Assembly: GCA_016183065.1 (NCBI GenBank)
Contig: JACPFF010000026.1
Location: 4,476-68,475 of the forward strand
Reading direction: 5' to 3'
From: Deltaproteobacteria bacterium
GTDB taxonomy: Bacteria; UBA10199; GCA-002796325; JACPFF01
DNA: 64,000 bases
In this document: piece after piece, positions 1-64,000 of the stretch
How positions within the stretch are numbered: the first letter of the stretch is position 1
Layout of the letters: every line of letters begins with the position of its first letter
Made by a program: the position numbers and the translations under genes
The notes under the pieces: generated by a model
Seen by the model: the letters and a program-made list of their open reading frames with translations, nothing else
The model's database searches: none
Told to the model about the DNA's origin: nothing

Positions 1-885
1 GCGATCCTCCTCATCAGTCCCCCCTTCTTCTTGGGAGTGATTGCCAAGACCAAGGCCACGTTTGCCGGACGCAAAGGGCCACCGCTCCTGCAAATGTACT
101 ATGACCTCTTCCGACTGTGCCGCAAGGGGACCGTCTACAGCCGCAGTACGTCGGTTGTCCTGCGACTGGCGCCAGGGATGGTGTGCGCGACGCTGCTGAT
201 GGCCGGGCTCTTCCTCCCCCTCTCGTGGCCGGCCCCGATCCATTTTTCCGGTGATCTGATCTTCTTTGCCTACGTGCTGGCCTTCGGCCGTTTTCTCCTC
301 CTCCTCTCGGCGCTCGATGTTGGATCCAGCTTTGCGGGAATGGGCGCGAGTCGGGAGGCGACCTTTGGGGCCTTGTCGGAATTGGCCTTCTTCATGGGGC
401 TGGTGACACTGGCGGTCATTACCCGGTCGGTTTCCTTTTCCGGGATCTTTCTCTGGGGGGGAACGCATCCGATGGTTCGTCCCGCCATTGTCCTCCTCTT
501 CCTGTCGTTTTTTCTCATACTCCTGACCGAAAATGCCCGCGTGCCGATCGATGACCCGAATACCCATTTGGAACTCACCATGATTCATGAAGCGATGCTG
601 CTCGATGTCGGGGGACCTGACTTGGGGCTGATGCTCTACGGTGCCGCCATCAAGCTCTTTCTCTTCATGGTCATCACGGTCTCGTGTGTGTGGCCCCCCA
701 CGGGGGGCTTTGGTCTGCCGGAGATCGGCGGGTTCTTCGCCAAGATGATCGGGATGGCGGTCGTGATCGGGGTGGTGGAGTCCTCCAACAGTCGATTACG
801 GCTGAGCAAGGTCCCGCAACTCCTTGTCGCCAATTTTGTGATTACTACCCTGGCCCTGCTCGCCACGATCCTGGGAGGGACCTGA
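1..885 (+). CDS. HyfC/HycD-like (NuoH-family) membrane subunit of a group-4 hydrogenase-like complex; 5' end lies outside the window
   Basis: Frame is open from nt 1 (AILLISPPFFLGVIAKTKATFAGRKGPPLLQ...). Polytopic. PIDDPNTHLELTMIHEAMLLD block is typical of HycD/NuoH. Stop overlaps the next ATG (TGATG at 883-887). Confidence 0.75.
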   Translation, partial: AILLISPPFFLGVIAKTKATFAGRKGPPLLQMYYDLFRLCRKGTVYSRSTSVVLRLAPGMVCATLLMAGLFLPLSWPAPIHFSGDLIFFAYVLAFGRFLLLLSALDVGSSFAGMGASREATFGALSELAFFMGLVTLAVITRSVSFSGIFLWGGTHPMVRPAIVLLFLSFFLILLTENARVPIDDPNTHLELTMIHEAMLLDVGGPDLGLMLYGAAIKLFLFMVITVSCVWPPTGGFGLPEIGGFFAKMIGMAVVIGVVESSNSRLRLSKVPQLLVANFVITTLALLATILGGT

Positions 886-1565
886 TGGACTGGCTCCTTG
901 TCGGCATCATCTTGAGCGCCTTTTTCCTGCTCGGACTTTCGCGATTGACCATCTGCATTCGCGTCGTGGCCATCCAGGGGGCATTGCTGTCGTTGCTCCC
1001 CATACTGGCCAAGGGGTCGCTTGCAGAGGTCCCTCTCGTGTTGATGACGCTTGGCACGTTTGCGATCAAGGCCGTCGCAATGCCATTTCTCCTCTTCCGC
1101 TCTCTTCGGGAGGCCGCGATCCGGAGGGAAGTGGAACCGATTATCAGCCTGCATCTCTCGCTGCTTGCCGGCGGTGGGATCGCCATCCTGGCGTTCTCCA
1201 GCCTCAAGGCGTTGCCGAAAGCGATCCCCCCTTTTTCCCCCATCGCGGTCCCTGTCGCGTTGACCGTGGTGCTCATCGGCTTTCTGCTCCTGATCTCCAG
1301 ACGAAAGGCCGTCACCCAGGTGATTGGTTTCTTGGTACTGGAAAATGGCGTCTTTCTCTTCGGGATGAGCCTGGTGGCCGGGTTTCCGCTGATTGTGGAA
1401 ATGGGCATTCTCCTCGATCTCTTGGTGGGGATTTTTGTCATGGGGATCATGATGTACCATATTCACCGGACCTTTGATCATATCGACATTCAGCCTCACA
1501 GTAGCGACTCCGTGGGAGCTCCAGCGGCTTTGCCGTTGCACGAGAGCGAGCGTGTCACCAGATGA
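885..1565 (+). CDS. HyfE-like small membrane subunit (NuoK-related)
   Basis: ATG at 885 preceded by GGGAGGGA. Hydrophobic 226-aa protein with VTQVIGFLVLENGVFLFG block as in hydrogenase-4 component E. ATGA overlap with the next gene at 1562-1565. Confidence 0.7.
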   Translation: MDWLLVGIILSAFFLLGLSRLTICIRVVAIQGALLSLLPILAKGSLAEVPLVLMTLGTFAIKAVAMPFLLFRSLREAAIRREVEPIISLHLSLLAGGGIAILAFSSLKALPKAIPPFSPIAVPVALTVVLIGFLLLISRRKAVTQVIGFLVLENGVFLFGMSLVAGFPLIVEMGILLDLLVGIFVMGIMMYHIHRTFDHIDIQPHSSDSVGAPAALPLHESERVTR

Positions 1566-3007
1566 TGCGCCTCATTGCTCCCATTGTCATCCCGACGCTG
1601 CTGGGCATCGTGGCCCTCCTGATCCGTGGCGCGACGCGCCGCAGGGAGCGGCGGCTTCTCCTCTCGATCGGGGCGATGGTCCATTTCATCCTCATCGCGT
1701 CTTTCCATCTGTTTCCCATTGCCGAGACGCCGTGGGCACTCCTTTCGCTTGATCCGTTGGGGCTCATTGTTCTCTCCATCAGCAGCCTCCTCTTTCTCTT
1801 GGTTTCTCTCTACGCCTGGGGCTACTTTCATCACGAGCGCGCACCCACGCATGGGGGAGTCAGCCGCGTCTTTACCCCCTGCATGCTCTTTTTTCTCGCG
1901 ACCATGACGCTCACCGCAGTCACGAATCACCTGGGGATTCTCTGGATGGCCATTGAAGGGACCACCCTCGCTTCGGCACCGCTCATCTATTATCACCGCC
2001 ACGAGAAGGCGCTGGAAGCCACCTGGAAATATCTCCTCATCTGTTCCGTGGGGATCGCCCTCGCCCTGCTCGGATTATTTTTCGTGGCAGCGGCCAATGG
2101 CGGCGATGGATCCGATCTCACGGTGACATCCCTCATGGCCCACGGTGGCGCGCTCGACCCCCGATGGCTGCGGATCGGCTTTATTCTGGTCCTGGTCGGC
2201 TTTGGCACGAAGATGGGCCTTGCCCCCATGCACGGCTGGCTTCCCGATGCCCATAGCGAGGCCCCGTCACCCGTGTCGGTCCTCCTGTCGGGGGCGCTGT
2301 TAAACTGTGCCTTTCTGGGGATCCTGCGATTTCACCAGGTGTGCCTTGCGGCCCACCTCGGCCCCTTCACCACGAGACTCTTCATCGTGTTCGGGCTGAT
2401 CTCTCTCTTTGTTGCTGCCGCGTTTATCGTGCACCAGCGTGATTACAAGAGGATGTTGGCGTACTCCAGTATTGAACATATGGGCATCTTGGCGCTCGGT
2501 GTCGGCATCGGGTCCGGATTTGGCAGCTTGTTGCACGCGATCAACCACTCTATTGCCAAGGCTCTCCTCTTTCTCACGGCCGGACAGATCTTGGTGGCCT
2601 ACAAAAGCAAGACGTCTTCCGAGATCCATGGTCTGCTGCGCACCGTGCCGTTCACCGGAGGTCTCCTGACGATCGGGACCCTGGCGGTCTTGGGAGTCCC
2701 TCCTTTTGCGCCATTCATGAGCGAATTGATCATCTGCAAGGATGGCCTTCTGCACGGTTATGGCATCCCCGTTGCCCTCTACCTCTTGGCCCTCGGCATG
2801 GTCTTCGTCGGCATGTCTCGCATTGTCCTTGGCATGATTCATGGCGCACCACATCCCCTTCCGCAGGGCGGTGAGCGACCCTCCTGGCCAATGCTTCTGG
2901 CTCCCGGACTGCTTGCCATCCCGCTCCTCTTCCTGGGCATCTATCTTCCGGCTCCATTGCGGGCGCTCCTGACCAGTGGGGGGCATCTCATCGGAGGCGC
3001 ACCATGA
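1562..3007 (+). CDS. HyfF-like antiporter-type subunit (NuoL/M/N family)
   Basis: 481 aa, about 14 TM segments. GTKMGLAPMHGWLPDAHSEAPSPVSVLLSG block is diagnostic of the NuoL/M/N / HyfB,D,F family. Translationally coupled on both sides. Confidence 0.8.
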   Translation: MMRLIAPIVIPTLLGIVALLIRGATRRRERRLLLSIGAMVHFILIASFHLFPIAETPWALLSLDPLGLIVLSISSLLFLLVSLYAWGYFHHERAPTHGGVSRVFTPCMLFFLATMTLTAVTNHLGILWMAIEGTTLASAPLIYYHRHEKALEATWKYLLICSVGIALALLGLFFVAAANGGDGSDLTVTSLMAHGGALDPRWLRIGFILVLVGFGTKMGLAPMHGWLPDAHSEAPSPVSVLLSGALLNCAFLGILRFHQVCLAAHLGPFTTRLFIVFGLISLFVAAAFIVHQRDYKRMLAYSSIEHMGILALGVGIGSGFGSLLHAINHSIAKALLFLTAGQILVAYKSKTSSEIHGLLRTVPFTGGLLTIGTLAVLGVPPFAPFMSELIICKDGLLHGYGIPVALYLLALGMVFVGMSRIVLGMIHGAPHPLPQGGERPSWPMLLAPGLLAIPLLFLGIYLPAPLRALLTSGGHLIGGAP

Positions 3008-4473
3008 ACGCACTCGGGGTGTGCCTCGCCAATGGCGTGCCGGCCGCGCTGGACACCGTGCCGTGTGTCGACGTTGCCGCCTGGCGCCAATGGATCATTG
3101 AAACCTGCAAAGGATCTACGGGAAGGATCGTCGCCCTCTTTGCCGATGCACACGGTGACCGCGTGCGACTGTACGCCATCATCGGGATGGACCTGCAGCA
3201 TGAGTTGTGGCTGGCGGCCACGGAGGTGTGCGCGCGGGCGCTCCACTACCCATCGCTCACGCCCGATCTTCCGGAGGCGCACTGGTTCGAGCGGGAACTG
3301 TACGAAGAATCCGGTGTGGTGCCGCAGGGGCACCCCTGGCTGAAACCGCTGCGCACAGACCGCCCGTACCCGTTCTATCGCGTCGATGGGGAAGGGATCC
3401 ATGAAGTCGCGGTCGGACCGGTCCATGCGGGGATTATTGAACCGGGACATTTTCGGTTTCAATGCCACGGCGAAAAGATTTTCCACCTGGAGATCCAGCT
3501 GGGGTACCAACATCGCGGCGTCGAGTCGCTGTTGCTTCAGGCACCGCCGGCCCGCCGTGCGATCCTCGCGGAATCGATTGCCGGAGATACAGTGATCGGA
3601 CACATGCTGGCCCATGCCCATGTGGTGGAGCAGTTGGCGGGACGGGCCATCCCCGCGCGGGCGGAAGGGTTGCGGGTCATCGCCCTGGAACTCGAACGCC
3701 TGGCCAACCATGTGGGCGATTTGGGGATGCTCTCCGCTGATATCGGTTTTCTGACGGCCGCAAATTACTTTGGACGACTCCGCGGCGAATTCCTGAATCT
3801 CCTGATGGCACTCACCGGGAACCGCTATGGACGTTCCTTTATCAGACCGGGCGGCGTGTTGCTCGATCTCTCTCGGACCGAGATCGCCGCATTCCAGAAG
3901 CGTCTGACACGGAGTGCCAAGGAGGTTCAGGCGGTGGCGAGGCTCTTCTTTTCAGCCACCTCCGTGCTCGATCGTCTGGAACAGACAGGGATTGTCGAGA
4001 CGACAGCGGCACAGGCGCTTGGCCTGGTGGGTCCCGCGGCACGGGCCTCCGGGTTGCATCGGGATGTCCGACACGATTATCCCACCGGCGACTATCGATC
4101 CTCCCCGTTCCCTCTGGTCCGGCTTACGACGGGAGATGTCTATGCCCGGGCACGGATCCGCGGGCTGGAAGTGCAGCATGCTCTCGATTTTCTCCAGAGA
4201 CGGTTGAAGAGTCTGCCGCAGGAAAAAATCTTCCTGGCCTGTGGTGCGGCACAACCCTCCGCCATCATTGTGAGTCTGGTGGAAGGTTGGCGGGGGGAAA
4301 TCGCCCACGTGGCGATTACCGATCGCGGCGGGGCATTCACACGGTACAAGATTGTCGATCCGTCGTTCCATAATTGGATGGGACTCCAGATCGCCATGCG
4401 GGGTGGCCAGATCTCGGATTTCCCACTCTGTAACAAGAGCTTTAATTTGTCGTATGCCGGACACGATCTCTAA
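3004..4473 (+). CDS. HycE/HyfG-like large subunit (NuoC-like + NuoD-like fusion) lacking the NiFe-binding cysteine motifs
   Basis: GPVHAGIIEPGHFRF, LELERLANH and C-terminal DPSFHNWMGLQIAMRGGQISDFPL blocks match HycE/NuoD. Only 7 Cys and no CxxC pair. See finding. Confidence 0.8.
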   Translation: MNALGVCLANGVPAALDTVPCVDVAAWRQWIIETCKGSTGRIVALFADAHGDRVRLYAIIGMDLQHELWLAATEVCARALHYPSLTPDLPEAHWFERELYEESGVVPQGHPWLKPLRTDRPYPFYRVDGEGIHEVAVGPVHAGIIEPGHFRFQCHGEKIFHLEIQLGYQHRGVESLLLQAPPARRAILAESIAGDTVIGHMLAHAHVVEQLAGRAIPARAEGLRVIALELERLANHVGDLGMLSADIGFLTAANYFGRLRGEFLNLLMALTGNRYGRSFIRPGGVLLDLSRTEIAAFQKRLTRSAKEVQAVARLFFSATSVLDRLEQTGIVETTAAQALGLVGPAARASGLHRDVRHDYPTGDYRSSPFPLVRLTTGDVYARARIRGLEVQHALDFLQRRLKSLPQEKIFLACGAAQPSAIIVSLVEGWRGEIAHVAITDRGGAFTRYKIVDPSFHNWMGLQIAMRGGQISDFPLCNKSFNLSYAGHDL

Positions 4474-4474
4474 T

Positions 4475-5230
4475 ATGTGGACCATAATAAAGAACAGGTT
4501 GCAACAAGGCTATCGCACGCAGGCGTTCCCCCCCCGGGAACCGTTGCCAGTCCCGTTTCGGGGGAGACCGGTGATTGACCCTGCGCGGTGCCAGAGCGGG
4601 TGCCAGGCGTGTGCGAATGCCTGCCCAACGCATGCGTTGACCACGCATCCCCTCACCATCGACCTTGGCCGATGTCTCTTCTGCCAGGACTGTGTCGCGG
4701 CCTGTCCCGACGGTGCAATCACGTATTCCCAAGATTATCGGCTTGCGGCATCGCGGAGAGAGGATCTCAGGTTGAGAGATGCCGAGATTCCGAAAGTGCA
4801 CCGCCTGGAAGAACAGATGCGCACACTCTTTGGGCGTTCTCTGAAACTGAGAGCCGTCTGTGCGGGAAGTTGCAACGGATGCGATCTCGAACTCCAGGCG
4901 TTGAATAATGTCGTCTTCGACCTCTCCCGTTTTGGCATTCAGTGTGTTGCATCGCCGCGACATGCGGATGGACTCATCATTACGGGGCCCGTGACTACAC
5001 GGATGCGGCTGGCACTGGAAAAAACCTTTGCCGCAGTGCCGGACCCAAAAATCGTCATCGCCATCGGCGCTTGTGCCATCAATGGCGGACCGTTTGAGGG
5101 GAGTCCAGCGGTCTGCAACGGCGCGGACGCGGTGATCCCGGTGGATCTGTACATCCCGGGCTGCCCCCCGCATCCACTCACGATCCTGGACGGATTCCTG
5201 CGGCTTCTCGGTCGCCTGAAAGACCGGTGA
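4475..5230 (+). CDS. Fusion of a 2x[4Fe-4S] ferredoxin-like (HycF/NuoI-like) domain with a HycG/NuoB-like small subunit
   Basis: ATG at 4475, 2 nt after the upstream stop. CQSGCQACANACP and CLFCQDCVAACP ferredoxin motifs, then CAGSCNGCDLE, ASPRHADGLIITGPVT, GACAINGGPF and IPGCPPHP (NuoB-type cluster ligands). Confidence 0.8.
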   Translation: MWTIIKNRLQQGYRTQAFPPREPLPVPFRGRPVIDPARCQSGCQACANACPTHALTTHPLTIDLGRCLFCQDCVAACPDGAITYSQDYRLAASRREDLRLRDAEIPKVHRLEEQMRTLFGRSLKLRAVCAGSCNGCDLELQALNNVVFDLSRFGIQCVASPRHADGLIITGPVTTRMRLALEKTFAAVPDPKIVIAIGACAINGGPFEGSPAVCNGADAVIPVDLYIPGCPPHPLTILDGFLRLLGRLKDR

Positions 5231-5494
5231 CCTCTGAAGCACCAATCTCCAAAACAGTGTCTGAGATCCCCGCCTGTTGAAGGATGGATCCGAGTACGAT
5301 CCGGTACAACTGTGCCCCATTGAAGAGTCCATCGGCAGAGGTCCTTCTGCGTTGTAAAGACTTCTTAAGGTGTAAGCAAATTTTGCGCCATTTTGGGCAT
5401 GTTGAGGGACAAAATCGGAAATTATCTTAACGTGTTGGTATGGTGCGTTAACTTTTCCTGAGTATATACGTCTTACGGTACCATAAGTATTTCT

Positions 5495-5530
5495 AACGTT
5501 TCATGAGCACATTTGTACTCATGAAACGTT
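5495..5530 (+). terminator. Perfect 13-bp inverted repeat (AACGTTTCATGAG N10 CTCATGAAACGTT) in an AT-rich convergent spacer; candidate terminator or protein-binding palindrome
   Basis: Read directly. Lies 265 nt downstream of the hyf-like operon. No T-run follows, so the terminator role is uncertain. Confidence 0.35.
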
Positions 5531-5590
5531 GAAATACTATATCAGACAACTATTGATGATGAGATTATTTCAAATTCCATATTGGTGTCG

Positions 5591-5613
5591 GAAAAAAACC
5601 CGGACATCGGGTT
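5591..5613 (-). terminator. Intrinsic terminator of the GH17-GT2 gene
   Basis: On the minus strand: AACCCG-ATGTC-CGGGTT followed by TTTTTTTC, starting 10 nt after the stop codon at 5623-5625. Confidence 0.7.
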
Positions 5614-5622
5614 GAAAGATAC

Positions 5623-8247
5623 TCAACAATTCTCAAGATGATGAGAATCCGTCCGGTCAAAGAGCCGCGCCGGGAGGCGTGGTATGACGCTCAGGAGGGC
5701 GACGATCATGGTGGCAAGGTACGGGATCGATTGGATCATCAAGACGAGGATCCACGCGTGCATATCGAGTGTCAGTAATCCCTGCTGATAGACGAGGGCC
5801 ATGGCCGCCCCGAGCAATGTGAAAAAGAAGAAGACCTCCGCACGGATTGCGGCGAGTGTGCGGAGGAGGTGGCTTGTTGCCGTCATTTTGGGCGTGCGAA
5901 AAAACGGGACGCTGCTCGTCGTGATTCCTTGCAGAACGGCGATGGCAATCGTGTGGGAGAGTGCAATGCCCGCCAGGGCCGCCCCGCAGATCTTCCGGAA
6001 GGGCGCGCGAATGCGTGCGCGGTAGAGATAGATCAGTTTGCCGATTTTAAAACTGAACAGGGCGATCGGAAAGAGCGAGAACTCCGCCAGTGGCGGATCA
6101 ACGCGTTTTGGCAAAGAGAGCATGGCCGCACTCCAGCAGACCGCCGCCACATTGAACACAAGATTTGCCGCATCGGCCATCCACGGCAACCATCCGGCAA
6201 TAAAATGGTATTTTTGCCCGTAGGTGAGCGCACTCGCTTGTACGCCGATCAGTGAACGGAGATGCTGCTTGAGAATCTGCATGGCCCCGTAGGCCCAGCG
6301 GAAGCGCTGCCGTTTGTAGTCGAGAAAAGTATCCGGCATCACGCCTCTGCCGTAACTGGTCGGGATATAGATGGCCTCGTATCCCTGCTCAAACACGCGG
6401 AGTCCCAGCTCGGCGTCTTCGGTAATGCACCATGCGGCCCAACTGCCGACGGTTTCCAACACGGATTTCCGCACGAGTGTCATCGTGCCATGCTGGATAA
6501 TGGCATTGCGGTCATTGCGGGTGATCATCCCGATAAAGAAAAAACCGCTGTATTCGGCGTGGCACACGGCCTTGAAGGCATTGCGATGGGCGTCGCGATA
6601 GTCTTGCGGGGCCTGCACGATCGCGATGCGCGGGTTTTCAAATTGCGGGACCAGATCGAGCAACCAGTTCGTCTCGACGACATAATCGCTATCGATCACG
6701 GCAATGATCTCCGTCACGGAATTGGTGTGTTGCAGCGCACAATTGAGTGCCCCGGCCTTGAAGCCAGTCAGGTGGTCGATGTGGAAAAAGCGGAATTGAT
6801 TTCCAAGTATTTGACAGTGGGCCTCGACGGGTCGCCAGATGGCAGGATCCTCTGTGTTGTTATCAATCACCACCACTTCATATGCGGGGTAGTGCAATGC
6901 GGCGAGGGCGTTCAGCGTTTCGATGAGCATCGCCGGAGGCTCGTTGTACGCAGGCACGTGAATGGAGACAAACGGCGCGGCGACGTTGCAGGTCGATCCT
7001 TTCGCTAACGAACGACGCCGCTCCTTGCTCCAGAGGGCCTCGGCCCACTCGTGGGCCTCGGTGAGGATCACGACAATCACACCGATCATGCCGGTGACGA
7101 CGAGGATGCCGACAATGATCGAGGTGAGGGTCAAATATTGATGGACATATTTATAAATGATCCACACGGCGGTTGCAGAGGCGAGGTACGCGATGATGGC
7201 GAGAAAGCTCCGTCCCCGCGTCTTCAAAGTATGACTATCGAGCAGCAGGAAGCTCAGCATGATGATGGCAATGACCACCGAAATTCCGGCCAGCCAGTGC
7301 CACTGCGGGATGGCCACGATCGGCGTCTGGAGGGGGAATTTCAGATGGCGCTCGACATCGTAGACGCCCCAATAGGCCCCGACCGCGCCCTCGGTGTCGC
7401 GTTTCCACGGTTGATCGAAGGCCTCCATGATGTAATAGATGTATTCTTCCTGCTCCGCGCGATCGAGAAAGCGGCGCAAAAAAATGGCCTGGTTGGACGG
7501 CGACGCCACTGCCGACCGCCGCGTGCGGCCGTTGCTTGGCCAGCCGACCTCGGTCATGACGATCGGTTTTTTCGGAAAGAGCACGCGCAGGCTATTCATG
7601 TGTTGCACAATATATTCCACGGCCTGATCGAGATGGATGCCCTCCCAGTACGGCAACATATGGACGGCGACAAAGTCGACATGCTCCGCAAGTTGCGGAT
7701 ATTTGATCCACACGTGCCAGGGCTCCGCAGTACTGACCGGCCGGTCCAACTCTGCGCGCACGCGGTCGAGGTGCACGGCGAGCTCATCCACCGTCACATC
7801 GCCCCGGAGGATGGCCTCGTTTCCGATGATCACGCGGACGACATTGCGGTGCTGCTGCGCGACGCGAATCAGTTCCGCGACTTCCCGTTCGTTGTTCTCC
7901 CGCCGCGTATCGATCCAGGCGCCGAGCGTCACATTAAGGTCGTGTTTTTCGGCCAGGGACGGGATCTGTGCCAGGACATCTTCCATGGAATAGGTGCGGA
8001 TGGCGTGCACTTTTTTGGCCAGCAGCGCGAGGTCGGTTTCGATTTCCTCTGGGGTGGGAAACGTGTCGGTCAGCGGGCTCTCATCCATCCGCATCGGCGA
8101 AAAGGAAAAGCCCTGGATCATTTTGGGCCACGGGGGTTCCTCTTCAGGCCGATTCAGATAGGCCCAGAATCCGACGCTCAGGATGGCCACGGCCATGACG
8201 ACCAGAAAATTGGCCCGGATATTGGATGGGCGCAAGGTCAGGTGCAT
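5623..8247 (-). CDS. Membrane glucan synthase, GH17-like glucanase/transglycosylase domain fused to a GT2 processive glycosyltransferase (Bradyrhizobium/Pseudomonas NdvB-like)
   Basis: N-terminal TM. GH17-like blocks (IIGNEAIL, MTEVGWPS). TM linker. GT2 blocks VSIHVPAYNEPP, VIDNNT, DSDYVV, TEDAELG and QRFRWAYG (QxxRW). C-terminal TMs. Confidence 0.7.
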   Translation of the reverse strand: MHLTLRPSNIRANFLVVMAVAILSVGFWAYLNRPEEEPPWPKMIQGFSFSPMRMDESPLTDTFPTPEEIETDLALLAKKVHAIRTYSMEDVLAQIPSLAEKHDLNVTLGAWIDTRRENNEREVAELIRVAQQHRNVVRVIIGNEAILRGDVTVDELAVHLDRVRAELDRPVSTAEPWHVWIKYPQLAEHVDFVAVHMLPYWEGIHLDQAVEYIVQHMNSLRVLFPKKPIVMTEVGWPSNGRTRRSAVASPSNQAIFLRRFLDRAEQEEYIYYIMEAFDQPWKRDTEGAVGAYWGVYDVERHLKFPLQTPIVAIPQWHWLAGISVVIAIIMLSFLLLDSHTLKTRGRSFLAIIAYLASATAVWIIYKYVHQYLTLTSIIVGILVVTGMIGVIVVILTEAHEWAEALWSKERRRSLAKGSTCNVAAPFVSIHVPAYNEPPAMLIETLNALAALHYPAYEVVVIDNNTEDPAIWRPVEAHCQILGNQFRFFHIDHLTGFKAGALNCALQHTNSVTEIIAVIDSDYVVETNWLLDLVPQFENPRIAIVQAPQDYRDAHRNAFKAVCHAEYSGFFFIGMITRNDRNAIIQHGTMTLVRKSVLETVGSWAAWCITEDAELGLRVFEQGYEAIYIPTSYGRGVMPDTFLDYKRQRFRWAYGAMQILKQHLRSLIGVQASALTYGQKYHFIAGWLPWMADAANLVFNVAAVCWSAAMLSLPKRVDPPLAEFSLFPIALFSFKIGKLIYLYRARIRAPFRKICGAALAGIALSHTIAIAVLQGITTSSVPFFRTPKMTATSHLLRTLAAIRAEVFFFFTLLGAAMALVYQQGLLTLDMHAWILVLMIQSIPYLATMIVALLSVIPRLPARLFDRTDSHHLENC

Positions 8248-8262
8248 ATTGCACTGCCGGTG

Positions 8263-8345
8263 ACCATTGGAGGGGCTCGCGTCGCCCCCTCCAGCGGCAA
8301 AGCCGCGGGAGCCTCCCCCTCTCGCGCGCGGTGCGCGCTGGGGGA
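8263..8345 (+). repeat. 83-nt GC-rich palindromic (REP-like) element, copy 1
   Basis: About 94% identical to 34535-34616. Contains the CTCCAGCGGC-AAA-GCCGC(G/T)GGAG hairpin and a GCGCGCGGTGCGCGC palindrome. A partial extra copy (GGGGCTCGCGTCGCC) follows at about 8356-8370. Confidence 0.8.
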
Positions 8346-8536
8346 CTTTTCACCCGGGGCTCGCGTCGCCTCCGGCTCTCGCCTGCGGGGCCCCACTCTG
8401 CGCGCAGAGAGGTCCCGGGAAAAGGTGGTGCGAGCATACCCCTCCCGGAAGAGATCGACCATCCTCGGCGAAAAGAGAAAAAAGGACATGGACGGCGTCG
8501 TTAGCGCAAGGACCGGGCGAAATCAAATCAGATTAT

Positions 8537-8718
8537 TACTAAGGAGTACACAACCCACTACACATCTGACTTCGGCTCATGGCCTACGACTGCGTCAGGC
8601 TTCAAGAAAAAATCCTCAACGTATCCGAGTGGATACGTTGAGGATTTTTTCTCTCGCCTTCCTGGTCTCGGCTCATGATCCTGTGTCATCTGTATAGTGG
8701 GTTGTGTACTCCTTAGTA
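8537..8718. mobile_element. MITE-like element: 34-bp terminal inverted repeats (31/34 match) flanking about 114 bp that carry a bidirectional terminator
   Basis: IR-L at 8537-8570 is TACTAAGGAGTACACAACCCACTACACATCTGAC. The reverse complement of IR-R (8685-8718) is TACTAAGGAGTACACAACCCACTATACAGATGAC. No transposase present. Confidence 0.5.
8607..8651. terminator. Bidirectional intrinsic terminator
   Basis: AAAAAA-ATCCTCAACGTATCC-GAGT-GGATACGTTGAGGAT-TTTTTT, a perfect 15-bp stem with A-run and T-run. Lies 22 nt downstream of the acr3 stop. Confidence 0.85.
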
Positions 8719-9779
8719 TCTGCCGGTATCTCCGTTCCGGCCACAGGCGTGGCAAACCAGCGCCGCCGAAAATAGAGGGCGACATGGACAAGGCCCATCA
8801 GGACGGGGACCTCGACCAGGGGACCGATCACCGCGGCAAACGCGGCCCCGTGGTGAATGCCAAAGGTGGTGATTGCCACGGCAATGGCCAGTTCAAAGTT
8901 GTTGGACGCCGCCGTGAACGACAATGTCGTCGACTCGGCGTAATTGGCGCCGGCGCGTTTGCTCATGGCGTACGACACGAGGAACATCACCACGAAATAG
9001 ATGAGAAGCGGCATCGCAATGCGCAGGACATCTCTTGGAAGTGCAATGATATGTTCCCCTTTCAGGGAGAACATGAGGACAATCGTGCAGAGCAGCGCGA
9101 TCAAGGTGAGCGGACTGATCCGCGGGATGAACACACTGTCGTACCACCGGACGCCCTTGGCCCTGATCAAGACGACCCGCGTGGTAATGCCGGCCAGAAA
9201 CGGGATGCCGAGATAGATGAAGACGCTCTGCGCGATGGCGCCCATCGTGATGTGTATCGTGCTCCCTGTGAGACCGAGCCATGTGGGAAAGACAGTGATG
9301 AAGAGATACGCATAGAAAGAGAAAAAAAGGATTTGAAAGAGGGAATTAAATGCGACCAGGCCCGCGCAGTACTCGGCACTCCCTTCTGCCAGATCATTCC
9401 AGACGAGGACCATGGCGATACACCGCGCCAGACCGATAAGAATGAGGCCGGTCATGTATTCGGGGACATCATGCAAAAAAAGCACGGCGAGGAGAAACAT
9501 GAAGAGCGGACCGATCAGCCAGTTCTGCACCAAAGAGAGGAGCAGCACGCGGCGGTTTGAAAACACCGTCCCGACGGTTTCGTACCGCACTTTGGCAAGC
9601 GGCGGATACATCATGATGATGAGCCCGATGGCAATGGGAACGGACGTTGTTCCCACATTGAATTGATTGAGCCACGGGACAATGCCCGGCATGAGTGAAC
9701 CAAGGACCACGCCAAAGGCCATGGCCGTAACAATCCAGACGGTCAGATATCGATCAATCACGCGTAATCGGCGTTTCAT
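8673..9779 (-). CDS. acr3: Arsenite efflux permease, Acr3 family
   Basis: Start taken at [16 protein letters not shown] (ATG 9779). About 10 TM with typical Acr3/BART-family blocks. The C-terminal tail is encoded by the MITE-like IR. Confidence 0.8.
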
Positions 9780-9872
9780 GCAGCGGGCTCCTTGTGCGGC
9801 GCACATGACCACATCAATGTCTCGATTGCAATCGGACCGTGTTTCAAGTAGGCAGCCCGCAGTTCGAATGAA

Positions 9873-10065
9873 AGCGCGGAGGGGAGATAGAGGGAGTGGT
9901 GTAGAAGCCGTACGATCGCATGCGCCCGTAGCTCAGGTGCGACCGAGCCCGGCCCCGCTCGGCGCAGCCGAGTGGGGGGCGAGGAAGTCCCCGCAGCGCG
10001 GAGCGCGGAGGGGAGATAGAGGGAGTGGTGTAGAAGCCGTACGATCGCATGCGCCCGTAGCTCAG
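9873..10065 (+). repeat. Tandem duplication (period 129 bp) of a 64-nt block comprising the tRNA-Arg upstream region plus the first 15 nt of the tRNA
   Basis: 9873-9936 and 10002-10065 are identical (AGCGCGGAGGGGAGATAGAGGGAGTGGTGTAGAAGCCGTACGATCGCATGCGCCCGTAGCTCAG). Confidence 0.9.
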
Positions 10066-10124
10066 TTGGATAGAGCATCAGGCTTCGAACCTGAGGGTCG
10101 GGAGTTCGAATCTCTCCGGGCGCG
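10051..10124 (+). tRNA. tRNA-Arg (anticodon TCG)
   Basis: Manual cloverleaf: acceptor GCGCCCG/CGGGCGC, D-arm GCTC/GAGC, anticodon stem TCAGG/CCTGA with loop CTTCGAA, T-arm GGGAG-TTCGAAT-CTCTC, discriminator G. No encoded CCA. Confidence 0.9.
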
Positions 10125-10126
10125 CA

Positions 10127-10150
10127 ACGACTTTTCGCCAGAAAAGTCGT
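10127..10150 (+). terminator. Hairpin directly after the tRNA (ACGACTTTTC-GCCA-GAAAAGTCGT)
   Basis: Perfect 10-bp stem. Followed by a T-rich tract (CCTCCATTTTCTATTTTCC). Confidence 0.45.
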
Positions 10151-10252
10151 CCTCCATTTTCTATTTTCCATTCTTCTATTTTCTGGGGTTTCTTGCTGTT
10201 GGTCGGGGCGGAAAATCGGGAAAAGAGAAAATGGAGAATAGAAAATAGAGGT
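10151..10252. repeat. Imperfect about 26-bp inverted repeat of TTTTCTATT-type motifs (10151-10176 versus 10227-10252)
   Basis: CCTCCATTTTCTATTTTCCATTCTTC versus the reverse complement of the right arm, CCTCTATTTTCTATTCTCCATTTTCT. Next to a tRNA and a recombinase remnant. Confidence 0.5.
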
Positions 10253-10262
10253 TTTTAAAATC

Positions 10263-10388
10263 ATGGCATTTCAGTTTGAAAAGCTCGAAGTTTACCAGAG
10301 GTCGCTTGATTGGGTTGAAACGGTTGAGTCCCTCTGTGAAGCTCTTAGAGCCTGTTTAGAATCTTTTGTAAGGGCGTGTAATGAATGA
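10263..10388 (+). pseudogene. N-terminal fragment (41 codons) of a four-helix-bundle protein (23S rRNA intervening-sequence protein family)
   Basis: MAFQFEKLEVYQRSLDWVETVESLCEAL matches the family N-terminus (F.KL.VYQ.A..L). The ORF stops after 41 aa, whereas the family is about 120 aa. Confidence 0.45.
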
Positions 10389-10465
10389 TAAAAGCTGGAT
10401 CGGCCTCGGTGTGGGCCGATAGTTTGCCGTTCTTGATTTTGTGGTTGATGCTCCGTTTGATGTTA

Positions 10466-10855
10466 TCACTCAATTGCAACACGTAGGATTTGGCGGTCAT
10501 GACTAAAATCCCAACGCATGATGTCGGTGCTGATCGCGTTGTGATTCAAGATCATGCCTTCACGGTTGAAATGGAGTTCGATTTTTTCTGCTCGGATCAA
10601 TTGATCCAACATGACGGATTCCTTGAAGCTCCTCTGAATCCGATCCCCAGCATCGGCCACCATGGCCACAATCTCTTTCTGTGCCTTGGCAACCTCGATC
10701 ATCTGGTGAAATGCCTTCCGGTCGCCTTGGGTGGAAGACTCGATGAGTTTGAAAACATTCAGGACATTGAGATTCTCAGATGAGTTGAACGCGGCGAGGC
10801 TACGCGAAGTCCGTTCGCCCACCATTTTATCAGCGGTTTTTTGACGGTTTGTCAC
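10466..10855 (-). pseudogene. Serine recombinase catalytic-domain remnant, truncated at both ends
   Basis: ESSTQGDRKAFHQMIEVAK...VAMVADAGDRIQRSFKESVMLDQL...IELHFNREGMIL parallels the resolvase/large serine recombinase core (ESAK..GR..F..M...V.K.DRL.RNF.D...LD.L...ELHF..E). It lacks the YxRVS catalytic-Ser segment and everything after about residue 130. AT-richer than the flanks. Confidence 0.6.
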
Positions 10856-10997
10856 GGGATTCCAACTATGAGAATCTATCCCCCCAACAAGAAACTCCTA
10901 ATTATTTGAAATCATTAATATTACGATTTCATTTCCCTTCGTGCTATTTGGCATGGATATTGCTTTTTTTTCGATCCAGGGACGAAAGCGAGGCCTT

Positions 10998-13193
10998 ATG
11001 CCGTCACTACGCTGGGTTATCATAGCATTGCCGCTGGTGTGCGTATCTGCATGTCATGACGGAGGGACGCCAGCGTCAGCGCCCGGTGACACGACCGAGG
11101 GGAATGGAACCGGTCCGTTGCCCGAGAGTGATTCTCCTTCGGCTGTTCTTGGTACCGGAGGGCTGCCATCGCCGAATGCTGGTGGCGAGGCCCAAATCCC
11201 AGATATTGTTACGGTGCCGACGGAAGGAGTATCGACAGGAGAAGCTGGCGAGGTGACCGGAGCGGGCGCGGTGGAGCCTGCTGGTGGTGGCGCGACAACG
11301 GTCGATGGAGCGGGAGAGCTGGGTGACGGCACGTCCTCTGGGGACACCGGTGTTGACAGCGGAGGGAGCAAGCCGTCGGCCGCGGCAACTCCGGGTGGCG
11401 ACATTACCACCGCAGGCCCGGCAGCGGATGCCGGTGGCACAGTGCCGGCAGTAGGCGCGGACGGTGGGGGGCTGGCTGCGGGAGCAACGCCAGGCGGTGC
11501 AACGCCGGGAACGGCGGTGGCTCCCGGAAATGGAGTGATCCAAAGTAGTGTCCCCGCCGTGTTATCGGCAACTCCGGGTGGCGACATTACCACCGCAGGC
11601 CCGGCAGCGGATGCCGGTGGCACAGTGCCGGCAGTAGGCGCGGACGGTGGGGGGCTGGCTGCGGGAGCAACGCCAGGCGGTGCAACGCTGGGCGATGCAA
11701 CGCCGGTGATATCAGGGAGCGGGGCGATTGTGGGTACAGAAGGGAGCGGGGCGATCGTAGGCACAGAGACGGGGCCAAAAAATGTCACCGGATCTTCTGT
11801 CGTGCAGGATACGCCATATGCGAGTGTGCCGATCAAGGAGGCCGGCGACGGAGCGCGCACGTCACCGAGTAGGAGTGCTACCGGGATCACCTCCGCAAAC
11901 GTACTCCAGGGCGGCATCGATCAGTCGCCTCAGGCAACGACGTTAGTGCCTGGCGCCTGTCAGACGGTGAGTGACTGTGTACAGGAGGGTGATATTTGTG
12001 CAGTGATGGGAAGTACGGATGATTTGGGTCAGTGTCAGCCAAGCAATGGCGAATGTGACGATGCGATCGGTGATGCCTGCGGTGTGGGTCGGGTCTGTGT
12101 CTATCGCCCATGGGTGAACGAGAATGCGAAGTATGCTTGCGAGACCGGAGTGGTGTGCAAAGAGGCAACAGAGGACCTCTCGGGAGGCACGGACGATTGT
12201 CAAGACGAGAGCGGATGGGCATGCGTACGGGGATTATGTCGGCGGTTGGAAGTGGCAACATTGGAGCAGTATGCCTGCCAAAAAACGAATGAATGTAACA
12301 CCGGATGGACCTGCGGCACTGTTACATACGATCAGAAATCACACAAGATTTGTGTAGAAGGTCCATCGGCGTGTATACAAGATGAGGAGTGTGGGAAGGG
12401 ATATTATTGTGCAAAAGATTATGGAGACGGGGACGGCACATGCCTCGAGAAAAAACTTGCGTGGCAGAAGTGCAACAAGTCGAACGAGTGCACCGAGGGA
12501 ACGGTGTGCGGCGGAATTCCATATACGACAAGTAAGTGCGTACCAAAAGGATATCCCTATTTACAGTTCACAACGGGGACACTGCATCTTGGTGTGTATG
12601 ATGGAAAATTCGCAAAAACCAGCATACCGACTCCATCAGTAGATAATCAATCCGTCGTGGTCGGTGTCGGTGTATCAACGGAAAAGGCCGAAACGCTCGT
12701 CTACTCCTATATTGACAGTGTCGTATCAGTGAAAATGCCAATCTCGAATGTGATCACCCCGAATGGTCTGACCGAGAAGCAGGTGAAGAAGGAGTTGGCA
12801 AGCACATCGTTTGTGAGTCCCTATGTTCAAATTCCGACGCTCGATACGGATCAAACATTTCATTATATCTCCGGATTCGAGGTGCGCGTCGGGCTGTGGT
12901 ATGGCTGGCCGAATATTATTCGCGGCCTAACACCGTATGTCATGACGCTCAAGATTCAAGGAGATCACTTTGAGGAAACTGCGCAGCCAGAACAGCCTGG
13001 CTATGTCGAGTCGATCTACTGGAGCCCGAAAAATCCAGGATGGTCATATACAGAGTACAATCTCCTCTGTCCTAAGGGATTCGCCGTCAGCGAGGTGAAA
13101 ACGAGCAGTGGACCTTCCCTGGAGGAATGGGGCCCCCTTCTTGACGGGTTCGGCATCGACTGCCGTGAAATCGTGTTGGAGAAAGTGAAATAA
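10998..13193 (+). CDS. Large secreted lipoprotein: G/A/T/P-rich repeat region, six Cys-rich modules, C-terminal beta-rich domain
   Basis: Start taken at MPSLRWVIIALPLVCVSAC (lipobox VSAC). 61-aa internal duplication. Repeated C-x5-C-x5,6-C-x9,13-C modules between residues about 320-510. Confidence 0.6.
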   Translation: MPSLRWVIIALPLVCVSACHDGGTPASAPGDTTEGNGTGPLPESDSPSAVLGTGGLPSPNAGGEAQIPDIVTVPTEGVSTGEAGEVTGAGAVEPAGGGATTVDGAGELGDGTSSGDTGVDSGGSKPSAAATPGGDITTAGPAADAGGTVPAVGADGGGLAAGATPGGATPGTAVAPGNGVIQSSVPAVLSATPGGDITTAGPAADAGGTVPAVGADGGGLAAGATPGGATLGDATPVISGSGAIVGTEGSGAIVGTETGPKNVTGSSVVQDTPYASVPIKEAGDGARTSPSRSATGITSANVLQGGIDQSPQATTLVPGACQTVSDCVQEGDICAVMGSTDDLGQCQPSNGECDDAIGDACGVGRVCVYRPWVNENAKYACETGVVCKEATEDLSGGTDDCQDESGWACVRGLCRRLEVATLEQYACQKTNECNTGWTCGTVTYDQKSHKICVEGPSACIQDEECGKGYYCAKDYGDGDGTCLEKKLAWQKCNKSNECTEGTVCGGIPYTTSKCVPKGYPYLQFTTGTLHLGVYDGKFAKTSIPTPSVDNQSVVVGVGVSTEKAETLVYSYIDSVVSVKMPISNVITPNGLTEKQVKKELASTSFVSPYVQIPTLDTDQTFHYISGFEVRVGLWYGWPNIIRGLTPYVMTLKIQGDHFEETAQPEQPGYVESIYWSPKNPGWSYTEYNLLCPKGFAVSEVKTSSGPSLEEWGPLLDGFGIDCREIVLEKVK
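11384..11688 (+). repeat. Perfect 122-bp direct repeat inside the lipoprotein gene (11384-11505 and 11567-11688, period 183 bp = 61 codons)
   Basis: Identical strings GGCAACTCCGGGTGGCGACATTACCACCGCAGGCCCGGCAGCGGATGCC...GGTGCAACGC read at both positions. Confidence 0.9.
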
Positions 13194-13288
13194 CGTCCGA
13201 CGCTCTACTTTTGTGCTCCCCATTCATTGCCATTCTATGGTAAGGCGTCGCCCGTTGTCCTGTGGATGCTGGGGAAACGGGAGGGGAT

Positions 13289-13993
13289 ATGCGGCTGGCC
13301 ATGCTCGTGCTGTTTGTGGGGCTCGTCGTTCCCGTCACAGGCTGGGGCGCAAACCGATGTGTCACGTGTCATGTCAGTGCCGCCGGCGGTGCGGGGAAAA
13401 TCCACGGCGTGGAGGATTGGCAGCACTCGGCGCACGCGCGGCACGATATTACGTGCGATCGGTGTCATGGCGGGGATCCCGCGGGCCCGACGGCAGGGGA
13501 GGCCCATCGCGGGATCCTCAATTCCCGCGAGGTGAAGAGTCCGCTCTATTTCACGCGCATTCCCGAGACCTGCGGCGGTTGTCATGTGGCCGAGTTTGCG
13601 ACTTTTCAGAAGAGTTATCACTACAAGGAGTTGCTTCGTACCGGACGTGGTCCGAACTGTGTCACGTGTCACGGGGCCATGGCCACGCGGGTGATGGCCC
13701 CGAAAGAGATGGAACAGACGTGTGTTCTTTGCCATGCGCGCCCCACAGGCGCTGGCGAGGCACTGGTGACACTCAATCTTGCGGGCTCTCTCCTCACACA
13801 ATGGGAGACCCGGGTCCGGTCGACGGCGGATGGTCCTGGGAGCGCATCGCTCAAGGCCGCGCAGCAAGCCTACGCACAGGTGCAACGCAAATGGCACGCC
13901 TTCCAGATGACCGCAGTCCGGAAAGAGGCGGAAGAGATCGTTCGCACAGCGAGACGTGAACTGGAGATGTTACGGAAACAACCGATGCCATGA
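13289..13993 (+). CDS. Periplasmic pentaheme c-type cytochrome
   Basis: Signal peptide MRLAMLVLFVGLVVPVTGWGA. Five CxxCH motifs (CVTCH, CDRCH, CGGCH, CVTCH, CVLCH). ATGA coupling to the Rieske gene. Confidence 0.8.
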   Translation: MRLAMLVLFVGLVVPVTGWGANRCVTCHVSAAGGAGKIHGVEDWQHSAHARHDITCDRCHGGDPAGPTAGEAHRGILNSREVKSPLYFTRIPETCGGCHVAEFATFQKSYHYKELLRTGRGPNCVTCHGAMATRVMAPKEMEQTCVLCHARPTGAGEALVTLNLAGSLLTQWETRVRSTADGPGSASLKAAQQAYAQVQRKWHAFQMTAVRKEAEEIVRTARRELEMLRKQPMP

Positions 13994-14484
13994 TCACCGT
14001 CGAAGACCCCGTCCGACGAACACTGCTTAAGCGGGGGATTGCCCTCATGGGCGGATTGCTCTTCGCGGGCCTCATGGCGCCCGCGGGCGGTTATTTTCTG
14101 GCGCCCCTGTGGCGGCATTCCGACGAGGGCTGGAGCGAGGTGGGACCCGTGAGTGCCATCCCCGTTGGGACACCGATCAAGGTCGATTTCGTGGAGCGGA
14201 AAAAAGATGGATGGGCCACCACCGAGGGCCGCGCGAGTGTCTGGATCGTTACCACGGACGGTGCGCAGTTCACGGTGTACGATCCGCGCTGTACGCACTT
14301 GGGTTGCCCCTACCGGTGGGACACGGAGAAAGGGGTCTTTCTCTGTCCCTGCCACACCGCCATCTTTGATATGGACGGTCATGTCTTGTCCGGGCCGGCC
14401 CCGCGCCCATTGGACCGGTTGCTGACCAAGGTCGAGGATGGACGCTTGCTGATCCGGGCCGTCACTCACCCACAGGAGACGTGA
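13990..14484 (+). CDS. Rieske [2Fe-2S] protein
   Basis: Twin-arginine-like N-terminus (VRRTLLKRG). CTHLGC and CPCH cluster boxes. Confidence 0.9.
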   Translation: MITVEDPVRRTLLKRGIALMGGLLFAGLMAPAGGYFLAPLWRHSDEGWSEVGPVSAIPVGTPIKVDFVERKKDGWATTEGRASVWIVTTDGAQFTVYDPRCTHLGCPYRWDTEKGVFLCPCHTAIFDMDGHVLSGPAPRPLDRLLTKVEDGRLLIRAVTHPQET

Positions 14485-14487
14485 ACG

Positions 14488-15153
14488 ATGCGACGTGCCG
14501 TGGCGACATGGCTCGACGAACGGTGCGGCTGGCGCACGCTCAAACGCGTCCTCCTCGATCGGAAGATCCCGAAGGGCGTTGGGTGGCTCTACACGCTGGG
14601 GAGCATCAGCCTCTTCTGTTTTCTGTTACAGGTCGTGACCGGCATCCTCCTTGCCATGAATTATGCCGCCACCCCTGACCAGGCCTATCTCTCCGTCAAG
14701 TATGTCACCGAAGAGATCCCGATGGGGGCCTTCCTCCGCGGTCTGCACAAATGGGGGGCCTCTGCCATGGTCGTCTTCGCGACGCTCCATATGCTGCGGG
14801 TCTATTTCATGGGGGCGTTTAAATATCCCCGTGAGATGACCTGGATTGTCGGTCTGGCCATATGGCTCCTCATTCTGGGACTGGGGTTCACCGGATACCT
14901 CCTCCCGTGGGATCAGAAGGGATATTGGGCCACGGTCGTCGGGACCAAAATTGCCGAACAGGCGCCATTCCTTGGCGAGGAGATCGCGACGCTCCTGCGC
15001 GGTGGCGCACAGGTCGGTGCGGTCACGCTCACGCGGTTTTACGCGATTCATCTGCTCCTCCTTCCCGCATGTCTCGTAATCGGTCTGCTGGTCCATCTTT
15101 TCCTCGTCATCTGGCACGGGATTTCAGGCCCGCCGGATCGGGAGCGGCGGTGA
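14488..15153 (+). CDS. Cytochrome b, N-terminal (b6-like) half
   Basis: 221 aa, 4 TM. QVVTGILLAMNY..., LRGLHKWGASAMVV and HMLRVYF blocks with conserved His. Confidence 0.9.
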   Translation: MRRAVATWLDERCGWRTLKRVLLDRKIPKGVGWLYTLGSISLFCFLLQVVTGILLAMNYAATPDQAYLSVKYVTEEIPMGAFLRGLHKWGASAMVVFATLHMLRVYFMGAFKYPREMTWIVGLAIWLLILGLGFTGYLLPWDQKGYWATVVGTKIAEQAPFLGEEIATLLRGGAQVGAVTLTRFYAIHLLLLPACLVIGLLVHLFLVIWHGISGPPDRERR

Positions 15154-15156
15154 TCC

Positions 15157-16128
15157 ATGGAGAATGGCGACTGGAAGATGCGCCTCCGCGCACGTTACGA
15201 AGCCCTGAAGCAGCAGGGAAAGTCCTTTTTTCCCCATACGATCTTCAAGGATACCGTGGCGGTGCTGGCGGTCTTTGGCGTTCTGTGTGCCTTGGCGGTC
15301 TTGATTGGCGCTGCTTTGGAGGAGGTGGCCGATCCTGCGGACACGACCTACAATCCGCGGCCGGAGTGGTACTTTCTCTTCCTCTTCCAGGCGCTCAAAT
15401 TTTTTCCCGGGGCCTGGGAGCCGGTGGCCGCGATTATCTTTCCGACTCTTGTCCTGCTCCTCCTGCTCCTCCTCCCCTTCATCGATCGCGGACCTGCGAG
15501 GCATCCGCTCGACCGTCCCGTCTGGACCGGACTGGGGCTCGTGGCCATTGCCGGGTTCGGCGCGCTCACGGTGATGGGATTCCGGTCGCCGCTCCTCAAC
15601 CCGATCACGCATCACGATCCGGTTGTGGCCGAGGGGAAGGCGCTCTATCAGGAGCTGCGGTGCAACTACTGTCACATGATCCAGGGACGCGGGGGGACGG
15701 TAGCGCCTGATCTGACCACGGTCGGTGCGCGACGCGATCGCGAGTGGCTGGTGACCCACTTTAACGATCCCCAGCAGGCCACACCCGGCTCGCTCATGCC
15801 GCGACTGCGACTGTTGTCGGAGGAGGCGCACGTGCTGACCGCCTACATGCAATCACTCGGCGGGGCAGGGCCATTTTCCCCCGAGGCCCCGGCGCTCTTT
15901 GCCGACCAGTGTGCCACGTGTCACCGACTCGACGGTGCGGGGGGCGACGCGGGTCCGGACCTCACCACGGTCCATACCTACCGGGACGCCCCCTATCTCT
16001 CCGGCTATATTGCCAATCCGCCCTCGCTCAACCCCGGCGCGGCCATGCCGGGATTTGAGGGTGCACTGACCCCGGCACAGATCGAAGACCTCGTCCGTTA
16101 CCTCTCCTCCTCGCAGCGGGGGAAGTGA
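15157..16128 (+). CDS. Cytochrome b C-terminal half (subunit IV-like) fused to a diheme cytochrome c
   Basis: PEWYFLFLFQALKFFPG block and 3 TM, then CNYCH and CATCH heme motifs. Confidence 0.85.
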   Translation: MENGDWKMRLRARYEALKQQGKSFFPHTIFKDTVAVLAVFGVLCALAVLIGAALEEVADPADTTYNPRPEWYFLFLFQALKFFPGAWEPVAAIIFPTLVLLLLLLLPFIDRGPARHPLDRPVWTGLGLVAIAGFGALTVMGFRSPLLNPITHHDPVVAEGKALYQELRCNYCHMIQGRGGTVAPDLTTVGARRDREWLVTHFNDPQQATPGSLMPRLRLLSEEAHVLTAYMQSLGGAGPFSPEAPALFADQCATCHRLDGAGGDAGPDLTTVHTYRDAPYLSGYIANPPSLNPGAAMPGFEGALTPAQIEDLVRYLSSSQRGK

Positions 16129-16216
16129 CGGGGGGCACGGCGCCCGAATGTGGTGACCTACACCTTAAATCTGGCGTGAACGATATTTAGTCCCCCCGGT
16201 AGCCTGTTATCATCGA

Positions 16217-16297
16217 CTGGCCAAGTGCAGAGGAGGTATGGGGAGCGGAAACTCGCGCCTGGCACGGTGTGTACAGTGGTGGACCTTACCACGGAGG
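16217..16297 (+). other. Conserved about 81-nt 5' block, copy A (overlaps the start of the GRAS-like ORF)
   Basis: 58/81 identical to 17828-17909, including a 49-nt core with 40 matches. A 1-nt indel breaks any common reading frame. Confidence 0.6.
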
Positions 16298-16525
16298 TGT
16301 TCTATGAATGCGTTCCAACCGATGGCACCGGGAAACGGTGATGGCACATGCGTTGCGGGCGCCCCGCTGGGTGATGCGACCAGCGGTTCTCCTTCCGCAC
16401 CAGGGGGCCCGTATATTGATATTTTGAATCCGGCCAAAGACTCGAAGATGCACCAGGCGATCTCTCTCGGGTGTGCCGGAGAGTTCGCCCGTGCCCTGCA
16501 AGTGATCGATGCCGTATATTCCTAG
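16238..16525 (+). CDS. N-terminal fragment, in frame with the GRAS-like ORF, ending at TAG 16523-16525
   Basis: Same frame as 16553-17560. ...MHQAISLGCAGEFARALQVIDAVYS*PAEFLRGVLLLHLDQRSEALTAFRRV reads as one continuous helical region. Confidence 0.4.
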   Translation: MGSGNSRLARCVQWWTLPRRCSMNAFQPMAPGNGDGTCVAGAPLGDATSGSPSAPGGPYIDILNPAKDSKMHQAISLGCAGEFARALQVIDAVYS

Positions 16526-16552
16526 CCGGCGGAATTCCTTCGGGGCGTCCTG

Positions 16553-17560
16553 TTGCTGCACCTCGACCAACGATCCGAGGCGTTAACGGCCTTTCGTAGG
16601 GTGGCAGCCAAGGCGGATGCCCATTTTCTGGCGCCAGCATTTTGTGACTTTCTCACGGGCGATGAACAAGCCGCCACCGCGATGTATGGGGGACGCGCAT
16701 TTACGCAGTACTTTCGCGCTGCCTCGGAATCGATCGTTTTTCGGAATATGTATCAGGCGGTTGATAATATCCTGCGCACGTTTCCCCCTCCGGATGACAC
16801 CTTTACCGTGGTGGATTTAGGCATTGGGACGGCGCGCCAAGTTCAACGGATCGTCGAGTGGATTCCCCACCATTGGCCGCAGGTGCGCAGGGTGCACATT
16901 ATCGGCGTGGAGCCGTATGACCACCTGGCCACCATCGCGCAAACCCAGTTGGAGACATTGACTCAGGTCACGACCCTGCACGTCACCTACACCCTGGTGC
17001 GCGAATATGCCCAAAAGCTGGATACGGCAGCGATCGTACGCCAGCTGCCCTTTGGCCGGTTGGATCTGGTCAACGCCTGTGCCTCGATTCATCACATGCG
17101 CCAGGGAGAGAAATGGCATCTACTGCGGGTGATGCGATCCTGGGCGCCGCGGTTGTTTCTCATGAGTGACGCCGATTCCGACCATGAATCTACGCTGCCC
17201 GATCTCTCGCTTGAACTCATTGCGAATGTGACCTCGTTTTATACCCATCTGCTGGCCCTGATCTGTTCCAACAATCCCGACGACGAGACGGCGGCATGCT
17301 ACCGGGGGTTTTGTTTTTATGATGCCCGCAATATCCTAATGGAAACTGGTGAGCGACGCATAGAATTTCATACAACGGCGGACCGTTGGAAAGACTATCT
17401 CCTGGAGGCAGGGTTTGCGATGCTCCCACCGCAGGCTGAATGGTTGGCGGATATCGATCCATCCATGTCCCAGTTGCATGCAGATCGCCTGATTCCCGCC
17501 CAAGGAAAACGTTCACTCATCTTCCAATTGGCGGCCACGCCATCGGGAGGCAGCGTGTGA
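16553..17560 (+). CDS. Bacterial GRAS-family (Rossmann methyltransferase-like) protein, core and C-terminal part
   Basis: TFTVVDLGIGTARQVQRIVEWI...VHIIGVEP (VHIID-like), LLRVMRSWAPRLFLMSDADSDHES and FYDARNILMETGERRIEFHTTADRWKDYLLEAGF parallel plant GRAS blocks (VHIID, PFYRE, SAW regions). Confidence 0.55.
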   Translation: MLHLDQRSEALTAFRRVAAKADAHFLAPAFCDFLTGDEQAATAMYGGRAFTQYFRAASESIVFRNMYQAVDNILRTFPPPDDTFTVVDLGIGTARQVQRIVEWIPHHWPQVRRVHIIGVEPYDHLATIAQTQLETLTQVTTLHVTYTLVREYAQKLDTAAIVRQLPFGRLDLVNACASIHHMRQGEKWHLLRVMRSWAPRLFLMSDADSDHESTLPDLSLELIANVTSFYTHLLALICSNNPDDETAACYRGFCFYDARNILMETGERRIEFHTTADRWKDYLLEAGFAMLPPQAEWLADIDPSMSQLHADRLIPAQGKRSLIFQLAATPSGGSV

Positions 17561-17827
17561 AGCCGGGGAGGCTATGCCTTAATCGGCACCAACGTGTTCT
17601 GAAATCCGGCCACTGGGACGAATGGATCTCGGCCCTCCAAATAGCTATTGACGCGGCCTCGCAGGAGGGCCTAGAGGCGTGGAATAGCACATGGTCACGA
17701 TTCCAAAGAGGGGTTTCGTCCTACCAGGTCATGTGCCCTTTTCTATCTGCACGCTTCCAACTATAGGCGCGCGACGGCGTGGAGACATTCAGTGCGCCGT
17801 GCGCACCAACAGCTCCCTAGCCACCTG

Positions 17828-17909
17828 CTGGCCGAGTGCAGAAGCGATATGGGCAGCAGAAACCGACGCCCTGGCACAACACGTGAAGCCTTGGGCCTTG
17901 CCAAGGAGC
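17828..17909 (+). other. Conserved about 82-nt 5' block, copy B (38 nt upstream of the DUF819-like gene)
   Basis: See copy A. Contains the hairpin CCTTGG-GCCTTG-CCAAGG (17889-17906). Confidence 0.6.
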
Positions 17910-17946
17910 GCGCACCATCCCGATCGTATGCTACGAGGTTAGCTCC

Positions 17947-19074
17947 ATGGGAGCAGAAATTCTCATCCTTGTCATCCTCGCGACGAGCGCACTATGTCTC
18001 GCGATCGAGAAACAAGTTGCCTGGTGGATCCATATTAACGGGATTTGCCTGACAATACTCGTTGCCCTTTTCCTTTCTGCAATCGGCGTGATACCCCATC
18101 ATCATTTCTTGTACGATTTTTTCTCGACGAGAACGACCCCGATGGCCATTGCAATGTTGCTCCTCAGCCTGAATATCCGAGAGATTGCCTATTTGCCGCG
18201 CTTTTTTTTGTGGATATACGGCGCCGGCATTTGCGGATCTGTGCTTGGCGCGATTATTGCTGCCATGGTTGGGTCCATGGATCTCGGGCTCGACGCTGCA
18301 AAGCTCGCCGCGCAACTGGGGGCAAGTTATATTGGTGGTGGAGAAAATGCCGTCGCAATGAAAGTCATTCTTGCCATTCCCAACGAGTTGTTTGTCGGGT
18401 CTTTCGCTGTTGACAATGTTCTCACCAGCCTATGGATGTTCATGGCAATTATGTACGCGGGATCACGTTTTTCCCTGGTCGATACCTCATCCGATAGAAA
18501 AACTGCCGATCCAGCGCCAAATATTCTTGAAATAGTCTTCATCGGGTTTTTGGCCCTTTTAGTCGTTCAGGTGGCGACCTGGTTGACTGCGACCGTTGGC
18601 ATGCTGCATCGTTATCTTTATATTAGCGGTGTGGCAGTGGCCATTGGGCAAATCTCGTTCGTGCAGCGACATGTGCGTTTTGCCTACCCCCTTGGTGTCA
18701 TATTGTTTATCCCGTTCTTCTTTTCGATTGGAGCGATGAGTGACTTTGCGTCACTGGCACAACTTCCCTGGGCAGCACTGTACATGCCCATGGTGATTGT
18801 TATCGTGCATGGCACGGTCATGCTGACATGTGGACACTATTTCAAAATACCACGGCATTATGTTGCCGTGGCATCCCAGTCTCTGATTGGGGGTCCGTCG
18901 ACAGCAGTCGCCGTGGCCCAGGCAAAAAACTGGCGCAGTGGCATACCCATTGCCATCATTGCCGGCATACTCGGGTATGCCATCGCGAACTTTTGTGGAA
19001 TGGGGATTTATCATATTGCGCGTTTCATGATTACTCTCTGGGGCTATCATGGGCATCCTCAATCAATTTCGTGA
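17947..19074 (+). CDS. DUF819-like polytopic membrane protein
   Basis: 375 aa, about 11 TM. LGASYIGGGENAVAM and ASQSLIGGPSTAVAVAQAKNW...GILGYAIANFCG resemble the duplicated IGG(P)xTA motifs of the DUF819 family. Confidence 0.5.
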   Translation: MGAEILILVILATSALCLAIEKQVAWWIHINGICLTILVALFLSAIGVIPHHHFLYDFFSTRTTPMAIAMLLLSLNIREIAYLPRFFLWIYGAGICGSVLGAIIAAMVGSMDLGLDAAKLAAQLGASYIGGGENAVAMKVILAIPNELFVGSFAVDNVLTSLWMFMAIMYAGSRFSLVDTSSDRKTADPAPNILEIVFIGFLALLVVQVATWLTATVGMLHRYLYISGVAVAIGQISFVQRHVRFAYPLGVILFIPFFFSIGAMSDFASLAQLPWAALYMPMVIVIVHGTVMLTCGHYFKIPRHYVAVASQSLIGGPSTAVAVAQAKNWRSGIPIAIIAGILGYAIANFCGMGIYHIARFMITLWGYHGHPQSIS

Positions 19075-19789
19075 ACGACCGATTCAGTGTGTTTATCCTA
19101 CTGTTTCGGTAGGTAGAATTCGGAGTTTACAACAACACGCGCAGGTCAGAGCGCTCCAAGACGGTCCGGGCCTGGAACTCGCCAATGAATATTTCCGCGA
19201 GGGATTGGCGGGTTCTCAGCCGACCATGGTTGTGCGCGCAAGTGTCCAGCATCGCATAGAGCGATTGCGGCGATATGCACTGCGTGATGGGTATGGCGTG
19301 CGCATTTTCGATGCGTTTCGCACGAAGCGTACTCAAGCAGCAATCTTTGAAAAGTTTGAGCGGGATATTTGCTTGGCCCACCCTGATTGGTCTTCCGAGA
19401 TTATTCGGATCGAAGCGCTGCGGTATGTTGCGCCGCCCGACAACAGCCGGTACCCTGTGCTTCCACACAATAGCGGAGGAGCGCTTGATCTGGTGCTCAC
19501 ACGGGATGGGCAGCCCATTGATATGGGTACTCCATTTGATTCTCCAGCCGTTCTATCGGAGACGACCTATTTTGAAGGGGTACAGGGCCCCTATTCAGAA
19601 ATGTCGGTTGAACGATGGAGGCGCGTGAAAGAAAATCGACGGATGCTATTCCATATCATGTGTTATCTCGGATTTACCGCACATGAGAGAGAATGGTGGC
19701 ACTTTGACCTGGGAAATTGCCGTTGGGCAAATATATATCGGAGCGCTTGGTATTATCCCTCAATGGAAGAAGAGGTGATGGCCCTATGA
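19049..19789 (+). CDS. D-Ala-D-Ala dipeptidase, VanX/DdpX family (peptidase M15D)
   Basis: GYGVRIFDAFRTKRTQ, PHNSGGALDLVL (H and D zinc ligands), IDMGTPFDS and HEREWWHFDL. Start uncertain (26-nt overlap with the upstream gene). Confidence 0.75.
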   Translation: MGILNQFRERPIQCVYPTVSVGRIRSLQQHAQVRALQDGPGLELANEYFREGLAGSQPTMVVRASVQHRIERLRRYALRDGYGVRIFDAFRTKRTQAAIFEKFERDICLAHPDWSSEIIRIEALRYVAPPDNSRYPVLPHNSGGALDLVLTRDGQPIDMGTPFDSPAVLSETTYFEGVQGPYSEMSVERWRRVKENRRMLFHIMCYLGFTAHEREWWHFDLGNCRWANIYRSAWYYPSMEEEVMAL

Positions 19790-21807
19790 GAGTCCCCGTA
19801 GATCCAAGCGCCAATGAGGAGAAGAGTACTGCTCCCTTATTAAAAAAGATTGTGACAGGAGTCTTCAGTGCATTACTCGGCTTCAACGTTTTCGCCTTGT
19901 TTGCGTTCGGGATTTTCCTATGCGATTCATTGTCGTCCCCACTTTTCTGGAAGATGCTCTCTGTCCTATTGATTTACGTGTTATGTACGGCGCTGATCGC
20001 GGCGGGATTTGTTTGGTGGTTGCTACAGGAATCGCTGCGCCCATTGATCGAACTGATTCGATGGGCCCATCTCGCAAATAATTTGCAACCATTAACCCCT
20101 TCTGGAAAGTGCTCAAAAGAGATCGGAGAGATCTACGGTCTCTTCAATGAAACGCTTGCCCGCTTACGGTGTGCTCAAGAACAACGTGTTCTTTCTGGCC
20201 AGGCAGTGGCATTTGGCAATGTCTGTCGGCAAGTCGCCCACGACATCCGGTCGCCGTTGGCGGCATTGGAGGTGGCGACGGCGGGGTTAGCGGAGCTGCC
20301 GGAAGAGAAGCGCTTGCTCGTGCGCCGGGCCACGGCCCGCATTCGGGATATTGCGAATCATCTGATTGAGCAGGGTCGGATGGCCATTTTGAAGACGGGG
20401 GCCGGGGGAGCCACCACAACCTTGGCAACACCGGCAGGAAAAGAGGCGGTGTCTATCGAGCTGCTCTCGAGCCTCATTGATCCGCTCGTGACGGAGAAGC
20501 GCCTGCAGCATCGTGTGCACCGGGAGGTGGATATTCACGCGGAATTGGGTGAGACCTCATATGGTTTGTTTGCGGCGGTGCAACCCACGGAATTGAAGCG
20601 TGTCTTGTCGAACCTGGTGAACAATGCGGTGGAAGGGATTGAGGGAGCCGGTACGGTGAGTGTACGCTTGTGTCCGTGTGGCGAGCAGGTGGGTATCGAG
20701 GTGCAAGACACGGGCAAAGGGATACCGCCCGAGATCCTGGCGCAGCTGACCCAACGGGGGGTGACATTTGGCAAAGCGGGCGGCTCGGGGTTGGGATTAT
20801 CTCACGCCAGGGAGCGGGTGGAGGCCTGGGAGGGGACGCTCGCTATCACCTCCGTCGTCGGGAGCGGCACGACCGTGACCCTCCGGTTGCCCGCGGCGGA
20901 GCCGCCTCCCTGGTTTGTGCCCGTGTTGACGCTGCGCGACGGCATGGCGGTCGTGGTGCTCGACGACGACCAATCGATCCATGACCTCTGGGACGGGCGA
21001 TTGACCCCGTTGCGCCACCACCTGCCGCACCTCACGATGTACCATGTGACCACGGCGGAGGGAACCTGTGCGTGGCAGGCCCACTATGGGGCCACGGCGT
21101 CGGAGGTGCTCTATCTCTTCGACTACGAACTGATCGGGCAGCCGTCCAATGGGTTGGCCCTCATGGAGCAGCTCCAGATCGCCCCGCACGCGATTCTCGT
21201 CACCAGTCGCTACGAGGAGCCGGCCGTCCGGGAAAAATGTGCGGCCTTAGGCGTGCGCCTCATCCCCAAAGGATTGGCGGGGTTTGTGCCGATCCAGGTG
21301 GAGACCGGAGACCAACGGCCACTGCCCATGACTGGCCCGGTGGCAATCACGCGCCGTCTGGACGGTGCCGACGCCCGCCTGCCCGCCGTCGCTGGAGCAG
21401 AGGCGGGACACCCGATGCCGGACGACGATGTTGCCAGCCCGCCGCCGGGGTACCGCGTGTTGCTGATTGACGACGACGCCGGTATCCGGCTGGCGTGGAA
21501 GATGCAGCAAGCGGTCCTCGGCATCGACCAGCTGACCCCCTTCCCGTCGATGGAGGCGTGTGAACAGGCCCAGCCTGATTATCCGGCCTATGACTTTGCC
21601 TTTGTGGACAAACAGATCCCCGAGAGCGTGTGGCGCATTGATCAGGTGATTACGCATTTGCAGCAGGCGGGTGTGCAACACGTGATCGTGGCCTCGGGCG
21701 AATCGCTGGAGGCCCTGCAACAGGACCCGGCCTGCCAGGGAGCGGATGGCTTTGCGCCCGAGAAAATTCCGGACAGTTTGCGACCGTGGGGGCGCAAGGC
21801 CACGTAA
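19786..21807 (+). CDS. Hybrid sensor histidine kinase with two C-terminal receiver domains (paralogue of 58034-60679)
   Basis: ATGA start at 19786. 2 TM. H-box VAHDIRSPLAALEV, N-box NLVNNAVEGI, G1 DTGKGIPPE, G2 GGSGLGLSHA. Receivers VVVLDDD...FDYEL...LVTS...IPK and LLIDDD...AFVDKQI. Confidence 0.85.
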   Translation: MRVPVDPSANEEKSTAPLLKKIVTGVFSALLGFNVFALFAFGIFLCDSLSSPLFWKMLSVLLIYVLCTALIAAGFVWWLLQESLRPLIELIRWAHLANNLQPLTPSGKCSKEIGEIYGLFNETLARLRCAQEQRVLSGQAVAFGNVCRQVAHDIRSPLAALEVATAGLAELPEEKRLLVRRATARIRDIANHLIEQGRMAILKTGAGGATTTLATPAGKEAVSIELLSSLIDPLVTEKRLQHRVHREVDIHAELGETSYGLFAAVQPTELKRVLSNLVNNAVEGIEGAGTVSVRLCPCGEQVGIEVQDTGKGIPPEILAQLTQRGVTFGKAGGSGLGLSHARERVEAWEGTLAITSVVGSGTTVTLRLPAAEPPPWFVPVLTLRDGMAVVVLDDDQSIHDLWDGRLTPLRHHLPHLTMYHVTTAEGTCAWQAHYGATASEVLYLFDYELIGQPSNGLALMEQLQIAPHAILVTSRYEEPAVREKCAALGVRLIPKGLAGFVPIQVETGDQRPLPMTGPVAITRRLDGADARLPAVAGAEAGHPMPDDDVASPPPGYRVLLIDDDAGIRLAWKMQQAVLGIDQLTPFPSMEACEQAQPDYPAYDFAFVDKQIPESVWRIDQVITHLQQAGVQHVIVASGESLEALQQDPACQGADGFAPEKIPDSLRPWGRKAT

Positions 21808-21825
21808 GAGTCAGGAGAATAACCG

Positions 21826-22029
21826 ATGGAGAGACCGCTTGCGAAACTCACGCATGATCTGCGGGGGGCCTTACAGATCGTGGTGGCCTTCGTACGATCT
21901 CGTGACGAGACATCACTGACAGAGGAACAACGTGAGCGGCGCGTGTCTTGCCAATCGAACATGGACACACTGCGCCACGGACTCGACGCCATCGATATCC
22001 TCCACAGAATGTGTTGCGGAAAAAAGTGA
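21826..22029 (+). CDS. 67-aa H-box-only (DHp-like) protein, candidate minimal histidine phosphotransferase
   Basis: LAKLTHDLRGALQIVVAFV resembles a HisKA H-box. Two predicted helices. 18 nt after the kinase stop. Homologous to 54874-55308. Confidence 0.5.
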   Translation: MERPLAKLTHDLRGALQIVVAFVRSRDETSLTEEQRERRVSCQSNMDTLRHGLDAIDILHRMCCGKK

Positions 22030-22122
22030 AACCGTGCAGAAATAGGCGTGGAGTGCCTTTTGAGGCCGGATTGGCGGAATTTTTGTCTCTCGATGTTATG
22101 GGAATACGACTGACGGGACGTC

Positions 22123-22617
22123 ATGAAGACAATGGGCATTTATCTTCTGGTCACTGTCGTGGCTGTCGCAATGATCTGGGGCGTCATCCGGTATGGCCAT
22201 AGGCTCTCCGCACCGCCAGCCCTTCCCGACCAGTGGATGATTGCCGAGGCGTCGCTCACACAGGAATGTCGTCTGCTGCGCCCGCGCGCCTATCCCCTCG
22301 TGGTGGAGCAATCCGGGGAGAGTCTCAACGTCGTGTGGGCAGGGTCGCCCCATTGGGCATTTCACGGGAAGATCGACCGACAAGGCCGGTTTCACCTGAG
22401 TGGTCGTCTCATGCAGCACGCGGAGCCAGGATGTCGCCGCGTCAGGATGACGTGGGAGGGAATTGCGGATCAGACCACGTTCGCGGGGACCGTACGAATC
22501 GTCAGCCCTGGCTGTCCGCTCTGTCCCGAAGGGTTGCATCTCACGGCAACACCCGTTTCACTGGAGCCGGAACCGCGCGAGGATCAGGGAAATCATCATG
22601 CACAGGCTCTTCCATAA
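22123..22617 (+). CDS. Hypothetical membrane-anchored protein
   Basis: N-terminal TM (MKTMGIYLLVTVVAVAMIWGVI). No recognisable motif. Overlaps the antiporter start by 20 nt. Confidence 0.4.
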   Translation: MKTMGIYLLVTVVAVAMIWGVIRYGHRLSAPPALPDQWMIAEASLTQECRLLRPRAYPLVVEQSGESLNVVWAGSPHWAFHGKIDRQGRFHLSGRLMQHAEPGCRRVRMTWEGIADQTTFAGTVRIVSPGCPLCPEGLHLTATPVSLEPEPREDQGNHHAQALP

Positions 22618-24712
22618 TCCCATGGCCTTGTTGCTCATCCAGGCCATGGTGATCATTCCCCTGGCGCGGATACTCGGCACCCTCTTTTCGAAAATCAACC
22701 AGCCCATGGTGATCGGGGAAATTATTGCCGGGCTCCTCCTGGGGCCGAGCTTTCTGGGATGGATCGCGCCCGAGCTCTACCACGCGCTCTTTCCCGAATT
22801 TTCCCTCCACGCGCTCAATCTCCTGAGTCAGGTCGGCCTGATTTTTTTCATGTTCCTGGTCGGACTGGAATTCAATCCGCGTCTCCTGCGCGGTCAGGCG
22901 CGCGCGGCCTTGGCGACCAGCCACGCCAGCATTGTCTTTCCGTTTTTGCTCGGGACGATCTTGGCGCTCTTTCTCTATCCGAAGTTGTCCGACAATAGTG
23001 TCCGTTTTGCCCCCTTTGCCCTGTTTATGGGGGCCTCGATGTCGGTCACGGCCTTTCCCGTCCTGGCGCGCATTCTGACGGAACGGAATCTGATCAAGAC
23101 CCGAATGGGGGCGCTGGCACTCACCTGTGGGGCGGTCGACGATATCACGGCGTGGATGATCCTCGCCTTTGTGATTTCGGTCGTGCGGGCCACAGGCGCG
23201 GCCCAGATGTTGACCGTCTTTGCATGGACGGGACTGTATCTGCTCATCATGGTGCTGATGGCCCGACCGCTCCTGCGCCGCTTTGAACGGCGGTACAGCA
23301 CGCGGGAAGGGCTCTCGCAGAATGCCGTGGCCGGGGTGATGCTCATGCTCCTGGCCTCGGCGCTGGCGACGGAGCTGATCGGCATTCATGCCCTGTTCGG
23401 GGCCTTTTTTCTTGGCGCGATCATGCCCAACGAAACCGCATTTGTGCGCAATTTGACGGAGAAGATCGAGGACATTGTGGTGCTCTTCATGCTCCCGCTC
23501 TTCTTTGCCTTTACGGGGCTCAAGACGCAGATCGGTCTGGTTGATACCCCCGAATTATGGGTGATCACGGCCATTATTATGGCGATCGCCTGTGTGGGCA
23601 AATTTGGCGGGAGCTGTCTGATTTCGAAATTGGCGGGATGTAGTTGGCGCGAATCCTCGGCGATCGGCATTCTCATGAACACGCGGGGACTCATGGAGTT
23701 GATTATCCTGAATATCGGGCTCAATTTTGGCGTCATCTCGCCGCTCCTCTTCACGATGCTCGTGCTCATGGCCCTCCTCACAACGCTCATCACGACGCCG
23801 CTCCTGGCTTGGATTTATCCGGATGCCTTGATTGTCGCCGATGGCGCGGAGATCATGTCAAAGGCGGAGAAACCCTACACCGTGCTTGTGGCGATCTCGC
23901 TCCCGCGTTCTGCCCAGGGCCTGATGACCATTGCCGCCGCGGTGATGGGGAAGATGACGCACACCCGCATTTACGCCCTCCACTTGACGCACGCCGGCAC
24001 GCGGCCATCGAGTTACGTGAAGCGGGGCGAGTCGCTTTCCGAGATCGATCCCATTCTCCCACTCATCGAGCACGCCAAGGCGAAGGGCCAGGAGATTCGG
24101 CCCCTCACCTTTTATACGCACGATCCGAGCGAAGACATCGTCGATGTCGCCAAAACCAAGAGAGCGGATCTGATCCTCCTCGGTTGGCACAAGCCGATCT
24201 TCGGGGGGAGGGTGTTGGGAGGAACGGTGCGACAGGTGCTCAATGCCGCGACGTGCGACGTCGGTGTGTTTATTGATCGGGGCATGAACGATGTCCGTCG
24301 CATTCTCGTCCCCATTGTGAAATGTTTTCATGACCGGGCCGCCATTCAGCTGGCCAAGCAGATCGCCGCGCACTTCACGGCCCAGGTGACGCTGTTTCAT
24401 GTCCTTCCCGCCGGGCTGGCGCCAGTTGCAAAGGCTGTTCCGGTCGGTGGCGGACCCGAGACCTCCACCGAGGATCAGACCTTTTTCGATCCGGACACCC
24501 ATGGAGAGGTCGTCTTGATGACCCGCCAGCACGATTCTCCCGCGGATGTGGTGCTGGAAGAAGCCACAAAGGGATATGACCTGATCGTCATCGGGGTGTC
24601 GGAAGAGTTCGCACTGGAGCCGCGCCTTTTTGGTTGGCGGTCGGAAAAGCTTGCCGAACAATCGCCGACGTCATTGCTCATCGTCCGCCGTGCCCCGCAA
24701 ACAAAGGCTTAG
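22598..24712 (+). CDS. CPA2-family cation:proton antiporter fused to tandem universal stress protein (USP) domains
   Basis: Start taken at MHRLFHNPMALLLIQAMVIIPLARILG...QPMVIGEIIAGLLLGPS (Kef/NapA-type N-terminus). About 12 TM. The C-terminal 280 aa has two USP-like alpha/beta units. Confidence 0.8.
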   Translation: MHRLFHNPMALLLIQAMVIIPLARILGTLFSKINQPMVIGEIIAGLLLGPSFLGWIAPELYHALFPEFSLHALNLLSQVGLIFFMFLVGLEFNPRLLRGQARAALATSHASIVFPFLLGTILALFLYPKLSDNSVRFAPFALFMGASMSVTAFPVLARILTERNLIKTRMGALALTCGAVDDITAWMILAFVISVVRATGAAQMLTVFAWTGLYLLIMVLMARPLLRRFERRYSTREGLSQNAVAGVMLMLLASALATELIGIHALFGAFFLGAIMPNETAFVRNLTEKIEDIVVLFMLPLFFAFTGLKTQIGLVDTPELWVITAIIMAIACVGKFGGSCLISKLAGCSWRESSAIGILMNTRGLMELIILNIGLNFGVISPLLFTMLVLMALLTTLITTPLLAWIYPDALIVADGAEIMSKAEKPYTVLVAISLPRSAQGLMTIAAAVMGKMTHTRIYALHLTHAGTRPSSYVKRGESLSEIDPILPLIEHAKAKGQEIRPLTFYTHDPSEDIVDVAKTKRADLILLGWHKPIFGGRVLGGTVRQVLNAATCDVGVFIDRGMNDVRRILVPIVKCFHDRAAIQLAKQIAAHFTAQVTLFHVLPAGLAPVAKAVPVGGGPETSTEDQTFFDPDTHGEVVLMTRQHDSPADVVLEEATKGYDLIVIGVSEEFALEPRLFGWRSEKLAEQSPTSLLIVRRAPQTKA

Positions 24713-24798
24713 GGAGGTTGTCATCGTGAAACGACCGGAAATTTTTCTATTGAACCATGGTCATTTCAGATATGCCATGGAACAGAGCGAGGTCTGAT

Positions 24799-25467
24799 AT
24801 GCGACGAATCACGATATGGTTTGGTCTTCTCTGTATTGGACTCCTCTGCACCTGGAGTCGGTTGGGCCTGGCCACGACGCCCTGTGTTGTTGACTACCGC
24901 GTCCTCGGTTTTTCGCAGGATTGGCAACAGGCCTATTGGGAACTCGTGATTGGGAGTGAGTGTGCGCCGGCATTGGCACTCTTCCGCTACGACTTTGCCC
25001 AAAATCGCGCGGAGAAATTATTCTGGGCGTATGACGATGACGCACAATTTAAAAAAGGACGCTTGGAGGTGCGAAAGGACGTTTATGAGACGAGAAAAGG
25101 CGCGATGGTCAAATCGCTCCAGACCGCGCCGACGGACGGGAGAGGGAATCAGCAAGGCGCTGTGCTGGCACCAGCGACGTTTGATTGTCGGAACAAGATC
25201 ACCACAGTCAACGACCTCCCCTGCCTACTCCGACTCACACGGGGAGCAAAGATCTGTACGTTTTCACGCGAAACGTTCGCGGACAAAGAAGCATATGTCA
25301 CGGAGCTTATTCGTCCGACGGAGAGTTACTTCAATCCCCGCTATACGAGTTGGATTGTCCTGCAGGAACACTGTAGTGTGGCGCAGACGCCCTGCTACAA
25401 CGAAGAGACCCACGCCTGGAATCCCGCCCCGGCATTGGCGATTTACGATGAGCGGACGTGCATCTGA
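24799..25467 (+). CDS. Hypothetical secreted protein
   Basis: Signal peptide MRRITIWFGLLCIGLLCTWSRLGLA. Several Cys. No recognised family. Confidence 0.45.
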   Translation: MRRITIWFGLLCIGLLCTWSRLGLATTPCVVDYRVLGFSQDWQQAYWELVIGSECAPALALFRYDFAQNRAEKLFWAYDDDAQFKKGRLEVRKDVYETRKGAMVKSLQTAPTDGRGNQQGAVLAPATFDCRNKITTVNDLPCLLRLTRGAKICTFSRETFADKEAYVTELIRPTESYFNPRYTSWIVLQEHCSVAQTPCYNEETHAWNPAPALAIYDERTCI

Positions 25468-25500
25468 CAGAAGAATGACAGGCGTTGATATGGAGGTCCC

Positions 25501-26328
25501 ATGCGATCGCTCGTAAAACGGTATGGATGGAATCTTGTTGTGCTGCTCTCTGTGGTTGCACCGCTCCATGCTGCGTCGGCGGCAGAGCCGTATCTCGAGG
25601 TGCCGATCGGACGATTTGCGAGACTGGTGCAGGCGGTGGATGCGGCCAAGGAGGCCTCGCGCCGCTTGCAGTATCCCATCGCGGAAGAGACATTGCGGAT
25701 TCCCGCCACGAAGACGCGCCACGTGGGACGCGTGGTCGAGATCTTTGCCGAGCCCGAAGGGACGCTGGTCGTGAGCGTACTCCTCATGAGCAATGCCACG
25801 GGGTCCAGGGAACGGGACTACTATCTCCAGCAGATCAAGACGGTCTATCCGCAGGTGGTGCTGACACCACGACGACTCGACCCGGCGCAGGTGACCATCG
25901 ATCCATTCTACGCCGCCTATGCGGTGTCGCAGGTGGTCATCCTGGGGAGCTACCCGCAGTATCAGGATGCGCTGACCAAGGTGCGTACGCTTTCACAGGC
26001 GAGCACGATTCCCTACGATGCCAGAGGGATGGTCTATGACCGGCGGAAAGGCCTGATTTGGCCGGACCGCGACGTGGACAATCCTTTTGCCGGGTCGTAT
26101 CTGGCACGCCGCGATAATGCGTGCGACACCGAAGGTCCATATTGCCTGACCATTGAGCGCTCTGAATTCTACGAAGGCTTTACGCCGGGATACTATATCA
26201 TTGTCGGGGGCATTTTTGCTGCGGACGGCGAACGGCAGGCTGTGGAACAACTGCTGACACGCATTCGCCCGCATCTCCCCGACGCCTATGTCAAACGGAC
26301 ATCGATTTACATGGGCTGCAATTCGTAA
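25501..26328 (+). CDS. Hypothetical secreted protein, possibly with SPOR-like repeats
   Basis: Signal peptide ending LHAASA. YAVSQVVILGSYPQYQDALTKVRTL and YYIIVGGIFAADGERQAVEQLLTRIR look like SPOR-type beta-alpha-beta units (weak). Confidence 0.4.
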   Translation: MRSLVKRYGWNLVVLLSVVAPLHAASAAEPYLEVPIGRFARLVQAVDAAKEASRRLQYPIAEETLRIPATKTRHVGRVVEIFAEPEGTLVVSVLLMSNATGSRERDYYLQQIKTVYPQVVLTPRRLDPAQVTIDPFYAAYAVSQVVILGSYPQYQDALTKVRTLSQASTIPYDARGMVYDRRKGLIWPDRDVDNPFAGSYLARRDNACDTEGPYCLTIERSEFYEGFTPGYYIIVGGIFAADGERQAVEQLLTRIRPHLPDAYVKRTSIYMGCNS

Positions 26329-26334
26329 CCGTGG

Positions 26335-26922
26335 TTATCCCGCGAAATACGCCTTGAGACCGGCTGGATCGGCTTTCATGGTCCGGTCGCCCTGGTGCCA
26401 GTTGGCCGGGCAGACCTCGCCGTGCGTCTCGAAGAATTGCAGCGCATCGACCATGCGGAGGGCCTCGTCGACACTGCGTCCCAGCGGCAGGTCATTGACC
26501 ACCTGATGACGGACGATGCCGGTCTTGTCGATCAGGAAGAGTCCGCGGAGCGCAACTCCGAGATCTTCGACGAGCACGTCGTACGCCCGCGCAATGTTTT
26601 TTTGGAGATCGGAGACAATCGGATACGTGACGCCGGTAATACCGCCCTGCGCCCGCGGTGTGTTCAACCAGGCAACGTGCGAAAAATGCGAGTCGACCGA
26701 GCAGCCAATGACCTGCACGCCCCGTTTTTCAAATTCAGAGAGGGATTCCTGAAAGGCATGTAATTCGGTCGGACAGACGAAGGTGAAATCGAGGGGGTAG
26801 AAAAAGAGGAGGACGTGTTTTTTCCCCGCAAACTGTGCGAGTGAAAAATTGGGGACCATTTCTCCACGAACAACGGCCATGGAACCAAAATCAGGTGCTT
26901 TTTTGCCCACGAGTACGCTCAT
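26335..26922 (-). CDS. Typical 2-Cys peroxiredoxin (AhpC/Prx1 family)
   Basis: FFYPLDFTFVCPTE peroxidatic Cys block and resolving Cys in HGEVCPANW. Start MSVLVGKKAPDF with GGAGGA 4 nt upstream. Confidence 0.9.
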   Translation of the reverse strand: MSVLVGKKAPDFGSMAVVRGEMVPNFSLAQFAGKKHVLLFFYPLDFTFVCPTELHAFQESLSEFEKRGVQVIGCSVDSHFSHVAWLNTPRAQGGITGVTYPIVSDLQKNIARAYDVLVEDLGVALRGLFLIDKTGIVRHQVVNDLPLGRSVDEALRMVDALQFFETHGEVCPANWHQGDRTMKADPAGLKAYFAG

Positions 26923-27068
26923 AATGTCCTCCATGCCCGGTGACCGGTTTCATGCCAGTTGTGACTGAAGGTCTTCTCTTGCCTTGCGCGGTGCGCGATC
27001 GCAAGCGGAAAGAAAAAATCCCCCAAGAGGGGTCTCTTGGGGGATTTCCCACCGATGTGTGGGCCCGA

Positions 27069-27281
27069 TTATTTTGCCCCGCAACCATCGAGCGATTTTT
27101 TCGCCTTAAAACAGTTCCCGACGTCATTCAAATCCTTGGCGCCGGCCTTTACGTGACACGTGGTGCATGGCTTGTTGCCGACCTGCTTGCTGAAAGTTGG
27201 CGTGGCAAAGAGTGTTGAAATGCCAATGGTTGGTACCGCCATGACCGCTGCCGCAAGGGCAATGAGTTGCGTCTTTTTCAT
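27069..27281 (-). CDS. Small secreted monoheme c-type cytochrome
   Basis: MKKTQLIALAAAVMAVPTIG signal. Single CTTCH. GGAGGAG RBS upstream of the ATG at 27281. Confidence 0.6.
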   Translation of the reverse strand: MKKTQLIALAAAVMAVPTIGISTLFATPTFSKQVGNKPCTTCHVKAGAKDLNDVGNCFKAKKSLDGCGAK

Positions 27282-27566
27282 CTCTCCTCCTGGAGGGTTA
27301 ACGACATTCACATGCCAACAAACAGGTATCAAGATCAATCACTTTTTTGCGATGACGACAATGATATCCATCATATTTTTTTTTACCACGGTTTTACCGT
27401 CCGCGTCAGCCTGGAGTCCACCCTGCTCTTCTCTTCAACGCCATGATAGGGATCATACGACATGTGTCAATCAGTCATTCACGCCTTTTTTCCCCTTGCT
27501 TTCCCGTCAGGACCTGCTAGCGGCGCCGCTGAACACCCAATGGCGGGTCTTTCGCAAGGAGGGCGT

Positions 27567-28289
27567 ATGAAACGATTCAGTTGGTGTCTGGTCGCCATGC
27601 TCATGATGGGCTGTGGCGGTGGTGAGAGTGGCAACGCCGATGATACTGAAGGGGCATCGACCAACGGGGCAGTCTCCTCTAGCGGTGCAACGACGGCCAC
27701 TGAGGCCCAGACAGAAACCGCAGTGAGCTCGGCGATGGGAGCAGTGGAAGTCGCCATGACGGCGGCGTTTGGGGGACTCAGTGCGGAAGTGGCCAAGGGT
27801 GTGGCGGGGGTTGGCACTCTCCCGTTACTTACGAAACAGGTCCCGGCGACTGTAAAAGCAATGACGTTGCAGGAAACCACAACGTGTACCCCTGGCGCTC
27901 TGCCGGATGTGGTGGGTGGAGATTTTAGTGGGACGATCACGGGGACGGAGATCGATCCGGATGGGAGCGGGACCTGCGCGATCATGTTCGATACCGACGA
28001 TTCGACGGTCGGGATGGTGCTCGATTGCGATCAATTCACGCTCGGCAATGCCATGGACGATGCGGTGATTGACGGCAAGGTCGGCTTTTCCGGTCTGTTT
28101 GGTGGAGAGATTGCCACCATGTCGTACGGCTCCGAGAATTTTTTCATTACCCTTGCTGATGGAACGAATTGCGAACTCGTGCTGAACTTCGGCGTGACAC
28201 TCAATGTCTCCGCCAATACGATCAGTTACAACGGCTGTGCAACGTTCTGCGGCAGCGGGTACACCATCTCCGGGACAGATACTTTCTAG
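27567..28289 (+). CDS. Hypothetical lipoprotein
   Basis: MKRFSWCLVAMLMMGCGGGESG (lipobox-like MMGC). AAGGAGGG RBS. T/S/G/A-rich mature protein. Confidence 0.5.
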   Translation: MKRFSWCLVAMLMMGCGGGESGNADDTEGASTNGAVSSSGATTATEAQTETAVSSAMGAVEVAMTAAFGGLSAEVAKGVAGVGTLPLLTKQVPATVKAMTLQETTTCTPGALPDVVGGDFSGTITGTEIDPDGSGTCAIMFDTDDSTVGMVLDCDQFTLGNAMDDAVIDGKVGFSGLFGGEIATMSYGSENFFITLADGTNCELVLNFGVTLNVSANTISYNGCATFCGSGYTISGTDTF

Positions 28290-28325
28290 TCCGGGCCGGT
28301 TTTTTTCGGCACGCAGACGATCGGC

Positions 28326-29606
28326 ATGGTGGAATGGCGACTGCACAAGCGCGGTGAACGCCGCTTTCGGCAGGGGCATCCCTGGGTTTTTTCCAATGAG
28401 CTTGTCCACCCCCCGGCGGGCATCGTTCCTGGGGCTCCCGTCGATCTGTGCGATGCGCGGGGAGCATTTCTTGCCTGCGGCTATGGCAATCCCCATTCAC
28501 TCATTGCCTTTCGGCAGATGACCCGTGACCGGACGCAACCGGTCGATCTTCCACTCGTGCGTGAACGACTCCGACAGGCGAGTCACTTTCGTCGGCGGCT
28601 CGGATATCACGCGACCAGTCACCGGGTCGTCTTTGCCGAAGGGGATCTGCTCCCGGGGTTGATCATCGATCGCTATGTCAATGCCGCCGGGCAGGTCTTT
28701 GTGGCCGAGCTCTCCACGGCTGGCATGGAACGGTTGGTCGGCGAGACCCTGCCGACCCTACTGCACGAGTTGGCGGACTGGGAGGTCGCACAGGGGGGTG
28801 CGCCGTTTTCGCGGGACGCCACAACGGTCGTGGTCCGACGCGAGGGGGCCTTTCGGGCGCTGGAGGGTCTTGCAGGGCAGCCTGCGCACGTTGTCGGTCC
28901 GTTGGCGTCCGAGGCGCTCTCCGCCTATCCGGCGCGCGTGGCCTCCGGCCAGGGATCGCTCACACTCATTGTCGACCTCTTTGCCGGGCAAAAGACGGGG
29001 CTCTTTCTCGACCAGCGGGAAAACATCGCGCACCTGCTGCGATTGCTGCAGGCGCGGAGGTCCTCTGTCGGCGAGGAATTCCGGGTGCTCGATCTCTTCG
29101 CCTATGTGGGGCAGTGGAGTGCACACGTCGCGCAGCTTCTGGAGGCACGGTCTGGCGTGACGGCCACGTTGGCAGATGCCTCGGCAGCGGCGCTCGCCAC
29201 GGCGGCAACCAATGTCTCGGCCTGCGGCGCGCGCAGTCACCCTGTGCAGCTCGATCTCCTGCAACCCTGGCCCAAAGCGCTGGGGTTTGCCTATGACCTG
29301 GTCGTGTGCGATCCACCGGCGCTGATCAAGAATCGGCGCGACATTGCCGCCGGATATCGCGCCTATGTGAAATGCAATGCGTGGGCCATGCAGCGGCTCC
29401 GTCCCGGCGGACTGTTTGTGACCTGTTCCTGCTCGCATCACCTGAGTCATGACGCCTTTCGCGAGGCCGTGACCGCGGCGATGCACAAGGCCAAGGTGTC
29501 TCTCCAGTGGGTGTATTGCGGGAGCCAGGCGGCGGACCATCCGCGGCGGCTCGAGTTTCCGGAAGGGGAGTATCTCCAGTGCTCGATCGGGGAACGACAG
29601 CCGTGA
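28326..29606 (+). CDS. RlmI/RlmK-like SAM-dependent rRNA (cytosine-C5) methyltransferase with PUA-like N-terminus
   Basis: HKRGERRFRQGHPWVFSNEL N-terminal signature. VLDLFAYVGQWS and VVCDPPA SAM motifs. Confidence 0.75.
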   Translation: MVEWRLHKRGERRFRQGHPWVFSNELVHPPAGIVPGAPVDLCDARGAFLACGYGNPHSLIAFRQMTRDRTQPVDLPLVRERLRQASHFRRRLGYHATSHRVVFAEGDLLPGLIIDRYVNAAGQVFVAELSTAGMERLVGETLPTLLHELADWEVAQGGAPFSRDATTVVVRREGAFRALEGLAGQPAHVVGPLASEALSAYPARVASGQGSLTLIVDLFAGQKTGLFLDQRENIAHLLRLLQARRSSVGEEFRVLDLFAYVGQWSAHVAQLLEARSGVTATLADASAAALATAATNVSACGARSHPVQLDLLQPWPKALGFAYDLVVCDPPALIKNRRDIAAGYRAYVKCNAWAMQRLRPGGLFVTCSCSHHLSHDAFREAVTAAMHKAKVSLQWVYCGSQAADHPRRLEFPEGEYLQCSIGERQP

Positions 29607-29692
29607 CCTGTGGTGTCCAGGCTTGACGATGGACCGCCAACCCGCTAACTCCGCCTGCTAGGGGGCCCTGGTATGGGACGAGGAGCAATACG

Positions 29693-30577
29693 ATGACCCT
29701 TTTGAGACAGCTATTCCGCAGCGGTCGAGGTGCAACAGCCGCCCCGTCACCGGTATCCATCTCGGAGGACCCCGCGCCAGCGGCGACCGCAGCAATCACA
29801 CGTCCGCTCCTGGAGCGCATTCGCACGCATCCGCTCCGGTATGTTGCCCCGATGTCCGTGACCGGACTCGGTCTCGCCGGGGGCATTGCGGCAAGCGCGA
29901 TCAGCGGGAGCGGGGGGAGTCTGCGCATCGCCTCCCTGCTGTTGGTCGGCGCGGCCATGGCAGACGCGGTCGATGGCGTGGTGGCGCGGTTTTTTCATGC
30001 CGCATCGCGATATGGCATGCATGCCGACACGATCACCGATGGCGTGGCGTATGGCGTGGCGCCGGCGGTGATGGTCTTCTCCCTCGGAGAGCGTGCCCAT
30101 CTGCCGCGGCTCCTCAGTGGGGCTGCGGCGTTGTGGACTGCGGGGAGTGTTTTCTTTCGACTCTTTCGTTTTGCACGACATGACCAGGCGGAGATCTCTG
30201 TCGGGTTTTCCGGGCTCCCGAGTACGGGCGGTGGCCCCATGATCGCCGGAGCCACAGTTATGGCGGACGTGGAGACCGAGGAAGCGGGAGACACGGTGGC
30301 TGCCAGGGCCATTGCGGCTCTCACGACGTCGGTGATTCTCGGGGGACTGATGGTCTCCAAGATCTGGTACCCGAAATTGAGCCAGGTCCTCGCCGGACTC
30401 AACTGGCGGAGCCTGAAAACGCGCACGGGGGCCGCATTTCTTCTCGGAGCGATCACCGGCACCATCACGGCCGTCGGTCCGATGGTGCCGCTCCTCGCCC
30501 TCTTCGGGGCCTATGCCCTCTCAGGCCCGGTCCACCTGCTTTCGCAGAAGGGACGACAGTTCCGATCTCGCGGGTAG
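29693..30577 (+). CDS. CDP-alcohol phosphatidyltransferase, PssA-like
   Basis: DAVDGVVARFFHAASRYGMHADTITDGVAYGVAPA fits D-x2-DG-x2-AR...G-x3-D-x3-D. Multi-TM. Confidence 0.65.
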   Translation: MTLLRQLFRSGRGATAAPSPVSISEDPAPAATAAITRPLLERIRTHPLRYVAPMSVTGLGLAGGIAASAISGSGGSLRIASLLLVGAAMADAVDGVVARFFHAASRYGMHADTITDGVAYGVAPAVMVFSLGERAHLPRLLSGAAALWTAGSVFFRLFRFARHDQAEISVGFSGLPSTGGGPMIAGATVMADVETEEAGDTVAARAIAALTTSVILGGLMVSKIWYPKLSQVLAGLNWRSLKTRTGAAFLLGAITGTITAVGPMVPLLALFGAYALSGPVHLLSQKGRQFRSRG

Positions 30578-30583
30578 ATCTCC

Positions 30584-32329
30584 CTACTCCTCTCCATGGC
30601 ATCCCTTGCAGAGTTCCTGGGCGCCATCGCGCAAGGGGCCCTCTTTGTGCGGCCCGAACTCGTGACAGTCGCTGCAGGGCATCAGGGAAGCGTGCATGGC
30701 GTGGGGCATGGTTTTTCCATCGTGCTCGACCGTTTCCGCAGGGATGGTGACCCCGACGCGCTTGTGGCAGAGTGTGGTGCAAAAGGCCTCGGAAAGGAGC
30801 GGCAACGTGCGCAAGTCGGTCGCAGGTCGTCCGAGTTCTTTTCCCACCTCGTCGAGGAGGGCATTGGCTTTGCGCAAGGTGGCGGCCGCGAGATAGATGT
30901 TGTGTTCCCCGTGGGCATATTGCACAAAATTGACCCAGGACTCCACCTGCTGGAGTTGTTCTTCGGCCCACAACTCTTTCTCCGAACGCGGCGTGCTGTG
31001 CGGCACCGCCGCAGTACTGGCATGGAGTTTTTGCGTCATGGCCCCGAGCGTTTTCTGGACCGCGTTCCGGGTGTCATCGAAGATGCCGCGGAACGATTCA
31101 CCATGGCATTTTACGCAGGCCTGCGGAGAGGCCGTGTAGGTGCGGCCTTCGAATTGCGCGCCGGCGTGTTCCTGTTTGACATAGTGGCAGCCGACGCAAT
31201 CGACATTGGCGAGATACATGGGGCTCGGGATCTCCGGCAGTCCGAGTTCTGCGACCTTGCCGGTGTACATTTCCAGTTGGCCCGCGTGCTTGCCCTGATG
31301 GCAGAAGTTGCAATTGAAGGTCAGCGTCGGCAGGTGGCTTGCCGGAGGCGTTGCTTCAGTGGGTCCCTTCCCCGCGGCGGCTTCACCAATCGGCCCCAGG
31401 ACCTTTTCCTGCCGGTAACCGAGCCCATGTTCCATCTGCTCGTGACAATGAAAGCAGGCGACGTTGTGTTCCGTGACATGTTTTTCATGGAGGAGCGGAA
31501 TGTCGGTAAAGAGGGCGATTTTTTCCGGTTGGTTGTGGCACGTGAAGCACCGCTCGATATGGGCCTCGCCACTCCCCTTCAAGACATCGAGATGACACGA
31601 TTCACAGGTGACTCCCCGCTCTGTGACGAACGTCTGATGATTATACCGCATGTTGCCGACGGTGATTTCCCTCTCCGGCAGCGTATGACAGCCGAGGCAG
31701 CCGCCAATGGGATCGAGTGTTCGCTCGGTGCCGCGCCCGCGGAAGTGGCAGAGATAACACGTGCCGTAGGTCACCTCGACGTGATTCCCCACCACGATCT
31801 GTGAGTGACAGGAGACGCATTTCAACCGGCGACCGCGTTTCTCCGTGGTGAGATGGGGACGGTGGTCAAACTTGATTCCCGATGCGGTTTTCACACGACC
31901 TTCCAGCAGGCGCGTCGAATGGCAGCCGGAACGGAGACACGCCGCGTCTTCGATCTCCGCAAACGGCTTCGACGAATAGGTGCGCGTGACATACTTCGCC
32001 ACCTGGGAGAGCGCCTGAAACTTGCGCCATAGGTGACTCTTGAACGATTCCGGCGGATAGTGGCAGTGCACGCACGGGACGAAGTTGTGTTTCGAGGTGG
32101 CCCAGGCATTGTAATACGGATCCATGATGTGACACGATTTACAGAAGGCGGGGCTTTCCGCGTAACGGGCTCCCGCGCCGAGCAGCAGGATGAGACAGAG
32201 GATCGATCCCGCAATGATCCGGCTCCGTGTTGTCCGAAGCCAGGTCCGTTGCGCATAGCGCATCTTTCCCCAGAGGATACTGGTGCGAAGAGCCGATTGG
32301 ATGGCCGCCCAGAGACGCGTATGCCACAT
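30584..32329 (-). CDS. Membrane-anchored multiheme cytochrome c with NapC/NirT-like N-terminus (13 CxxCH plus CLRSGCH and CTTLCH)
   Basis: N-terminal TM, then CKSCH...W..S.H...CVHCH as in NapC/NrfH. Heme motifs counted by eye. Confidence 0.8.
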   Translation of the reverse strand: MWHTRLWAAIQSALRTSILWGKMRYAQRTWLRTTRSRIIAGSILCLILLLGAGARYAESPAFCKSCHIMDPYYNAWATSKHNFVPCVHCHYPPESFKSHLWRKFQALSQVAKYVTRTYSSKPFAEIEDAACLRSGCHSTRLLEGRVKTASGIKFDHRPHLTTEKRGRRLKCVSCHSQIVVGNHVEVTYGTCYLCHFRGRGTERTLDPIGGCLGCHTLPEREITVGNMRYNHQTFVTERGVTCESCHLDVLKGSGEAHIERCFTCHNQPEKIALFTDIPLLHEKHVTEHNVACFHCHEQMEHGLGYRQEKVLGPIGEAAAGKGPTEATPPASHLPTLTFNCNFCHQGKHAGQLEMYTGKVAELGLPEIPSPMYLANVDCVGCHYVKQEHAGAQFEGRTYTASPQACVKCHGESFRGIFDDTRNAVQKTLGAMTQKLHASTAAVPHSTPRSEKELWAEEQLQQVESWVNFVQYAHGEHNIYLAAATLRKANALLDEVGKELGRPATDLRTLPLLSEAFCTTLCHKRVGVTIPAETVEHDGKTMPHAMHASLMPCSDCHEFGPHKEGPLRDGAQELCKGCHGEE

Positions 32330-32362
32330 GGTGAGGACTCCCGGTCGAGGTCAATGTGAATG

Positions 32363-34429
32363 TTAATGCACCAGCGCAATCAGGATGATCAATATCAGAC
32401 CGATTGCGAGTGCCGTAAACCCGAAAATTTTCGCAAAATTGCGCAACCAACGGTCTGGCGGCCGCGCCGCGAGCTGTTCGAGCTCGCCGCGTGCCTTGAG
32501 GAGTGCGTATTGGGCCGGTTTTTCATGCGCGAGTTCCTCTTCCGTGATGCGACCCGTGAACATGACCGGATCCATCGGGAATTTGTCCGGACGGAGATGG
32601 CCGTTGAAGAAATGGATCGTGAAGATGAAGCCGACTGCCAGGAGCGCTTCGTCGCTATGAATGATCGTGGCGACGTTGATCACCCATCCGGGGAGAAAGG
32701 TGGTGAAGAACGTGGGGAACCAGAGGATGATTCCGGAGCTGCCGATGATCGCAATACCCCAGAAGACCGCCCAGTAATCGAACTTCTCCCAATAGGTCCA
32801 GCGGCCCCACTGCGGTTGCGGGCCGAGGCCGAAGAACCATTGGAGTTGCTGCCACATCTGCACGGCGTCGTGCCACTGCGGCACGAGCGAGTCCGGTCCC
32901 CAGAGGATGTGATAGTCCTTCTCTTTCACCAGGCGCCGGACGAGGAAGGCGAGGTGCATGATGCAGTAGCCGAAGGTCATGATGGCGCAGGTGCGGTGAA
33001 TAAAGCCCGCGATCTCGAAGCCGCCGAAGACGTGGGCCAGCCAGATTGCCCACGGACGATCGCTGAATTTAAGCGGGAGTCCGGTCGAGGCGAGCCCGAG
33101 GAAACTGATGATGATCAGCGCGTGGGTCATGCGATGATACAGATCGAAGCGCCAGTAATATTTTTCCGGCCGCCCGACTGTGCGTCGCGCAAACCGCGCC
33201 GGATCGAGTTGTTTGAGGCGGCGTCGCTCAATGAGCGACCGGGTGAGCCAGAGCAGCGCATGGAGGCCCCATGTGGCAAAGGTCAAGATCAGCAAGACGT
33301 TAAATCCCTTGTAGACGTAGTACAACCCGGGATTCCGGTCGGGGCGCGTGTAATCGGCATGTGGCAGGAATTGCGCAAAGCCGGCGGTGGCCTTGGGGTG
33401 GCATTGCTGGCACGTGGCCAGACGGTGTGTGGCGCTCAAGGTCGATGCCGGATCGTCGATGGGGAGAATCTGATGATACCCGTGGCAATCGGAACAGCGG
33501 GCCACGGCCGTGTACCCAAGCGCCGTGACCTTGCCATGATAGCTGTGACGGTAGGTTGCGAGGGCCTCCACATGGCAGTCGCCACATCCTTCAATGATCG
33601 AGAGTTTCCAGGCCTTGCTCCCGACGCGCGTAATCATATGGCCGCGGTGACAGTTGGTGCAGACCGGCGTGGCCTCGCCGGTGGCGGAGAGGCCCGAACC
33701 ATGGACACTCTGCTGGAAGGTGGCGGCCACGCCGGCATGGCAGGTGCCACAGGTTTTCACAATGTTCTGGCGGTGGATGTGTGAGGACGGATCCTGGTGC
33801 GGCGTAATATCGTGGACGCCGTGACAATCGGAACAATTGGCTGCCACAAGCAGGCCACTCTTCATGACCGCGCGTCCGTGGATTGAGTCCATGTAGAGTT
33901 GATAGGCGTTTTCGACAGGGATGCGGTTGCGTCGGGCCAGCTCCGGATCGCCATGGCACGTGCCGCAGGTGCGCGGCAGATTCAGGTGATAGACCGGCGA
34001 TTGCGGGTCGTCCGTGGCGAGCACGTTGTGCACTGATCCATGACAGGACTCGCACCGCGCGGCCTCCGCGACCCCGCCGACCTGGGCACGGCCATGCACG
34101 CTGTTGCCGTATTCGGTGCCGATCGTGCCATGACAGGTGTCGCACGCGAGCTTTTCCACCGGGGCTGGATGGGGATACTCCGTGACATTCGGGTGGCACG
34201 TGTCGCAGGAAAACGCGTTGTGCACCGAGGACTGATAGCGCGCCGCATCGACATGCGGGATGCCATCGATCGGGGTACCGTGACAGGTGAGGCAGTCCCC
34301 GGAGGTTGGGGAGGCGGGGAGATGGCGTGGGGCGGCCACGAGGAGCAGGGCGAGTGCCAAGAGGCATGGGACCACCAATCGGTGTCGCGGTCGTCTCGGC
34401 ATCGGACTCGTGGCTTCCTCGGTGCTCAC
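32363..34429 (-). CDS. 11-heme cytochrome c fused to a C-terminal membrane b-type cytochrome domain (CbcL-like architecture)
   Basis: Signal/TM. 11 CxxCH (CLTCH, CDTCH x2, CESCH, CGTCH x2, CSDCH x2, CTNCH, CGDCH, CQQCH). The C-terminal about 300 aa has 5-6 TM and conserved His, as in FdnI/HydC-type cytochrome b. Confidence 0.75.
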   Translation of the reverse strand: MSTEEATSPMPRRPRHRLVVPCLLALALLLVAAPRHLPASPTSGDCLTCHGTPIDGIPHVDAARYQSSVHNAFSCDTCHPNVTEYPHPAPVEKLACDTCHGTIGTEYGNSVHGRAQVGGVAEAARCESCHGSVHNVLATDDPQSPVYHLNLPRTCGTCHGDPELARRNRIPVENAYQLYMDSIHGRAVMKSGLLVAANCSDCHGVHDITPHQDPSSHIHRQNIVKTCGTCHAGVAATFQQSVHGSGLSATGEATPVCTNCHRGHMITRVGSKAWKLSIIEGCGDCHVEALATYRHSYHGKVTALGYTAVARCSDCHGYHQILPIDDPASTLSATHRLATCQQCHPKATAGFAQFLPHADYTRPDRNPGLYYVYKGFNVLLILTFATWGLHALLWLTRSLIERRRLKQLDPARFARRTVGRPEKYYWRFDLYHRMTHALIIISFLGLASTGLPLKFSDRPWAIWLAHVFGGFEIAGFIHRTCAIMTFGYCIMHLAFLVRRLVKEKDYHILWGPDSLVPQWHDAVQMWQQLQWFFGLGPQPQWGRWTYWEKFDYWAVFWGIAIIGSSGIILWFPTFFTTFLPGWVINVATIIHSDEALLAVGFIFTIHFFNGHLRPDKFPMDPVMFTGRITEEELAHEKPAQYALLKARGELEQLAARPPDRWLRNFAKIFGFTALAIGLILIILIALVH

Positions 34430-34534
34430 AGGCCTTCCCCCAACAATGTCTCCGCTCTCTCACATACCAAAATAGGGGAGACAATGATACAGATCTGTCA
34501 CACGTCTGATCTGGGTCATTATCCGAGGAACGCA

Positions 34535-34616
34535 ACCATTACAGGGGCTCACGTCGCCCCCTCCAGCGGCAAAGCCGCTGGAGCCTCCCCCTCTCGCGCG
34601 CGGTGCGCGCTGGGGA
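34535..34616 (+). repeat. GC-rich palindromic (REP-like) element, copy 2
   Basis: About 94% identical to 8263-8345. Here the CTCCAGCGGC-AAA-GCCGCTGGAG stem is perfect. Confidence 0.8.
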
Positions 34617-34744
34617 ACGTCTACTGAAGATCGGTTTGACACATTCACGGTTTTTGGCTACAGGCGCGGCATTGTTCTCTCGAAGATCAGCCTCACAAGG
34701 CGTCGCCTGATTGCGAAGATGTTGGTATCTGCGCACGAGGAGCT

Positions 34745-35137
34745 ATGAAGAGAAAAATCCGGTATATCATTCCATTGCTCCTCATTGGGGGCGTCATTGG
34801 CTATCTCTTCAGTAGCGCCTTCCGATCGGCCATCCAGTATTACGTCACCGTGGCAGAACTTCAGGCCGCACCGCCGCCACCGGGCCGCATTCTCAAGGTT
34901 GGAGGGACGGTGAAGTCAGGAACCCTCACCCAGACCGGCTCCCGGCCCGTCACGTATCAGTTCACGGTGGCCCAAGGCGACGACGAACTGCCGGTGCGAT
35001 ACACGGGGATGGTCCCCGACACCTTCAAAGAGGGGGGCGAGGTCGTGGCGACCGGCACCTTGGGCGCTGACGGGACATTTGAGGCCACCCACATCCTGGC
35101 AAAATGCGCCTCGAAATATGAGGCAAAGGCCCCGTGA
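34745..35137 (+). CDS. ccmE: Heme chaperone CcmE, CxxxY variant
   Basis: N-terminal anchor and OB-fold blocks (ILKVGGTVKSGTL). C-terminal HILAKCASKYEAK with Cys where canonical CcmE has the heme-binding His. Confidence 0.85.
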   Translation: MKRKIRYIIPLLLIGGVIGYLFSSAFRSAIQYYVTVAELQAAPPPPGRILKVGGTVKSGTLTQTGSRPVTYQFTVAQGDDELPVRYTGMVPDTFKEGGEVVATGTLGADGTFEATHILAKCASKYEAKAP

Positions 35138-37545
35138 TCCCGCAACTCGGTACGACCTGTTTGATGCTCCTCCTCCCCGTCTCGTTCTACAGCCTCGGGA
35201 TGACGCTCATTGGGGCGCGTCATGCCGACGCGCGGCTCTATCGCTCCGGGCGTCATGCGGCCTATGCCGTATGCGGACTCTTGACACTCGCGTGCCTGCT
35301 CTTGATCGCCGGCTTTGTGGGGAATCATTTTGAAATCATCTATGTGGCAAGTCATTCCAACCGGGCCCTGCCGCTCTTCTTCAAATTCGCCGGATTATGG
35401 GCGGGCCTGGATGGGTCGCTCCTCTTCTGGGCCTGGCTCCTCGGGGTGATGACCTGCATTGCGCTGGTGCAGGCCGAACGGCATTTGCCACGGCATGTGC
35501 CGTACATCAATGTCGCGGCGATGGTCATCATCGGCTTCTTCGGGATAGTCCTCCTCTTTGAGGCCAATCCCTTTGCGACGAGCCTCGATTTTCCCTTCGA
35601 TGGTCGCGGACTCAATCCGCTCCTGCAGGCTACAGAGATGGTCGTCCATCCGCCCTCGTTGTATCTCGGCTATGTCAGTGCCTCGATCCCGTTTGCGCTC
35701 ATGGTGAGCGGGCTCCTCTCGGGCGAGATGGGCGAGCGGTGGCTCCGCATGATGCGCGGCTGGCTCCTCTTTTGCTGGCTTTTTTTAAGCGTTGGCAATC
35801 TGCTCGGGATGCACTGGGCCTATGTGGAGTTGGGTTGGGGCGGATTTTGGGCGTGGGATCCGGTGGAGAATGCCGCGATCATGCCGTGGTTTACTGCCAC
35901 GGCCATGCTCCATTCGCTCATCATCCAGGAGCGGCGGGGGATGCTCCGCGTGTGGAATGTCACCCTCGCGTTACTGACGTTCATCCTCACCGTCCTCGGG
36001 ACATTTCTCACGCGGAGCGGTGTCGTACAGTCGGTCCACGCCTTTTCGAATTCGACGCTCGGGGTCTATTTTGGGGCCTTCCTCGCGGTCATGACTGCCG
36101 CGGGCATTCTCCTGATCCTTGCCCGGCGGCATCTGTTGGCGAGCGAACATGATCTCGATTCGCTCCTCTCAAAAGAGGGTGCCTTTCTCCTGAACAACGT
36201 TTTCTTCACGGTCGGGGCCTTTACCATTCTCTGGGGGACCATGCTGCCGACACTCGCCGAGGCATTGATCGGCGAACGGATGATGCTGGGGCCGCCATTT
36301 TTCAACCGGATGTTGGCGCCGATCGGGATCGTGTTGATTCTCCTCGCGGGGTTTGGTCCGATACTGGCCTGGCGCAAACATGAACGGCGCGATCTGCTGG
36401 AACTGACGCGATGGCCGGCCACGCTCGGGCTTGCAGCGTTGACGATTGCCTGGGTGATGGGCGCGCGCGAGTGGTACGTCTTGGCCTCGACAGCGGGCAT
36501 TGCCTTTACGTTACTCATTACGTTCGGAGAGTTTGGGCGCGGCATGCAGGTCATACGCCGTCGCGAACAGATTTCTTCCGGGGCCGCGGCTATCGAGATC
36601 TTTCGTCACGCCCCGCGGCGGTATGGCGGTTACCTGGTTCATGTGGCCATGCTCCTGATCTGCGTCGGGATTGCCGGTGCGGTCTATCATTCTGAAGTAA
36701 CCGCAACGCTCAAGCCCGGCGAACGCCTGGAGATGCACGGATACCAGATCGAATTTCAGGGCCTGCGCTACAAGGCCGATGACAACCAGGAGACGATTGC
36801 CGGTGCGCTGGCCGTGCATCGCAATGGCGTGCACATCAGCACCCTCTATCCGGCGCGCAATTTTTATCGCGCCTCCGACCAGCCGACGACGGAGGCCGCG
36901 ATTCACCGGGCATGGAACCACGATCTCTACACCATCATCGGTGCCTTTGACGTGCAAAAAAACGAGGCCGAGTTCAAGGTCATGCATAATCCCATGGTTA
37001 GTTGGATGTGGATCGGGGGCCTGCTCCTGCTCTGTGGTACCGGCATTGTGGCATGGCCGATGGGCCAGCGCAAACGCCAGGCGGAACCGGCCAGACGGGT
37101 CGCGACGGCCGTGATGCTCGTCGCGGTGTTGGGGAGCGGGTTTGCCCTGCCAAGTGCCGTGGCACAAACGATGCCGGAGGGGCATCAGGAGGCCGTGCAG
37201 CTCAAAACCGTGACGCCGGAGGAACGGACGCTGGTCGACGCGGCCTCCAAGATGGTCTGCCTCTGCAGCACCTGTCCGCGGATCAATCTGGCCGAGTGCG
37301 GGTGCGGCTATGCCCGCGAGCGGCGTGAAGAAGTGATGGCGCTTATTCGCTCCGGCAAGAATGCGGCTGAGGTCATTGTCGCGATGATCGGAAAATATGG
37401 GGAAGAGATTTTGGCTGAGATGCCGTTGCGCGGCTGGCAGACTGCGGCGATCTGGATGCCGTTGCTCGTGTTGGGTGGGGCCATTGGCGGTGTCAGTCTG
37501 ACTGCACGTCGCTGGATTCGGCGGAATCGCCAGCGGCGACAGTAA
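35134..37545 (+). CDS. ccmF: Heme lyase CcmF with a C-terminal CcmH/NrfF-like domain
   Basis: GTG start overlapping the ccmE stop. WGGFWAWDPVENA Trp-rich motif. The C-terminal 130 aa (MVCLCSTCPRINLAECG...EEVMALIRSGKNAAEVIVAMIGKYGEEIL + TM) parallels CcmH. Confidence 0.85.
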   Translation: MIPQLGTTCLMLLLPVSFYSLGMTLIGARHADARLYRSGRHAAYAVCGLLTLACLLLIAGFVGNHFEIIYVASHSNRALPLFFKFAGLWAGLDGSLLFWAWLLGVMTCIALVQAERHLPRHVPYINVAAMVIIGFFGIVLLFEANPFATSLDFPFDGRGLNPLLQATEMVVHPPSLYLGYVSASIPFALMVSGLLSGEMGERWLRMMRGWLLFCWLFLSVGNLLGMHWAYVELGWGGFWAWDPVENAAIMPWFTATAMLHSLIIQERRGMLRVWNVTLALLTFILTVLGTFLTRSGVVQSVHAFSNSTLGVYFGAFLAVMTAAGILLILARRHLLASEHDLDSLLSKEGAFLLNNVFFTVGAFTILWGTMLPTLAEALIGERMMLGPPFFNRMLAPIGIVLILLAGFGPILAWRKHERRDLLELTRWPATLGLAALTIAWVMGAREWYVLASTAGIAFTLLITFGEFGRGMQVIRRREQISSGAAAIEIFRHAPRRYGGYLVHVAMLLICVGIAGAVYHSEVTATLKPGERLEMHGYQIEFQGLRYKADDNQETIAGALAVHRNGVHISTLYPARNFYRASDQPTTEAAIHRAWNHDLYTIIGAFDVQKNEAEFKVMHNPMVSWMWIGGLLLLCGTGIVAWPMGQRKRQAEPARRVATAVMLVAVLGSGFALPSAVAQTMPEGHQEAVQLKTVTPEERTLVDAASKMVCLCSTCPRINLAECGCGYARERREEVMALIRSGKNAAEVIVAMIGKYGEEILAEMPLRGWQTAAIWMPLLVLGGAIGGVSLTARRWIRRNRQRRQ

Positions 37546-37575
37546 CAGCAGGCTCAATGGGATTCGGGAGGGTGT

Positions 37576-38352
37576 ATGGGTGAGGGAGGATTTTTTGCCA
37601 CGGTACTCTTTATTCTCGTGTGGGCCTACGTTGCGGCCCCCTATTGGTGGCAGTCGTCGAGGGCATCCGATGCTGGAAAGAAGTGCGGGAGCGGACCGCT
37701 CGTCAAAAGTCTCCTCTTCTGCGCGATGGTCGCCTGGCCACTCGTTGTGCAGGCGCAAGTTGGTGGCGACACCGCCCCGCACCAGTCCATGCCGGAGGGC
37801 GGGACCATTTCCGGGACGCTGGCCGTGCGACCTGCGACTGAGGCTGCGTCGCATCTGCTGAGCTCGCATCCCTACACGATTGAGGTGATGCAGGGGAGTG
37901 CGGCGGTCGTGGCCGTCGAGAAAACGACCGACGCCCAGGGCCGCTTTCAGATCCGCAACGTCATTGCCAATCCGGCCTTGCACTATTTTCTCCGCGTGAC
38001 CCACGATGGACGGCGCTATCGTTCAGCAGCCCTGCAGTTGCCAGGCGGGGTGAAGGAGGCAACGCGGGATCTTGTGCTGACCCCGGTTGGCGATGCCTCC
38101 GCGGGCGATGTGCCTGGGGTTGCGGCCCCGATGGCCATGCCCTCCTCGCCGGATCGCGCGGCAGCTCCTCAGATCGCACCTTTCGCCCCGACCGCCGGTG
38201 AAGCGATGCCGCCGTCCGCGCCCCGTGACATGGAGCATGACGCGGCGTCCCGCGCCTGGGGGAGCGACCAATGGATCAGTGTCCTCCTCTGTGGCGGCGT
38301 GGCCCTCCTCATTGCCTGGCAGCTCATGGCCCGGCGGGGGAGGAAGGTGTAG
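37576..38352 (+). CDS. Hypothetical membrane-anchored protein with a possible carboxypeptidase-regulatory-like beta domain
   Basis: N- and C-terminal TM segments. The middle part (ISGTLAV...DAQGRFQIRNV) resembles CarboxypepD_reg folds (weak). Confidence 0.35.
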   Translation: MGEGGFFATVLFILVWAYVAAPYWWQSSRASDAGKKCGSGPLVKSLLFCAMVAWPLVVQAQVGGDTAPHQSMPEGGTISGTLAVRPATEAASHLLSSHPYTIEVMQGSAAVVAVEKTTDAQGRFQIRNVIANPALHYFLRVTHDGRRYRSAALQLPGGVKEATRDLVLTPVGDASAGDVPGVAAPMAMPSSPDRAAAPQIAPFAPTAGEAMPPSAPRDMEHDAASRAWGSDQWISVLLCGGVALLIAWQLMARRGRKV

Positions 38353-38390
38353 GGCATCTTAAAAAAACCTCTGCCAGGATGGATCAGAGA

Positions 38391-39059
38391 TCAGTTGTCG
38401 ACCACGCCCTGCGCTGCGATGGCAAAGGCAGAGACAAAATTTCCGTGCGTGGCGGTACGATAATGGCATTCCCATGGTCCATAATGGGCCCGCCGATGGG
38501 GGTCATCCACACGGATATCGGTCAATCGTAGATTCGGGGTGGGTGGGAGCGCCTTGAGGCAGGCTTCCTTGATACACCAGAGTACCTTGCGGCGTGACGG
38601 CACGATGCGGTCATGTGGATGCCATATTCCATGTTGCATAGAGTGGAGTCTGTCGCGGCATTCAATGTCACAGCCGATACCAATACGACCGAGGTAACGC
38701 GCGTGCACATGCGCAATGACAGCAAAACACCATCCCGCTGCATGTGCCAGTGTGACGACAAATGGGCATCCCCTGTTGCGACAGCGCAACTGCGGATCGA
38801 AACTATGTCGGTGTCGTCGATTCGTGACTGACGATAATGCGTAGAGCGTCTGTGCGATCCACCATCGGCCAAATAACCGTTCAGCACGACGATCGGGATG
38901 GCGCTGCGTTTGAATATGTGCCCATTCGATGTCGTCAAAACAGGATCGATATGCCTCTTCCGGCATATGCAGCAGGATGGGACCTACATACACCTGTTTA
39001 ATGTGCAGCGGTGGTCGCATGTGCAAGAAATACTCTGTTGTGTGTAAGGCGCAGCCCAA
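38391..39059 (-). CDS. Sfp-type 4'-phosphopantetheinyl transferase
   Basis: VTLAHAAGWCFAVIA...RIGIGCDIE (G.D.E motif) and LWCIKEACLKAL (W.xKEA.xK motif). Start uncertain (39059 or 39020). Confidence 0.7.
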   Translation of the reverse strand: MGCALHTTEYFLHMRPPLHIKQVYVGPILLHMPEEAYRSCFDDIEWAHIQTQRHPDRRAERLFGRWWIAQTLYALSSVTNRRHRHSFDPQLRCRNRGCPFVVTLAHAAGWCFAVIAHVHARYLGRIGIGCDIECRDRLHSMQHGIWHPHDRIVPSRRKVLWCIKEACLKALPPTPNLRLTDIRVDDPHRRAHYGPWECHYRTATHGNFVSAFAIAAQGVVDN

Positions 39060-40272
39060 GATAGATTGGGATCATCATGACAATGGCCGCGTGCAGAAGA
39101 AATGAGGTGATCAGGAGGGGCATGGAGGCATGGTGTGCGGTGAGCTGTAAGAACCCGCGTGCCACGATCATGGCTGCTGCAAAGATGGCGGCGACCACAT
39201 ACCCTTTCTGATCTGACTCAAGAAGATATCGACTGACATGCATACCACCCATAAAGGGAATCAAGGCTGCGTCAGTCCAGATCACTATGGTCAGCGCGTG
39301 CACGGCGTCCTCGAGATGTGGCGTACACAGAGAGAGAATCTGCTCCACATGCGTGAACACGCGGTATGCGAGGAAGACCGTCATGCCGATCCAGAGGAAA
39401 AGTGCTGGCGATATCGGTCGAATGTGCGACCAGTGAAACATCGCATGGTCGTGTTGGCGGCGTTGCGCGAGAACTTGACCGAGGGCAAGTGCGGGAATGA
39501 GGAAGAATGGTTTGAGTTGAAACCAACCGGCAAACACCCCAACGTAGGCGGTATCCCACTGACCGACGATGCCATTGAGCCAATGACGGTCCAGTGCGAC
39601 GACAGACCAACTGAGGATCAGGGGAATCGAAAATCGACTATAGAGATGCAGAGAGTGTCCCTGCAGTGTGCAACGCCACAACGCGCGGTGCCAGGGTTGT
39701 AGCAACAGAAACCAGACGATGGATTCCAGGACTGCCACGTATGCCATCGTGTGCGCCCATGTCGAGGTGTCGAGCAGGTCGTGCAGTGCGCACCATATGG
39801 CCATGCCGATCGTGATGCACAGAAACGCGAAATTCGCACGATAGATACGACGAAATGCCCCACGCGCACGCAAAATACCAATACAGCCTGCTGAGGCAAT
39901 GCTGAGTGCCGCCATGATGAACAGCGGTCGAGCGATCAGGGTCATTTCAAATGTCGTGACACCCCCTGGTTGATACAGAAAACCACCAGCATAGTACATC
40001 AGTGCCAGGCTCGCTTGCCAGGCAAAGAGTGCCACGATGTTGGTCTGTGACTGTCGGCCGATCAGATAAAAGATCGCCATTTCCGTTCCCTCGGCAATGG
40101 CGAACCCCAGGAGGAGATAGGGGAGGAGCAGTCCGTAGACAATGATGGCACGGTCCGAGACTTGGGCAAAGACCAGACACATGACGAGCGGTGAGGCATA
40201 TGTGGCGGCAAATCCTTTTGTGCTATGCCATAATGTGCACAGCATCTCGTAATTGTGTTTCCACAGAGACAT
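38998..40272 (-). CDS. About 12-TM membrane protein, possibly a MOP/MATE-superfamily exporter
   Basis: Hydropathy pattern and N-terminal ATYASPLVMCLVFAQVSDRAIIVYG resemble MATE-like lobes. Weak. Confidence 0.35.
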   Translation of the reverse strand: MSLWKHNYEMLCTLWHSTKGFAATYASPLVMCLVFAQVSDRAIIVYGLLLPYLLLGFAIAEGTEMAIFYLIGRQSQTNIVALFAWQASLALMYYAGGFLYQPGGVTTFEMTLIARPLFIMAALSIASAGCIGILRARGAFRRIYRANFAFLCITIGMAIWCALHDLLDTSTWAHTMAYVAVLESIVWFLLLQPWHRALWRCTLQGHSLHLYSRFSIPLILSWSVVALDRHWLNGIVGQWDTAYVGVFAGWFQLKPFFLIPALALGQVLAQRRQHDHAMFHWSHIRPISPALFLWIGMTVFLAYRVFTHVEQILSLCTPHLEDAVHALTIVIWTDAALIPFMGGMHVSRYLLESDQKGYVVAAIFAAAMIVARGFLQLTAHHASMPLLITSFLLHAAIVMMIPIYLGLRLTHNRVFLAHATTAAH

Positions 40273-40273
40273 A

Positions 40274-41212
40274 TTATTGTAGCCGGCGGAGTGTCAGACC
40301 AATGATGACCTCGCCGGGTTCGATGAATAGACACAGACATCGTGTGTTATTTGGCATATCGCTCTTGGCAAGCATCGCCAGGATTTCCAATCCATGGGCC
40401 ATGCCACAGCAACCGTTGTGCCACGCCATACCGGTACGTACGTGCGAAAATTGTTCCAGCACGAGCGGAGCACACGCGGGATAAATGACCTGCGAGCATG
40501 TCGGTGGATGCTGGCGAAAAAAATGCGTCAGCTGTGTCATCGTGTCATCCAACATCATGTCCCATGCATGATCAGCCCAGGCGAACGGGTGTGGATGATA
40601 ATATGCGATACAATCTTCATACACATACGTCGGTCCTTCTGATGGAATATCTGTCGAGACAGATACCACCCCCGCAGCATCCGAAAGCCATCCCAGCGGC
40701 GAGAAGGCGCGATGCGCTGGCGCAAGGACCCGTTCAGCCCCCACAATGAGGCTCGTCGCAGAGGCCGATTGAGACTGGACCCAGTCAATGGTTTCCTGGA
40801 ATGCGAGGCCCCATGTGGCGCCTCCCTGGTATTCTACCGTAAATGTCTCCGATGCCCGAATACCGGTGATATGTTGCAACCATGCCGCAGGGCATATGTG
40901 CAAATCTTCCGGGAAGGTCTGATGGCAGTAGACAAATTGTTGGCAGGAAGCGTGTGGATAGGCCTTCAATACTGCGGCGGCCAGTTCGACCTGACTCAGG
41001 CGAGGGCTTTGCACAAATGCGTGAGACCGTCCCTCCCACGCCATCGGAGGGACATGGTGGCGAGGTAACAGTCCATGGGTACACAAATGCAAATAGTGTA
41101 ACGAATCAAAGGGATCTTCGCTATGACCTTCCAGATATTCTGCCCAGGATCTGAGGGATAATACCTCACCAACCGGTAGTACGGATGGTGTATGGATATA
41201 GACATCATGCAT
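40274..41212 (-). CDS. KASIII (FabH)-like thiolase-fold protein lacking the nucleophilic Cys
   Basis: TFTVEYQGGATWGLAFQETIDWVQS...SLIVGAERV and LSDAAGVVSVS parallel FabH A-A-C-S-G-F...VVGAE and GDGAGA blocks, but the Cys position reads GGAT. Confidence 0.5.
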   Translation of the reverse strand: MHDVYIHTPSVLPVGEVLSLRSWAEYLEGHSEDPFDSLHYLHLCTHGLLPRHHVPPMAWEGRSHAFVQSPRLSQVELAAAVLKAYPHASCQQFVYCHQTFPEDLHICPAAWLQHITGIRASETFTVEYQGGATWGLAFQETIDWVQSQSASATSLIVGAERVLAPAHRAFSPLGWLSDAAGVVSVSTDIPSEGPTYVYEDCIAYYHPHPFAWADHAWDMMLDDTMTQLTHFFRQHPPTCSQVIYPACAPLVLEQFSHVRTGMAWHNGCCGMAHGLEILAMLAKSDMPNNTRCLCLFIEPGEVIIGLTLRRLQ

Positions 41213-42488
41213 ATCCGGTAACCAGCTGTTGGCCCTTTGCGAGAGTACGCCATGTCATTTGGGGACTGAGCATATGGATACAGCCGTTGCTGCCAGCCCA
41301 TTCTGCGGGAAAACCCTCAAGGGCGCGCCATACCGCGCTGGTCGTTGGTCCATAGGCTCCCGAGTTGAGAAAGACGAGGTAATCGCCGATGGCCAAACGA
41401 GGTGCTGTTACACGGGTGGGCCATGGAAGACGCTGTCCATGGAGACGGTACGAGACGGCAGTTGGCAGCTTTCCACGTTTCCAGCCGTCACGATGCAGCC
41501 CGGCACCAAGAAAATGGCGATTCTTTGCGAGAAAACTTCCCGCGGATAATCCGTGAAGGGCTGGTGTCGCCGCGACTTCCACCTGTTGCAGGTCGCCGTC
41601 CATTGCGACGTGTTGCACGCGTGCAAAAAAACACCCCGCCGGACCGATAATATAACGGCCTGACTCCAGGTAAAACAGGCAGGGCGGGAGTCCGGTCGCG
41701 TGATAGGCGCGGACATGTTCCTGTACTGCCTCGGCGAATGATTCAAATGCGCACTCATGCTCGTCTTCGTAGTAGGGAATGCCGAGACCTCCCCCGACGT
41801 CAACTTTGGTGCATATGGCGCCTGTCTGACCAAACTGACGCGCCTGCGCGATGACCTGTCCTACGTTCCATGCTGCATCCGTTGCGGAGGCAATCCGAGT
41901 CCCCACATAGATATGGATGCCACAGACCTGGAGAGGAGATTGTCGATGGATGGCATCGTGCATGCAGTGAAGGGCCTCATCGCGTTCGAGACCAAATTGT
42001 GTGGTGCGACCCCCCATCGCCATGCGAACGCCCCGAACCTCGTACGTAGGATTAATGCGCACGATGGCCGTTGTCGGACATCGACGCGTGGTGGCAATAT
42101 GCCGCAACATGTGGAGCTCGGACGCGGATTCCACGGCAACCGCGCCGATCTGGCGCTCGACCGCTAGAGTGAGCTCCGCACTGCTCTTTCCGGGGCCGAC
42201 AAAACAGATGGTTTCCGATGCAAATCCACTGCGCAACGCCAGTAATAACTCTGCACCAGAGGAGACATCGGCCCCACACCGTTCCTGCGCCAGCAATGTG
42301 AGGAGCGGCGGCGCTGGATTCGCCTTGAGTGAATAGAGCAGATGCATATTCTCTGGCAGTGCGCTCTGCATCGTGCGCACACGTGATCGTACGATGTCCA
42401 TATCATAATAATAGCCTGCCGTCAGCTCAGCGGTGACACATGCCGTGTAGAGTGCTCGTCCATTGTGATGTGCGTCGCACAGATGCAT
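41205..42488 (-). CDS. PLP-dependent fold-type III decarboxylase (Orn/DAP/Arg decarboxylase family), PLP-Lys present
   Basis: LLYSLKANP, GIHIYVGTRI, VDVGGGLGIPY, ESGRYIIGPAG and GDYLVFLNSGAYG. Start chosen at MHLCDAHH (ATG 42488, GGAGGA 9 nt upstream). The GPxCxxxD loop is absent. Confidence 0.75.
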   Translation of the reverse strand: MHLCDAHHNGRALYTACVTAELTAGYYYDMDIVRSRVRTMQSALPENMHLLYSLKANPAPPLLTLLAQERCGADVSSGAELLLALRSGFASETICFVGPGKSSAELTLAVERQIGAVAVESASELHMLRHIATTRRCPTTAIVRINPTYEVRGVRMAMGGRTTQFGLERDEALHCMHDAIHRQSPLQVCGIHIYVGTRIASATDAAWNVGQVIAQARQFGQTGAICTKVDVGGGLGIPYYEDEHECAFESFAEAVQEHVRAYHATGLPPCLFYLESGRYIIGPAGCFFARVQHVAMDGDLQQVEVAATPALHGLSAGSFLAKNRHFLGAGLHRDGWKRGKLPTAVSYRLHGQRLPWPTRVTAPRLAIGDYLVFLNSGAYGPTTSAVWRALEGFPAEWAGSNGCIHMLSPQMTWRTLAKGQQLVTGYA

Positions 42489-42516
42489 TGTCGACATTCC
42501 TCCATTGTCATGAGTG

Positions 42517-43455
42517 CTACTGCGCTTGTACGAGGAGACCGCCCCAACTTGCTCCCATGCCATAGGTCAGTGCGAGGGCGTAGGTCGATGTCGGTGGATG
42601 CTGCGCAACGAATTGCATCAACCCCAGCACGCAATCCGTTCCAAAAAGATGCCCCAAGGTCTCCATCTCCCGCTGCAGTAGGATCTGGCCGTGAAATTGC
42701 AAAAGCTCTCGGATACGCTGCCATGTCACCGGATTGCTGATATGGGGAATCACATGTGCAACCTGCTCAATGGTGATCCCATGCCGGACTAAGAGCGCAT
42801 GAACGAGCGAACGGAGGGTGAAAAAATATCGCCAGCTGAGTTCATCGCCAGCTCCACTCATGTCATATCGCGATGCATCGGTGATCACGTGCGTTCCCAC
42901 ATACGCGATTTCCGCGGGGGCATGGCTCAGAATCACCGCTGACGCCGCATCGCCCTGGATCACGCCGTTGCCCAATGTGCGGTGCGTCGTAAAATCCACA
43001 ACGTCGACCGTGGCCACCAACACGTGAGAATATGGCCGTGTCGTCAACCAGTGCGCAGCCTGTCGCATGGCAGCAATAGTGCCTGAACACTGATGTCCGC
43101 CGAGATGCAGGTATGGTCCCGAAACGCCAATGGGCTGCAATATGGATCGAACAAGAGAGCGTCCAGCGGGGAAGTGCGTCATCGGCAATGTGCAACAAAA
43201 TACGGTGCCATCAATTATTGTCGCCGGCATCGATGCCCGTTCGAGCGCACCCGTAATGGCCTCACGCAGCAATGACATCTTTGCATCGGCCGACCATGCT
43301 GCCAGACATGCGACGGTGCGATCATGACCTGCTGTTTCTTGCGTTGCAGAGATGCCCTCTATACGCATGATCGCACGACGCAACCGTCGCACCGTCCCCG
43401 TGACGCTATAGGCACCATGTACATAAATCCGACGTTGACGCTTCTGCTGATTCAT
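42517..43455 (-). CDS. KASIII-like condensing enzyme/acyltransferase (Cys present)
   Basis: Start MNQQKRQRRIYV in ATGA overlap with the upstream stop. GGHQCSGTIAAMRQAAHWL (Cys box), GDAASAVIL, HVIPHISN, GHLFGTDCVLGL. Confidence 0.6.
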   Translation of the reverse strand: MNQQKRQRRIYVHGAYSVTGTVRRLRRAIMRIEGISATQETAGHDRTVACLAAWSADAKMSLLREAITGALERASMPATIIDGTVFCCTLPMTHFPAGRSLVRSILQPIGVSGPYLHLGGHQCSGTIAAMRQAAHWLTTRPYSHVLVATVDVVDFTTHRTLGNGVIQGDAASAVILSHAPAEIAYVGTHVITDASRYDMSGAGDELSWRYFFTLRSLVHALLVRHGITIEQVAHVIPHISNPVTWQRIRELLQFHGQILLQREMETLGHLFGTDCVLGLMQFVAQHPPTSTYALALTYGMGASWGGLLVQAQ

Positions 43456-44429
43456 GGATCCACGGGATCTGCTGAGAGAAATGGCGAGGGAACCTGCTGG
43501 ACCGGAACAAGGGAGCCATGCGTATAGAGCATCTCGAGCGGCGCGGGATGGCTGATAAAATACAACGGGCTTCGATAGTGCGCACTGCCGGCATTCGGCA
43601 GTGCGATCAGATCGCCTGGGTGAAGTGCAGGAGCGGGTATATCGACCGCCAACAGATCTTGCGGCGTACACAGCGGTCCACAGAACGTGGTTGGACGCAC
43701 TGTCGCCTCTGCTGCACTGTACGGGAAGAGTATCGGGTACTTCTTGCGCAACGCATTTCCCCGTTGTCCGGCATCCCAGAGCACGTTTGTTCCACCACTC
43801 ATGATTGCATACTGACGTCCGTGGACCTGCTTCACCGTGCGTACCACCAGCCACAAGGTACAGGCCTGATGCAGCAGTGCTTCTCCATGGAACACCATGC
43901 AGCGAATGTCATGATGTTCGCAGAACTGTTGTATGCAATGTGACAGAGCATCATGGTCCTGGATTGATGCCCCCCGCGCATCAACAAGCCATTGTTTAGG
44001 GCGTTGTGCGATAGACCGCAGGGGTGCGCATTGAATGAGCTTCGGCAGGACATGATGGGGAATACAGGCGATCGAGTGAGAGGCTGGACAGGATGCCAGT
44101 GCCAGCCGTGTCCAGTCTTCTGGGGATTCGATCCACAGAGCATGCTCATTCAGACAGCACACGTCAGATGGCGGAATATTCGTCAACTGAAGATAGGAGA
44201 TCCACGCTGTTGTCGGAATGACGACATGGCAGCACAGCTGTTCGTGAATCCGTCGCACAACGGCAAGGGTTGGCTCTGTTTGGAGGTCGTACACATGCCG
44301 TATCCATGGGGGATATTGCTGCCCCACTGTGCGGCAGTTTGCCTCCAATTGTGGGATGTCAACAACGACAAACGCCTCCTGGCCGCGTCGTACCCACTGC
44401 GTCAGTTGCTCTAGGTAGGGAAACTGCAT
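43452..44429 (-). CDS. Degenerate fold-type III decarboxylase paralogue (PLP-Lys replaced by Gln, Cys loop retained)
   Basis: HVYDLQTEPTLAVVRRI aligns to LLYSLKANPAPPLLTLL. FHGEALLHQACTLWLVVRTVKQVHGRQYAIMSGGTN aligns to the EPGR region. FCGPLCTPQDLL and GDLIALPNAGSAHY are retained. Confidence 0.6.
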   Translation of the reverse strand: MQFPYLEQLTQWVRRGQEAFVVVDIPQLEANCRTVGQQYPPWIRHVYDLQTEPTLAVVRRIHEQLCCHVVIPTTAWISYLQLTNIPPSDVCCLNEHALWIESPEDWTRLALASCPASHSIACIPHHVLPKLIQCAPLRSIAQRPKQWLVDARGASIQDHDALSHCIQQFCEHHDIRCMVFHGEALLHQACTLWLVVRTVKQVHGRQYAIMSGGTNVLWDAGQRGNALRKKYPILFPYSAAEATVRPTTFCGPLCTPQDLLAVDIPAPALHPGDLIALPNAGSAHYRSPLYFISHPAPLEMLYTHGSLVPVQQVPSPFLSADPVDP

Positions 44430-44457
44430 GGCGGTTATGCGTACACGGTATCAGACT

Positions 44458-45828
44458 TCACCCTTGTGCTGGACAAAGGGGTGAGGAGAGCACGTCCGAA
44501 GTGAAAAATGTATGTATACGTTGTGCGAGCATCTGCTGCAGTATGAGGCAACGGTCGCGAGTCGAGGCGAACACGGCGTACATAAGACGCGATCTGGCGG
44601 GGATCTCCCGTAGTCGACTGACCGTGGCCCAATTCATGATCATGAGCCCTTCATCGGTGCGATAGGGGAGTGCTTTGACGACACGGTCATGAAACTCGGA
44701 GAACGTTGGACGATGCTGCAATGTAAACATCACCTGGTTTGATAAGAGACATAGACCGTGATGTCGCGCCTGATCCAGGGCCCATTGAAAGGACGAGTTG
44801 TTGAGTCGTGCGTTAATTTCCAGCAATGGATACACGGTTCCATTCTGAGCCACTAGCCCATCAACCCCAACAAGGCCCGTATAGCGGGCCGAGGCGAGTG
44901 CCGCTCCGATGACGTCGGCCGCATGACGGCACGTTGCCTCAATGTGCGCATCGGGCATCGCTGGCGTAAAATGACCGAGATGTTTACATCCCTCGACCAG
45001 GGCCTCTTTGTAGAGATAATAACTGACACGACCGGACGGGTGGAGAAAGAACTGATAGTTGAGGTCGTGGCGCTTTTCAATAAAGGTTTCAACAATCATT
45101 GTGCATGAATTGATGCTTCGGCGCTGGAGATATTCCAGATAATGCTCGAGTTCGGCTGTGGACGCGCACATGCGAATGCCGCGTCCACTGACTCCCATTG
45201 GATCTTTGAGCAACACCTTTCCATGTGTCTCTTGAAGCAACCGTGTGGCAATGTCATACAGCGCTGCCGGCGAATTGGCGATCAGCGAAGGGACGGTATG
45301 CGGCAATCCCGTCAGGCGGGAGGAAAAACACTTATCATTGACGCGATGGGTCACGTCAGAGGATGCACTGATATTTGGGATGCCCGTGTCTTGCACCAGT
45401 TGATCGGCTGCGATCGTGGCGCCATAAAAGAAGAAACGGAGACGATTGCGCAGCGGATGGGCAGCAAGGGCTGCAAGAGTCGGCGGATCACGGCAGATCA
45501 GCTCGCAGATGTCCAACGTTGGATCGTCGTGTTGCACGATCAGCATGCGACAACGCGCCAATCCGTACTCCTGCAGATATGCAAGGAACTGTGAATCCGG
45601 CGCGCGACGCAAAATCACGATATCCTGTGGGCGTGCCAACAGGAGAACCAATTCCTCCATTGCGGCAATCACCTGGCGCTCCGTTCGCGGCGCGACGGAG
45701 GGCCCCATAATGTTCAGTGGATTTTTTCGTGGCCAGTGACGTTCCACTTCACATTCGATGGCCCAAATAACGGGATGGGGACCGATCCAGTGGAGCAGTG
45801 GAAGTGCTATCGGAGAAAAGTGGAGCAT
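44458..45828 (-). CDS. ATP-grasp ligase
   Basis: KVLLKDPMGVSGRGIRMCAS, MIVETFIEKRHDLNYQFF and VYPLLEINARLNNSS are ATP-grasp nucleotide-binding and Mg blocks. Start at 45828 (GGAAAGGAAAG upstream); alternatives are 45921 and 45708. Confidence 0.65.
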   Translation of the reverse strand: MLHFSPIALPLLHWIGPHPVIWAIECEVERHWPRKNPLNIMGPSVAPRTERQVIAAMEELVLLLARPQDIVILRRAPDSQFLAYLQEYGLARCRMLIVQHDDPTLDICELICRDPPTLAALAAHPLRNRLRFFFYGATIAADQLVQDTGIPNISASSDVTHRVNDKCFSSRLTGLPHTVPSLIANSPAALYDIATRLLQETHGKVLLKDPMGVSGRGIRMCASTAELEHYLEYLQRRSINSCTMIVETFIEKRHDLNYQFFLHPSGRVSYYLYKEALVEGCKHLGHFTPAMPDAHIEATCRHAADVIGAALASARYTGLVGVDGLVAQNGTVYPLLEINARLNNSSFQWALDQARHHGLCLLSNQVMFTLQHRPTFSEFHDRVVKALPYRTDEGLMIMNWATVSRLREIPARSRLMYAVFASTRDRCLILQQMLAQRIHTFFTSDVLSSPLCPAQG

Positions 45829-46348
45829 CGCTTTCCTTTCCGGCATCTTGTTCGAATGCGGTCCATGCGCGCCGCAGATAGCGGCGTAAGACAAAGGCAT
45901 ATTTACTGATATCAACACCATACAATCGGACGTGATATTGTTGATATGACGTGTCCGCGGCGATCCGGAACACTACGGAGGGGATGATCTCGCAGGTCTC
46001 AGGGTTCAGTCGCCGGAGGTTGAGCCAACTCATAAGCTCACCGGCCGGACCATCGAGATGGAGGAGAACCCAGAGCGGAACCGTTTCTCGAAGGACCAGT
46101 CGCATTTCTCCATGTATCTGCAGCATCGCGCCGGAAAGGCCATAATGTACATGTGGTGCGCGGATGTACACGAACTGGTCAGGCCGTGCAGTAGTGGAAA
46201 AGACCTCGGGACGAAGCACTCCGGCATTACCGCAGTGACGGTAGAACATCGCCGCGATATGCTGTCCCCCAGTGACAGTCAGTGGTGCCCATCGCCGTGA
46301 CATGCGTATGAACGCATATGGTGCCAGGTGTTGTGTGTGGCGCCTCAT
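45749..46348 (-). CDS. Hypothetical protein (199 aa) inside the biosynthetic operon
   Basis: ATGA coupling with the ACP stop supports translation. No recognised motif. The 3' end overlaps the ATP-grasp ORF. Confidence 0.4.
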   Translation of the reverse strand: MRRHTQHLAPYAFIRMSRRWAPLTVTGGQHIAAMFYRHCGNAGVLRPEVFSTTARPDQFVYIRAPHVHYGLSGAMLQIHGEMRLVLRETVPLWVLLHLDGPAGELMSWLNLRRLNPETCEIIPSVVFRIAADTSYQQYHVRLYGVDISKYAFVLRRYLRRAWTAFEQDAGKESDAPLFSDSTSTAPLDRSPSRYLGHRM

Positions 46349-46629
46349 GCCGCACCAGCCTCTTGTTGTTGCGGTACTGTTAAGAGCTTTTGCACAAGCA
46401 GAGATACCAAGGCGCTGAGGCGCTCGAAGAGTTCTGGTGAGAGTTCGTCATCATCAAAAACAACGTGTAACTGGTTTTCAATGTCAACGATCAATTCCAT
46501 TACCCCGAGTGAGTCGAGCCCGATCTCAAAGAGGTTCGTCTCCAGCGAAAGCGAATGGTCTGTTGCACTGAGTTTGACGATCCGCGTGATCATGGGGTTC
46601 AGAATCGTCATGATCTGTTGCTCATTCAT
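46345..46629 (-). CDS. Stand-alone acyl/peptidyl carrier protein
   Basis: 94 aa. LFEIGLDSLGVMELIVDIE contains the DSL phosphopantetheine attachment motif. Confidence 0.85.
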   Translation of the reverse strand: MNEQQIMTILNPMITRIVKLSATDHSLSLETNLFEIGLDSLGVMELIVDIENQLHVVFDDDELSPELFERLSALVSLLVQKLLTVPQQQEAGAA

Positions 46630-47644
46630 GGTGCGTGCCTTTCTCGTGTCCGTAGTGCATCGGACGTGTCGGGGTGAAAATCATTGTGCAGAGAGTCGTT
46701 CCGAGGCCCGTTGCATGCAGTGCCACCGGCTTCTTTGCGCCTCGTCGCAAAACTTCCATCAGGCATCCAATGGCGATATGTGCAGATGTCAGTGCGTATT
46801 CCCGAACGTGGTCGTCAATAATAGTCCGCTTTGTCCGGGGATACGATGTCAGTCGGTCCATGGCCCGGTTCAATGGGGGATTGTTTGTCACAATGAATTC
46901 CATATCGTCGGCGGTGAAGCCCGTCTGAGTGAAGGCCCGTTCATATTCGTGGAGTGACCATTGCACACCCTTTACGGCCAGTGTGCGCAGCGTTTCCAAT
47001 GGTTCGCGATACCGTCGGCCGCCCTGGGGAATGCAGCGTGAGGCCACGTAGTGAATGGGGCCACCCTCGCGACTCAGGAGGACGGCGCTCCCAGCATCTC
47101 CAAAGATCAGATGGTTGACCACCCGTGGTTCACCACAATGCGTTGCCACGCAGTCTCCACCAGCCACGATGACCCGATGGATGTCGGGACGGGCGGACAT
47201 CACATACCACGCGGCTTCAATCGCGGCGATGCTGGACGCACAATTACGCTGAGTGACATGTGCGACGTAGCGCAGATCCATCATGCCTGTCAGTTCAGCA
47301 AGGCGCGATGGCATATTGATCGTAGTATCCTCGGGCCATGGAATGGCATCATAATAGAGCAAGGCATCGACGGCCGCGGGTGGCAGCGCATTGTTGGCAA
47401 GCAATTGCTCAACGGCCATCACGGCCAGATCCAGTGGGCGCTCGCTGCTCGCGATAGGGACAGAGGCGTACCCTGCGGCGCGATACGATGCGGGATCGAG
47501 CGAGGGGGTTGAGACATGATCATAGTTGGTGTCGAGACGCGTTCCCGCTGCAATGCGGGCCCGTTCGACGGCAATGACCTGTTCAACAGTGTAGCGTTTT
47601 GGTGCGGGGACGTACACGCAATCCTGGATGCCGATAGCGGCCAT
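46622..47644 (-). CDS. KASIII-like condensing enzyme/acyltransferase (Cys present, atypical His/Asn positions)
   Basis: Start MAAIGIQDCVYV with GAAAGGAGGA RBS. TQRNCASSIAAIEAAWYVM Cys box, IVAGGDCV, FGDAGSAVLL. Confidence 0.6.
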   Translation of the reverse strand: MAAIGIQDCVYVPAPKRYTVEQVIAVERARIAAGTRLDTNYDHVSTPSLDPASYRAAGYASVPIASSERPLDLAVMAVEQLLANNALPPAAVDALLYYDAIPWPEDTTINMPSRLAELTGMMDLRYVAHVTQRNCASSIAAIEAAWYVMSARPDIHRVIVAGGDCVATHCGEPRVVNHLIFGDAGSAVLLSREGGPIHYVASRCIPQGGRRYREPLETLRTLAVKGVQWSLHEYERAFTQTGFTADDMEFIVTNNPPLNRAMDRLTSYPRTKRTIIDDHVREYALTSAHIAIGCLMEVLRRGAKKPVALHATGLGTTLCTMIFTPTRPMHYGHEKGTHHE

Positions 47645-47675
47645 CGTTCCTCCTTTCGTGTGCAGAATGAAAATG

Positions 47676-48827
47676 TCAGATACGGAGATGCGTGCAGATA
47701 TGTTCGCGCTGCATCTCTCCTGTCCCTTCGAGAATATCAAAGACCTTGGCCGCCCGGTACAATCGTTCGAACAAGTGTCCTTCGACCAATGCCTCTGCGC
47801 CAATGATCTCGATGCCGCGAACGGCCATCCGCATGGCGAATTGTGCCGTGTATGCCTTTGCAATCGAGACGGCGTATTGGGCCGGGAGTCCGGTATCGTG
47901 GGCATGAGCGGCCCGTTGACAGAGCATCCGTCCTATGTGGATGTCACGTTCCACCTCCGGAAGTGTCTTGCCGTATTCGCTGCGCAATGTGTCGGCAATG
48001 GCACGCGCGATTCCCACGCTGATGGCCGAGACTTCGATGCGAAAAAAGCTCCACGCGGCCGTCGCACCATGGAATCCAGCCAGATAGGCCTTTCTGTCGG
48101 GGCCGCAGAGGAGTTGCGATTTGGGTACAAAGCACTCATCCAGGACGATTTCGGCAATGCCCGCCGCGCCAAGGCCCATCATTTTCTCGACGGTTCCAAT
48201 CGAAAATCCTGGGGCATCACGGTCGACAATGAAGGCACGCAATCCGAATTGTTTCCGGGATGCATCAATCGTCGCAAAGACAATCGTGTAATCCGCGCGG
48301 GCCCCATTGGTGATGAAGCACTTTGTCCCATTGAGGATGTATCCGCCGTCGACCTTGCGGGCGCGGGTCCGCAATGCTGTTGCATCGGATCCGGCATGGC
48401 TTTCGGTGATGGCAAATGCGCCCCATACATTGCGCTGTGTGCTGAACTTCCGAAAATAGCGCTCACGCTGCGCTTCGGATCCGAATGCGCAGAGCACCGG
48501 AAACGTCAGACTTGGGCCCGGCAACCCGCAGGTCAAACCGGGATCACCCCACGCGAGCTCCTCGGTCAGCAGAATACTGATCTGCGAGGAGCATTCAATC
48601 CGCCGGTCGCTGCCCGGAATCGGTACGCCCCCACCATACCTGCAGGGAACGTAGGCAGCGCTCAGAATGTCCGCCCAAGGATGTTCCAGGACTCGCGGGG
48701 GGATCTCTCCTGTGCGGTCTGCCACTGCTGCCGCAGGCCGGAGGTGCTCTCGCGCAAAACAGCGGGCTTCTTCACGCAACGCCGCGTGCTGTGCAGGTGT
48801 CAGTGTGGGTATTGGTGTCATTTGCAA
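47676..48827 (-). CDS. Acyl-CoA (or acyl-ACP) dehydrogenase, catalytic alpha-type subunit
   Basis: GAFAITESHAGSDATALRTRARKVDGGYILNGTKCFITNG and C-terminal FDILEGTGEMQR (catalytic-Glu region) are ACAD hallmarks. Confidence 0.8.
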   Translation of the reverse strand: MQMTPIPTLTPAQHAALREEARCFAREHLRPAAAVADRTGEIPPRVLEHPWADILSAAYVPCRYGGGVPIPGSDRRIECSSQISILLTEELAWGDPGLTCGLPGPSLTFPVLCAFGSEAQRERYFRKFSTQRNVWGAFAITESHAGSDATALRTRARKVDGGYILNGTKCFITNGARADYTIVFATIDASRKQFGLRAFIVDRDAPGFSIGTVEKMMGLGAAGIAEIVLDECFVPKSQLLCGPDRKAYLAGFHGATAAWSFFRIEVSAISVGIARAIADTLRSEYGKTLPEVERDIHIGRMLCQRAAHAHDTGLPAQYAVSIAKAYTAQFAMRMAVRGIEIIGAEALVEGHLFERLYRAAKVFDILEGTGEMQREHICTHLRI

Positions 48828-49755
48828 TGATGGCTCCGAGTTCTCGCAACATCGTTTTCAGCACCTGGGCATCACGCATCCATTTTTCGACAGGATGATC
48901 CTCGAGATAGCCATGACCACCCAAGACCTGTACTGCACCTTCAACAATGTCATCGAGCACAGTACAGAGCAGACATTGTGATTGCCATACCGCACCCGGT
49001 GTCTGCGGATGGTGCAACGCATGATCAAAACACGCTGTTGCCCGTTCATACCCAATGGCCATATTGGCGAGTTTCTGTGAGACGGCCTGCCACCGGACAA
49101 TGGCGCGTCCGAATGTCTGACGTTCATGGGCATAGGCATGTGCGTATTGAATCGTTGCACGCAGGAGACCGAATGTCACACATTGGTACAACAGACTGAT
49201 TTCGTCGAGGAAGCTTGCATAGTCGGATGTGGAGATATTTCCCAGCATCACACGCACCGGTGCGGATTGTGGCGCGAACCATGAAATGCCGCGAAATCCC
49301 ATATACTGGCGAGTGGCGGCCATGGTCGTACCTATCAAGAGGAGTTCGTGCCCACTGGCACTCGACCGAATCATATAGCTATCGGCTACCGGTACATTCA
49401 TCGCCATCACAAATGCGCACGGCTCATAGGGGAAAATCGGGGCCGTGACGAGCGGATGCGCTGCCCTCGACTGTAAGGCGCTGTGGATGAGTCCAGCAAA
49501 CAGACGGAGGGCGATGGCGGCGTCCCGCTGCCCGACGCACCCGATGATCTGTGCAAGGGCCGCTGCATCACAATATGGGTTGTGATAGAATCCCCCCGAG
49601 GCGATGTCGTGCAGGCCCAGTTCACTGGCCCGCGCGGCAATTGCTGACCACACGGCTGGATCTCGCTCCATGCGCCGTGACATGGGCGCCACGCATGTCG
49701 CGGCAAAGTCTTCAACCGGTGGCAACAACGCATTGGTCATTTCATTTGTGCACAT
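48772..49755 (-). CDS. Acyl-CoA dehydrogenase-like beta-type subunit (degenerate)
   Basis: YAHERQTFGRAIVRWQAVSQKLANM and VQVLGGHGYLEDHPVEKWMRDAQVL match ACAD C-terminal helices. The N-terminal and middle FAD/substrate blocks and the YEGT catalytic motif are not recognisable. Confidence 0.6.
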   Translation of the reverse strand: MCTNEMTNALLPPVEDFAATCVAPMSRRMERDPAVWSAIAARASELGLHDIASGGFYHNPYCDAAALAQIIGCVGQRDAAIALRLFAGLIHSALQSRAAHPLVTAPIFPYEPCAFVMAMNVPVADSYMIRSSASGHELLLIGTTMAATRQYMGFRGISWFAPQSAPVRVMLGNISTSDYASFLDEISLLYQCVTFGLLRATIQYAHAYAHERQTFGRAIVRWQAVSQKLANMAIGYERATACFDHALHHPQTPGAVWQSQCLLCTVLDDIVEGAVQVLGGHGYLEDHPVEKWMRDAQVLKTMLRELGAIIANDTNTHTDTCTARGVA

Positions 49756-49767
49756 GGCATTCGTCCC

Positions 49768-50769
49768 TTATTGGTGATATCGCAGACGCAAATCCGCCAA
49801 TCCGGTCACAGCGCGTACTTTGAATGGGGCCGCAGGGTTCGTGGCCACGTCAACGTGGACATCTGACAGGCCACTTTTGATGGTTGGGGCCACGACGGCC
49901 CCTTCGGGGAATTCAAGCGTGGAATCTGTGGCACCCGCACGAATGTCGACCTCTCCGGACGACGGCATCTGTATCCAGCGGAGAAACAATTCTCCCAGCC
50001 CTGTGCGGACCTCGACAGTTGACGAGCGGATCTCTCCCCAAAGGGTTCCCACGCCAACTTTTACTGCAAGTGGGCCTGCCAGGTTGGTGAGATGGAGTGT
50101 CCCTTTGCGCACTTCGGCAGTGATCGCAAGGCCCGAGGGGACCATGAGACCGACATCCACCTCGCAATCACCAGGATCCAGCACGGCCTTCTCGGTTTTG
50201 ACAACGATGCTATCTGCTTCCGTCGTCACTTCGGTTTGGCAGCTTGGACTGCTCTTGCGTGGGTAGGTGCGCAGCTCGATGGTGTCTGTCGCAATACCGG
50301 CGACATGTACCACGCCCACATCATGCCGCACAGTGAGGTGATCGACCTGCACTGCCGGAATCACCCGTGTGATATCGGGTGCCGTACTGGTGTCAAAGAC
50401 AAAAGCGGCATTTCGACCGGTTGTTTCTGCGACCTCTGTGGACATGTCGCGCTGTGTGCCGACGAATTGCGTAACGCTTGCGCGAAAAGATGCAACCGCT
50501 GCACGCACATTGTGCTCGACGGTGTGCGCCACACTGGTGGCAGTATTGCGTGCCGTCGCCCATATGGTTTGTTCATCCCAGCGGGAAGCCAATGCTCTGG
50601 TCCCGCCAAGCCATTGCATGGCCGTCTGTACCTCGTCGACCGCTTCAACCACATGGTCAACAAAAGATGCGGCGGTTTGTTGCACGCCAGATGTCACGTC
50701 AGCGATGAATCGCTCGATGTAACATGCGGGCACATTTGTACTGCTACTGCAGGTGCGTAGGTCTCCCAT
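49768..50769 (-). CDS. DUF4097-like beta-helical protein, no obvious signal peptide
   Basis: Repetitive V.V....G.L.G.I....V.V.TG.G strands (LAVKVGVGTLWGEIRSSTVEVRTGLGELFL) typical of the putative-adhesin DUF4097 fold. Confidence 0.5.
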   Translation of the reverse strand: MGDLRTCSSSTNVPACYIERFIADVTSGVQQTAASFVDHVVEAVDEVQTAMQWLGGTRALASRWDEQTIWATARNTATSVAHTVEHNVRAAVASFRASVTQFVGTQRDMSTEVAETTGRNAAFVFDTSTAPDITRVIPAVQVDHLTVRHDVGVVHVAGIATDTIELRTYPRKSSPSCQTEVTTEADSIVVKTEKAVLDPGDCEVDVGLMVPSGLAITAEVRKGTLHLTNLAGPLAVKVGVGTLWGEIRSSTVEVRTGLGELFLRWIQMPSSGEVDIRAGATDSTLEFPEGAVVAPTIKSGLSDVHVDVATNPAAPFKVRAVTGLADLRLRYHQ

Positions 50770-50852
50770 GAGACACCTCCTTTGGTGTTTGGTCAGGTAA
50801 GCAAGTGAATATCGCCATCAGTCAGCAATACGAACGATGCCGCGGAATGGTG

Positions 50853-51539
50853 TTATGATGACTGCGGATACTGCAGTGTGACGCTGCCAAAACCCACCTT
50901 GGCCTGCAGCAAAAACCCCGAGGTGCTACTGGTTTGTAATGCATTGATAATGCGACCAAAACCTTGCACGAGGTCCGGTCGGATGGTCGTGCCGCGGGGA
51001 AAGGTCAATGTTACGACCCCAGCGCCCGCCTTGATGGCGAGAATTCCGCGCTGTGGCACGTGGCCCCAGACAAGGTCGACGTGGCCCGCGCCCAGCTTGA
51101 TGTGGGTGTCCTCCGAATCGATGGTGCCTCGGACATGGCCCGCACCCATGTTAATATGCAATGGCCCCCGGAGATGCGCGAGCTGCACCCTGCTTGCTCC
51201 ACTGTCGGCACGCACCGCCAGTGTGCGCGGCATCGTGACCACAAGATCCACCTCACAGCTCAGGCCGGAAAAGAGGGCATGTGCGGTTTTCACGAGCACG
51301 GTGTCTCCTTCCGTGCGCACTTTTGTCAGACAGCTGAGTCCGCCTTTGACCTTCTCTGCCCGCACGTGAATCGTCTCTGTTTCCATTCCTTCGATCCGCA
51401 CCGTCCCTTCCTCGTGCTTGATCCATACGGTTGTCACGCCTGCCTGCGGAACGGTGTGATCCAGCAACACCTCACCGGCACGCGCAAGACTGCTCCACGA
51501 CAGAGCGCTGATCATGATTGTGACCATCAAGTAGAGCAT
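50853..51539 (-). CDS. DUF4097-like beta-helical protein with signal peptide
   Basis: Start MLYLMVTIMISALSWSSLARA with GGAGG RBS. Same strand-repeat pattern (LHINMGAGHVRGTIDSEDTHIKLGAGHVDL). Confidence 0.5.
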   Translation of the reverse strand: MLYLMVTIMISALSWSSLARAGEVLLDHTVPQAGVTTVWIKHEEGTVRIEGMETETIHVRAEKVKGGLSCLTKVRTEGDTVLVKTAHALFSGLSCEVDLVVTMPRTLAVRADSGASRVQLAHLRGPLHINMGAGHVRGTIDSEDTHIKLGAGHVDLVWGHVPQRGILAIKAGAGVVTLTFPRGTTIRPDLVQGFGRIINALQTSSTSGFLLQAKVGFGSVTLQYPQSS

Positions 51540-51571
51540 ATATACCTCCTCAGTATGCGTACGGCTGCGTC

Positions 51572-51823
51572 CTAAAACGGAACCTCGTTCATCCACTGCA
51601 TGGCACAGTGCCACCATCCATTATCGGCCACCACAGGCCAGCCGTCAGTGACCGCCTTCATTGCCTGCGCAACATGACCAATGAGCAGTGCCAATGCAAC
51701 CACGAAAGTCAGGCCAGGGACAAGGAAGATCACAAGGTTGATCAGGAGCACGATAAGGATCAACAACATCACGAATAAGCTGATGAATGCCAGGGTTGTC
51801 ATCAGGACCTCCATGACGGTCAT
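51572..51823 (-). CDS. Small 2-TM membrane protein
   Basis: LAFISLFVMLLILIVLLINLVIFLVPGLTFVVALALLIGHV. The start is one of several Met codons around the MATE stop. Confidence 0.4.
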   Translation of the reverse strand: MTVMEVLMTTLAFISLFVMLLILIVLLINLVIFLVPGLTFVVALALLIGHVAQAMKAVTDGWPVVADNGWWHCAMQWMNEVPF

Positions 51824-53190
51824 TGTACGGCGCATTGTGCGACAGCCACGTGCGGTCGTCCAACACGTTGTGATTGCATGAGCCGGCGGTAGGATCGGAT
51901 GAACCAGATGGCCTCCACTGCATGCAAGACATGTGACCATGGTAAGATATACCGCAACGCCATTGGCCCCATCACGGGCACGATGATCAGATAGGGAAGT
52001 AATCGGCCAAAGACCACGACGATCACCAAGGTGATGAGATTGGGATAGGTCTTCCCCGTCCCTTCAAAGGCTCCCTGACCAATAAATCCGAGGGCAAGAA
52101 ACGGAAATCCGACGACCTCAGACTGAAAAACGAGAACGGCAAATTCACGGGCCCCGGTGGCATCGGGAGCCAGCAGCGATAAGGCCGGCGCGATTCCACA
52201 ATAGCAAATGATGACCAGACCTATATATGCGAGCACGATAACACGAAATGTGGCGGACACACCATGCCACGCGCGGGCTATTTGTCCGGCCCCAAGGTGC
52301 TGACTGACAAAAATGCTTATGCCAACACTGATGGCAATGGCGGGGAACAGCGCCATGGTGCGGACTCGTTCAAGAAGACCAAGGGCAGAGAGCGTTTCTG
52401 TGCCATAGTGGGAAAAAAATCCGACGGTCATTCCGGCCTCGATGGCCCCCAGAAGATTGCCTGCCATTACCGGCACGGCCATCAACAAAAATTGCCGCAG
52501 CCATCTCTGAGAAACGGCCATCCATCGCGCAGGACGCCCGCGGATGGCCAAGCAACGCATATAGACCGCGGTGCACACTACCGAAATCCACATGGCGACA
52601 ATCGTCGAAAGTCCGATGCCACTGATGGAGAGATGGCCCGACCACAATAACGCGCCTTGGAGCGCGACTTTGGTCCCTATGAACGTCAGGGATCCAACAT
52701 AGGACGGTGAAGTATGGCCAGTCCCACCGCACAGGGCCGCTTGATAGGCCCGAACGCACCAGGGAACGATGCTGGCCACAAAGCACAAGGCATAGAGGGT
52801 AAACCCCTTCGAGACTACGGGAGACATGGTGAACACTCGAGGCGCAATCGGGAGCAGGGCAAATCCGCAGACGGTCACGAGGAGGCCCACTCCCACGAGA
52901 AGCCCCCATCCCGTATCGCGCACCTCTGCTAATTGCTGCGGGTCACGCGTTCCCACCGCCCGGCCAATCAGTACGATCAATGGGATACTGAATCCTTCCA
53001 GCACCGCATACACGACAAAGAGGCAGGGCGACAAATAGGTGGCTACCGCAATATAGTCGGCTGTGAGTCTTCCCAAAAAATAGATATCGACCGAGAGCCA
53101 GAGGCTATTGATCACCATGCTGGCGAAAATTGGTGCTGAAAGTCGTGCAATGGCACGACCGATCGGTTGCGTTGTGATATCGTCTCTCAT
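51820..53190 (-). CDS. MATE-family efflux transporter
   Basis: Start MRDDITTQPIGRAIARLSAPIFASMVINSLWLSVDIYFLGRL in ATGA overlap with the upstream stop. 12 TM with a two-lobe repeat. Confidence 0.75.
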   Translation of the reverse strand: MRDDITTQPIGRAIARLSAPIFASMVINSLWLSVDIYFLGRLTADYIAVATYLSPCLFVVYAVLEGFSIPLIVLIGRAVGTRDPQQLAEVRDTGWGLLVGVGLLVTVCGFALLPIAPRVFTMSPVVSKGFTLYALCFVASIVPWCVRAYQAALCGGTGHTSPSYVGSLTFIGTKVALQGALLWSGHLSISGIGLSTIVAMWISVVCTAVYMRCLAIRGRPARWMAVSQRWLRQFLLMAVPVMAGNLLGAIEAGMTVGFFSHYGTETLSALGLLERVRTMALFPAIAISVGISIFVSQHLGAGQIARAWHGVSATFRVIVLAYIGLVIICYCGIAPALSLLAPDATGAREFAVLVFQSEVVGFPFLALGFIGQGAFEGTGKTYPNLITLVIVVVFGRLLPYLIIVPVMGPMALRYILPWSHVLHAVEAIWFIRSYRRLMQSQRVGRPHVAVAQCAVQ

Positions 53191-54122
53191 GGCAGTTGCG
53201 TAATGAAATGATCGATAGCGGTCAGAAAATTTTCGGGTTCCTCTTGGAATGGATTGTGTCCCGAGTGGGAAAATATGATGCGTTGGGCATGGTGTATCGC
53301 CTTCCAATAGGTCTCCAGACACGCGCGATCGACAATGCGATCATGCGTGCCACCGATGACCAACGTCGGACACTCGACACGAAGCAGTTGCGGGGTAATA
53401 TCCCTCGTCATGACGCTGTGATATTCGCAGGCTGCGAACAAGGTGTCATCGGCATCCTGCAGACTGTTCGCATCATATTCCCCGGTGCTAAGCGTGCTGC
53501 GGATATTGGCCTCCATGGCCGTGCGAGTGGCATCGTGGTCCCGATAGTACAAACCCGCGATGCGAGCATAATGGAACAACTGTGTAAATCGCGCGAATCC
53601 CAATGGGAGTTGAGTAATCCGTGTCAGGTTGTGCAGGGCCTTGGCATTGTCAGAGAAAAAACCCCGGAGATGGCAGAGGAGATTATACAGCATCTCCGGA
53701 AACGAGGCGGGCCCGCACACGTTGATCAACGCCCGTGTCCGTCGGGGCATCTGACTGGCAAAGAGCCCGGCGAGCATGCCGCCCCACGAATGTCCCATGA
53801 CAATCATCGGTGGAAGGGCAAGCTGCTCATGCATGTGGCACAGGCCCACAAGGAATGCATCCGGATCATGATCCTCGCACGGGATGTCTCGTGGAGAATG
53901 TCCACATCCCGGTTGATCCACCCATAACACCGTGTAGCGGGCTTCCAAGAGGCGACCACAACAGGCAGAAAAGTATGCACAGTTGTCACCGGGTCCCCCG
54001 TGGAGAAATAGGACGACGGGTTGATCCGTTGCGTGGCGGACCAGTCGGTAGGCGAATGGTGGACTGGTGCGTGTAAACTCCCACTGAAATCTGTCTTGGG
54101 CCCCCTCGATCATGCAAGTCAT
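53187..54122 (-). CDS. Alpha/beta hydrolase, proline iminopeptidase-like (S33)
   Basis: VVLFLHGGPG oxyanion block, GHSWGG nucleophile elbow, C-terminal SGHNPF His. Alternative start at 54173. Confidence 0.75.
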   Translation of the reverse strand: MTCMIEGAQDRFQWEFTRTSPPFAYRLVRHATDQPVVLFLHGGPGDNCAYFSACCGRLLEARYTVLWVDQPGCGHSPRDIPCEDHDPDAFLVGLCHMHEQLALPPMIVMGHSWGGMLAGLFASQMPRRTRALINVCGPASFPEMLYNLLCHLRGFFSDNAKALHNLTRITQLPLGFARFTQLFHYARIAGLYYRDHDATRTAMEANIRSTLSTGEYDANSLQDADDTLFAACEYHSVMTRDITPQLLRVECPTLVIGGTHDRIVDRACLETYWKAIHHAQRIIFSHSGHNPFQEEPENFLTAIDHFITQLP

Positions 54123-54136
54123 TGTCGGCAGTTTCC

Positions 54137-54700
54137 TCAGTGGTCGTGCGTGATCCTGGGGCGGGTAATGCATGCGAGATCCAACCGAATGCGCTTATTA
54201 TCTAACGAAACACAAATTGTTGCGCGGTGTTTTCGTTTGGAGAATTTGAGAATCATCCCTTCTTTTCCCTGTAAGGGGCCTGAGATAATATGTACGCGAT
54301 CGCCCTGTAACTCACCATGGGAGAGCCCCGCTGTCCCCGTATTGCCGGTTAACGCCTGCAGCAGATCCATTTCATGCGATTGCACGGGAATTAGTGACTC
54401 TCCGAGGCGGACAGGGCCATACATACTGTCAGGCCTGTTGTCGATCACGTGCCGCAGCACAGTTGGAGCACATTGAATAAATGCGTATCCCGGATAGAGC
54501 GGTCGTCGGCGTAACTGAAATGCTCCCCGATGGTATTCCAGCAACAGACGCATGGGTTGGAATATGCGGATGATTTTTTGCCCGAGACGTTGTCGCAATA
54601 TCTCCAAGCCCTGTGTTGTGGCCCGTTGTTGAAACGCCAATGCCCACCATGCCTGTTGTGACTGCGTGTCTATTATGCCCTCTCTTTCATGTGCCGTCAT
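54137..54700 (-). CDS. Specialised NusG-family paralogue (NGN + KOW), first gene of the biosynthetic operon
   Basis: NGN: WWALAFQQRATTQGLEIL...RRPLYPGYAFIQ. KOW: GDRVHIISGPLQGKEGMILKF. Alternative start at 54715. Confidence 0.7.
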   Translation of the reverse strand: MTAHEREGIIDTQSQQAWWALAFQQRATTQGLEILRQRLGQKIIRIFQPMRLLLEYHRGAFQLRRRPLYPGYAFIQCAPTVLRHVIDNRPDSMYGPVRLGESLIPVQSHEMDLLQALTGNTGTAGLSHGELQGDRVHIISGPLQGKEGMILKFSKRKHRATICVSLDNKRIRLDLACITRPRITHDH

Positions 54701-54818
54701 ATGTACGACATCCATAGACCTTAGAGTGCGGCCGGGGTTTTTTCTGGATGTGCCATTCGTGCCGTGGTTGCCGTAACAAACGCAGACATGTCGTGACGCA
54801 ATTCTGATGTTTTGGATT

Positions 54819-54834
54819 AGCAAGCACCGTGCCA
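54819..54834 (-). promoter_or_regulatory. Sigma-54 (-24/-12) promoter
   Basis: Minus strand reads TGGCACGGTGCTTGCT, which equals the consensus TGGCAC-N5-TTGCW. It lies 119 nt upstream of the NusG-like ATG and 40 nt after the preceding stop. Confidence 0.75.
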
Positions 54835-54873
54835 AAAAAGATTGACGAGAAAACGCGGTGAAATGCTTGTTTG

Positions 54874-55308
54874 CTACCGGACTGCTGCATGTCTCGTCCG
54901 ATTGCTCGAGCAATCGGACACAAAAACGGGATTTGACGACCAATCATCAGACATTGCCTGTGACTTCTGCGCGTCATTGATCGACGATTGGACGGGTGCG
55001 GCTCCGGAAAACACCGCTGGAAGAACTTCCTGTACGAGTGCATGAATCCGTTCCACATGGATGGCCATCCGCTCCAGGCTCACTCGGCACGCCTCATGCA
55101 GCGCTTGACCATCCGTGGTCAACGTGCGTGCGTCGAGCCATCGCAGAAATCCCGTCACGACCTGCAACGTACCTCGCAGGTCGTGAATCCGTTGCATCAG
55201 TTCTGCGTTTATTGGAACACCTCCATCATGCCTGGACTGTTGATTGTGCAATCTCCCATCCGTACAATTTTGGACCATGTCGCAGATACGACACGTTGTC
55301 ATGTACAC
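54874..55308 (-). CDS. Small H-box-only (DHp-like) protein, paralogue of 21826-22029
   Basis: LMQRIHDLRGTLQVVTGFLRWLDARTLT aligns with LAKLTHDLRGALQIVVAFVRSRDETSLT. No ATPase domain. The true start may be internal. Confidence 0.45.
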   Translation of the reverse strand: MYMTTCRICDMVQNCTDGRLHNQQSRHDGGVPINAELMQRIHDLRGTLQVVTGFLRWLDARTLTTDGQALHEACRVSLERMAIHVERIHALVQEVLPAVFSGAAPVQSSINDAQKSQAMSDDWSSNPVFVSDCSSNRTRHAAVR

Positions 55309-55468
55309 GCTGGTCCGGAACGTGAATGGGCGGTGACATGGTTCGCATCCACAGCTTCCATGTCAAAGAGGGCATTGGCATCGACCGGTTTGCCGATACG
55401 AGAGTCGTCGAGAAAGGATGGTTCCGTATCAGTGACACTCATCGGTGTTTCTCCGGTGCCGGCTCACG

Positions 55469-56878
55469 TTACTCTGAGACGTAGTCCCCATTCGTCATCC
55501 CCCAGTCTTTCAGCTTTTCATACAACCGGGAGCGGCTGACTTGCAGGATGGCAGCGGCCTTGCTCTTGTCGCCACACATGACTTCCAACGCCCGCGCAAC
55601 GTAGACGCGCTCTGCAGTGGTGACATACGCCTTCAAGGCCTGGAAGTCGCCGGGCGCATCGGGCAACGCCAGGAGGCCGTTCGCAGGGGTCTGCGCGCCG
55701 TTTGTCGATGGGCCCCGCTGGTGAAAGAGCCATTCCGGGAGATCGGAGAGCATGATGGTCGGTCCGGGGATGAGGATCACCAGACTTTGAATCAGGTTTT
55801 CCAGCTCGCGGACATTGCCAGGCCATGCATATTGCTGGAGTGCCATCATGGCGGTCTTGTTGAAGGTCCAGTCCGGGGTCCGAGCGTATTTATTGAGAAA
55901 GGCCTCGGCGAGGATTGGAATGTCTTCCCGTCGATCGCGCAGTGGGGGGATGTTGAGCGTAACCACCCGCAGACGATGAAAAAGATCGCGCCGAAACCGG
56001 TCGTGTTCCACGAGCGCCTCGAGATCGTCGTTGCACGCGGCGATGACGCGAAAATTGACCTTGATGGACTTCACGCTCCCAATTCGCACAATTTCTTGTT
56101 CCTGAATTGCCCGGAGAATCTTGGCCTGCAGGTCTTTCTTGAGCGACGAGACTTCATCCAAAAAGAGGTCACCGTTGTGGGCGAGTTCGAATTTGCCGAC
56201 CTTCCGCTCGGCGGCGCCGGTAAAGGCCCCTTTTTCGTGACCGAACAATTCCGATTCGAGCAGATTTTCGGGAATCGCGGCACAGTTGATGGCGACAAAT
56301 GGTCGATCCGGTTGCTGGTCGAGCCGATGAATATAGCGGGCAAAGAGCTCCTTGCCCGTCCCGGATTCCCCTTCGATCAGGATATTGGCCTGGTGGCCCT
56401 TGAGCTTCCGGGCGCGCTCGAGTTGGCCCAGCAGAAAGGCGGAACGACCCAGGATCAACCGGTCGCCGAATGCCTCGTTCAGGTCTTCCAGAAAGGCTGC
56501 GTGTTTCTCCCGGATGTCGCGGTAGGGGGCGAGTTTTTCGAGAATCGCGACCACTTCGTCAATCGCAAACGGTTTGATCAGGTAATCAGCCGCCCCCAGT
56601 CGCACCGCCGTCACGAGCAGCTGTGGATCCTTGTGCCCCGTGACAATGACCACATCGGCCGCCGGACAGATCTGTTTGATCGTCCGAATTCGTTGCAATC
56701 CGTTGTCCTGGCCGAGCGAGATATCGAGCAGGACGATCTCCATGGGGTGTCGGCGGAGGAGCGCAGCGCCGTCGTCGAAATTTTCTGCGGTCGTGAGGGT
56801 GCACTGCGACCGGAGTCCGATGCGGAGAGCGGTCAGGAACTCGGGGTTATCGTCGATCACCAACACCTGGGTTTGCAT
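55469..56878 (-). CDS. Sigma-54-dependent response regulator (NtrC family: receiver + AAA+ + Fis-type HTH)
   Basis: Start MQTQVLVIDDNPEF. GESGTGKE Walker A, GAFTGA loop, ENLIQ..., C-terminal SKAAAILQVSRSRLYEKLK HTH. Confidence 0.9.
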   Translation of the reverse strand: MQTQVLVIDDNPEFLTALRIGLRSQCTLTTAENFDDGAALLRRHPMEIVLLDISLGQDNGLQRIRTIKQICPAADVVIVTGHKDPQLLVTAVRLGAADYLIKPFAIDEVVAILEKLAPYRDIREKHAAFLEDLNEAFGDRLILGRSAFLLGQLERARKLKGHQANILIEGESGTGKELFARYIHRLDQQPDRPFVAINCAAIPENLLESELFGHEKGAFTGAAERKVGKFELAHNGDLFLDEVSSLKKDLQAKILRAIQEQEIVRIGSVKSIKVNFRVIAACNDDLEALVEHDRFRRDLFHRLRVVTLNIPPLRDRREDIPILAEAFLNKYARTPDWTFNKTAMMALQQYAWPGNVRELENLIQSLVILIPGPTIMLSDLPEWLFHQRGPSTNGAQTPANGLLALPDAPGDFQALKAYVTTAERVYVARALEVMCGDKSKAAAILQVSRSRLYEKLKDWGMTNGDYVSE

Positions 56879-57130
56879 GCTCGGCCTCGCCGCTGTGAAA
56901 TTAAGCAATTCTCGTGCCACTATGATTATTTTTCTAACATGCCGAAATTTAATCAGTTTCTGGATTGAGGTGAGCTATTGCAGACCGTCCGAAATCCGAC
57001 ATTTCGGACATATTGCCTGAATGTTGAACAATCGTGCAAATGAAAGAGGCACTCATCGAGTTGAGATGAATATTGGACATGAATGCATTCATGGCATAGG
57101 CATCCGCTGTCGCAAAAGGAGTTATAATAA

Positions 57131-58021
57131 ATGACGGCATCCTCAACGACCCTGCCAAGAGTCTTTTTTGTTCCTCACCCCACAACAGGTGCGCGGGGTG
57201 TGTCAGCACTCCGCACGGCACTTGCAGCGGTCTCTCAAGATATCCCAGGGCTCCAACCAGCGCATCTGTCTCCAGATCCGCAATACGATAGAGATTATGT
57301 CTACCGACAGAGTTATCAAAATCTCTCGCTCAAAGGCACAGATGTCACCCGGCGCCCGTGGAATATCTACGCGATCATCGCACGGTCTCTGTCACCCACT
57401 GCGGTTATGGTCGATGTTGGATGTGGCACTGCCTACAAATCAATTCGGCATGCTGCGGGGATACGGCTGCTCATCGGCCTTGAGCCCAACGAAAAGATGA
57501 TCGGACAGGCTGTGCAGAATGCCATGACCGCGAGTGCATTCAACGTCTGTTTTATGACTGGCACGTGTGACGCGCTGCCTTTTGTTGATAATAGCATCGA
57601 TGTCGTCACAGCATTGCTCGCACCGCACAACGCCCAAGAAATGCACCGTGTCCTCAAACCCGGAGGTTGGGCCATTGTCGAACGTGTAGGGGACAGAGAC
57701 AAAGTGAATATCAAGCAATACTTTGGCAGTGATGCCGAAGGGCCGCGTGGGCAGTTGCTGCATTATGAAGTAGGAACACGGGCAGTCATGATGACGGAAG
57801 AATTTCAAGGGTGCTTCTCACACGCCACCGCAAGGAATGGTTTTTGGGACACAGCATATACCATGGGCGAATTGCTGGTCCTCTTGGCACACACCCCGAC
57901 GATTCGCAATTACGTGTTACCACACGATCAACCCTATGTTGACGCCATCCAAGCTTCATTAGTGAGAGATGGAAAAATCCGGACAACCCAAAATCGGGTT
58001 TTGGTGGTCGCACAAAAGTGA
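57131..58021 (+). CDS. Class I SAM-dependent methyltransferase
   Basis: VMVDVGCGTAYKS (motif I), IDVVTALLAPHN, LKPGGWAIV. Confidence 0.7.
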   Translation: MTASSTTLPRVFFVPHPTTGARGVSALRTALAAVSQDIPGLQPAHLSPDPQYDRDYVYRQSYQNLSLKGTDVTRRPWNIYAIIARSLSPTAVMVDVGCGTAYKSIRHAAGIRLLIGLEPNEKMIGQAVQNAMTASAFNVCFMTGTCDALPFVDNSIDVVTALLAPHNAQEMHRVLKPGGWAIVERVGDRDKVNIKQYFGSDAEGPRGQLLHYEVGTRAVMMTEEFQGCFSHATARNGFWDTAYTMGELLVLLAHTPTIRNYVLPHDQPYVDAIQASLVRDGKIRTTQNRVLVVAQK

Positions 58022-58033
58022 CGAGGTCACGTC

Positions 58034-60679
58034 ATGCGTGCTGTTGTACCGGTAATGTTGCTGCTCTGGGCGGTCTCGTTCCCCCGCATATGCGAAGGAG
58101 CCCCGACGCTCTCCCCATGGAAAGCACGCCTGATATCACAGGCAACCACCGCAGCGACCCCGAACGCAGGAGATTGGGTTGCTGCGCAGGATCTCCCGAT
58201 CTCAAAACACTACATCGGCTACATTGAATATGTGACGGAGTTATCTGTCACCCCCACCGATCTCGTGCGCCCCCTGGGCATCTACCTTGGGGACATTTCG
58301 GACAGTGATCGCATCTACATGAATGATGCATTGATTGGCAGCACCGGTGGATTTCCTCCACATTATCAAGGATACATTGATTATGCGCGAGAGTATTTCA
58401 TTCCGAGCGCCATCCTTTCGACCGCGAAGGCGAATATTCTACGCATGGTCGTGTATGTGGAGTATCCCGCGAAAAAAGGAATCGATTTGTCGGTCGTACG
58501 CATCGGTGACCACACTGCCTTGCAGCGCATGAAATTTTTTCGTGAAGTGCGATGGTATCTCGTGAGACTGTTGATGCCGTTTATATGCGTCGTGTTGGCG
58601 ATCGTGGTATTTCTATCGCTCAATCTCATACGCCAGAAACAGCACGCACTTATCTATATTGGTATTGCCCTGAGTTTCGGCCTGTTCGGCATCAGCCGCA
58701 GCCGTGTCACATTTCATCTGTTTGATGTCGTCACGGCCTATAAAATTCTCATTGTCTCCAACATCCTTGGCGTGACGTTAATTCTGCTGCATGTCGCACA
58801 GGCTGGAAAAAGAGCGCGTGCATGGAGGTGTGCCGGTGTTTTTCTGCCATTGATGTATTTCAGCTCGATGGTCTTGTTTGAAACATCTGTCAATGCCATT
58901 TTCACTCGGTATGCCCCCTGGTTCGTTGTCGGCACGACCATGCTCGTGTTCTCGTTCATTATCGCCTGGATTCGGCGACGGAAAGTCGGCCATTTGTTCG
59001 CGGTAGGGCTGGGGATACTCACCGCCCTGGGCTTGTTCGACACGATGTTGTCGACCACCAGTGTGCGGCTGCCATACTTATTTGATATTGGTATCAGTCT
59101 TCTCGTGATGTGCATGATCTGTCGACACATCCTCGCAATCAAAGATTCGTATGTTGATATTTCGAATCATCAAATACTATTGGAGGCGCAAGCGGAAATG
59201 GCCACCAAGATTGGACAACTCGCCTCCCAAGTCGCCCACGACATCCGGTCGCCATTGACGGCCTTGCGGGCGATGGTGGGGCAGGTGGCGGAGGTGTCGG
59301 AAGAGTCTCGGGTGATGATGCGGAATGCCGTGCAGCGGATCGAGGATATTGCCAATGATCTGTGTGCACAGCAAGCGCATGGACAGGCGGGAGAAGCGGG
59401 CGGCGCCGATATGTGCTCGGTGCAATTGTTGTCGAGCTTGCTGGAACCGTTGATCTCCGAGAAGCGGACACAGCACCGGGCGCAGTTGGGGGTGGAAATT
59501 CATGCGGCGTTGGATGCGGCGAGTTATGGGGTCTTTGCGAACGTGCAGCCGGTGGAGTTCAAGCGCGTGCTCTCGAATCTGATCAACAACGCGGTGGAGG
59601 CGATGGCCCAGGGCCTGGTGACGGTGACGGTGCGCGCCGAAGACGCGGGTGTGGTCATCACGGTGATGGATACAGGGCACGGGATTCCGCCGGACATTCT
59701 GGCGCGGCTGATGCGCCCCGGAGCCACGTTTGGGAAGGCGGGGGGCTCAGGGCTCGGGTTGTATCATGCCCGGACGACGTTCGAGCGGTGGGGTGGGACG
59801 GTGGCATTGACCTCCACGATGGGCGTCGGCACCACGGTGACGCTCACCGTGCCGCGCGCGGCGGCCCCGCCGTGGTTTGTGCCGGAGTTGGTGCTGACGA
59901 CGGGGCAGACGATCGTGATCGTCGATGACGATGTCTCGATTCATCAGATCTGGCAGGAGCGGCTGGAGGTGCTGGATCTCGCGGCCCATGACATCGGGCT
60001 GCAACACTTTTCCTCCGGGACCGAGGTGGTGGCCTGGTATCAGGGGCAGGCCGATACCCACTTCCTCTGTGATTACGAATTTCTGGGGCATCCGAACAAC
60101 GGGTTGGAGTTGATCGCGCAGTTGGACGTTGCCGACCGCGCGACCTTGGTGACGAGTCATTATGAAGAAGCGCCGATCCAAGCGCGCTGTGCCGCGATGG
60201 GCGTACGCTTGATCCCGAAAGGCTTGGCGGGATTCGTGCCGGTTCGGGTCGCGCCGGTCGCAGAATCCATGGCAGCGACCAGCAGGGCACCCAGGGCCAC
60301 GGCACCCTCCCCTCAACGATCGAAGAGCGAAACCGCGAAACCCACTGCCCTGGTCCTCGACGATGATGCAGGGATCCGGTTTGTCTGGCCGATGGAAGGA
60401 GAGCGGCTCGGGTTCGACACCATCACCACGTTTGCGTCGATGGAAGCGTGTGAGGCGGCCCAACTCGATTACGCCCAATTCGACTTCGCGTTCGTCGATA
60501 AAAATATTCCCGAGTCCACGTGGCGCGTTGATCAAGTGATTACGCACCTGAAAGCAAACGGGGTGAAGAAGGTGTTCGTCGCCAGCGGGGAATCCGCGCG
60601 CGAGCTCCTGCGCGATCCGCTCTGTGCCGCCGTCGATGGGATCATCCCCATGAAAATCCCGCAGAAACTGCCGACGTAA
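58034..60679 (+). CDS. 7TMR-DISM-type hybrid sensor histidine kinase with two receiver domains
   Basis: Periplasmic DISMED2-like domain (IYMNDALIGSTGGFPP...), 7 TM, H-box VAHDIRSPLTAL, NLINNAVEAM, DTGHGIPPD, GGSGLGLYHA. The C-terminal half is collinear with 19786-21807. Confidence 0.85.
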   Translation: MRAVVPVMLLLWAVSFPRICEGAPTLSPWKARLISQATTAATPNAGDWVAAQDLPISKHYIGYIEYVTELSVTPTDLVRPLGIYLGDISDSDRIYMNDALIGSTGGFPPHYQGYIDYAREYFIPSAILSTAKANILRMVVYVEYPAKKGIDLSVVRIGDHTALQRMKFFREVRWYLVRLLMPFICVVLAIVVFLSLNLIRQKQHALIYIGIALSFGLFGISRSRVTFHLFDVVTAYKILIVSNILGVTLILLHVAQAGKRARAWRCAGVFLPLMYFSSMVLFETSVNAIFTRYAPWFVVGTTMLVFSFIIAWIRRRKVGHLFAVGLGILTALGLFDTMLSTTSVRLPYLFDIGISLLVMCMICRHILAIKDSYVDISNHQILLEAQAEMATKIGQLASQVAHDIRSPLTALRAMVGQVAEVSEESRVMMRNAVQRIEDIANDLCAQQAHGQAGEAGGADMCSVQLLSSLLEPLISEKRTQHRAQLGVEIHAALDAASYGVFANVQPVEFKRVLSNLINNAVEAMAQGLVTVTVRAEDAGVVITVMDTGHGIPPDILARLMRPGATFGKAGGSGLGLYHARTTFERWGGTVALTSTMGVGTTVTLTVPRAAAPPWFVPELVLTTGQTIVIVDDDVSIHQIWQERLEVLDLAAHDIGLQHFSSGTEVVAWYQGQADTHFLCDYEFLGHPNNGLELIAQLDVADRATLVTSHYEEAPIQARCAAMGVRLIPKGLAGFVPVRVAPVAESMAATSRAPRATAPSPQRSKSETAKPTALVLDDDAGIRFVWPMEGERLGFDTITTFASMEACEAAQLDYAQFDFAFVDKNIPESTWRVDQVITHLKANGVKKVFVASGESARELLRDPLCAAVDGIIPMKIPQKLPT

Positions 60680-60756
60680 GTTCCTCAGTAATCCATGCGC
60701 CTTGCGCGGGATGTTCTCGGCTGTCGGGGTTATCGTCCGATGGCAACGGGAGTGAT

Positions 60757-61998
60757 TTGGGCTTTACATGGACCATTTTACGTGTAAAATGGTCCATGAT
60801 GGTTCCAAATTACGATTCCTTTCGCTCCATTCAGCACTTTTGGATCGACCCCGAGTGGCTGGGACGACGGATGCTTTTTCTTTCCGGACCGCGTCAGGTG
60901 GGCAAGACCACACTCGTGACGACTACATTATGCACGGAGAAGGCCGCCTATCTGAATTGGGATCATCCGCGCGTACGACGGACCTATCAACGCGATCCCG
61001 ACTTTATTGCCACTCTGACCGCAGAATGGATCTGTTGCGATGAAATTCACAAACGGCCGCGGTGGAAAGACATTCTCAAGGGGCTGTACGATACCTACCA
61101 AGATCGCTTCCGCTTTGTCGTGACCGGAAGTGCGCGGCTGGAAACTTTTCGGAAGAGCGGGGATTCGTTGGTTGGCCGATATTTTCACACCCACTTGTTT
61201 CCGCTGAACCTTGCGGATTTTCAAAAAACAGACACGGCAATGGCGGCGAATGGTGCAGACCTTCTTTCCATGGCGGCGGAAACAGAGGAGGTCACGGGAC
61301 TGGAGGATTTGCTCCGATATAGTGGATTTCCGGAGCCGTTCTTCAGGGGGAGCGACACATTCTGGAAACGATGGTCTCATAATCATCTCGATCTCATTTT
61401 GCGCGAGGACCTGCGCGATCTGACCAAGGTGATGGAAATTGACAAAATCGCGCACTTAGTCGATCTGCTCAGGCCCTGTGCGGGCCAGCTGGTCAGTTAC
61501 CGCAATATTGCCAATGATCTGGAATCCTCGCACAACAGCATTCGACGTTGGCTGGAAATGTTGCATCGGTTGCATGTGGTCTTTCCCGTGACCCCGTATT
61601 CGCGTAAGATCCGTCGCGCGTATAAAATGGAAAAAAAATGGTACTTCATGGACTGGCGCGTGGCGGAGCAGAATCTGTTTGAAAACTATGTGGCGGCATC
61701 GTTACTCCGCGTGGTCACGTTGTTCACTGATCGCTACGGCGACCCGTTTTCTCTCCATTTTGTCCGTACGCACGATGGTGCCGAAGTCGATTTCTTGTTA
61801 TGCCGCTCAGGCAAGCCATGGCTATTGATCGAGGCCAAAGAAGGGACCCCTGAGGTCTCCTCAGCCGTGCATCGTTTCAGCAGCGAGCTTCGAGTCCCAT
61901 GCGCCGTCGTCACACGAAGAAACGGCATTGCCAAAAAATATGTCGGCACGGCGATCTATGCCCTCTCATGGGCCAAACTCGGAGCCATATTGCCGTAA
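60757..61998 (+). CDS. AAA-type ATPase with DUF4143-like C-terminal domain
   Basis: LSGPRQVGKTTL Walker A and VVTGSARL. Architecture typical of the AAA_14 + DUF4143 family. Confidence 0.65.
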   Translation: MGFTWTILRVKWSMMVPNYDSFRSIQHFWIDPEWLGRRMLFLSGPRQVGKTTLVTTTLCTEKAAYLNWDHPRVRRTYQRDPDFIATLTAEWICCDEIHKRPRWKDILKGLYDTYQDRFRFVVTGSARLETFRKSGDSLVGRYFHTHLFPLNLADFQKTDTAMAANGADLLSMAAETEEVTGLEDLLRYSGFPEPFFRGSDTFWKRWSHNHLDLILREDLRDLTKVMEIDKIAHLVDLLRPCAGQLVSYRNIANDLESSHNSIRRWLEMLHRLHVVFPVTPYSRKIRRAYKMEKKWYFMDWRVAEQNLFENYVAASLLRVVTLFTDRYGDPFSLHFVRTHDGAEVDFLLCRSGKPWLLIEAKEGTPEVSSAVHRFSSELRVPCAVVTRRNGIAKKYVGTAIYALSWAKLGAILP

Positions 61999-62150
61999 TG
62001 GGCGTATCTCCAGTCCGCTCGATGATCTTCGGTTGGGCTCACTTGAAAAAAATCGTCACAAAAAATATTGGACATAATTTTTAAGCCGTGGAAAGCAGGA
62101 TATACAGAGTATCATATGCTACACCAGCTGTGGAGAAAGGAGAAGCGCCC

Positions 62151-63458
62151 ATGGTAGTGAAAACTATCGGTATCCTCTATCAGCCACTCGGCAACCCTTC
62201 GCCACGCAATCCATACCGACTTGGGGTTGAACGTATGATCACTGCCGCTTCAGCGCATGGCTATGAGAGCCGTGTATTTATTCCGGCTGGAGTAGCCCGG
62301 GAATCACTGCCAAAGGGAAACTGTGAATTGGTAGTTTGCCCAACCTCTTTTTCCGGTGAAGGCATTTCTGATGTAGTTGCTGCAGTCACCACGTATCATA
62401 GGCGGACGCCATTACATCGTCTCTTTGCCGAACAGGAATGTACTGTAATGCTAGGCGCACTGTGCCGCCAGGCTGGAGAAATCCCTGGCCTCTTGCCGGA
62501 GCGAGCTCTGCCGTTCCGTAACAAACATGTCATGGGACGTACTGCGCAGACAATCGGCTTACATGTTCCGCGTTCTCATCCTGCGACTTCGTGTTCGGAA
62601 ATTAGGGCCTTTGCTGAGAAAGTCGGATGGCCGGTTATTGTCAAGCCCATTGACGGCGCCGGATCGGATGGCATCAGAGAGATTGGATCCGCAGCACAGC
62701 TTGATAGACTTTGGTCTATTTTTGCAATCGATCTCGCTCGCTGGAGATTTGAAGAATATATCGCTGGCATTGAGTATCATGTCGATACAATCGTAAGAGG
62801 CGGTGGCATTGTATTTGTTCGGCTTTGTCGTTACTTAGGACACGTTTTGGATTTTCGCACCTGCCCGCCTGCCTCTGTGATTCGTCTAAAAAATCTATCA
62901 GTGGGTGAACAAACGATCCTGGAATCTGATGCCGGTCTCCTACGGGCATTCGGGTTTACCGATGGCGTTAGTCATAATGAATATTACGTGCGTAATAACG
63001 AGGTTATCTTTGGTGAGGCGGCCGCACGGGTTGGTGGCGGTCACGCCGTCCAGATGATAGAAGCGGCCACGGGTATTAATCTTTTTGATGCACGTATTCG
63101 CTTGGAACTAGACCCTAGTTATATGCCAGTACTTGTGCGTAATGACGAAGTCGGTGGTCAAATGTTACCGGCCCGACGTGCAGGGCGTATTACTTCCATT
63201 ATTGATACAGCAAGACTATTTGAGGCTGGAATATTCGAAGTTGCGCATTGGTTTGATGTCGGTGATGCTCTCGCCGCTGCTACGCGCTCGAGTCGAATGT
63301 TCGGCTATGTCCTGGCGCGTGGAAGAGATTATACTGAAATTGCGAAACGATTAACAGTTGCACGAGACCTATTCTGGGTTGAAACTGATGAAGAAAGCAG
63401 TGATGAGACCGTGCCGCAGCATACATCTCCGCGCGGCAGCACAGTGGGTCTTGGTTAA
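62151..63458 (+). CDS. ATP-grasp domain protein
   Basis: Start MVVKTIGILY with AAGGAG RBS. WPVIVKPIDGAGSDGIREI and FEEYIAGIEYHVDT ATP-grasp blocks. Confidence 0.65.
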   Translation: MVVKTIGILYQPLGNPSPRNPYRLGVERMITAASAHGYESRVFIPAGVARESLPKGNCELVVCPTSFSGEGISDVVAAVTTYHRRTPLHRLFAEQECTVMLGALCRQAGEIPGLLPERALPFRNKHVMGRTAQTIGLHVPRSHPATSCSEIRAFAEKVGWPVIVKPIDGAGSDGIREIGSAAQLDRLWSIFAIDLARWRFEEYIAGIEYHVDTIVRGGGIVFVRLCRYLGHVLDFRTCPPASVIRLKNLSVGEQTILESDAGLLRAFGFTDGVSHNEYYVRNNEVIFGEAAARVGGGHAVQMIEAATGINLFDARIRLELDPSYMPVLVRNDEVGGQMLPARRAGRITSIIDTARLFEAGIFEVAHWFDVGDALAAATRSSRMFGYVLARGRDYTEIAKRLTVARDLFWVETDEESSDETVPQHTSPRGSTVGLG

Positions 63459-63480
63459 CATCAGGGACGAAGGGGCAGCA

Positions 63481-64000
63481 TATGCGAATTAGTCCATCCC
63501 AAGGTGTGATTTCTCCGATAGCATTACCCGCGACCCTACCTCTGCCGTCTGGTCACACATCATTGCTGGTCCACAAGGCGGTGTATGCAAACACCGCGGC
63601 AGTGGCAGCGCTTATTCGTGCGGCTTTTTCCTATTGGCCGCAGCATGGAGTAAATGTGAGCCCAGCCAGCCAGACCGACGAAAAGACGTGGGCGCATCTC
63701 GTCCGAGGTGGCTATGTTTTTGTTGAGGCGCAAGAACCGTTCGTTCCATTGGCCACAGTGACGGTATATCCTATCGACCTTGCATTCGACTCCACGATTC
63801 AACAATGGAACCTCGATACGTGTGATGAAAGCACACTTGTCAGATACATTGCCGCACCGAATGTGCGGGAGCCAGCGGACCCCGTCCATTATTCCATGGT
63901 GCTCTTTGAAAAACTTGCGGTGCAGCCGGAATTGGCACACCGTGGCATTGGCACAGCGATATATCGTATGATTGAAGAGGTGACCCGGCGTCGTCAAGCC
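63481..64000 (+). CDS. GNAT-family N-acetyltransferase, 3' end outside the window (not in the supplied ORF track)
   Basis: Hand-translated open frame from ATG 63481 to the window end (173 codons, no stop). LFEKLAVQPELAHRGIGTAIYRMIEE is GNAT motif A. Confidence 0.6.

Follow-up and report, generated by a model that had tools for sequence, protein, structure and literature searches.

Positions 43452-46629 of the analyzed DNA probably encode the central part of a carrier-templated pathway of the butirosin/closthioamide type that relies on neither PKS nor NRPS and in which the decarboxylase would be a heterodimer encoded by two genes. The window is a 64,000-nucleotide stretch of contig JACPFF010000026.1 from the deltaproteobacterial assembly GCA_016183065.1. 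The original prediction had placed a stand-alone carrier protein (ACP), an ATP-grasp enzyme, a decarboxylase homologue and one small ORF in this interval, and all four genes are real and lie where it had put them (Table 1).

Operon organization

The ACP/ATP-grasp/decarboxylase triad is enclosed by a minus-strand operon of ~16.5 kb (38.4-54.9 kb). ATGA-type coupling and strong ribosome-binding sites indicated that the genes form a single operon. The putative sigma-54 promoter is one of three exact consensus matches in the window, and the gene of an NtrC-type sigma-54 activator (55469-56920, minus strand) is located immediately upstream of it. The match of the first gene to NF033641 scored 94 bits, under the 125-bit cut-off, and that of the phosphopantetheinyl transferase (PPTase) to PF01648 scored 30.7 bits (cut-off 25).

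Table 1. Features of the operon, listed from the promoter consensus to the last gene
Feature	Position	Strand	Evidence
Putative sigma-54 promoter, exact consensus TGGCAC-N5-TTGCT	54819..54834	-	~120 nt upstream of LoaP-like start
NusG paralogue, LoaP antiterminator type, first gene of operon	54137..54700	-	NF033641 8.4e-27; PF02357
Alpha/beta hydrolase, proline-iminopeptidase family	53187..54173	-	TIGR01250 8.8e-26; top PDB match 3wmr, 6.8e-15
MATE efflux transporter	51820..53322	-	PF01554 1.8e-26; TIGR00797
Pair of beta-rich paralogues (333 and 254 aa)	49768..51617	-	Weakly LiaG-like (LiaG 4.7e-5)
ACAD-like small subunit, 327 aa	48772..49755	-	PF00441 8.6e-18
Acyl-CoA/ACP dehydrogenase, 383 aa	47676..48827	-	Pfam, all three domains present
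KAS III-like enzyme, 340 aa	46622..47644	-	PF08545; AAGGAGG RBS
Stand-alone acyl/peptidyl carrier protein, 94 aa	46345..46629	-	PF00550 2.1e-9
Small conserved protein, 199 aa	45749..46348	-	Translationally coupled to ACP gene
ATP-grasp ligase with pre-ATP-grasp domain, 456 aa	44458..45828	-	PreAtp-grasp 9.9e-9; CPSase_L_D2 1.4e-4
Decarboxylase subunit DCc, 325 aa	43452..44429	-	PF00278 only, 1.7e-10
KAS III-like enzyme, 312 aa from M134	42517..43455	-	PF08545/PF08541
Decarboxylase subunit DCfull, 430 aa	41205..42497	-	PF02784 7e-39; GGAGGA RBS before 42497
Thiolase-like protein	40274..41212	-	hhalign 77% probability, E 2e-5 vs cassette KAS family
Polytopic membrane protein, 424 aa	38998..40272	-	Multiple hydrophobic segments; weak BLAST match to L001 MatE
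4'-Phosphopantetheinyl transferase (start uncertain)	38391..39059	-	PF01648 3.4e-7

Carrier protein and ATP-grasp enzyme

The predicted carrier protein was confirmed by its PF00550 match and by a phosphopantetheine serine within GLDSL. Its top NCBIfam match was the cispentacin ACP AmcB (4.1e-10, under the cut-off), and orthologues are encoded at four relative loci, L001, L004, L086 and L087. The small ORF, which overlaps the ACP stop codon (ATGA), is a conserved gene with five homologues among 1.84 billion representatives; all belong to the same cluster type, and one is the product of the window itself, annotated in a truncated 118-aa form. The best 50 Foldseek PDB matches of its AF2 model (pLDDT 72.8) were all of the ACAD fold and weak (E 3e-3 to 4e-2; TMq 0.30-0.44), and no profile-level sequence link to ACADs was found. 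In its modeled fold, the protein is similar to the N-terminal/beta portion of acyl-CoA dehydrogenases.

The identification of the ATP-grasp enzyme was supported by its Pfam domains and intact catalytic residues: throughout the family, there is little or no variation at K166, K208, the GVSGRG loop, D323, E337-x-N339 and R341. The predicted start at 45828 agreed with the alignment and the ribosome-binding site, because the invariant E29 and W32 fall upstream of the start of the public annotation (416 aa) and GGAAAGGAAAG precedes 45828. No ribosome-binding site was found at the alternative start, 45708.

The solved structures nearest to the AF2 model of this enzyme (pLDDT 94) were the Streptomyces ligase 8ynd, PGM1 (3wvq), LdmS (7r8q) and BesA (8yi6), with TM values of 0.63-0.75. 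These amide ligases share the pre-ATP-grasp domain but act on free substrates and are just 15-19% identical to the enzyme of the operon. Further, the family of that domain, PF18604, was presumably defined from PGM1, and the top NCBIfam match was the Asp-Met ligase LdmS, though at only 9.8e-7. Formally, the structural matches point in the direction that the original prediction had named as contrary to it. Such matches would suit a PGM1/LdmS/BesA-like enzyme that couples a free amino acid with an amine, either free or ACP-bound, while a KAS III-like enzyme primes the ACP from acyl-CoA (two such enzymes of the operon have an active-site Cys and could load it) and the decarboxylase acts on the free amino acid or the ligated product. 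We consider this reading unlikely. The structural matches included no thiotemplated ATP-grasp enzyme and, at 15-19% identity, do not discriminate; amide ligation is an activity of BtrJ and CtaD too, so that a ligase-like structure cannot separate the two models. What argues against an amide ligase is that, across the family, the ATP-grasp gene is linked to genes of an ACP and a BtrK-like decarboxylase. To our knowledge, the genes of PGM1-type ligases, LdmS and BesA are not located beside such a pair. Further, neither BtrK nor CtaF accepts free amino acids (for CtaF, PMC7183216).

Gene neighborhoods of related ATP-grasp enzymes

Species genomes gave 574 matches, and 83 relative loci were fetched. 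At these loci, a decarboxylase gene accompanied the ATP-grasp gene in 72/83 cases and an ACP gene in 66/83; KAS III and ACAD genes were neighbors at 70 and 65 of the 83, respectively. As had been claimed, no adenylation (AMP-binding) domain was present in the 37 window ORFs scanned, and domain scans of the window ORFs detected no papain-like transacylase of the BtrH/CtaG type. The butirosin-type logic of the original prediction is supported by its context, namely this linkage, the BtrK-like decarboxylases and the absence of an adenylation domain from the ORFs scanned, but the decarboxylase it had named is incomplete (see below).

Most mined loci with CtaD homologues belong to two families, associated with a KAS III-like protein (PF08541) or a glycosyltransferase, and such pathways are reported to be common among Firmicutes and Actinobacteria (Dunbar et al., 2020; PMC7183216). 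The present locus, with its ATP-grasp enzyme, decarboxylase, carrier and PF08541 KAS III, fits the large uncharacterized KAS III-associated family of that study but is deltaproteobacterial. No product of a KAS III-type member was found in the literature searched.

A decarboxylase apparently split between two genes

The gene at 43452-44429, which had been taken for the decarboxylase, encodes a protein whose homology to fold-type III decarboxylases is confined to the C-terminal domain. The top solved relative of this protein, DCc, was BtrK (2j66, 3.4e-18, residues 179-308), and the C-terminal domain is intact, with an invariant CGPLCTPQD loop. The remainder is degenerate: Gln occupies the position of the PLP lysine (Q/S/C/S/R across five orthologues), FHGEA stands where ESGRY is expected, and a deletion of ~95 residues has removed the His and Gly-loop motifs of the barrel. 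Without the lysine and this segment, DCc probably cannot bind PLP alone.

The PLP-binding subunit is the product of a separate gene, DCfull (41205-42497), outside the originally predicted interval. DCfull retains the motifs of the PLP-binding barrel (SLKAN, GIHxY, GGGLGIPY, ESGRY and SGAYG), but where the Cys loop is expected it has a conserved insertion that contains no Cys. BtrK, a Glu-S-ACP decarboxylase, was the best solved relative of DCfull as well (7ru7, 8.4e-43, vs 1.9e-32 for the top DAP decarboxylase). Every motif lost by DCc or DCfull is retained by BtrK and by ten aligned single-gene homologues. In fold-type III enzymes, the Cys-containing loop is supplied by the partner subunit. 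Judged by its motifs, DCc is the half of a two-gene enzyme that carries the non-catalytic barrel.

DCc orthologues were present in 5/5 copies of this cluster type (the window, L001, L004, L086 and L087), and the DCfull partner was found in the window, L001 and L086, which are all the copies whose contig extends far enough. The recurrence of the complementary pair wherever the contig reaches points to an obligate heterodimer that has a single active site, and DCc and DCfull appear to build that site together.

Alternatively, DCc could be a decaying duplicate without catalytic input, or a regulatory or scaffolding relic, beside an ordinary DCfull homodimer. The absence of the PLP lysine, together with roughly one-quarter of the barrel, would be consistent with decay, as would the poor conservation of the N-terminal part (24% identity across the five orthologues, vs 43% for the C-terminal part) and the shortening of the L086 orthologue to 250 aa. 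However, five divergent clusters (42-63% identity between their ATP-grasp enzymes) keep DCc intact and in the same place; its CGPLCTPQD loop is invariant, and its gene is translationally coupled to the next, the stop codon overlapping (ATGA) the gene of the 312-aa KAS III-like enzyme. Further, the loop kept by DCc is exactly that lost by DCfull, in 3/3 orthologues seen. A relic is therefore improbable. In ornithine decarboxylase, losing the trans Cys impairs decarboxylation without abolishing it, and a DCfull homodimer could thus keep some activity.

Other genes of the operon

Further enzymes of the operon are likewise apparently paired with degenerate partners. The 383-aa dehydrogenase, whose top PDB matches were of the MCAD/SCAD type (1.8e-47), has a putative catalytic Glu in ILEGT, as seen in its translation; in the neighboring ACAD-like subunit, the C-terminal domain alone is recognizable and the EGT motif is absent. 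This subunit is related to the "175-aa" partner in cassettes of Actinobacteria and Firmicutes. At the FabH triad positions, the 312-aa KAS III-like enzyme has Cys-His-His in the alignment and the 340-aa enzyme Cys-Asn-Ala, with Cys alone retained; the latter aligned with the cassette KAS family at an hhalign E of 1.3e-51. The thiolase-like protein, with Gly in the Cys112 column and no active-site Cys, probably serves a KAS III as its non-catalytic partner. Both this protein and the polytopic membrane protein, possibly a second MATE/MOP-like exporter, have orthologues in L001 and L086. The iminopeptidase-family hydrolase is a candidate amidohydrolase or thioesterase; its top match, 3wmr, we take to be VinJ. 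The beta-rich proteins are 32% identical to each other. In a hydrophobicity scan, the shorter showed an N-terminal hydrophobic segment, a possible signal peptide, and the pair possibly has a self-protection or envelope role.

An operon that modifies a membrane lipid or the envelope under sigma-54 control (for example by attaching a head group, beta-alanyl or GABA, or by making an amino lipid), with no secondary metabolite, might also combine KAS III and ACAD enzymes, possibly exported LiaG-like proteins, two membrane transporters and an adjoining sigma-54/NtrC-type regulator, and a Paenibacillus polymyxa relative encodes an LpxL-like acyltransferase. We regard this as very unlikely, since the LoaP-type antiterminator, MATE efflux, dedicated PPTase and patchy taxonomy typify specialized-metabolite clusters. 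Further, it concerns the fate of the product alone and leaves the mechanism of the triad unaffected.

Predicted substrate and pathway

According to the original prediction, the amino acid could not be read from the sequence, but the choice can be narrowed. Two sister clusters, L001 and L086, include genes of both glutamate mutase subunits (E and S), suggesting 3-methylaspartate there and, here, aspartate leading to beta-alanyl-ACP rather than GABA. In vicenistatin biosynthesis, ACP-loaded 3-methylaspartate is decarboxylated on the carrier, and a mutant without the mutase uses Asp (PMC11284099). The window has no glutamate mutase and its ATP-grasp enzyme belongs to a different subclade from the mutase-linked enzymes, so that glutamate may be used instead. 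We consider L-aspartate the most likely loaded substrate and L-glutamate less likely.

BtrJ/BtrI/BtrK and CtaD/CtaE/CtaF provide precedents in which an ATP-grasp enzyme loads Glu or Asp and decarboxylation occurs on the carrier (PMC7183216; PMC11350588). From the gene content, motif patterns and synteny observed here, we infer the following catalytic steps and product. The cluster PPTase would convert the ACP to its holo form. We propose that the ATP-grasp enzyme then loads Asp/Glu by making the acyl phosphate of the side-chain carboxyl and passing it to the ACP thiol. With the amino acid still on the carrier, the two-gene decarboxylase would remove its alpha-carboxyl and yield beta-alanyl-S-ACP (or GABA-S-ACP); in the heterodimer, DCfull would contribute the PLP lysine and cofactor-binding barrel, and DCc the Cys-containing loop in trans, to one composite active site. 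The amino-acyl-ACP would then pass to the heteromeric ACAD and to KAS III-like enzymes with Cys-less thiolase-like partners. A second action of the ATP-grasp enzyme may protect the amino group, to be deprotected by the iminopeptidase-family hydrolase, and MATE pumps would export the product.

Comparison with known systems

The ATP-grasp enzyme is likened to BtrJ and CtaD by gene context and published descriptions. Butirosin biosynthesis in Niallia (Bacillus) circulans shares with the operon the stand-alone carrier, ATP-grasp enzyme, fold-type III decarboxylase, lack of an adenylation domain and predicted omega-aminoacyl-S-ACP product, and BtrK, the closest solved relative of the decarboxylase, has an identical GPLCTP-D loop. 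In contrast, the decarboxylase here consists of two complementary half-degenerate subunits, and the operon has KAS III-like and ACAD enzymes but no BtrH-type transacylase, BtrG, BtrO/V or aminoglycoside genes; its host is an uncultured deltaproteobacterium known as a MAG, and Asp is favored over Glu. Closthioamide biosynthesis (CtaD/CtaE/CtaF) has the chemistry favored here, in which an Asp-type substrate is loaded and then decarboxylated on the carrier to beta-alanine, but its CtaG papain-like ligase, thioamide synthetase and second PCP are absent from the operon, in which, further, the decarboxylase is split. In the vicenistatin pathway (VinH/VinI glutamate mutase, VinN, VinL, VinO, VinM and VinJ; PMC11284099), a side-chain-tethered dicarboxylic amino acid is decarboxylated on a stand-alone ACP, as proposed here; the glutamate mutase recurs in sister clusters L001 and L086 and a proline-iminopeptidase-family hydrolase in the operon. 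However, vicenistatin biosynthesis loads by an adenylation enzyme instead of an ATP-grasp enzyme, and its modular PKS, VinK acyltransferase and sugar genes have no counterpart in the operon.

The DCc/DCfull pair would follow the same logic as enzyme/pseudoenzyme heteromers such as the FabH-like pair PqsB-PqsC and heteromeric ACADs of the ChsE/IpdE type. In the operon, a thiolase-like protein without Cys accompanies a catalytic KAS III, which would resemble the former, and a complete ACAD accompanies a subunit without the catalytic motif, which would resemble the latter. We know of no bacterial fold-type III decarboxylase described as such a heteromer. Carrier loading and on-carrier decarboxylation are a known strategy; what differs in the present operon is a decarboxylase apparently divided between two half-degenerate genes.

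Organization of the operon

The region 43452-46629, in which a BtrI/BtrJ/BtrK-like triad of carrier protein, ATP-grasp ligase and PLP decarboxylase had been predicted, contained four genes, all on the minus strand. ATGA overlaps were found at two junctions (ACP gene/gene of a 199-aa protein, and short decarboxylase/KAS III), indicating that the four genes are part of one tightly coupled operon, which spans ~54.9 to ~38.4 kb on the minus strand. An AMP-binding (adenylation) domain was absent from all 37 ORFs scanned in the window, in agreement with the original prediction, and no PKS domains were detected in the window ORFs scanned. The longest ORF of the window (881 aa) encodes a histidine kinase.

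Upstream of the LoaP-like gene at the head of the operon, we found an exact sigma-54 consensus and, directly upstream, an activator gene of the NtrC type. These elements suggest that the cluster may be sigma-54-dependent, with processive antitermination in addition.

Genes of the operon in order of transcription, preceded by upstream elements (window positions)
Feature	Position	Strand	Remarks
NtrC-type sigma-54 activator	55469-56920	-	receiver domain; directly upstream
Sigma-54 consensus TGGCAC-N5-TTGCT	54819-54834	-	~120 nt 5' of the operon-head gene
LoaP-type NusG paralogue	54137-54700	-	first gene
Proline-iminopeptidase-family hydrolase		-	
MATE pump		-	
Two LiaG-like beta-rich paralogues	49768-51617	-	possibly exported
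ACAD-like small subunit, then full ACAD	47676-49755	-	
KAS III-like enzyme	46622-47644	-	retains only Cys
ACP	46345-46629	-	94 aa; PF00550
199-aa protein	45749-46348	-	
ATP-grasp enzyme	44458-45828	-	456 aa; PreAtp-grasp, CPSase_L_D2
Short decarboxylase homologue	43452-44429	-	325 aa; PF00278
KAS III-like enzyme	42517-43455	-	Cys-His-His
Full-length decarboxylase homologue	41205-42497	-	430 aa
Cys-less thiolase-like protein	40274-41212	-	
Polytopic membrane protein, then PPTase		-	last two genes

Several other features of the window, which belongs to a Deltaproteobacteria MAG, were observed. Two large multihaem cytochrome c genes (-) adjoin a fused CcmF-CcmH cytochrome maturation gene (30584-37545), a gene content that would fit a metal- or sulfur-respiring deltaproteobacterial host. 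Two ORFs with matches unusual for bacteria, one of 750 aa with a Dickkopf_N-like cysteine-rich region (10941-13193 (+); 1.6e-7) and one of 335 aa with a GRAS domain family match (16553-17560 (+); 2.2e-10), are unrelated to the triad.

The carrier protein and the 199-aa protein

The predicted stand-alone carrier protein was borne out by a PF00550 match (E 2.1e-9), a phosphopantetheinylation serine within GLDSL and the PPTase gene in the operon. The small ORF that accompanied it in the prediction is likewise a real gene: its conservation and its translational coupling to the ACP gene rule out a chance ORF. The 199-aa product had no family match, and only five homologues were found among 1.84 billion representatives, all from the same cluster type; one of the five is the product of the window itself, annotated as a truncated 118-aa protein. 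The top 50 PDB matches of its AF2 model (pLDDT 72.8) were all of the ACAD fold and weak (E >= 3e-3, TMq 0.30-0.44), and hhalign against all cassette families gave no sequence-level relative. On the basis of the model, we treat it as a putative ACAD-like accessory protein.

The ATP-grasp enzyme and its neighbourhood

An ATP-grasp enzyme close to the carrier was also confirmed. The 44458-45828 product matched PreAtp-grasp (9.9e-9) and CPSase_L_D2 (1.4e-4), its catalytic residues are intact (K166, K208, GVSGRG, D323, ExN and R341 are conserved), and its gene lies 520 bp away from the ACP gene, the two being separated by one small gene. Within window positions 44458-45921 (-), the public annotation of this protein (P0001, 416 aa) begins 40 residues late; it loses an invariant EVERHW segment and passes over a start codon that has a good RBS. 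In the family alignment, the invariant E29 and W32 lie upstream of the 416-aa start; further, the sequence 5' of the start at 45828 is GGAAAGGAAAG, whereas no ribosome-binding site precedes 45708. The 416-aa start is thus ruled out, and the originally predicted start at 45828 is the better one.

Scanning one genome for each species by pattern, we obtained 574 relatives of the ATP-grasp gene. In 72 of the 83 fetched loci it was accompanied by a BtrK-like decarboxylase gene, usually directly downstream; carrier, KAS III and ACAD genes were present in 66, 70 and 65, respectively. A second, unrelated ATP-grasp gene of the L-amino-acid-ligase type (LAL_C2, CPSase_L_D2, ATP-grasp_4) is located at 62088-63458 (+), 7 kb off the operon.

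The AF2 model of the enzyme (pLDDT 94) was nearest to the Streptomyces ATP-grasp peptide ligase 8ynd, PGM1, LdmS and BesA (TM 0.63-0.75, 15-19% identity). The PF18604 match and the Foldseek matches to 8ynd and 3wvq (TM 0.67-0.75) point to a pre-ATP-grasp plus ATP-grasp fold closest to that of PGM1. All four of these ligases act on free substrates, and the nearness of the model to them counts as evidence against carrier loading. This likeness is not decisive, because the Foldseek matches included no structure of a thiotemplated ATP-grasp enzyme and because amide ligation is also an activity of BtrJ and CtaD. Moreover, the recurrence of a carrier and a BtrK-like decarboxylase in its neighbourhood argues against a carrier-free action of the PGM1 type. 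Neither BtrJ nor CtaD was named among the matches in homologue searches with the single sequence or with 14- and 41-sequence profiles, in the species-genome scan, or in sequence and profile searches of the PDB. The links to these two proteins are indirect: the locus architecture fits the KAS III-associated class of CtaD homologues (see Discussion), and weak Pfam matches to CPSase_L_D2 and DUF3182 agree with the clade that Burroughs et al. connect with BtrJ-like enzymes. For the enzyme as a carrier loader, the indirect support from its neighbourhood, its intact catalytic residues and its fit to the published family is strong.

A decarboxylase probably divided over two genes

The predicted decarboxylase ORF at 43452-44429 is real and probably functional, and it appears to be one half of an enzyme, the half unable to bind PLP; the half with the PLP motifs is encoded by the long gene at 41205-42497, outside the predicted region. 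The sole Pfam match of the short protein was PF00278 (1.7e-10), the C-terminal sheet domain of ornithine, DAP and arginine decarboxylases. BtrK, the L-glutamyl-[BtrI ACP] decarboxylase, was the best PDB match of both paralogues. The long protein matched it over its full length (8.4e-43, compared with 1.9e-32 for the best DAP decarboxylase) and the short protein over residues 179-308 only (3.4e-18). By these comparisons, BtrK appears to be a nearer relative of the pair than the DAP, ornithine and arginine decarboxylases are.

We aligned both paralogues with their orthologues from L001, a sister cluster that bears a glutamate mutase, with BtrK and with ten single-gene homologues; further orthologues were added later. 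Every motif was present in BtrK and in all ten single-gene homologues. The window does not encode one polypeptide with both the PLP lysine and the Cys loop; instead, the motifs are divided over the two genes.

Active-site motifs in the two decarboxylase paralogues
Motif	Long paralogue	Short paralogue
PLP lysine (SLKAN)	kept	Q (orthologues: S/C/S/R)
GIHxY and GGGLGIPY segment	kept	gone (~95-residue deletion)
ESGRY	kept	FHGEA
SGAYG	kept	lost
GPLCTPxD loop	absent; a conserved insertion without Cys instead	invariant CGPLCTPQD

A stand-alone decarboxylase at 43452-44429 is ruled out, since the PLP lysine is missing. Among orthologues, identity of the short subunit was 43% in the C-terminal domain compared with 24% in the N-terminal remnant. 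The short subunit was present in every one of the five such clusters (the window, L001, L004, L086 and L087), and the long partner was seen in the three whose contig reaches far enough (the window, L001 and L086). A metagenome scan for the short subunit returned two loci only, which matched the C-terminal domain alone; the split type is rare.

In fold-type III decarboxylases such as the ornithine and DAP enzymes, the two subunits of the dimer form the active site at their interface, one contributing the Lys-PLP barrel and the other the Cys loop. The distribution of motifs suggests that the two paralogues probably form an obligate heterodimer in which one active site is complete and the other dead.

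KAS III, ACAD and other cassette proteins

The operon includes two KAS III-like genes (PF08541/PF08545). In an alignment of the cassette loci L002-L083, the KAS III proteins carried Cys-His-His at the positions of the FabH triad (Cys 69/69, His 65/69, His 69/69), compared with Cys-His-Asn in FabH, and thiolase-like proteins lacking the Cys occur alongside them. This pairing recalls PqsB-PqsC. The 327-aa ACAD partner is without the catalytic EGT motif and is related to the 175-aa ACAD C-domain-like partner that takes its place in cassettes of Actinobacteria and Firmicutes; the modelled 199-aa protein may be a third ACAD-like fragment.

The best solved relative of the hydrolase, a member of the proline-iminopeptidase family, was 3wmr, which we take to be VinJ, the deprotecting amidohydrolase of vicenistatin biosynthesis. 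These proteins suggest desaturation of an amino-acyl-ACP by the ACAD, at least one condensation or acyl transfer, and perhaps a cycle of protection and deprotection. A hydrophobic segment at the N terminus and a weak match to LiaG were seen in the 254-aa LiaG-like paralogue; the two beta-rich paralogues may have a role in self-protection or in the envelope.

The cassette of Paenibacillus polymyxa (L008, 8935-21125) encodes, in order, KAS III, ATP-grasp, decarboxylase, ACP, a 290-aa thiolase-like protein, KAS III, a 259-aa protein, ACAD, a 317-aa thiolase-like protein and MATE. An arginase-family hydrolase and an LpxL-like acyltransferase come next, a hint that this lineage may use a guanidino intermediate or a lipid acceptor.

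The amino acid predicted to be loaded

In the mutase-bearing sister clusters L001 and L086, the region between the KAS III gene and the long-decarboxylase gene encodes the E (PF06368, 1.6e-117) and S subunits of glutamate mutase. L086 has a single ATP-grasp gene; L001 has a second, divergent one (25% identity), which suggests that loading and N-aminoacylation are carried out by different enzymes in that cluster. These features of the sister clusters lie at 11327-12646 and 14461-16338 in L001 and at 4513-6365 in L086. In vicenistatin biosynthesis, the 3-methylaspartate that the mutase produces is decarboxylated while tethered to an ACP, and a mutant without the mutase uses aspartate (PMC11284099). 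The sister clusters thus predict Asp or 3-methylAsp as substrate and a beta-amino-acyl-ACP as product.

By analogy, aspartate is the most likely substrate in the mutase-less window, where it would give beta-alanyl-S-ACP. Glutamate, with GABA as the corresponding unit, keeps a smaller but real probability because the window ATP-grasp enzyme falls in a subclade other than that of the mutase-linked enzymes; we favour aspartate over glutamate with modest confidence. The amino acid, which the original prediction held could not be read from the sequence, is narrowed to this extent.

Discussion

CtaD loads Asp on CtaE, and CtaF decarboxylates only the tethered form; BtrJ, BtrI and BtrK perform the same chemistry with Glu (Dunbar et al. 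2020, PMC7183216). Like the butirosin/closthioamide module, the window has a stand-alone carrier, an ATP-grasp enzyme nearby, a BtrK-like decarboxylase and no adenylation enzyme, whereas the decarboxylase motifs, on a single polypeptide in that module, are divided over two genes here. Butirosin and closthioamide are, to our knowledge, the only characterised ATP-grasp-loaded, carrier-templated pathways, a kind that standard PKS/NRPS genome mining misses. Vicenistatin biosynthesis differs in its VinN-type adenylation enzyme and modular PKS, neither of which was found in the window ORFs scanned.

The BtrH/CtaG papain-like transacylase (PF14399), which passes the chain on, gave no Pfam match in the operon; this enzyme is not strictly defining, since it is present in only ~45% of PCP-associated loci of CtaD homologues (PMC7183216). 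Most loci of the 660 CtaD homologues mined in that study belong to two uncharacterised families, one of which has a PF08541 KAS III-like gene and is found mainly in Actinobacteria and Firmicutes (PMC7183216). The window cassette, with its ATP-grasp, carrier, decarboxylase and KAS III genes, fits the description of this family, for which the literature searched gave no characterised member and no known product.

That the triad works by a thiotemplated mechanism is the best available interpretation, and we regard it as fairly likely. It matches the published mechanism, and the triad as such is therefore already known; the original observation stands, with a correction of the decarboxylase ORF. 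Three points are new: the complementary two-gene decarboxylase, the presence of a KAS III-associated family member in an uncultured deltaproteobacterium, and a substrate choice narrowed with the help of the sister clusters that bear the mutase.

If confirmed, the decarboxylase pair would be a clear case of subfunctionalisation of the ornithine/DAP decarboxylase fold into an enzyme/pseudoenzyme heterodimer, a natural experiment in which the two active-site halves of one decarboxylase were sorted to separate genes. It would also be a warning for annotation: one subunit, seen alone, resembles a broken gene.

A more speculative reading, which we consider unlikely, is that the operon is a minimal PKS/NRPS-free line, built almost wholly of enzyme/pseudoenzyme pairs (the split decarboxylase, ACAD with ACAD-like fragments, and KAS III with Cys-less thiolase partners), that converts aspartate into a small N-heterocycle. 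Aspartate, or 3-methylaspartate in the sister clusters, would yield beta-alanyl-ACP, which would be desaturated and would undergo one or two KAS III condensations to give a product such as a 4-hydroxy-2-pyridone/piperidinedione or an alkyl-pyridone. A formal parallel would be the route by which PqsD and PqsBC make alkylquinolones from anthranilate. If this reading were true, it would provide a product class for the large uncharacterised KAS III cassette and its 574 matching loci in species genomes. The decarboxylase would then also be, as far as we know, the first of fold-type III whose composite active site is obligate.

Follow-up and report, generated by a model that had tools for sequence, protein, structure and literature searches.

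In an uncultured "Deltaproteobacteria" host, a small-molecule biosynthetic operon probably has a control region that couples three devices, one each for input, initiation and elongation: a phosphorylation-controlled activator, a sigma-54 promoter, and a LoaP-like NusG paralogue with a candidate recruitment hairpin in the leader. The operon lies in a 64-kb window (the whole stretch of DNA analysed), and its source protein is annotated 'MAG: Deltaproteobacteria bacterium'; the related locus L005 is labelled 'uncultured delta proteobacterium'. The components are all known, while the combination, the host lineage and the placement of the hairpin before loaP are new, with a function that we propose from sequence. 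Such an arrangement would extend a Gram-positive-type antibiotic switch to a new bacterial group, coupled to a phosphorylation-controlled activator.

A preliminary description of this DNA had named a NusG-family gene (NGN + KOW) as first cistron, a TGGCAC-N5-TTGCW match 119 nt upstream of it, and a sigma-54 enhancer-binding regulator with GAFTGA further upstream. All of its coordinates were correct on re-checking, and these three assignments stand; every element that it named is present, and comparison with related loci backs most of them. Table 1 lists the features discussed below.

Table 1. Features of the operon and its control region (positions in the window)
Feature	Position	Strand	Basis or remark
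LoaP-like NusG paralogue, 187 aa, first cistron	54137..54700	-	NCBIfam, fold, NJ tree
18 further operon genes	38391..54173	-	Pfam matches
Third sigma-54 match, TGGCAC-N5-TTGCT	40408..40423	-	Intragenic, 135 nt before a 424-aa gene; candidate only
Leader hairpin	54758..54791	-	Candidate recruitment RNA for the LoaP-like protein
Operon sigma-54 promoter, TGGCACGGTGCTTGCT	54819..54834	-	Perfect match to TGGCAC-N5-TTGCW
Mini-ORF with H-box-like motif, RIHDLRGTLQVVTGFL	54874..55302	-	Candidate phosphotransfer protein, DHp helices only
Perfect 24-bp palindrome, GTCCGATTGCTCGAGCAATCGGAC (GTCCGA-N12-TCGGAC)	54896..54919	.	Candidate activator site, operon promoter
47-aa ORF between regulator and mini-ORF	55299..55442	-	Doubtful gene
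NtrC-type response regulator / sigma-54 enhancer-binding protein (EBP)	55469..56878	-	Pfam and NCBIfam
Second consensus sigma-54 promoter, TGGCACGAGAATTGCT	56904..56919	-	~26 nt before the regulator ATG (56878)
Palindrome, GTCCGA-N11-TCGGAC	56987..57009	.	Candidate activator site, regulator's own promoter
SAM-dependent methyltransferase	57131..58021	+	Pfam; immediately upstream of the kinase
Hybrid histidine kinase (HisKA + HATPase_c + receiver)	58034..60679	+	Pfam; divergent from the regulator gene

The operon and its LoaP-like first cistron

About 19 co-directional genes run on the minus strand from 54700 to 38391 (~16 kb), with the NusG paralogue first and same-strand intergenic gaps of at most ~83 nt downstream of it. 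The 18 genes that follow are the presumed target of read-through control. By Pfam, they encode an alpha/beta hydrolase, a MatE exporter, unknowns, two acyl-CoA dehydrogenases, two KASIII-like enzymes, an acyl carrier protein (ACP), an ATP-grasp enzyme, PLP decarboxylases and a phosphopantetheinyl transferase. Like a LoaP gene, the paralogue gene adjoins a long secondary-metabolite/polysaccharide operon. Its neighbourhood is conserved in related loci L165-L169, and the order hydrolase, MatE, unknowns, acyl-CoA dehydrogenases after the LoaP-like gene is kept in L165, L166, L167 and L169. Intrinsic terminators are not in excess within the operon (9 found against 13.8 expected).

Judged by its sequence and modelled structure, the paralogue is a specialised, LoaP-like protein and not a housekeeping NusG. 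Gene callers choose the identical start, the ATG at 54700. The NusG NGN domain scores just above the Pfam cutoff (23.0 bits; cutoff 22.2) and KOW below it (17.3 bits), and the AlphaFold model (pLDDT 91.8) has the two-domain NusG architecture, NGN followed by a beta-barrel KOW. Among NCBIfam models, LoaP leads with 94.2 bits, ahead of UpxY (44.7), RfaH (36.4) and NusG (32.4). Foldseek aligned the model at full length with 8f5g, a 'NusG-RNA complex' that we take to be a LoaP-RNA complex, at TM 0.79-0.87 with both domains superposed together, while RfaH and NusG structures match one domain of the model alone. The best sequence match among solved structures is likewise 8f5g_A (E 3e-15).

The paralogue belongs to a clade of 10 LoaP-like proteins that separates from other LoaPs in 100 of 100 replicates. 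In a neighbour-joining tree built without TaA and ActX, this clade groups with named LoaPs, not housekeeping NusG, in 98 of 100 replicates and with RfaH in two. After the clade itself, the next matches in a profile search are NCBI-named LoaPs. For all ten members LoaP scores highest, with 85-122 bits, about twofold above UpxY, RfaH and NusG (at most 58), and all ten score below the 125-bit cutoff of NCBIfam NF033641 (antiterm_LoaP).

Two other identities were rejected. Bit scores (NusG 32.4, LoaP 94.2), tree and fold rule out a housekeeping NusG; RfaH is disfavoured by 36 against 94 bits, by a gene that is a first cistron and not stand-alone, and by the beta-barrel C-terminal domain of the model.

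Sigma-54 promoters and a candidate phosphorelay

The operon promoter has its -24 GG at 54833-54832 and its -12 GC at 54821-54820, with exact spacing, and ends 119 nt before the ATG; the predicted transcription start, taken from the -12 position, lies near 54808. The window contains three exact matches to TGGCAC-N5-TTGCW, each of them on the minus strand; shuffles predict 0.09, and none of 100 shuffles reached three. Position is conserved as well. Among the nine clade loci with enough upstream DNA, TGGCA[CT]-N5-[TCA]TGCT occurs 109-188 nt before the start codon, in full in eight and cut by the contig end in L167, at loci whose LoaP-like proteins are merely 36-60% identical. The C and A of the -24 element and the TGCT of the -12 element are invariant. 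No sigma-54 element stands at that position in about 150 other NusG-paralogue loci.

A scan for sigma-54 promoters and activator-binding repeats, as suggested earlier, yielded a second promoter and two palindromes. The second promoter, which precedes the regulator gene at 56919-56904, had been missed by the preliminary description. No palindrome lies near the third match (40423-40408).

The regulator is a complete NtrC-type EBP. Its 469 aa carry Pfam Response_reg, Sigma54_activat and HTH_8 domains (REC + AAA+ + HTH, the last C-terminal and Fis-type), and its translation contains the acceptor Asp52, Walker A GESGTGKE, GAFTGA and a DE Walker B. One palindrome starts 85 nt upstream of the operon -24 element, where it overlaps the 3' end of the mini-ORF; the other begins 90 nt before the -24 element of the second promoter. 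They are the only GTCCGA-N8-16-TCGGAC sites in the window (0.01 expected), and both fall within the ~80-150 bp expected of activator sites, for which they are candidates. Because the palindrome is common to the EBP's own promoter and that of the operon, we infer that the adjacent EBP acts on both. A related sequence, GTCCCACATTTCGAGAAATCAGAC, stands at a similar distance from the promoter in L004.

At L166, the LoaP-like gene has an orthologous EBP (44% identity) and a hybrid kinase (39% over 498 aa) on its flanks. In the window, the hybrid kinase at 58034-60679 is the presumed sensor. A sigma-54-like element (TGGTATAAAAATTGCT) lies 48 nt before the L166 regulator gene, with repeated TGTTCAGAATTTGGACA sites, and sites related to these occur 111-120 nt upstream of the LoaP-gene promoters in L165 and L171. 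L166 also has a methyltransferase, between EBP and kinase, with no similarity to that of the window by BLASTP.

A phosphorelay may run through regulator, kinase and mini-protein. The last had been called an H-box mini-protein: the ORF and the motif are indeed present, whereas the assignment comes down to sub-threshold similarity (E 0.16 to HisKA) plus one paralogue in the window. That paralogue, at 21826-22029, follows another hybrid kinase (pairwise E 9e-8); no homologue of the mini-ORF was found beyond this paralogue, nor a wider family, and it has no significant family match. In the corresponding position, L166 has a 68-aa ORF, LRHDINNQLAIIGSFL, with a sub-threshold SPOB_a match (E 0.0023). 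The two ORFs have the motif H-D-x-x-x-x-L in common and show no significant similarity to each other. The 47-aa ORF next to the mini-ORF has no family match; gene finders call it on L001-L003, and its stop overlaps the start of the next ORF (ATGA).

A covarying hairpin in the leader

The suggestion that the leader may hold a recruitment element for the paralogue gains substance from a search across homologous clusters, which found a conserved, covarying hairpin of the type bound by LoaP (PMC12691694). Its conserved apex, UGUUACGGC, spans 54778-54770 in the window, with a UACG tetraloop at 54775-54772. Across nine loci the apex U-G-U-U-N-C-K-G-C is invariant; the tetraloop is UNCG in six and UUCU in three. 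The pair closing the loop is an invariant U·G, and there is one further G·U pair. In the consensus structure, 89.9% of cells are paired and 8 of 11 pairs show compensatory changes. The covariation score is 0.606; shuffles score 0.248, and none of 500 reached the observed value. Sequence and covariation both fit a cognate UNCG-type hairpin in the target leader.

Folded in isolation, the consensus hairpin is the minimum-energy structure for eight of the nine sequences. The window sequence has a poorly paired lower stem; the minimum-energy fold of its full 111-nt leader lacks the consensus hairpin, and compared with shuffled sequence this leader is no stabler (z = 0.21). Its hairpin is not followed by a terminator within the leader.

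Covariance model R2 has one match in the window, the leader hairpin itself. A model built from clade sequences alone finds the same hairpin directly after loaP of Clostridium lundense (E 8.6e-5), and an identical apex stands beside the LoaP genes of L007, L174 and L177, all outside the clade; in L174 and L177 it is followed by intrinsic terminators. Apart from L007, no match outside the clade reaches significance by itself (E about 0.7). The apex occurs nowhere else in ~1.6 Mb of other NusG-paralogue loci, and no Rfam family covers the hairpin.

A proposed mechanism, its alternatives and known relatives

We propose that the hybrid kinase would pass phosphate to Asp52 of the EBP, with the small H-box protein as a possible intermediate. 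The activated EBP would bind the GTCCGA-N11/12-TCGGAC palindromes, ~85-90 bp upstream of the two sigma-54 promoters, and would open both its own promoter, in positive autoregulation, and that of the operon. The first 50 nt of the transcript could then fold into the UNCG-type hairpin. By analogy with Bacillus LoaP, the LoaP-like protein would bind this RNA via both domains and take the place of NusG on the elongating polymerase, which would then resist termination and polarity over the 16-kb operon. The loaP-like gene is itself preceded by the hairpin, so that once the promoter has fired, expression at full length would reinforce itself. The leader has no terminator and the operon no terminator excess; therefore, NusA-dependent hairpin terminators may not be the target.

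A wider reading is possible, and we put it forward tentatively as one that may well fail. These loci could represent an unrecognised Gram-negative branch of LoaP that co-evolved with sigma-54 promoters, in which a new DHp-only class shuttles phosphate from hybrid kinases to the EBP. If this is true, promoter, promoter-proximal UNCG hairpin and loaP form one conserved cassette, wiring enhancer-activated, all-or-none initiation directly to a processive antitermination that reinforces itself and covers the whole biosynthetic operon, and the phosphate-shuttling DHp-only proteins are a class of 65-140 aa. In that case, sigma-54 initiation would for the first time be linked to a dedicated elongation factor of the NusG family, and the system would be the first of LoaP type with targets that are probably not intrinsic terminators.

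The leader element might instead act as DNA, the paralogue being recruited by an ops-like pause signal in the non-template strand, with promoter and paralogue as described. The ops signal itself forms a small hairpin, which counts in favour of this account. So do the nine-nucleotide invariant block, which suits an RNA loop and a sequence-specific DNA signal equally, and the stem covariation, which a DNA hairpin would likewise keep; RfaH and UpxY, moreover, are recruited by non-template DNA (PMC7819879, PMC11685472). We nevertheless think it unlikely, since LoaP bound the tested single-stranded DNAs only weakly (PMC12691694), both domains of the predicted model fall into place when it is superposed on the LoaP-RNA complex, the invariant U·G and the further G·U are RNA-type pairs, and an 11-pair stem is far longer than ops. 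There is a slim chance that the hairpin is unrelated to the paralogue and serves as a stem-loop that stabilises the 5' end, as a site of RNase processing or as a site for another factor, with the LoaP-like protein recruited elsewhere or acting generally. In favour of such a role, UNCG tetraloop hairpins are common as stable 5'-end structures, the out-of-clade matches except L007 lack significance one by one, and no Rfam family contains the element. Against it stands that the loop, and not the stem alone, is invariant at 36-60% protein identity, and that the apex recurs specifically beside LoaP-type genes of unrelated organisms and is absent from the rest of the ~1.6 Mb.

Doubt could also fall on the protein or on its activator. 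It is very improbable that the protein is of the myxobacterial TaA family and the arrangement a deltaproteobacterial TaA system: all profile, structure and tree evidence favours LoaP in comparisons that left out TaA, no Myxococcota appear among the best 80 genome loci, and a LoaP-type hairpin is present, against which stand the Deltaproteobacteria labels of the source MAG and L005 and the encoding of Myxococcus TaA inside its target antibiotic operon (PMC7593976). A functional sigma-54 promoter served by another EBP in trans, with the palindromes binding a different regulator, strikes us as improbable. It would accommodate L165, which has promoter and hairpin and no EBP gene within 6.5 kb upstream, and the pairing of EBP and palindromes does rest on sequence. 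It fits less well with one rare palindrome preceding both the EBP's sigma-54 promoter and the operon promoter, with the retention of the EBP-kinase pair beside the operon in distant L166, and with the resemblance of the upstream sites in L165 and L171 to those before the L166 EBP gene.

The best sequence, profile and fold match of the window paralogue is LoaP of Bacillus velezensis (Goodson 2017; Elghondakly 2021, 2024; PMC12691694), likewise a specialised NusG paralogue beside a long secondary-metabolite operon. Bacillus LoaP needs a UNCG-tetraloop leader hairpin (GGCCAAUCGCGUCUUCGGCACGUUGCC) for antitermination (PMC12691694). The dfn/mln leader likewise has a small hairpin, with a tetraloop of the UNCG type and a bulge close to the apex (dfn ...GUCUUCGGCAC..., window ...UGUUNCGGC...), whereas the window hairpin differs from that of dfn in its U·G closing pair and bulge pattern. 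LoaP is reported from Bacillota, Actinomycetota and Spirochaetota (PMC12691694), a distribution that does not include the 'Deltaproteobacteria' host of the window. The window system also departs from that of Bacillus in its sub-cutoff NCBI score and separate clade, in a promoter predicted to depend on sigma-54 and not on housekeeping sigma, in a hairpin upstream of loaP itself as the first cistron, and in having no intrinsic terminator in the leader and no terminator excess in the operon.

Other NusG paralogues resemble the proposed system in part. UpxY of Bacteroides capsular polysaccharide operons is likewise encoded by the first gene of its controlled operon and acts on a leader 5' of its own gene, the same self-reinforcing topology. 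Unlike what we propose, it is recruited via transcribed non-template DNA and antagonised by UpxZ; its promoters are invertible, whereas that of the window is of the sigma-54 type, and the UpxY model scores the window protein at just 45 bits. RfaH with ops likewise pairs an operon-specific NusG paralogue with a promoter-proximal leader signal on long operons, but the signal is DNA, and RfaH has an autoinhibitory alpha-helical hairpin C-terminal domain where the window model has a beta-barrel KOW. TaA, of the Myxococcus xanthus antibiotic TA (myxovirescin), is NusG-like, deltaproteobacterial and encoded inside a ~40-kb antibiotic operon; a literature search returned no paper linking it to a sigma-54 promoter.

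That the coupling of a NusG paralogue to a sigma-54 promoter and a phosphorelay is undescribed, as the preliminary description supposed, agrees with the literature searched, where neither LoaP with sigma-54 nor 'NusG paralog' with RpoN was found together. Only the combination is undescribed, because Myxococcus is already known to control natural-product clusters through sigma-54 and EBPs (PMC7910581). Sigma-54 EBPs of M. xanthus are reported to bind natural-product promoters (Volz 2012, cited in PMC4880591 and PMC7910581). In M. xanthus, EBP genes are under sigma-54 control too, and sigma-54 promoters internal to genes are common (PMC7910581). In that organism, the EBP Nla28 and its sensor kinase Nla28S activate -24/-12 promoters of biosynthetic genes via upstream repeats (PMC7910581). 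The Nla28 system has neither NusG paralogue nor leader hairpin; compared with its targets, the window promoter is a dedicated, intergenic one whose conservation goes along with that of the antiterminator.

A LoaP-like paralogue heads a biosynthetic operon

The operon opens with a gene for a specialised NusG paralogue, as the preliminary description had proposed. Its start codon, ATG 54700, agrees with the gene callers, and from there ~19 minus-strand ORFs run down to 38391, overlapping or separated by at most ~83 nt. By Pfam, the operon encodes an alpha/beta hydrolase, a MatE exporter, several proteins without a family match, two acyl-CoA dehydrogenases, two KASIII-like enzymes, an ACP, an ATP-grasp enzyme, PLP-dependent decarboxylases and a phosphopantetheinyl transferase. 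Respiratory and multihaem cytochrome genes are found elsewhere in the window, and the source protein annotation names a metagenome-assembled 'Deltaproteobacteria bacterium'.

Several lines of evidence place the 187-aa protein with LoaP. Pfam detects its NGN domain marginally (23.0 bits; cutoff 22.2) and its KOW domain below threshold. Among NCBIfam models, antiterm_LoaP scores best (94.2 bits, E 9e-27; cutoff 125), ahead of UpxY (44.7 bits; cutoff 100), RfaH (36.4 bits; cutoff 144.5) and NusG (32.4 bits; cutoff 135.7). HMMER, run exhaustively against 1.84 billion representatives, returned only five proteins at E < 1e-28, with the next at 4e-15. Profile searching expanded this clade to ten proteins, and the matches just beyond it are named 'antiterminator LoaP' by NCBI (Spirochaeta, Bacillus, Paenibacillus and others). 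LoaP is the top NCBIfam model for 10/10 members, at 85–122 bits, about twice any other NusG-family model. By sequence, the best solved structure is 8f5g_A (E 3e-15), with RfaH next (4e-4). The AlphaFold2 model (pLDDT 91.8, pTM 0.83) superposes along its full length on 8f5g (TM 0.79–0.87, 170 columns), whereas RfaH and NusG structures match a single domain only (query-normalised TM ~0.45). The PDB title of 8f5g reads 'NusG-RNA complex'; we take it to be the LoaP-hairpin complex of Elghondakly et al. 2024.

Neighbour-joining recovered the clade as monophyletic in 100/100 replicates, grouped with named LoaPs in 98/100 and with RfaH in 2/100. Profile scores, fold and tree together rule out a housekeeping NusG. 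The preliminary description had suggested placing the protein among the LoaP, TaA, RfaH and ActX groups. The tree, limited to the clade, named LoaPs, NusG and RfaH of E. coli, and UpxY-like and further NusG-like proteins, settles on the LoaP side.

A sigma-54 promoter and its predicted activator

The operon promoter proposed in the preliminary description is an exact fit to TGGCAC-N5-TTGCW at the coordinates and distance it gave, and also fits the longer sigma-54 consensus YTGGCACGrNNNTTGCW. Exact matches to the shorter motif number three in the window, each of them on the minus strand, where shuffling predicts 0.09, and 0/100 shuffled windows contained three. One precedes the regulator gene; this second promoter falls outside the interval of the preliminary description, which does not mention it. 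The third lies inside a gene of the operon and could be a chance match, or else an internal promoter like those reported for natural-product operons of Myxococcus; no palindrome is nearby, even with 1–2 mismatches allowed.

Features of the promoter, leader and signalling genes, with sigma-54-like motifs in other loci
Feature	Position	Strand	Remarks
loaP-like gene	54137-54700	-	187 aa (P0001)
Leader hairpin	54791-54758	-	UACG loop 54775-54772; lower stem weak
Operon sigma-54 motif	54834-54819	-	TGGCACGGTGCTTGCT; ends 119 nt before ATG at 54700
Operon palindrome	54896-54919		perfect, 24 bp; start 85 nt upstream of operon -24 element
Mini-ORF (H-box-like)	55302-54874	-	3' end overlaps operon palindrome
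47-aa ORF	55299-55442	-	between regulator and mini-ORF; stop overlaps mini-ORF start (ATGA)
Regulator gene	56878-55469	-	NtrC-type enhancer-binding protein
Regulator-gene sigma-54 motif	56919-56904	-	TGGCACGAGAATTGCT; perfect match, 26 nt before regulator ATG
Regulator palindrome	56987-57009		GTCCGA...TCGGAC; start 90 nt upstream of regulator's own -24 element
Methyltransferase	57131-58021		kinase-adjacent
Hybrid kinase	58034-60679	+	HisKA, HATPase, receiver; divergent
Third sigma-54 motif	40423-40408	-	TGGCAC-N5-TTGCT; inside 312-aa gene, 135 nt before 424-aa gene start
Mini-ORF paralogue	21826-22029	+	67 aa (KLTHDLRGALQIVVAFV)
Second hybrid kinase	19717-21807		mini-ORF paralogue immediately 3'
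Bacteroidota TGGCAY-N5-YTGCW	L017 8504; L023 8515; L045 8503; L027 6081; L018 3424; L110 10504; L055 8405		UpxY-like loci

The operon promoter is conserved across the clade. We fetched contigs for the nine other members through exact-protein look-ups, one at a time, and found TGGCA[CT]-N5-[TCA]TGCT 109–188 nt 5' of the start codon in 8/8 loci with enough upstream DNA. The L167 contig starts within the element (CACGGCTCTTGCT), and the upstream DNA of L169 and L170 is too short to score. The LoaP-like proteins of the promoter-bearing loci are 36–60% identical, and base composition ranges from AT-rich to 55% GC, while the order LoaP-like / hydrolase / MatE / unknowns / acyl-CoA dehydrogenases is constant. 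This pattern precedes the NusG-like gene in none of ~150 loci with other NusG paralogues (~1.6 Mb). Enrichment within the window and conservation across loci rule out a chance origin of the operon motif. Scans of genomes and metagenomes with the clade alignment yielded only one close relative (L005, 5'-truncated) and distant NusG paralogues.

Seven Bacteroidota loci with UpxY-like genes have TGGCAY-N5-YTGCW as well, ~2–2.5 kb downstream of the NusG-like gene start. It may represent a conserved sigma-54 promoter within polysaccharide loci.

The regulator has every part expected of a sigma-54 enhancer-binding response regulator, again as proposed: a receiver (acceptor Asp52), an AAA+ domain with Walker A GESGTGKE, GAFTGA and Walker B, and a Fis-type HTH. 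A perfect palindrome lies upstream of the operon promoter, within the interval in which the preliminary description had proposed looking for activator-binding repeats (54835-55470). GTCCGA-N8-16-TCGGAC occurs at exactly two sites in the window (0.01 expected), the other lying upstream of the regulator's promoter. With 1–2 mismatches allowed, the window is not enriched for the palindrome. We infer that the regulator would activate both its own gene and the operon; its own sigma-54 promoter with a palindrome 90 nt upstream argues for positive autoregulation.

Comparable sites occur in related loci. In L004, the closest relative, GTCCCACATTTCGAGAAATCAGAC is found at a comparable distance. In L166, whose LoaP-like protein is 36% identical, genes just upstream encode an enhancer-binding protein (EBP) with 44% identity and a hybrid kinase with 39%; a separate sigma-54-like element, TGGTATAAAAATTGCT, precedes the EBP gene, with two TGTTCAGAATTTGGACA repeats ahead of it, and TGAACA-N7-TGTTCA lies 86 nt upstream of the L166 operon promoter. 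Closely related GTKCAGAATNTNGRAC sites lie 111–120 nt upstream of the operon promoters of L165 and L171 and nowhere else in 179 loci, a specificity qualified by the post hoc definition of the pattern.

L004 also contains a perfect palindrome, AAAGACGCATTGCATGCGTCTTT, at 368-390, starting 38 nt upstream of its sigma-54 element. By appearance it is either a terminator for the gene upstream or a second regulator site.

A LoaP-type hairpin between promoter and gene

The preliminary description had suggested that the leader may contain the paralogue's recruitment element and called for a search for a conserved hairpin; the clade leaders contain one that covaries. Besides the promoter, the sole conserved block between promoter and start codon is T-G-T-T-N-C-K-G-C, which RNAalifold places at a hairpin apex comprising G-C, U·G and a tetraloop (UUCG/UACG/UGCG in six loci, UUCU in three). 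Hairpin cells are paired in 89.9% of cases, compared to 70% in shuffles and 25–60% when partners are slid. Compensatory changes occur in 8/11 pairs, and the covariation score of 0.606 (0.248 in shuffles) was reached in 0/500 shuffles. The three apex-adjacent pairs vary among GTT/AAC, GTC/GAC, GCA/AGC, ATC/GGT and ACG/CGT. Isolated folding gives the consensus hairpin in 8/9 sequences. When the 111-nt window leader is folded whole, the consensus hairpin is not recovered and stability shows no excess above shuffles. The evidence for the hairpin is covariation together with local folds.

No Rfam family covers the hairpin. A covariance model built from the nine clade hairpins alone, run over the ~1.6 Mb of NusG-paralogue loci, gave one extra significant match (L007 6520-6553, E 8.6e-5), directly 3' of the loaP-like gene of Clostridium lundense. 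Weaker matches with an identical apex adjoin the LoaP-like genes of L174 and L175 (UGUUGCGGC) and L177 (UGUUACGGC). In L174 (~1000-1130) and L177 (~500-580), a strong intrinsic terminator (GCTTCGCC...GGCGAAGC, then a T-run) comes within ~30–90 nt after the UGUUNCGGC hairpin. This canonical LoaP leader layout, hairpin then terminator, is missing from the sigma-54 clade.

The leader hairpin resembles the known LoaP signal. Bacillus LoaP antitermination is well characterised: Bacillus velezensis LoaP requires a UNCG-tetraloop hairpin (GGCCAAUCGCGUCUUCGGCACGUUGCC) in the dfn and mln leaders and contacts it through both domains; once the hairpin is deleted, antitermination is lost both in vivo and in vitro (PMC12691694). 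The clade departs from canonical LoaP systems in that its hairpin lies 5' of the loaP-like gene, itself the first cistron, a topology shared with UpxY (PMC7819879). Also unlike canonical LoaP systems, the window hairpin has no terminator behind it, and intrinsic terminators are no commoner in the operon than expected (9 found against 13.8). Rho-dependent polarity as the target of antitermination would be a guess.

Promoter type and host lineage are new relative to described LoaP. To our knowledge, work on LoaP has been confined to a single organism, where the promoters are of the housekeeping-sigma type and the terminators are NusA-dependent hairpins. LoaP-type antitermination has so far been described only in Bacillota, Actinomycetota and Spirochaetota (PMC12691694), TaA has been described for myxobacteria, and in Myxococcus xanthus natural-product genes are under demonstrated sigma-54/EBP control, which includes EBPs that regulate their own genes and promoters internal to operons (PMC7910581; PMC3665592). 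Our literature search found nothing pairing 'LoaP' with 'sigma-54' or 'NusG paralog' with 'RpoN', and no TaA–sigma-54 link, in keeping with the suggestion that the combination is undescribed.

The arrangement noted in the preliminary description is real, and comparison across loci supports its interpretation. It is best described as a conserved cassette heading a biosynthetic operon and made up of EBP site, sigma-54 promoter, LoaP-type hairpin and loaP-like gene; we infer every functional step. The cassette is a candidate for a LoaP protein-plus-hairpin pair in another lineage, behind an enhancer-dependent promoter, in which the paralogue gene follows the site that would recruit its product. 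The clade offers independent covarying hairpins with protein partners for an RNA-recognition code, and the cassette could show if LoaP-type factors act against Rho-dependent or other termination as well. EBP, palindrome, promoter, hairpin and loaP make up a compact set of portable control parts, probably needed to express the silent 16-kb cluster heterologously. More cases could be sought with TGGCAY-N5-YTGCT, ~45–60 nt, then UGUUNCGGC.

The mini-ORF and the presumed sensor side

The evidence is weaker for the sensor side, including the H-box mini-protein of the preliminary description. A motif-bearing ORF is present and has one paralogue in the window (35% identity over 43 aa, pairwise E 9e-8), encoded next to another hybrid kinase, which suggests that such tiny H-box proteins may form a family paired with hybrid histidine kinases. 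The HisKA match of the mini-ORF product reaches only E 0.16, and a profile search for a wider family yielded nothing new. The 47-aa ORF upstream has no family match, and its coding status is putative. Behind the EBP gene of L166, the same position holds a 68-aa ORF; it contains LRHDINNQLAIIGSFL, has a Spo0B-type match below threshold (E 0.0023) and shares no significant similarity with the window mini-ORF. The mini-ORF product may plausibly carry out Spo0B-like phosphotransfer between the kinase receiver and the EBP.

BLASTP detected no similarity between the kinase-adjacent methyltransferase of the window and the one that L166 encodes between EBP and hybrid kinase. That L166 interval (2331-7468) also holds genes for a B12-binding radical SAM enzyme, a hexapeptide transferase and a solute-binding protein.
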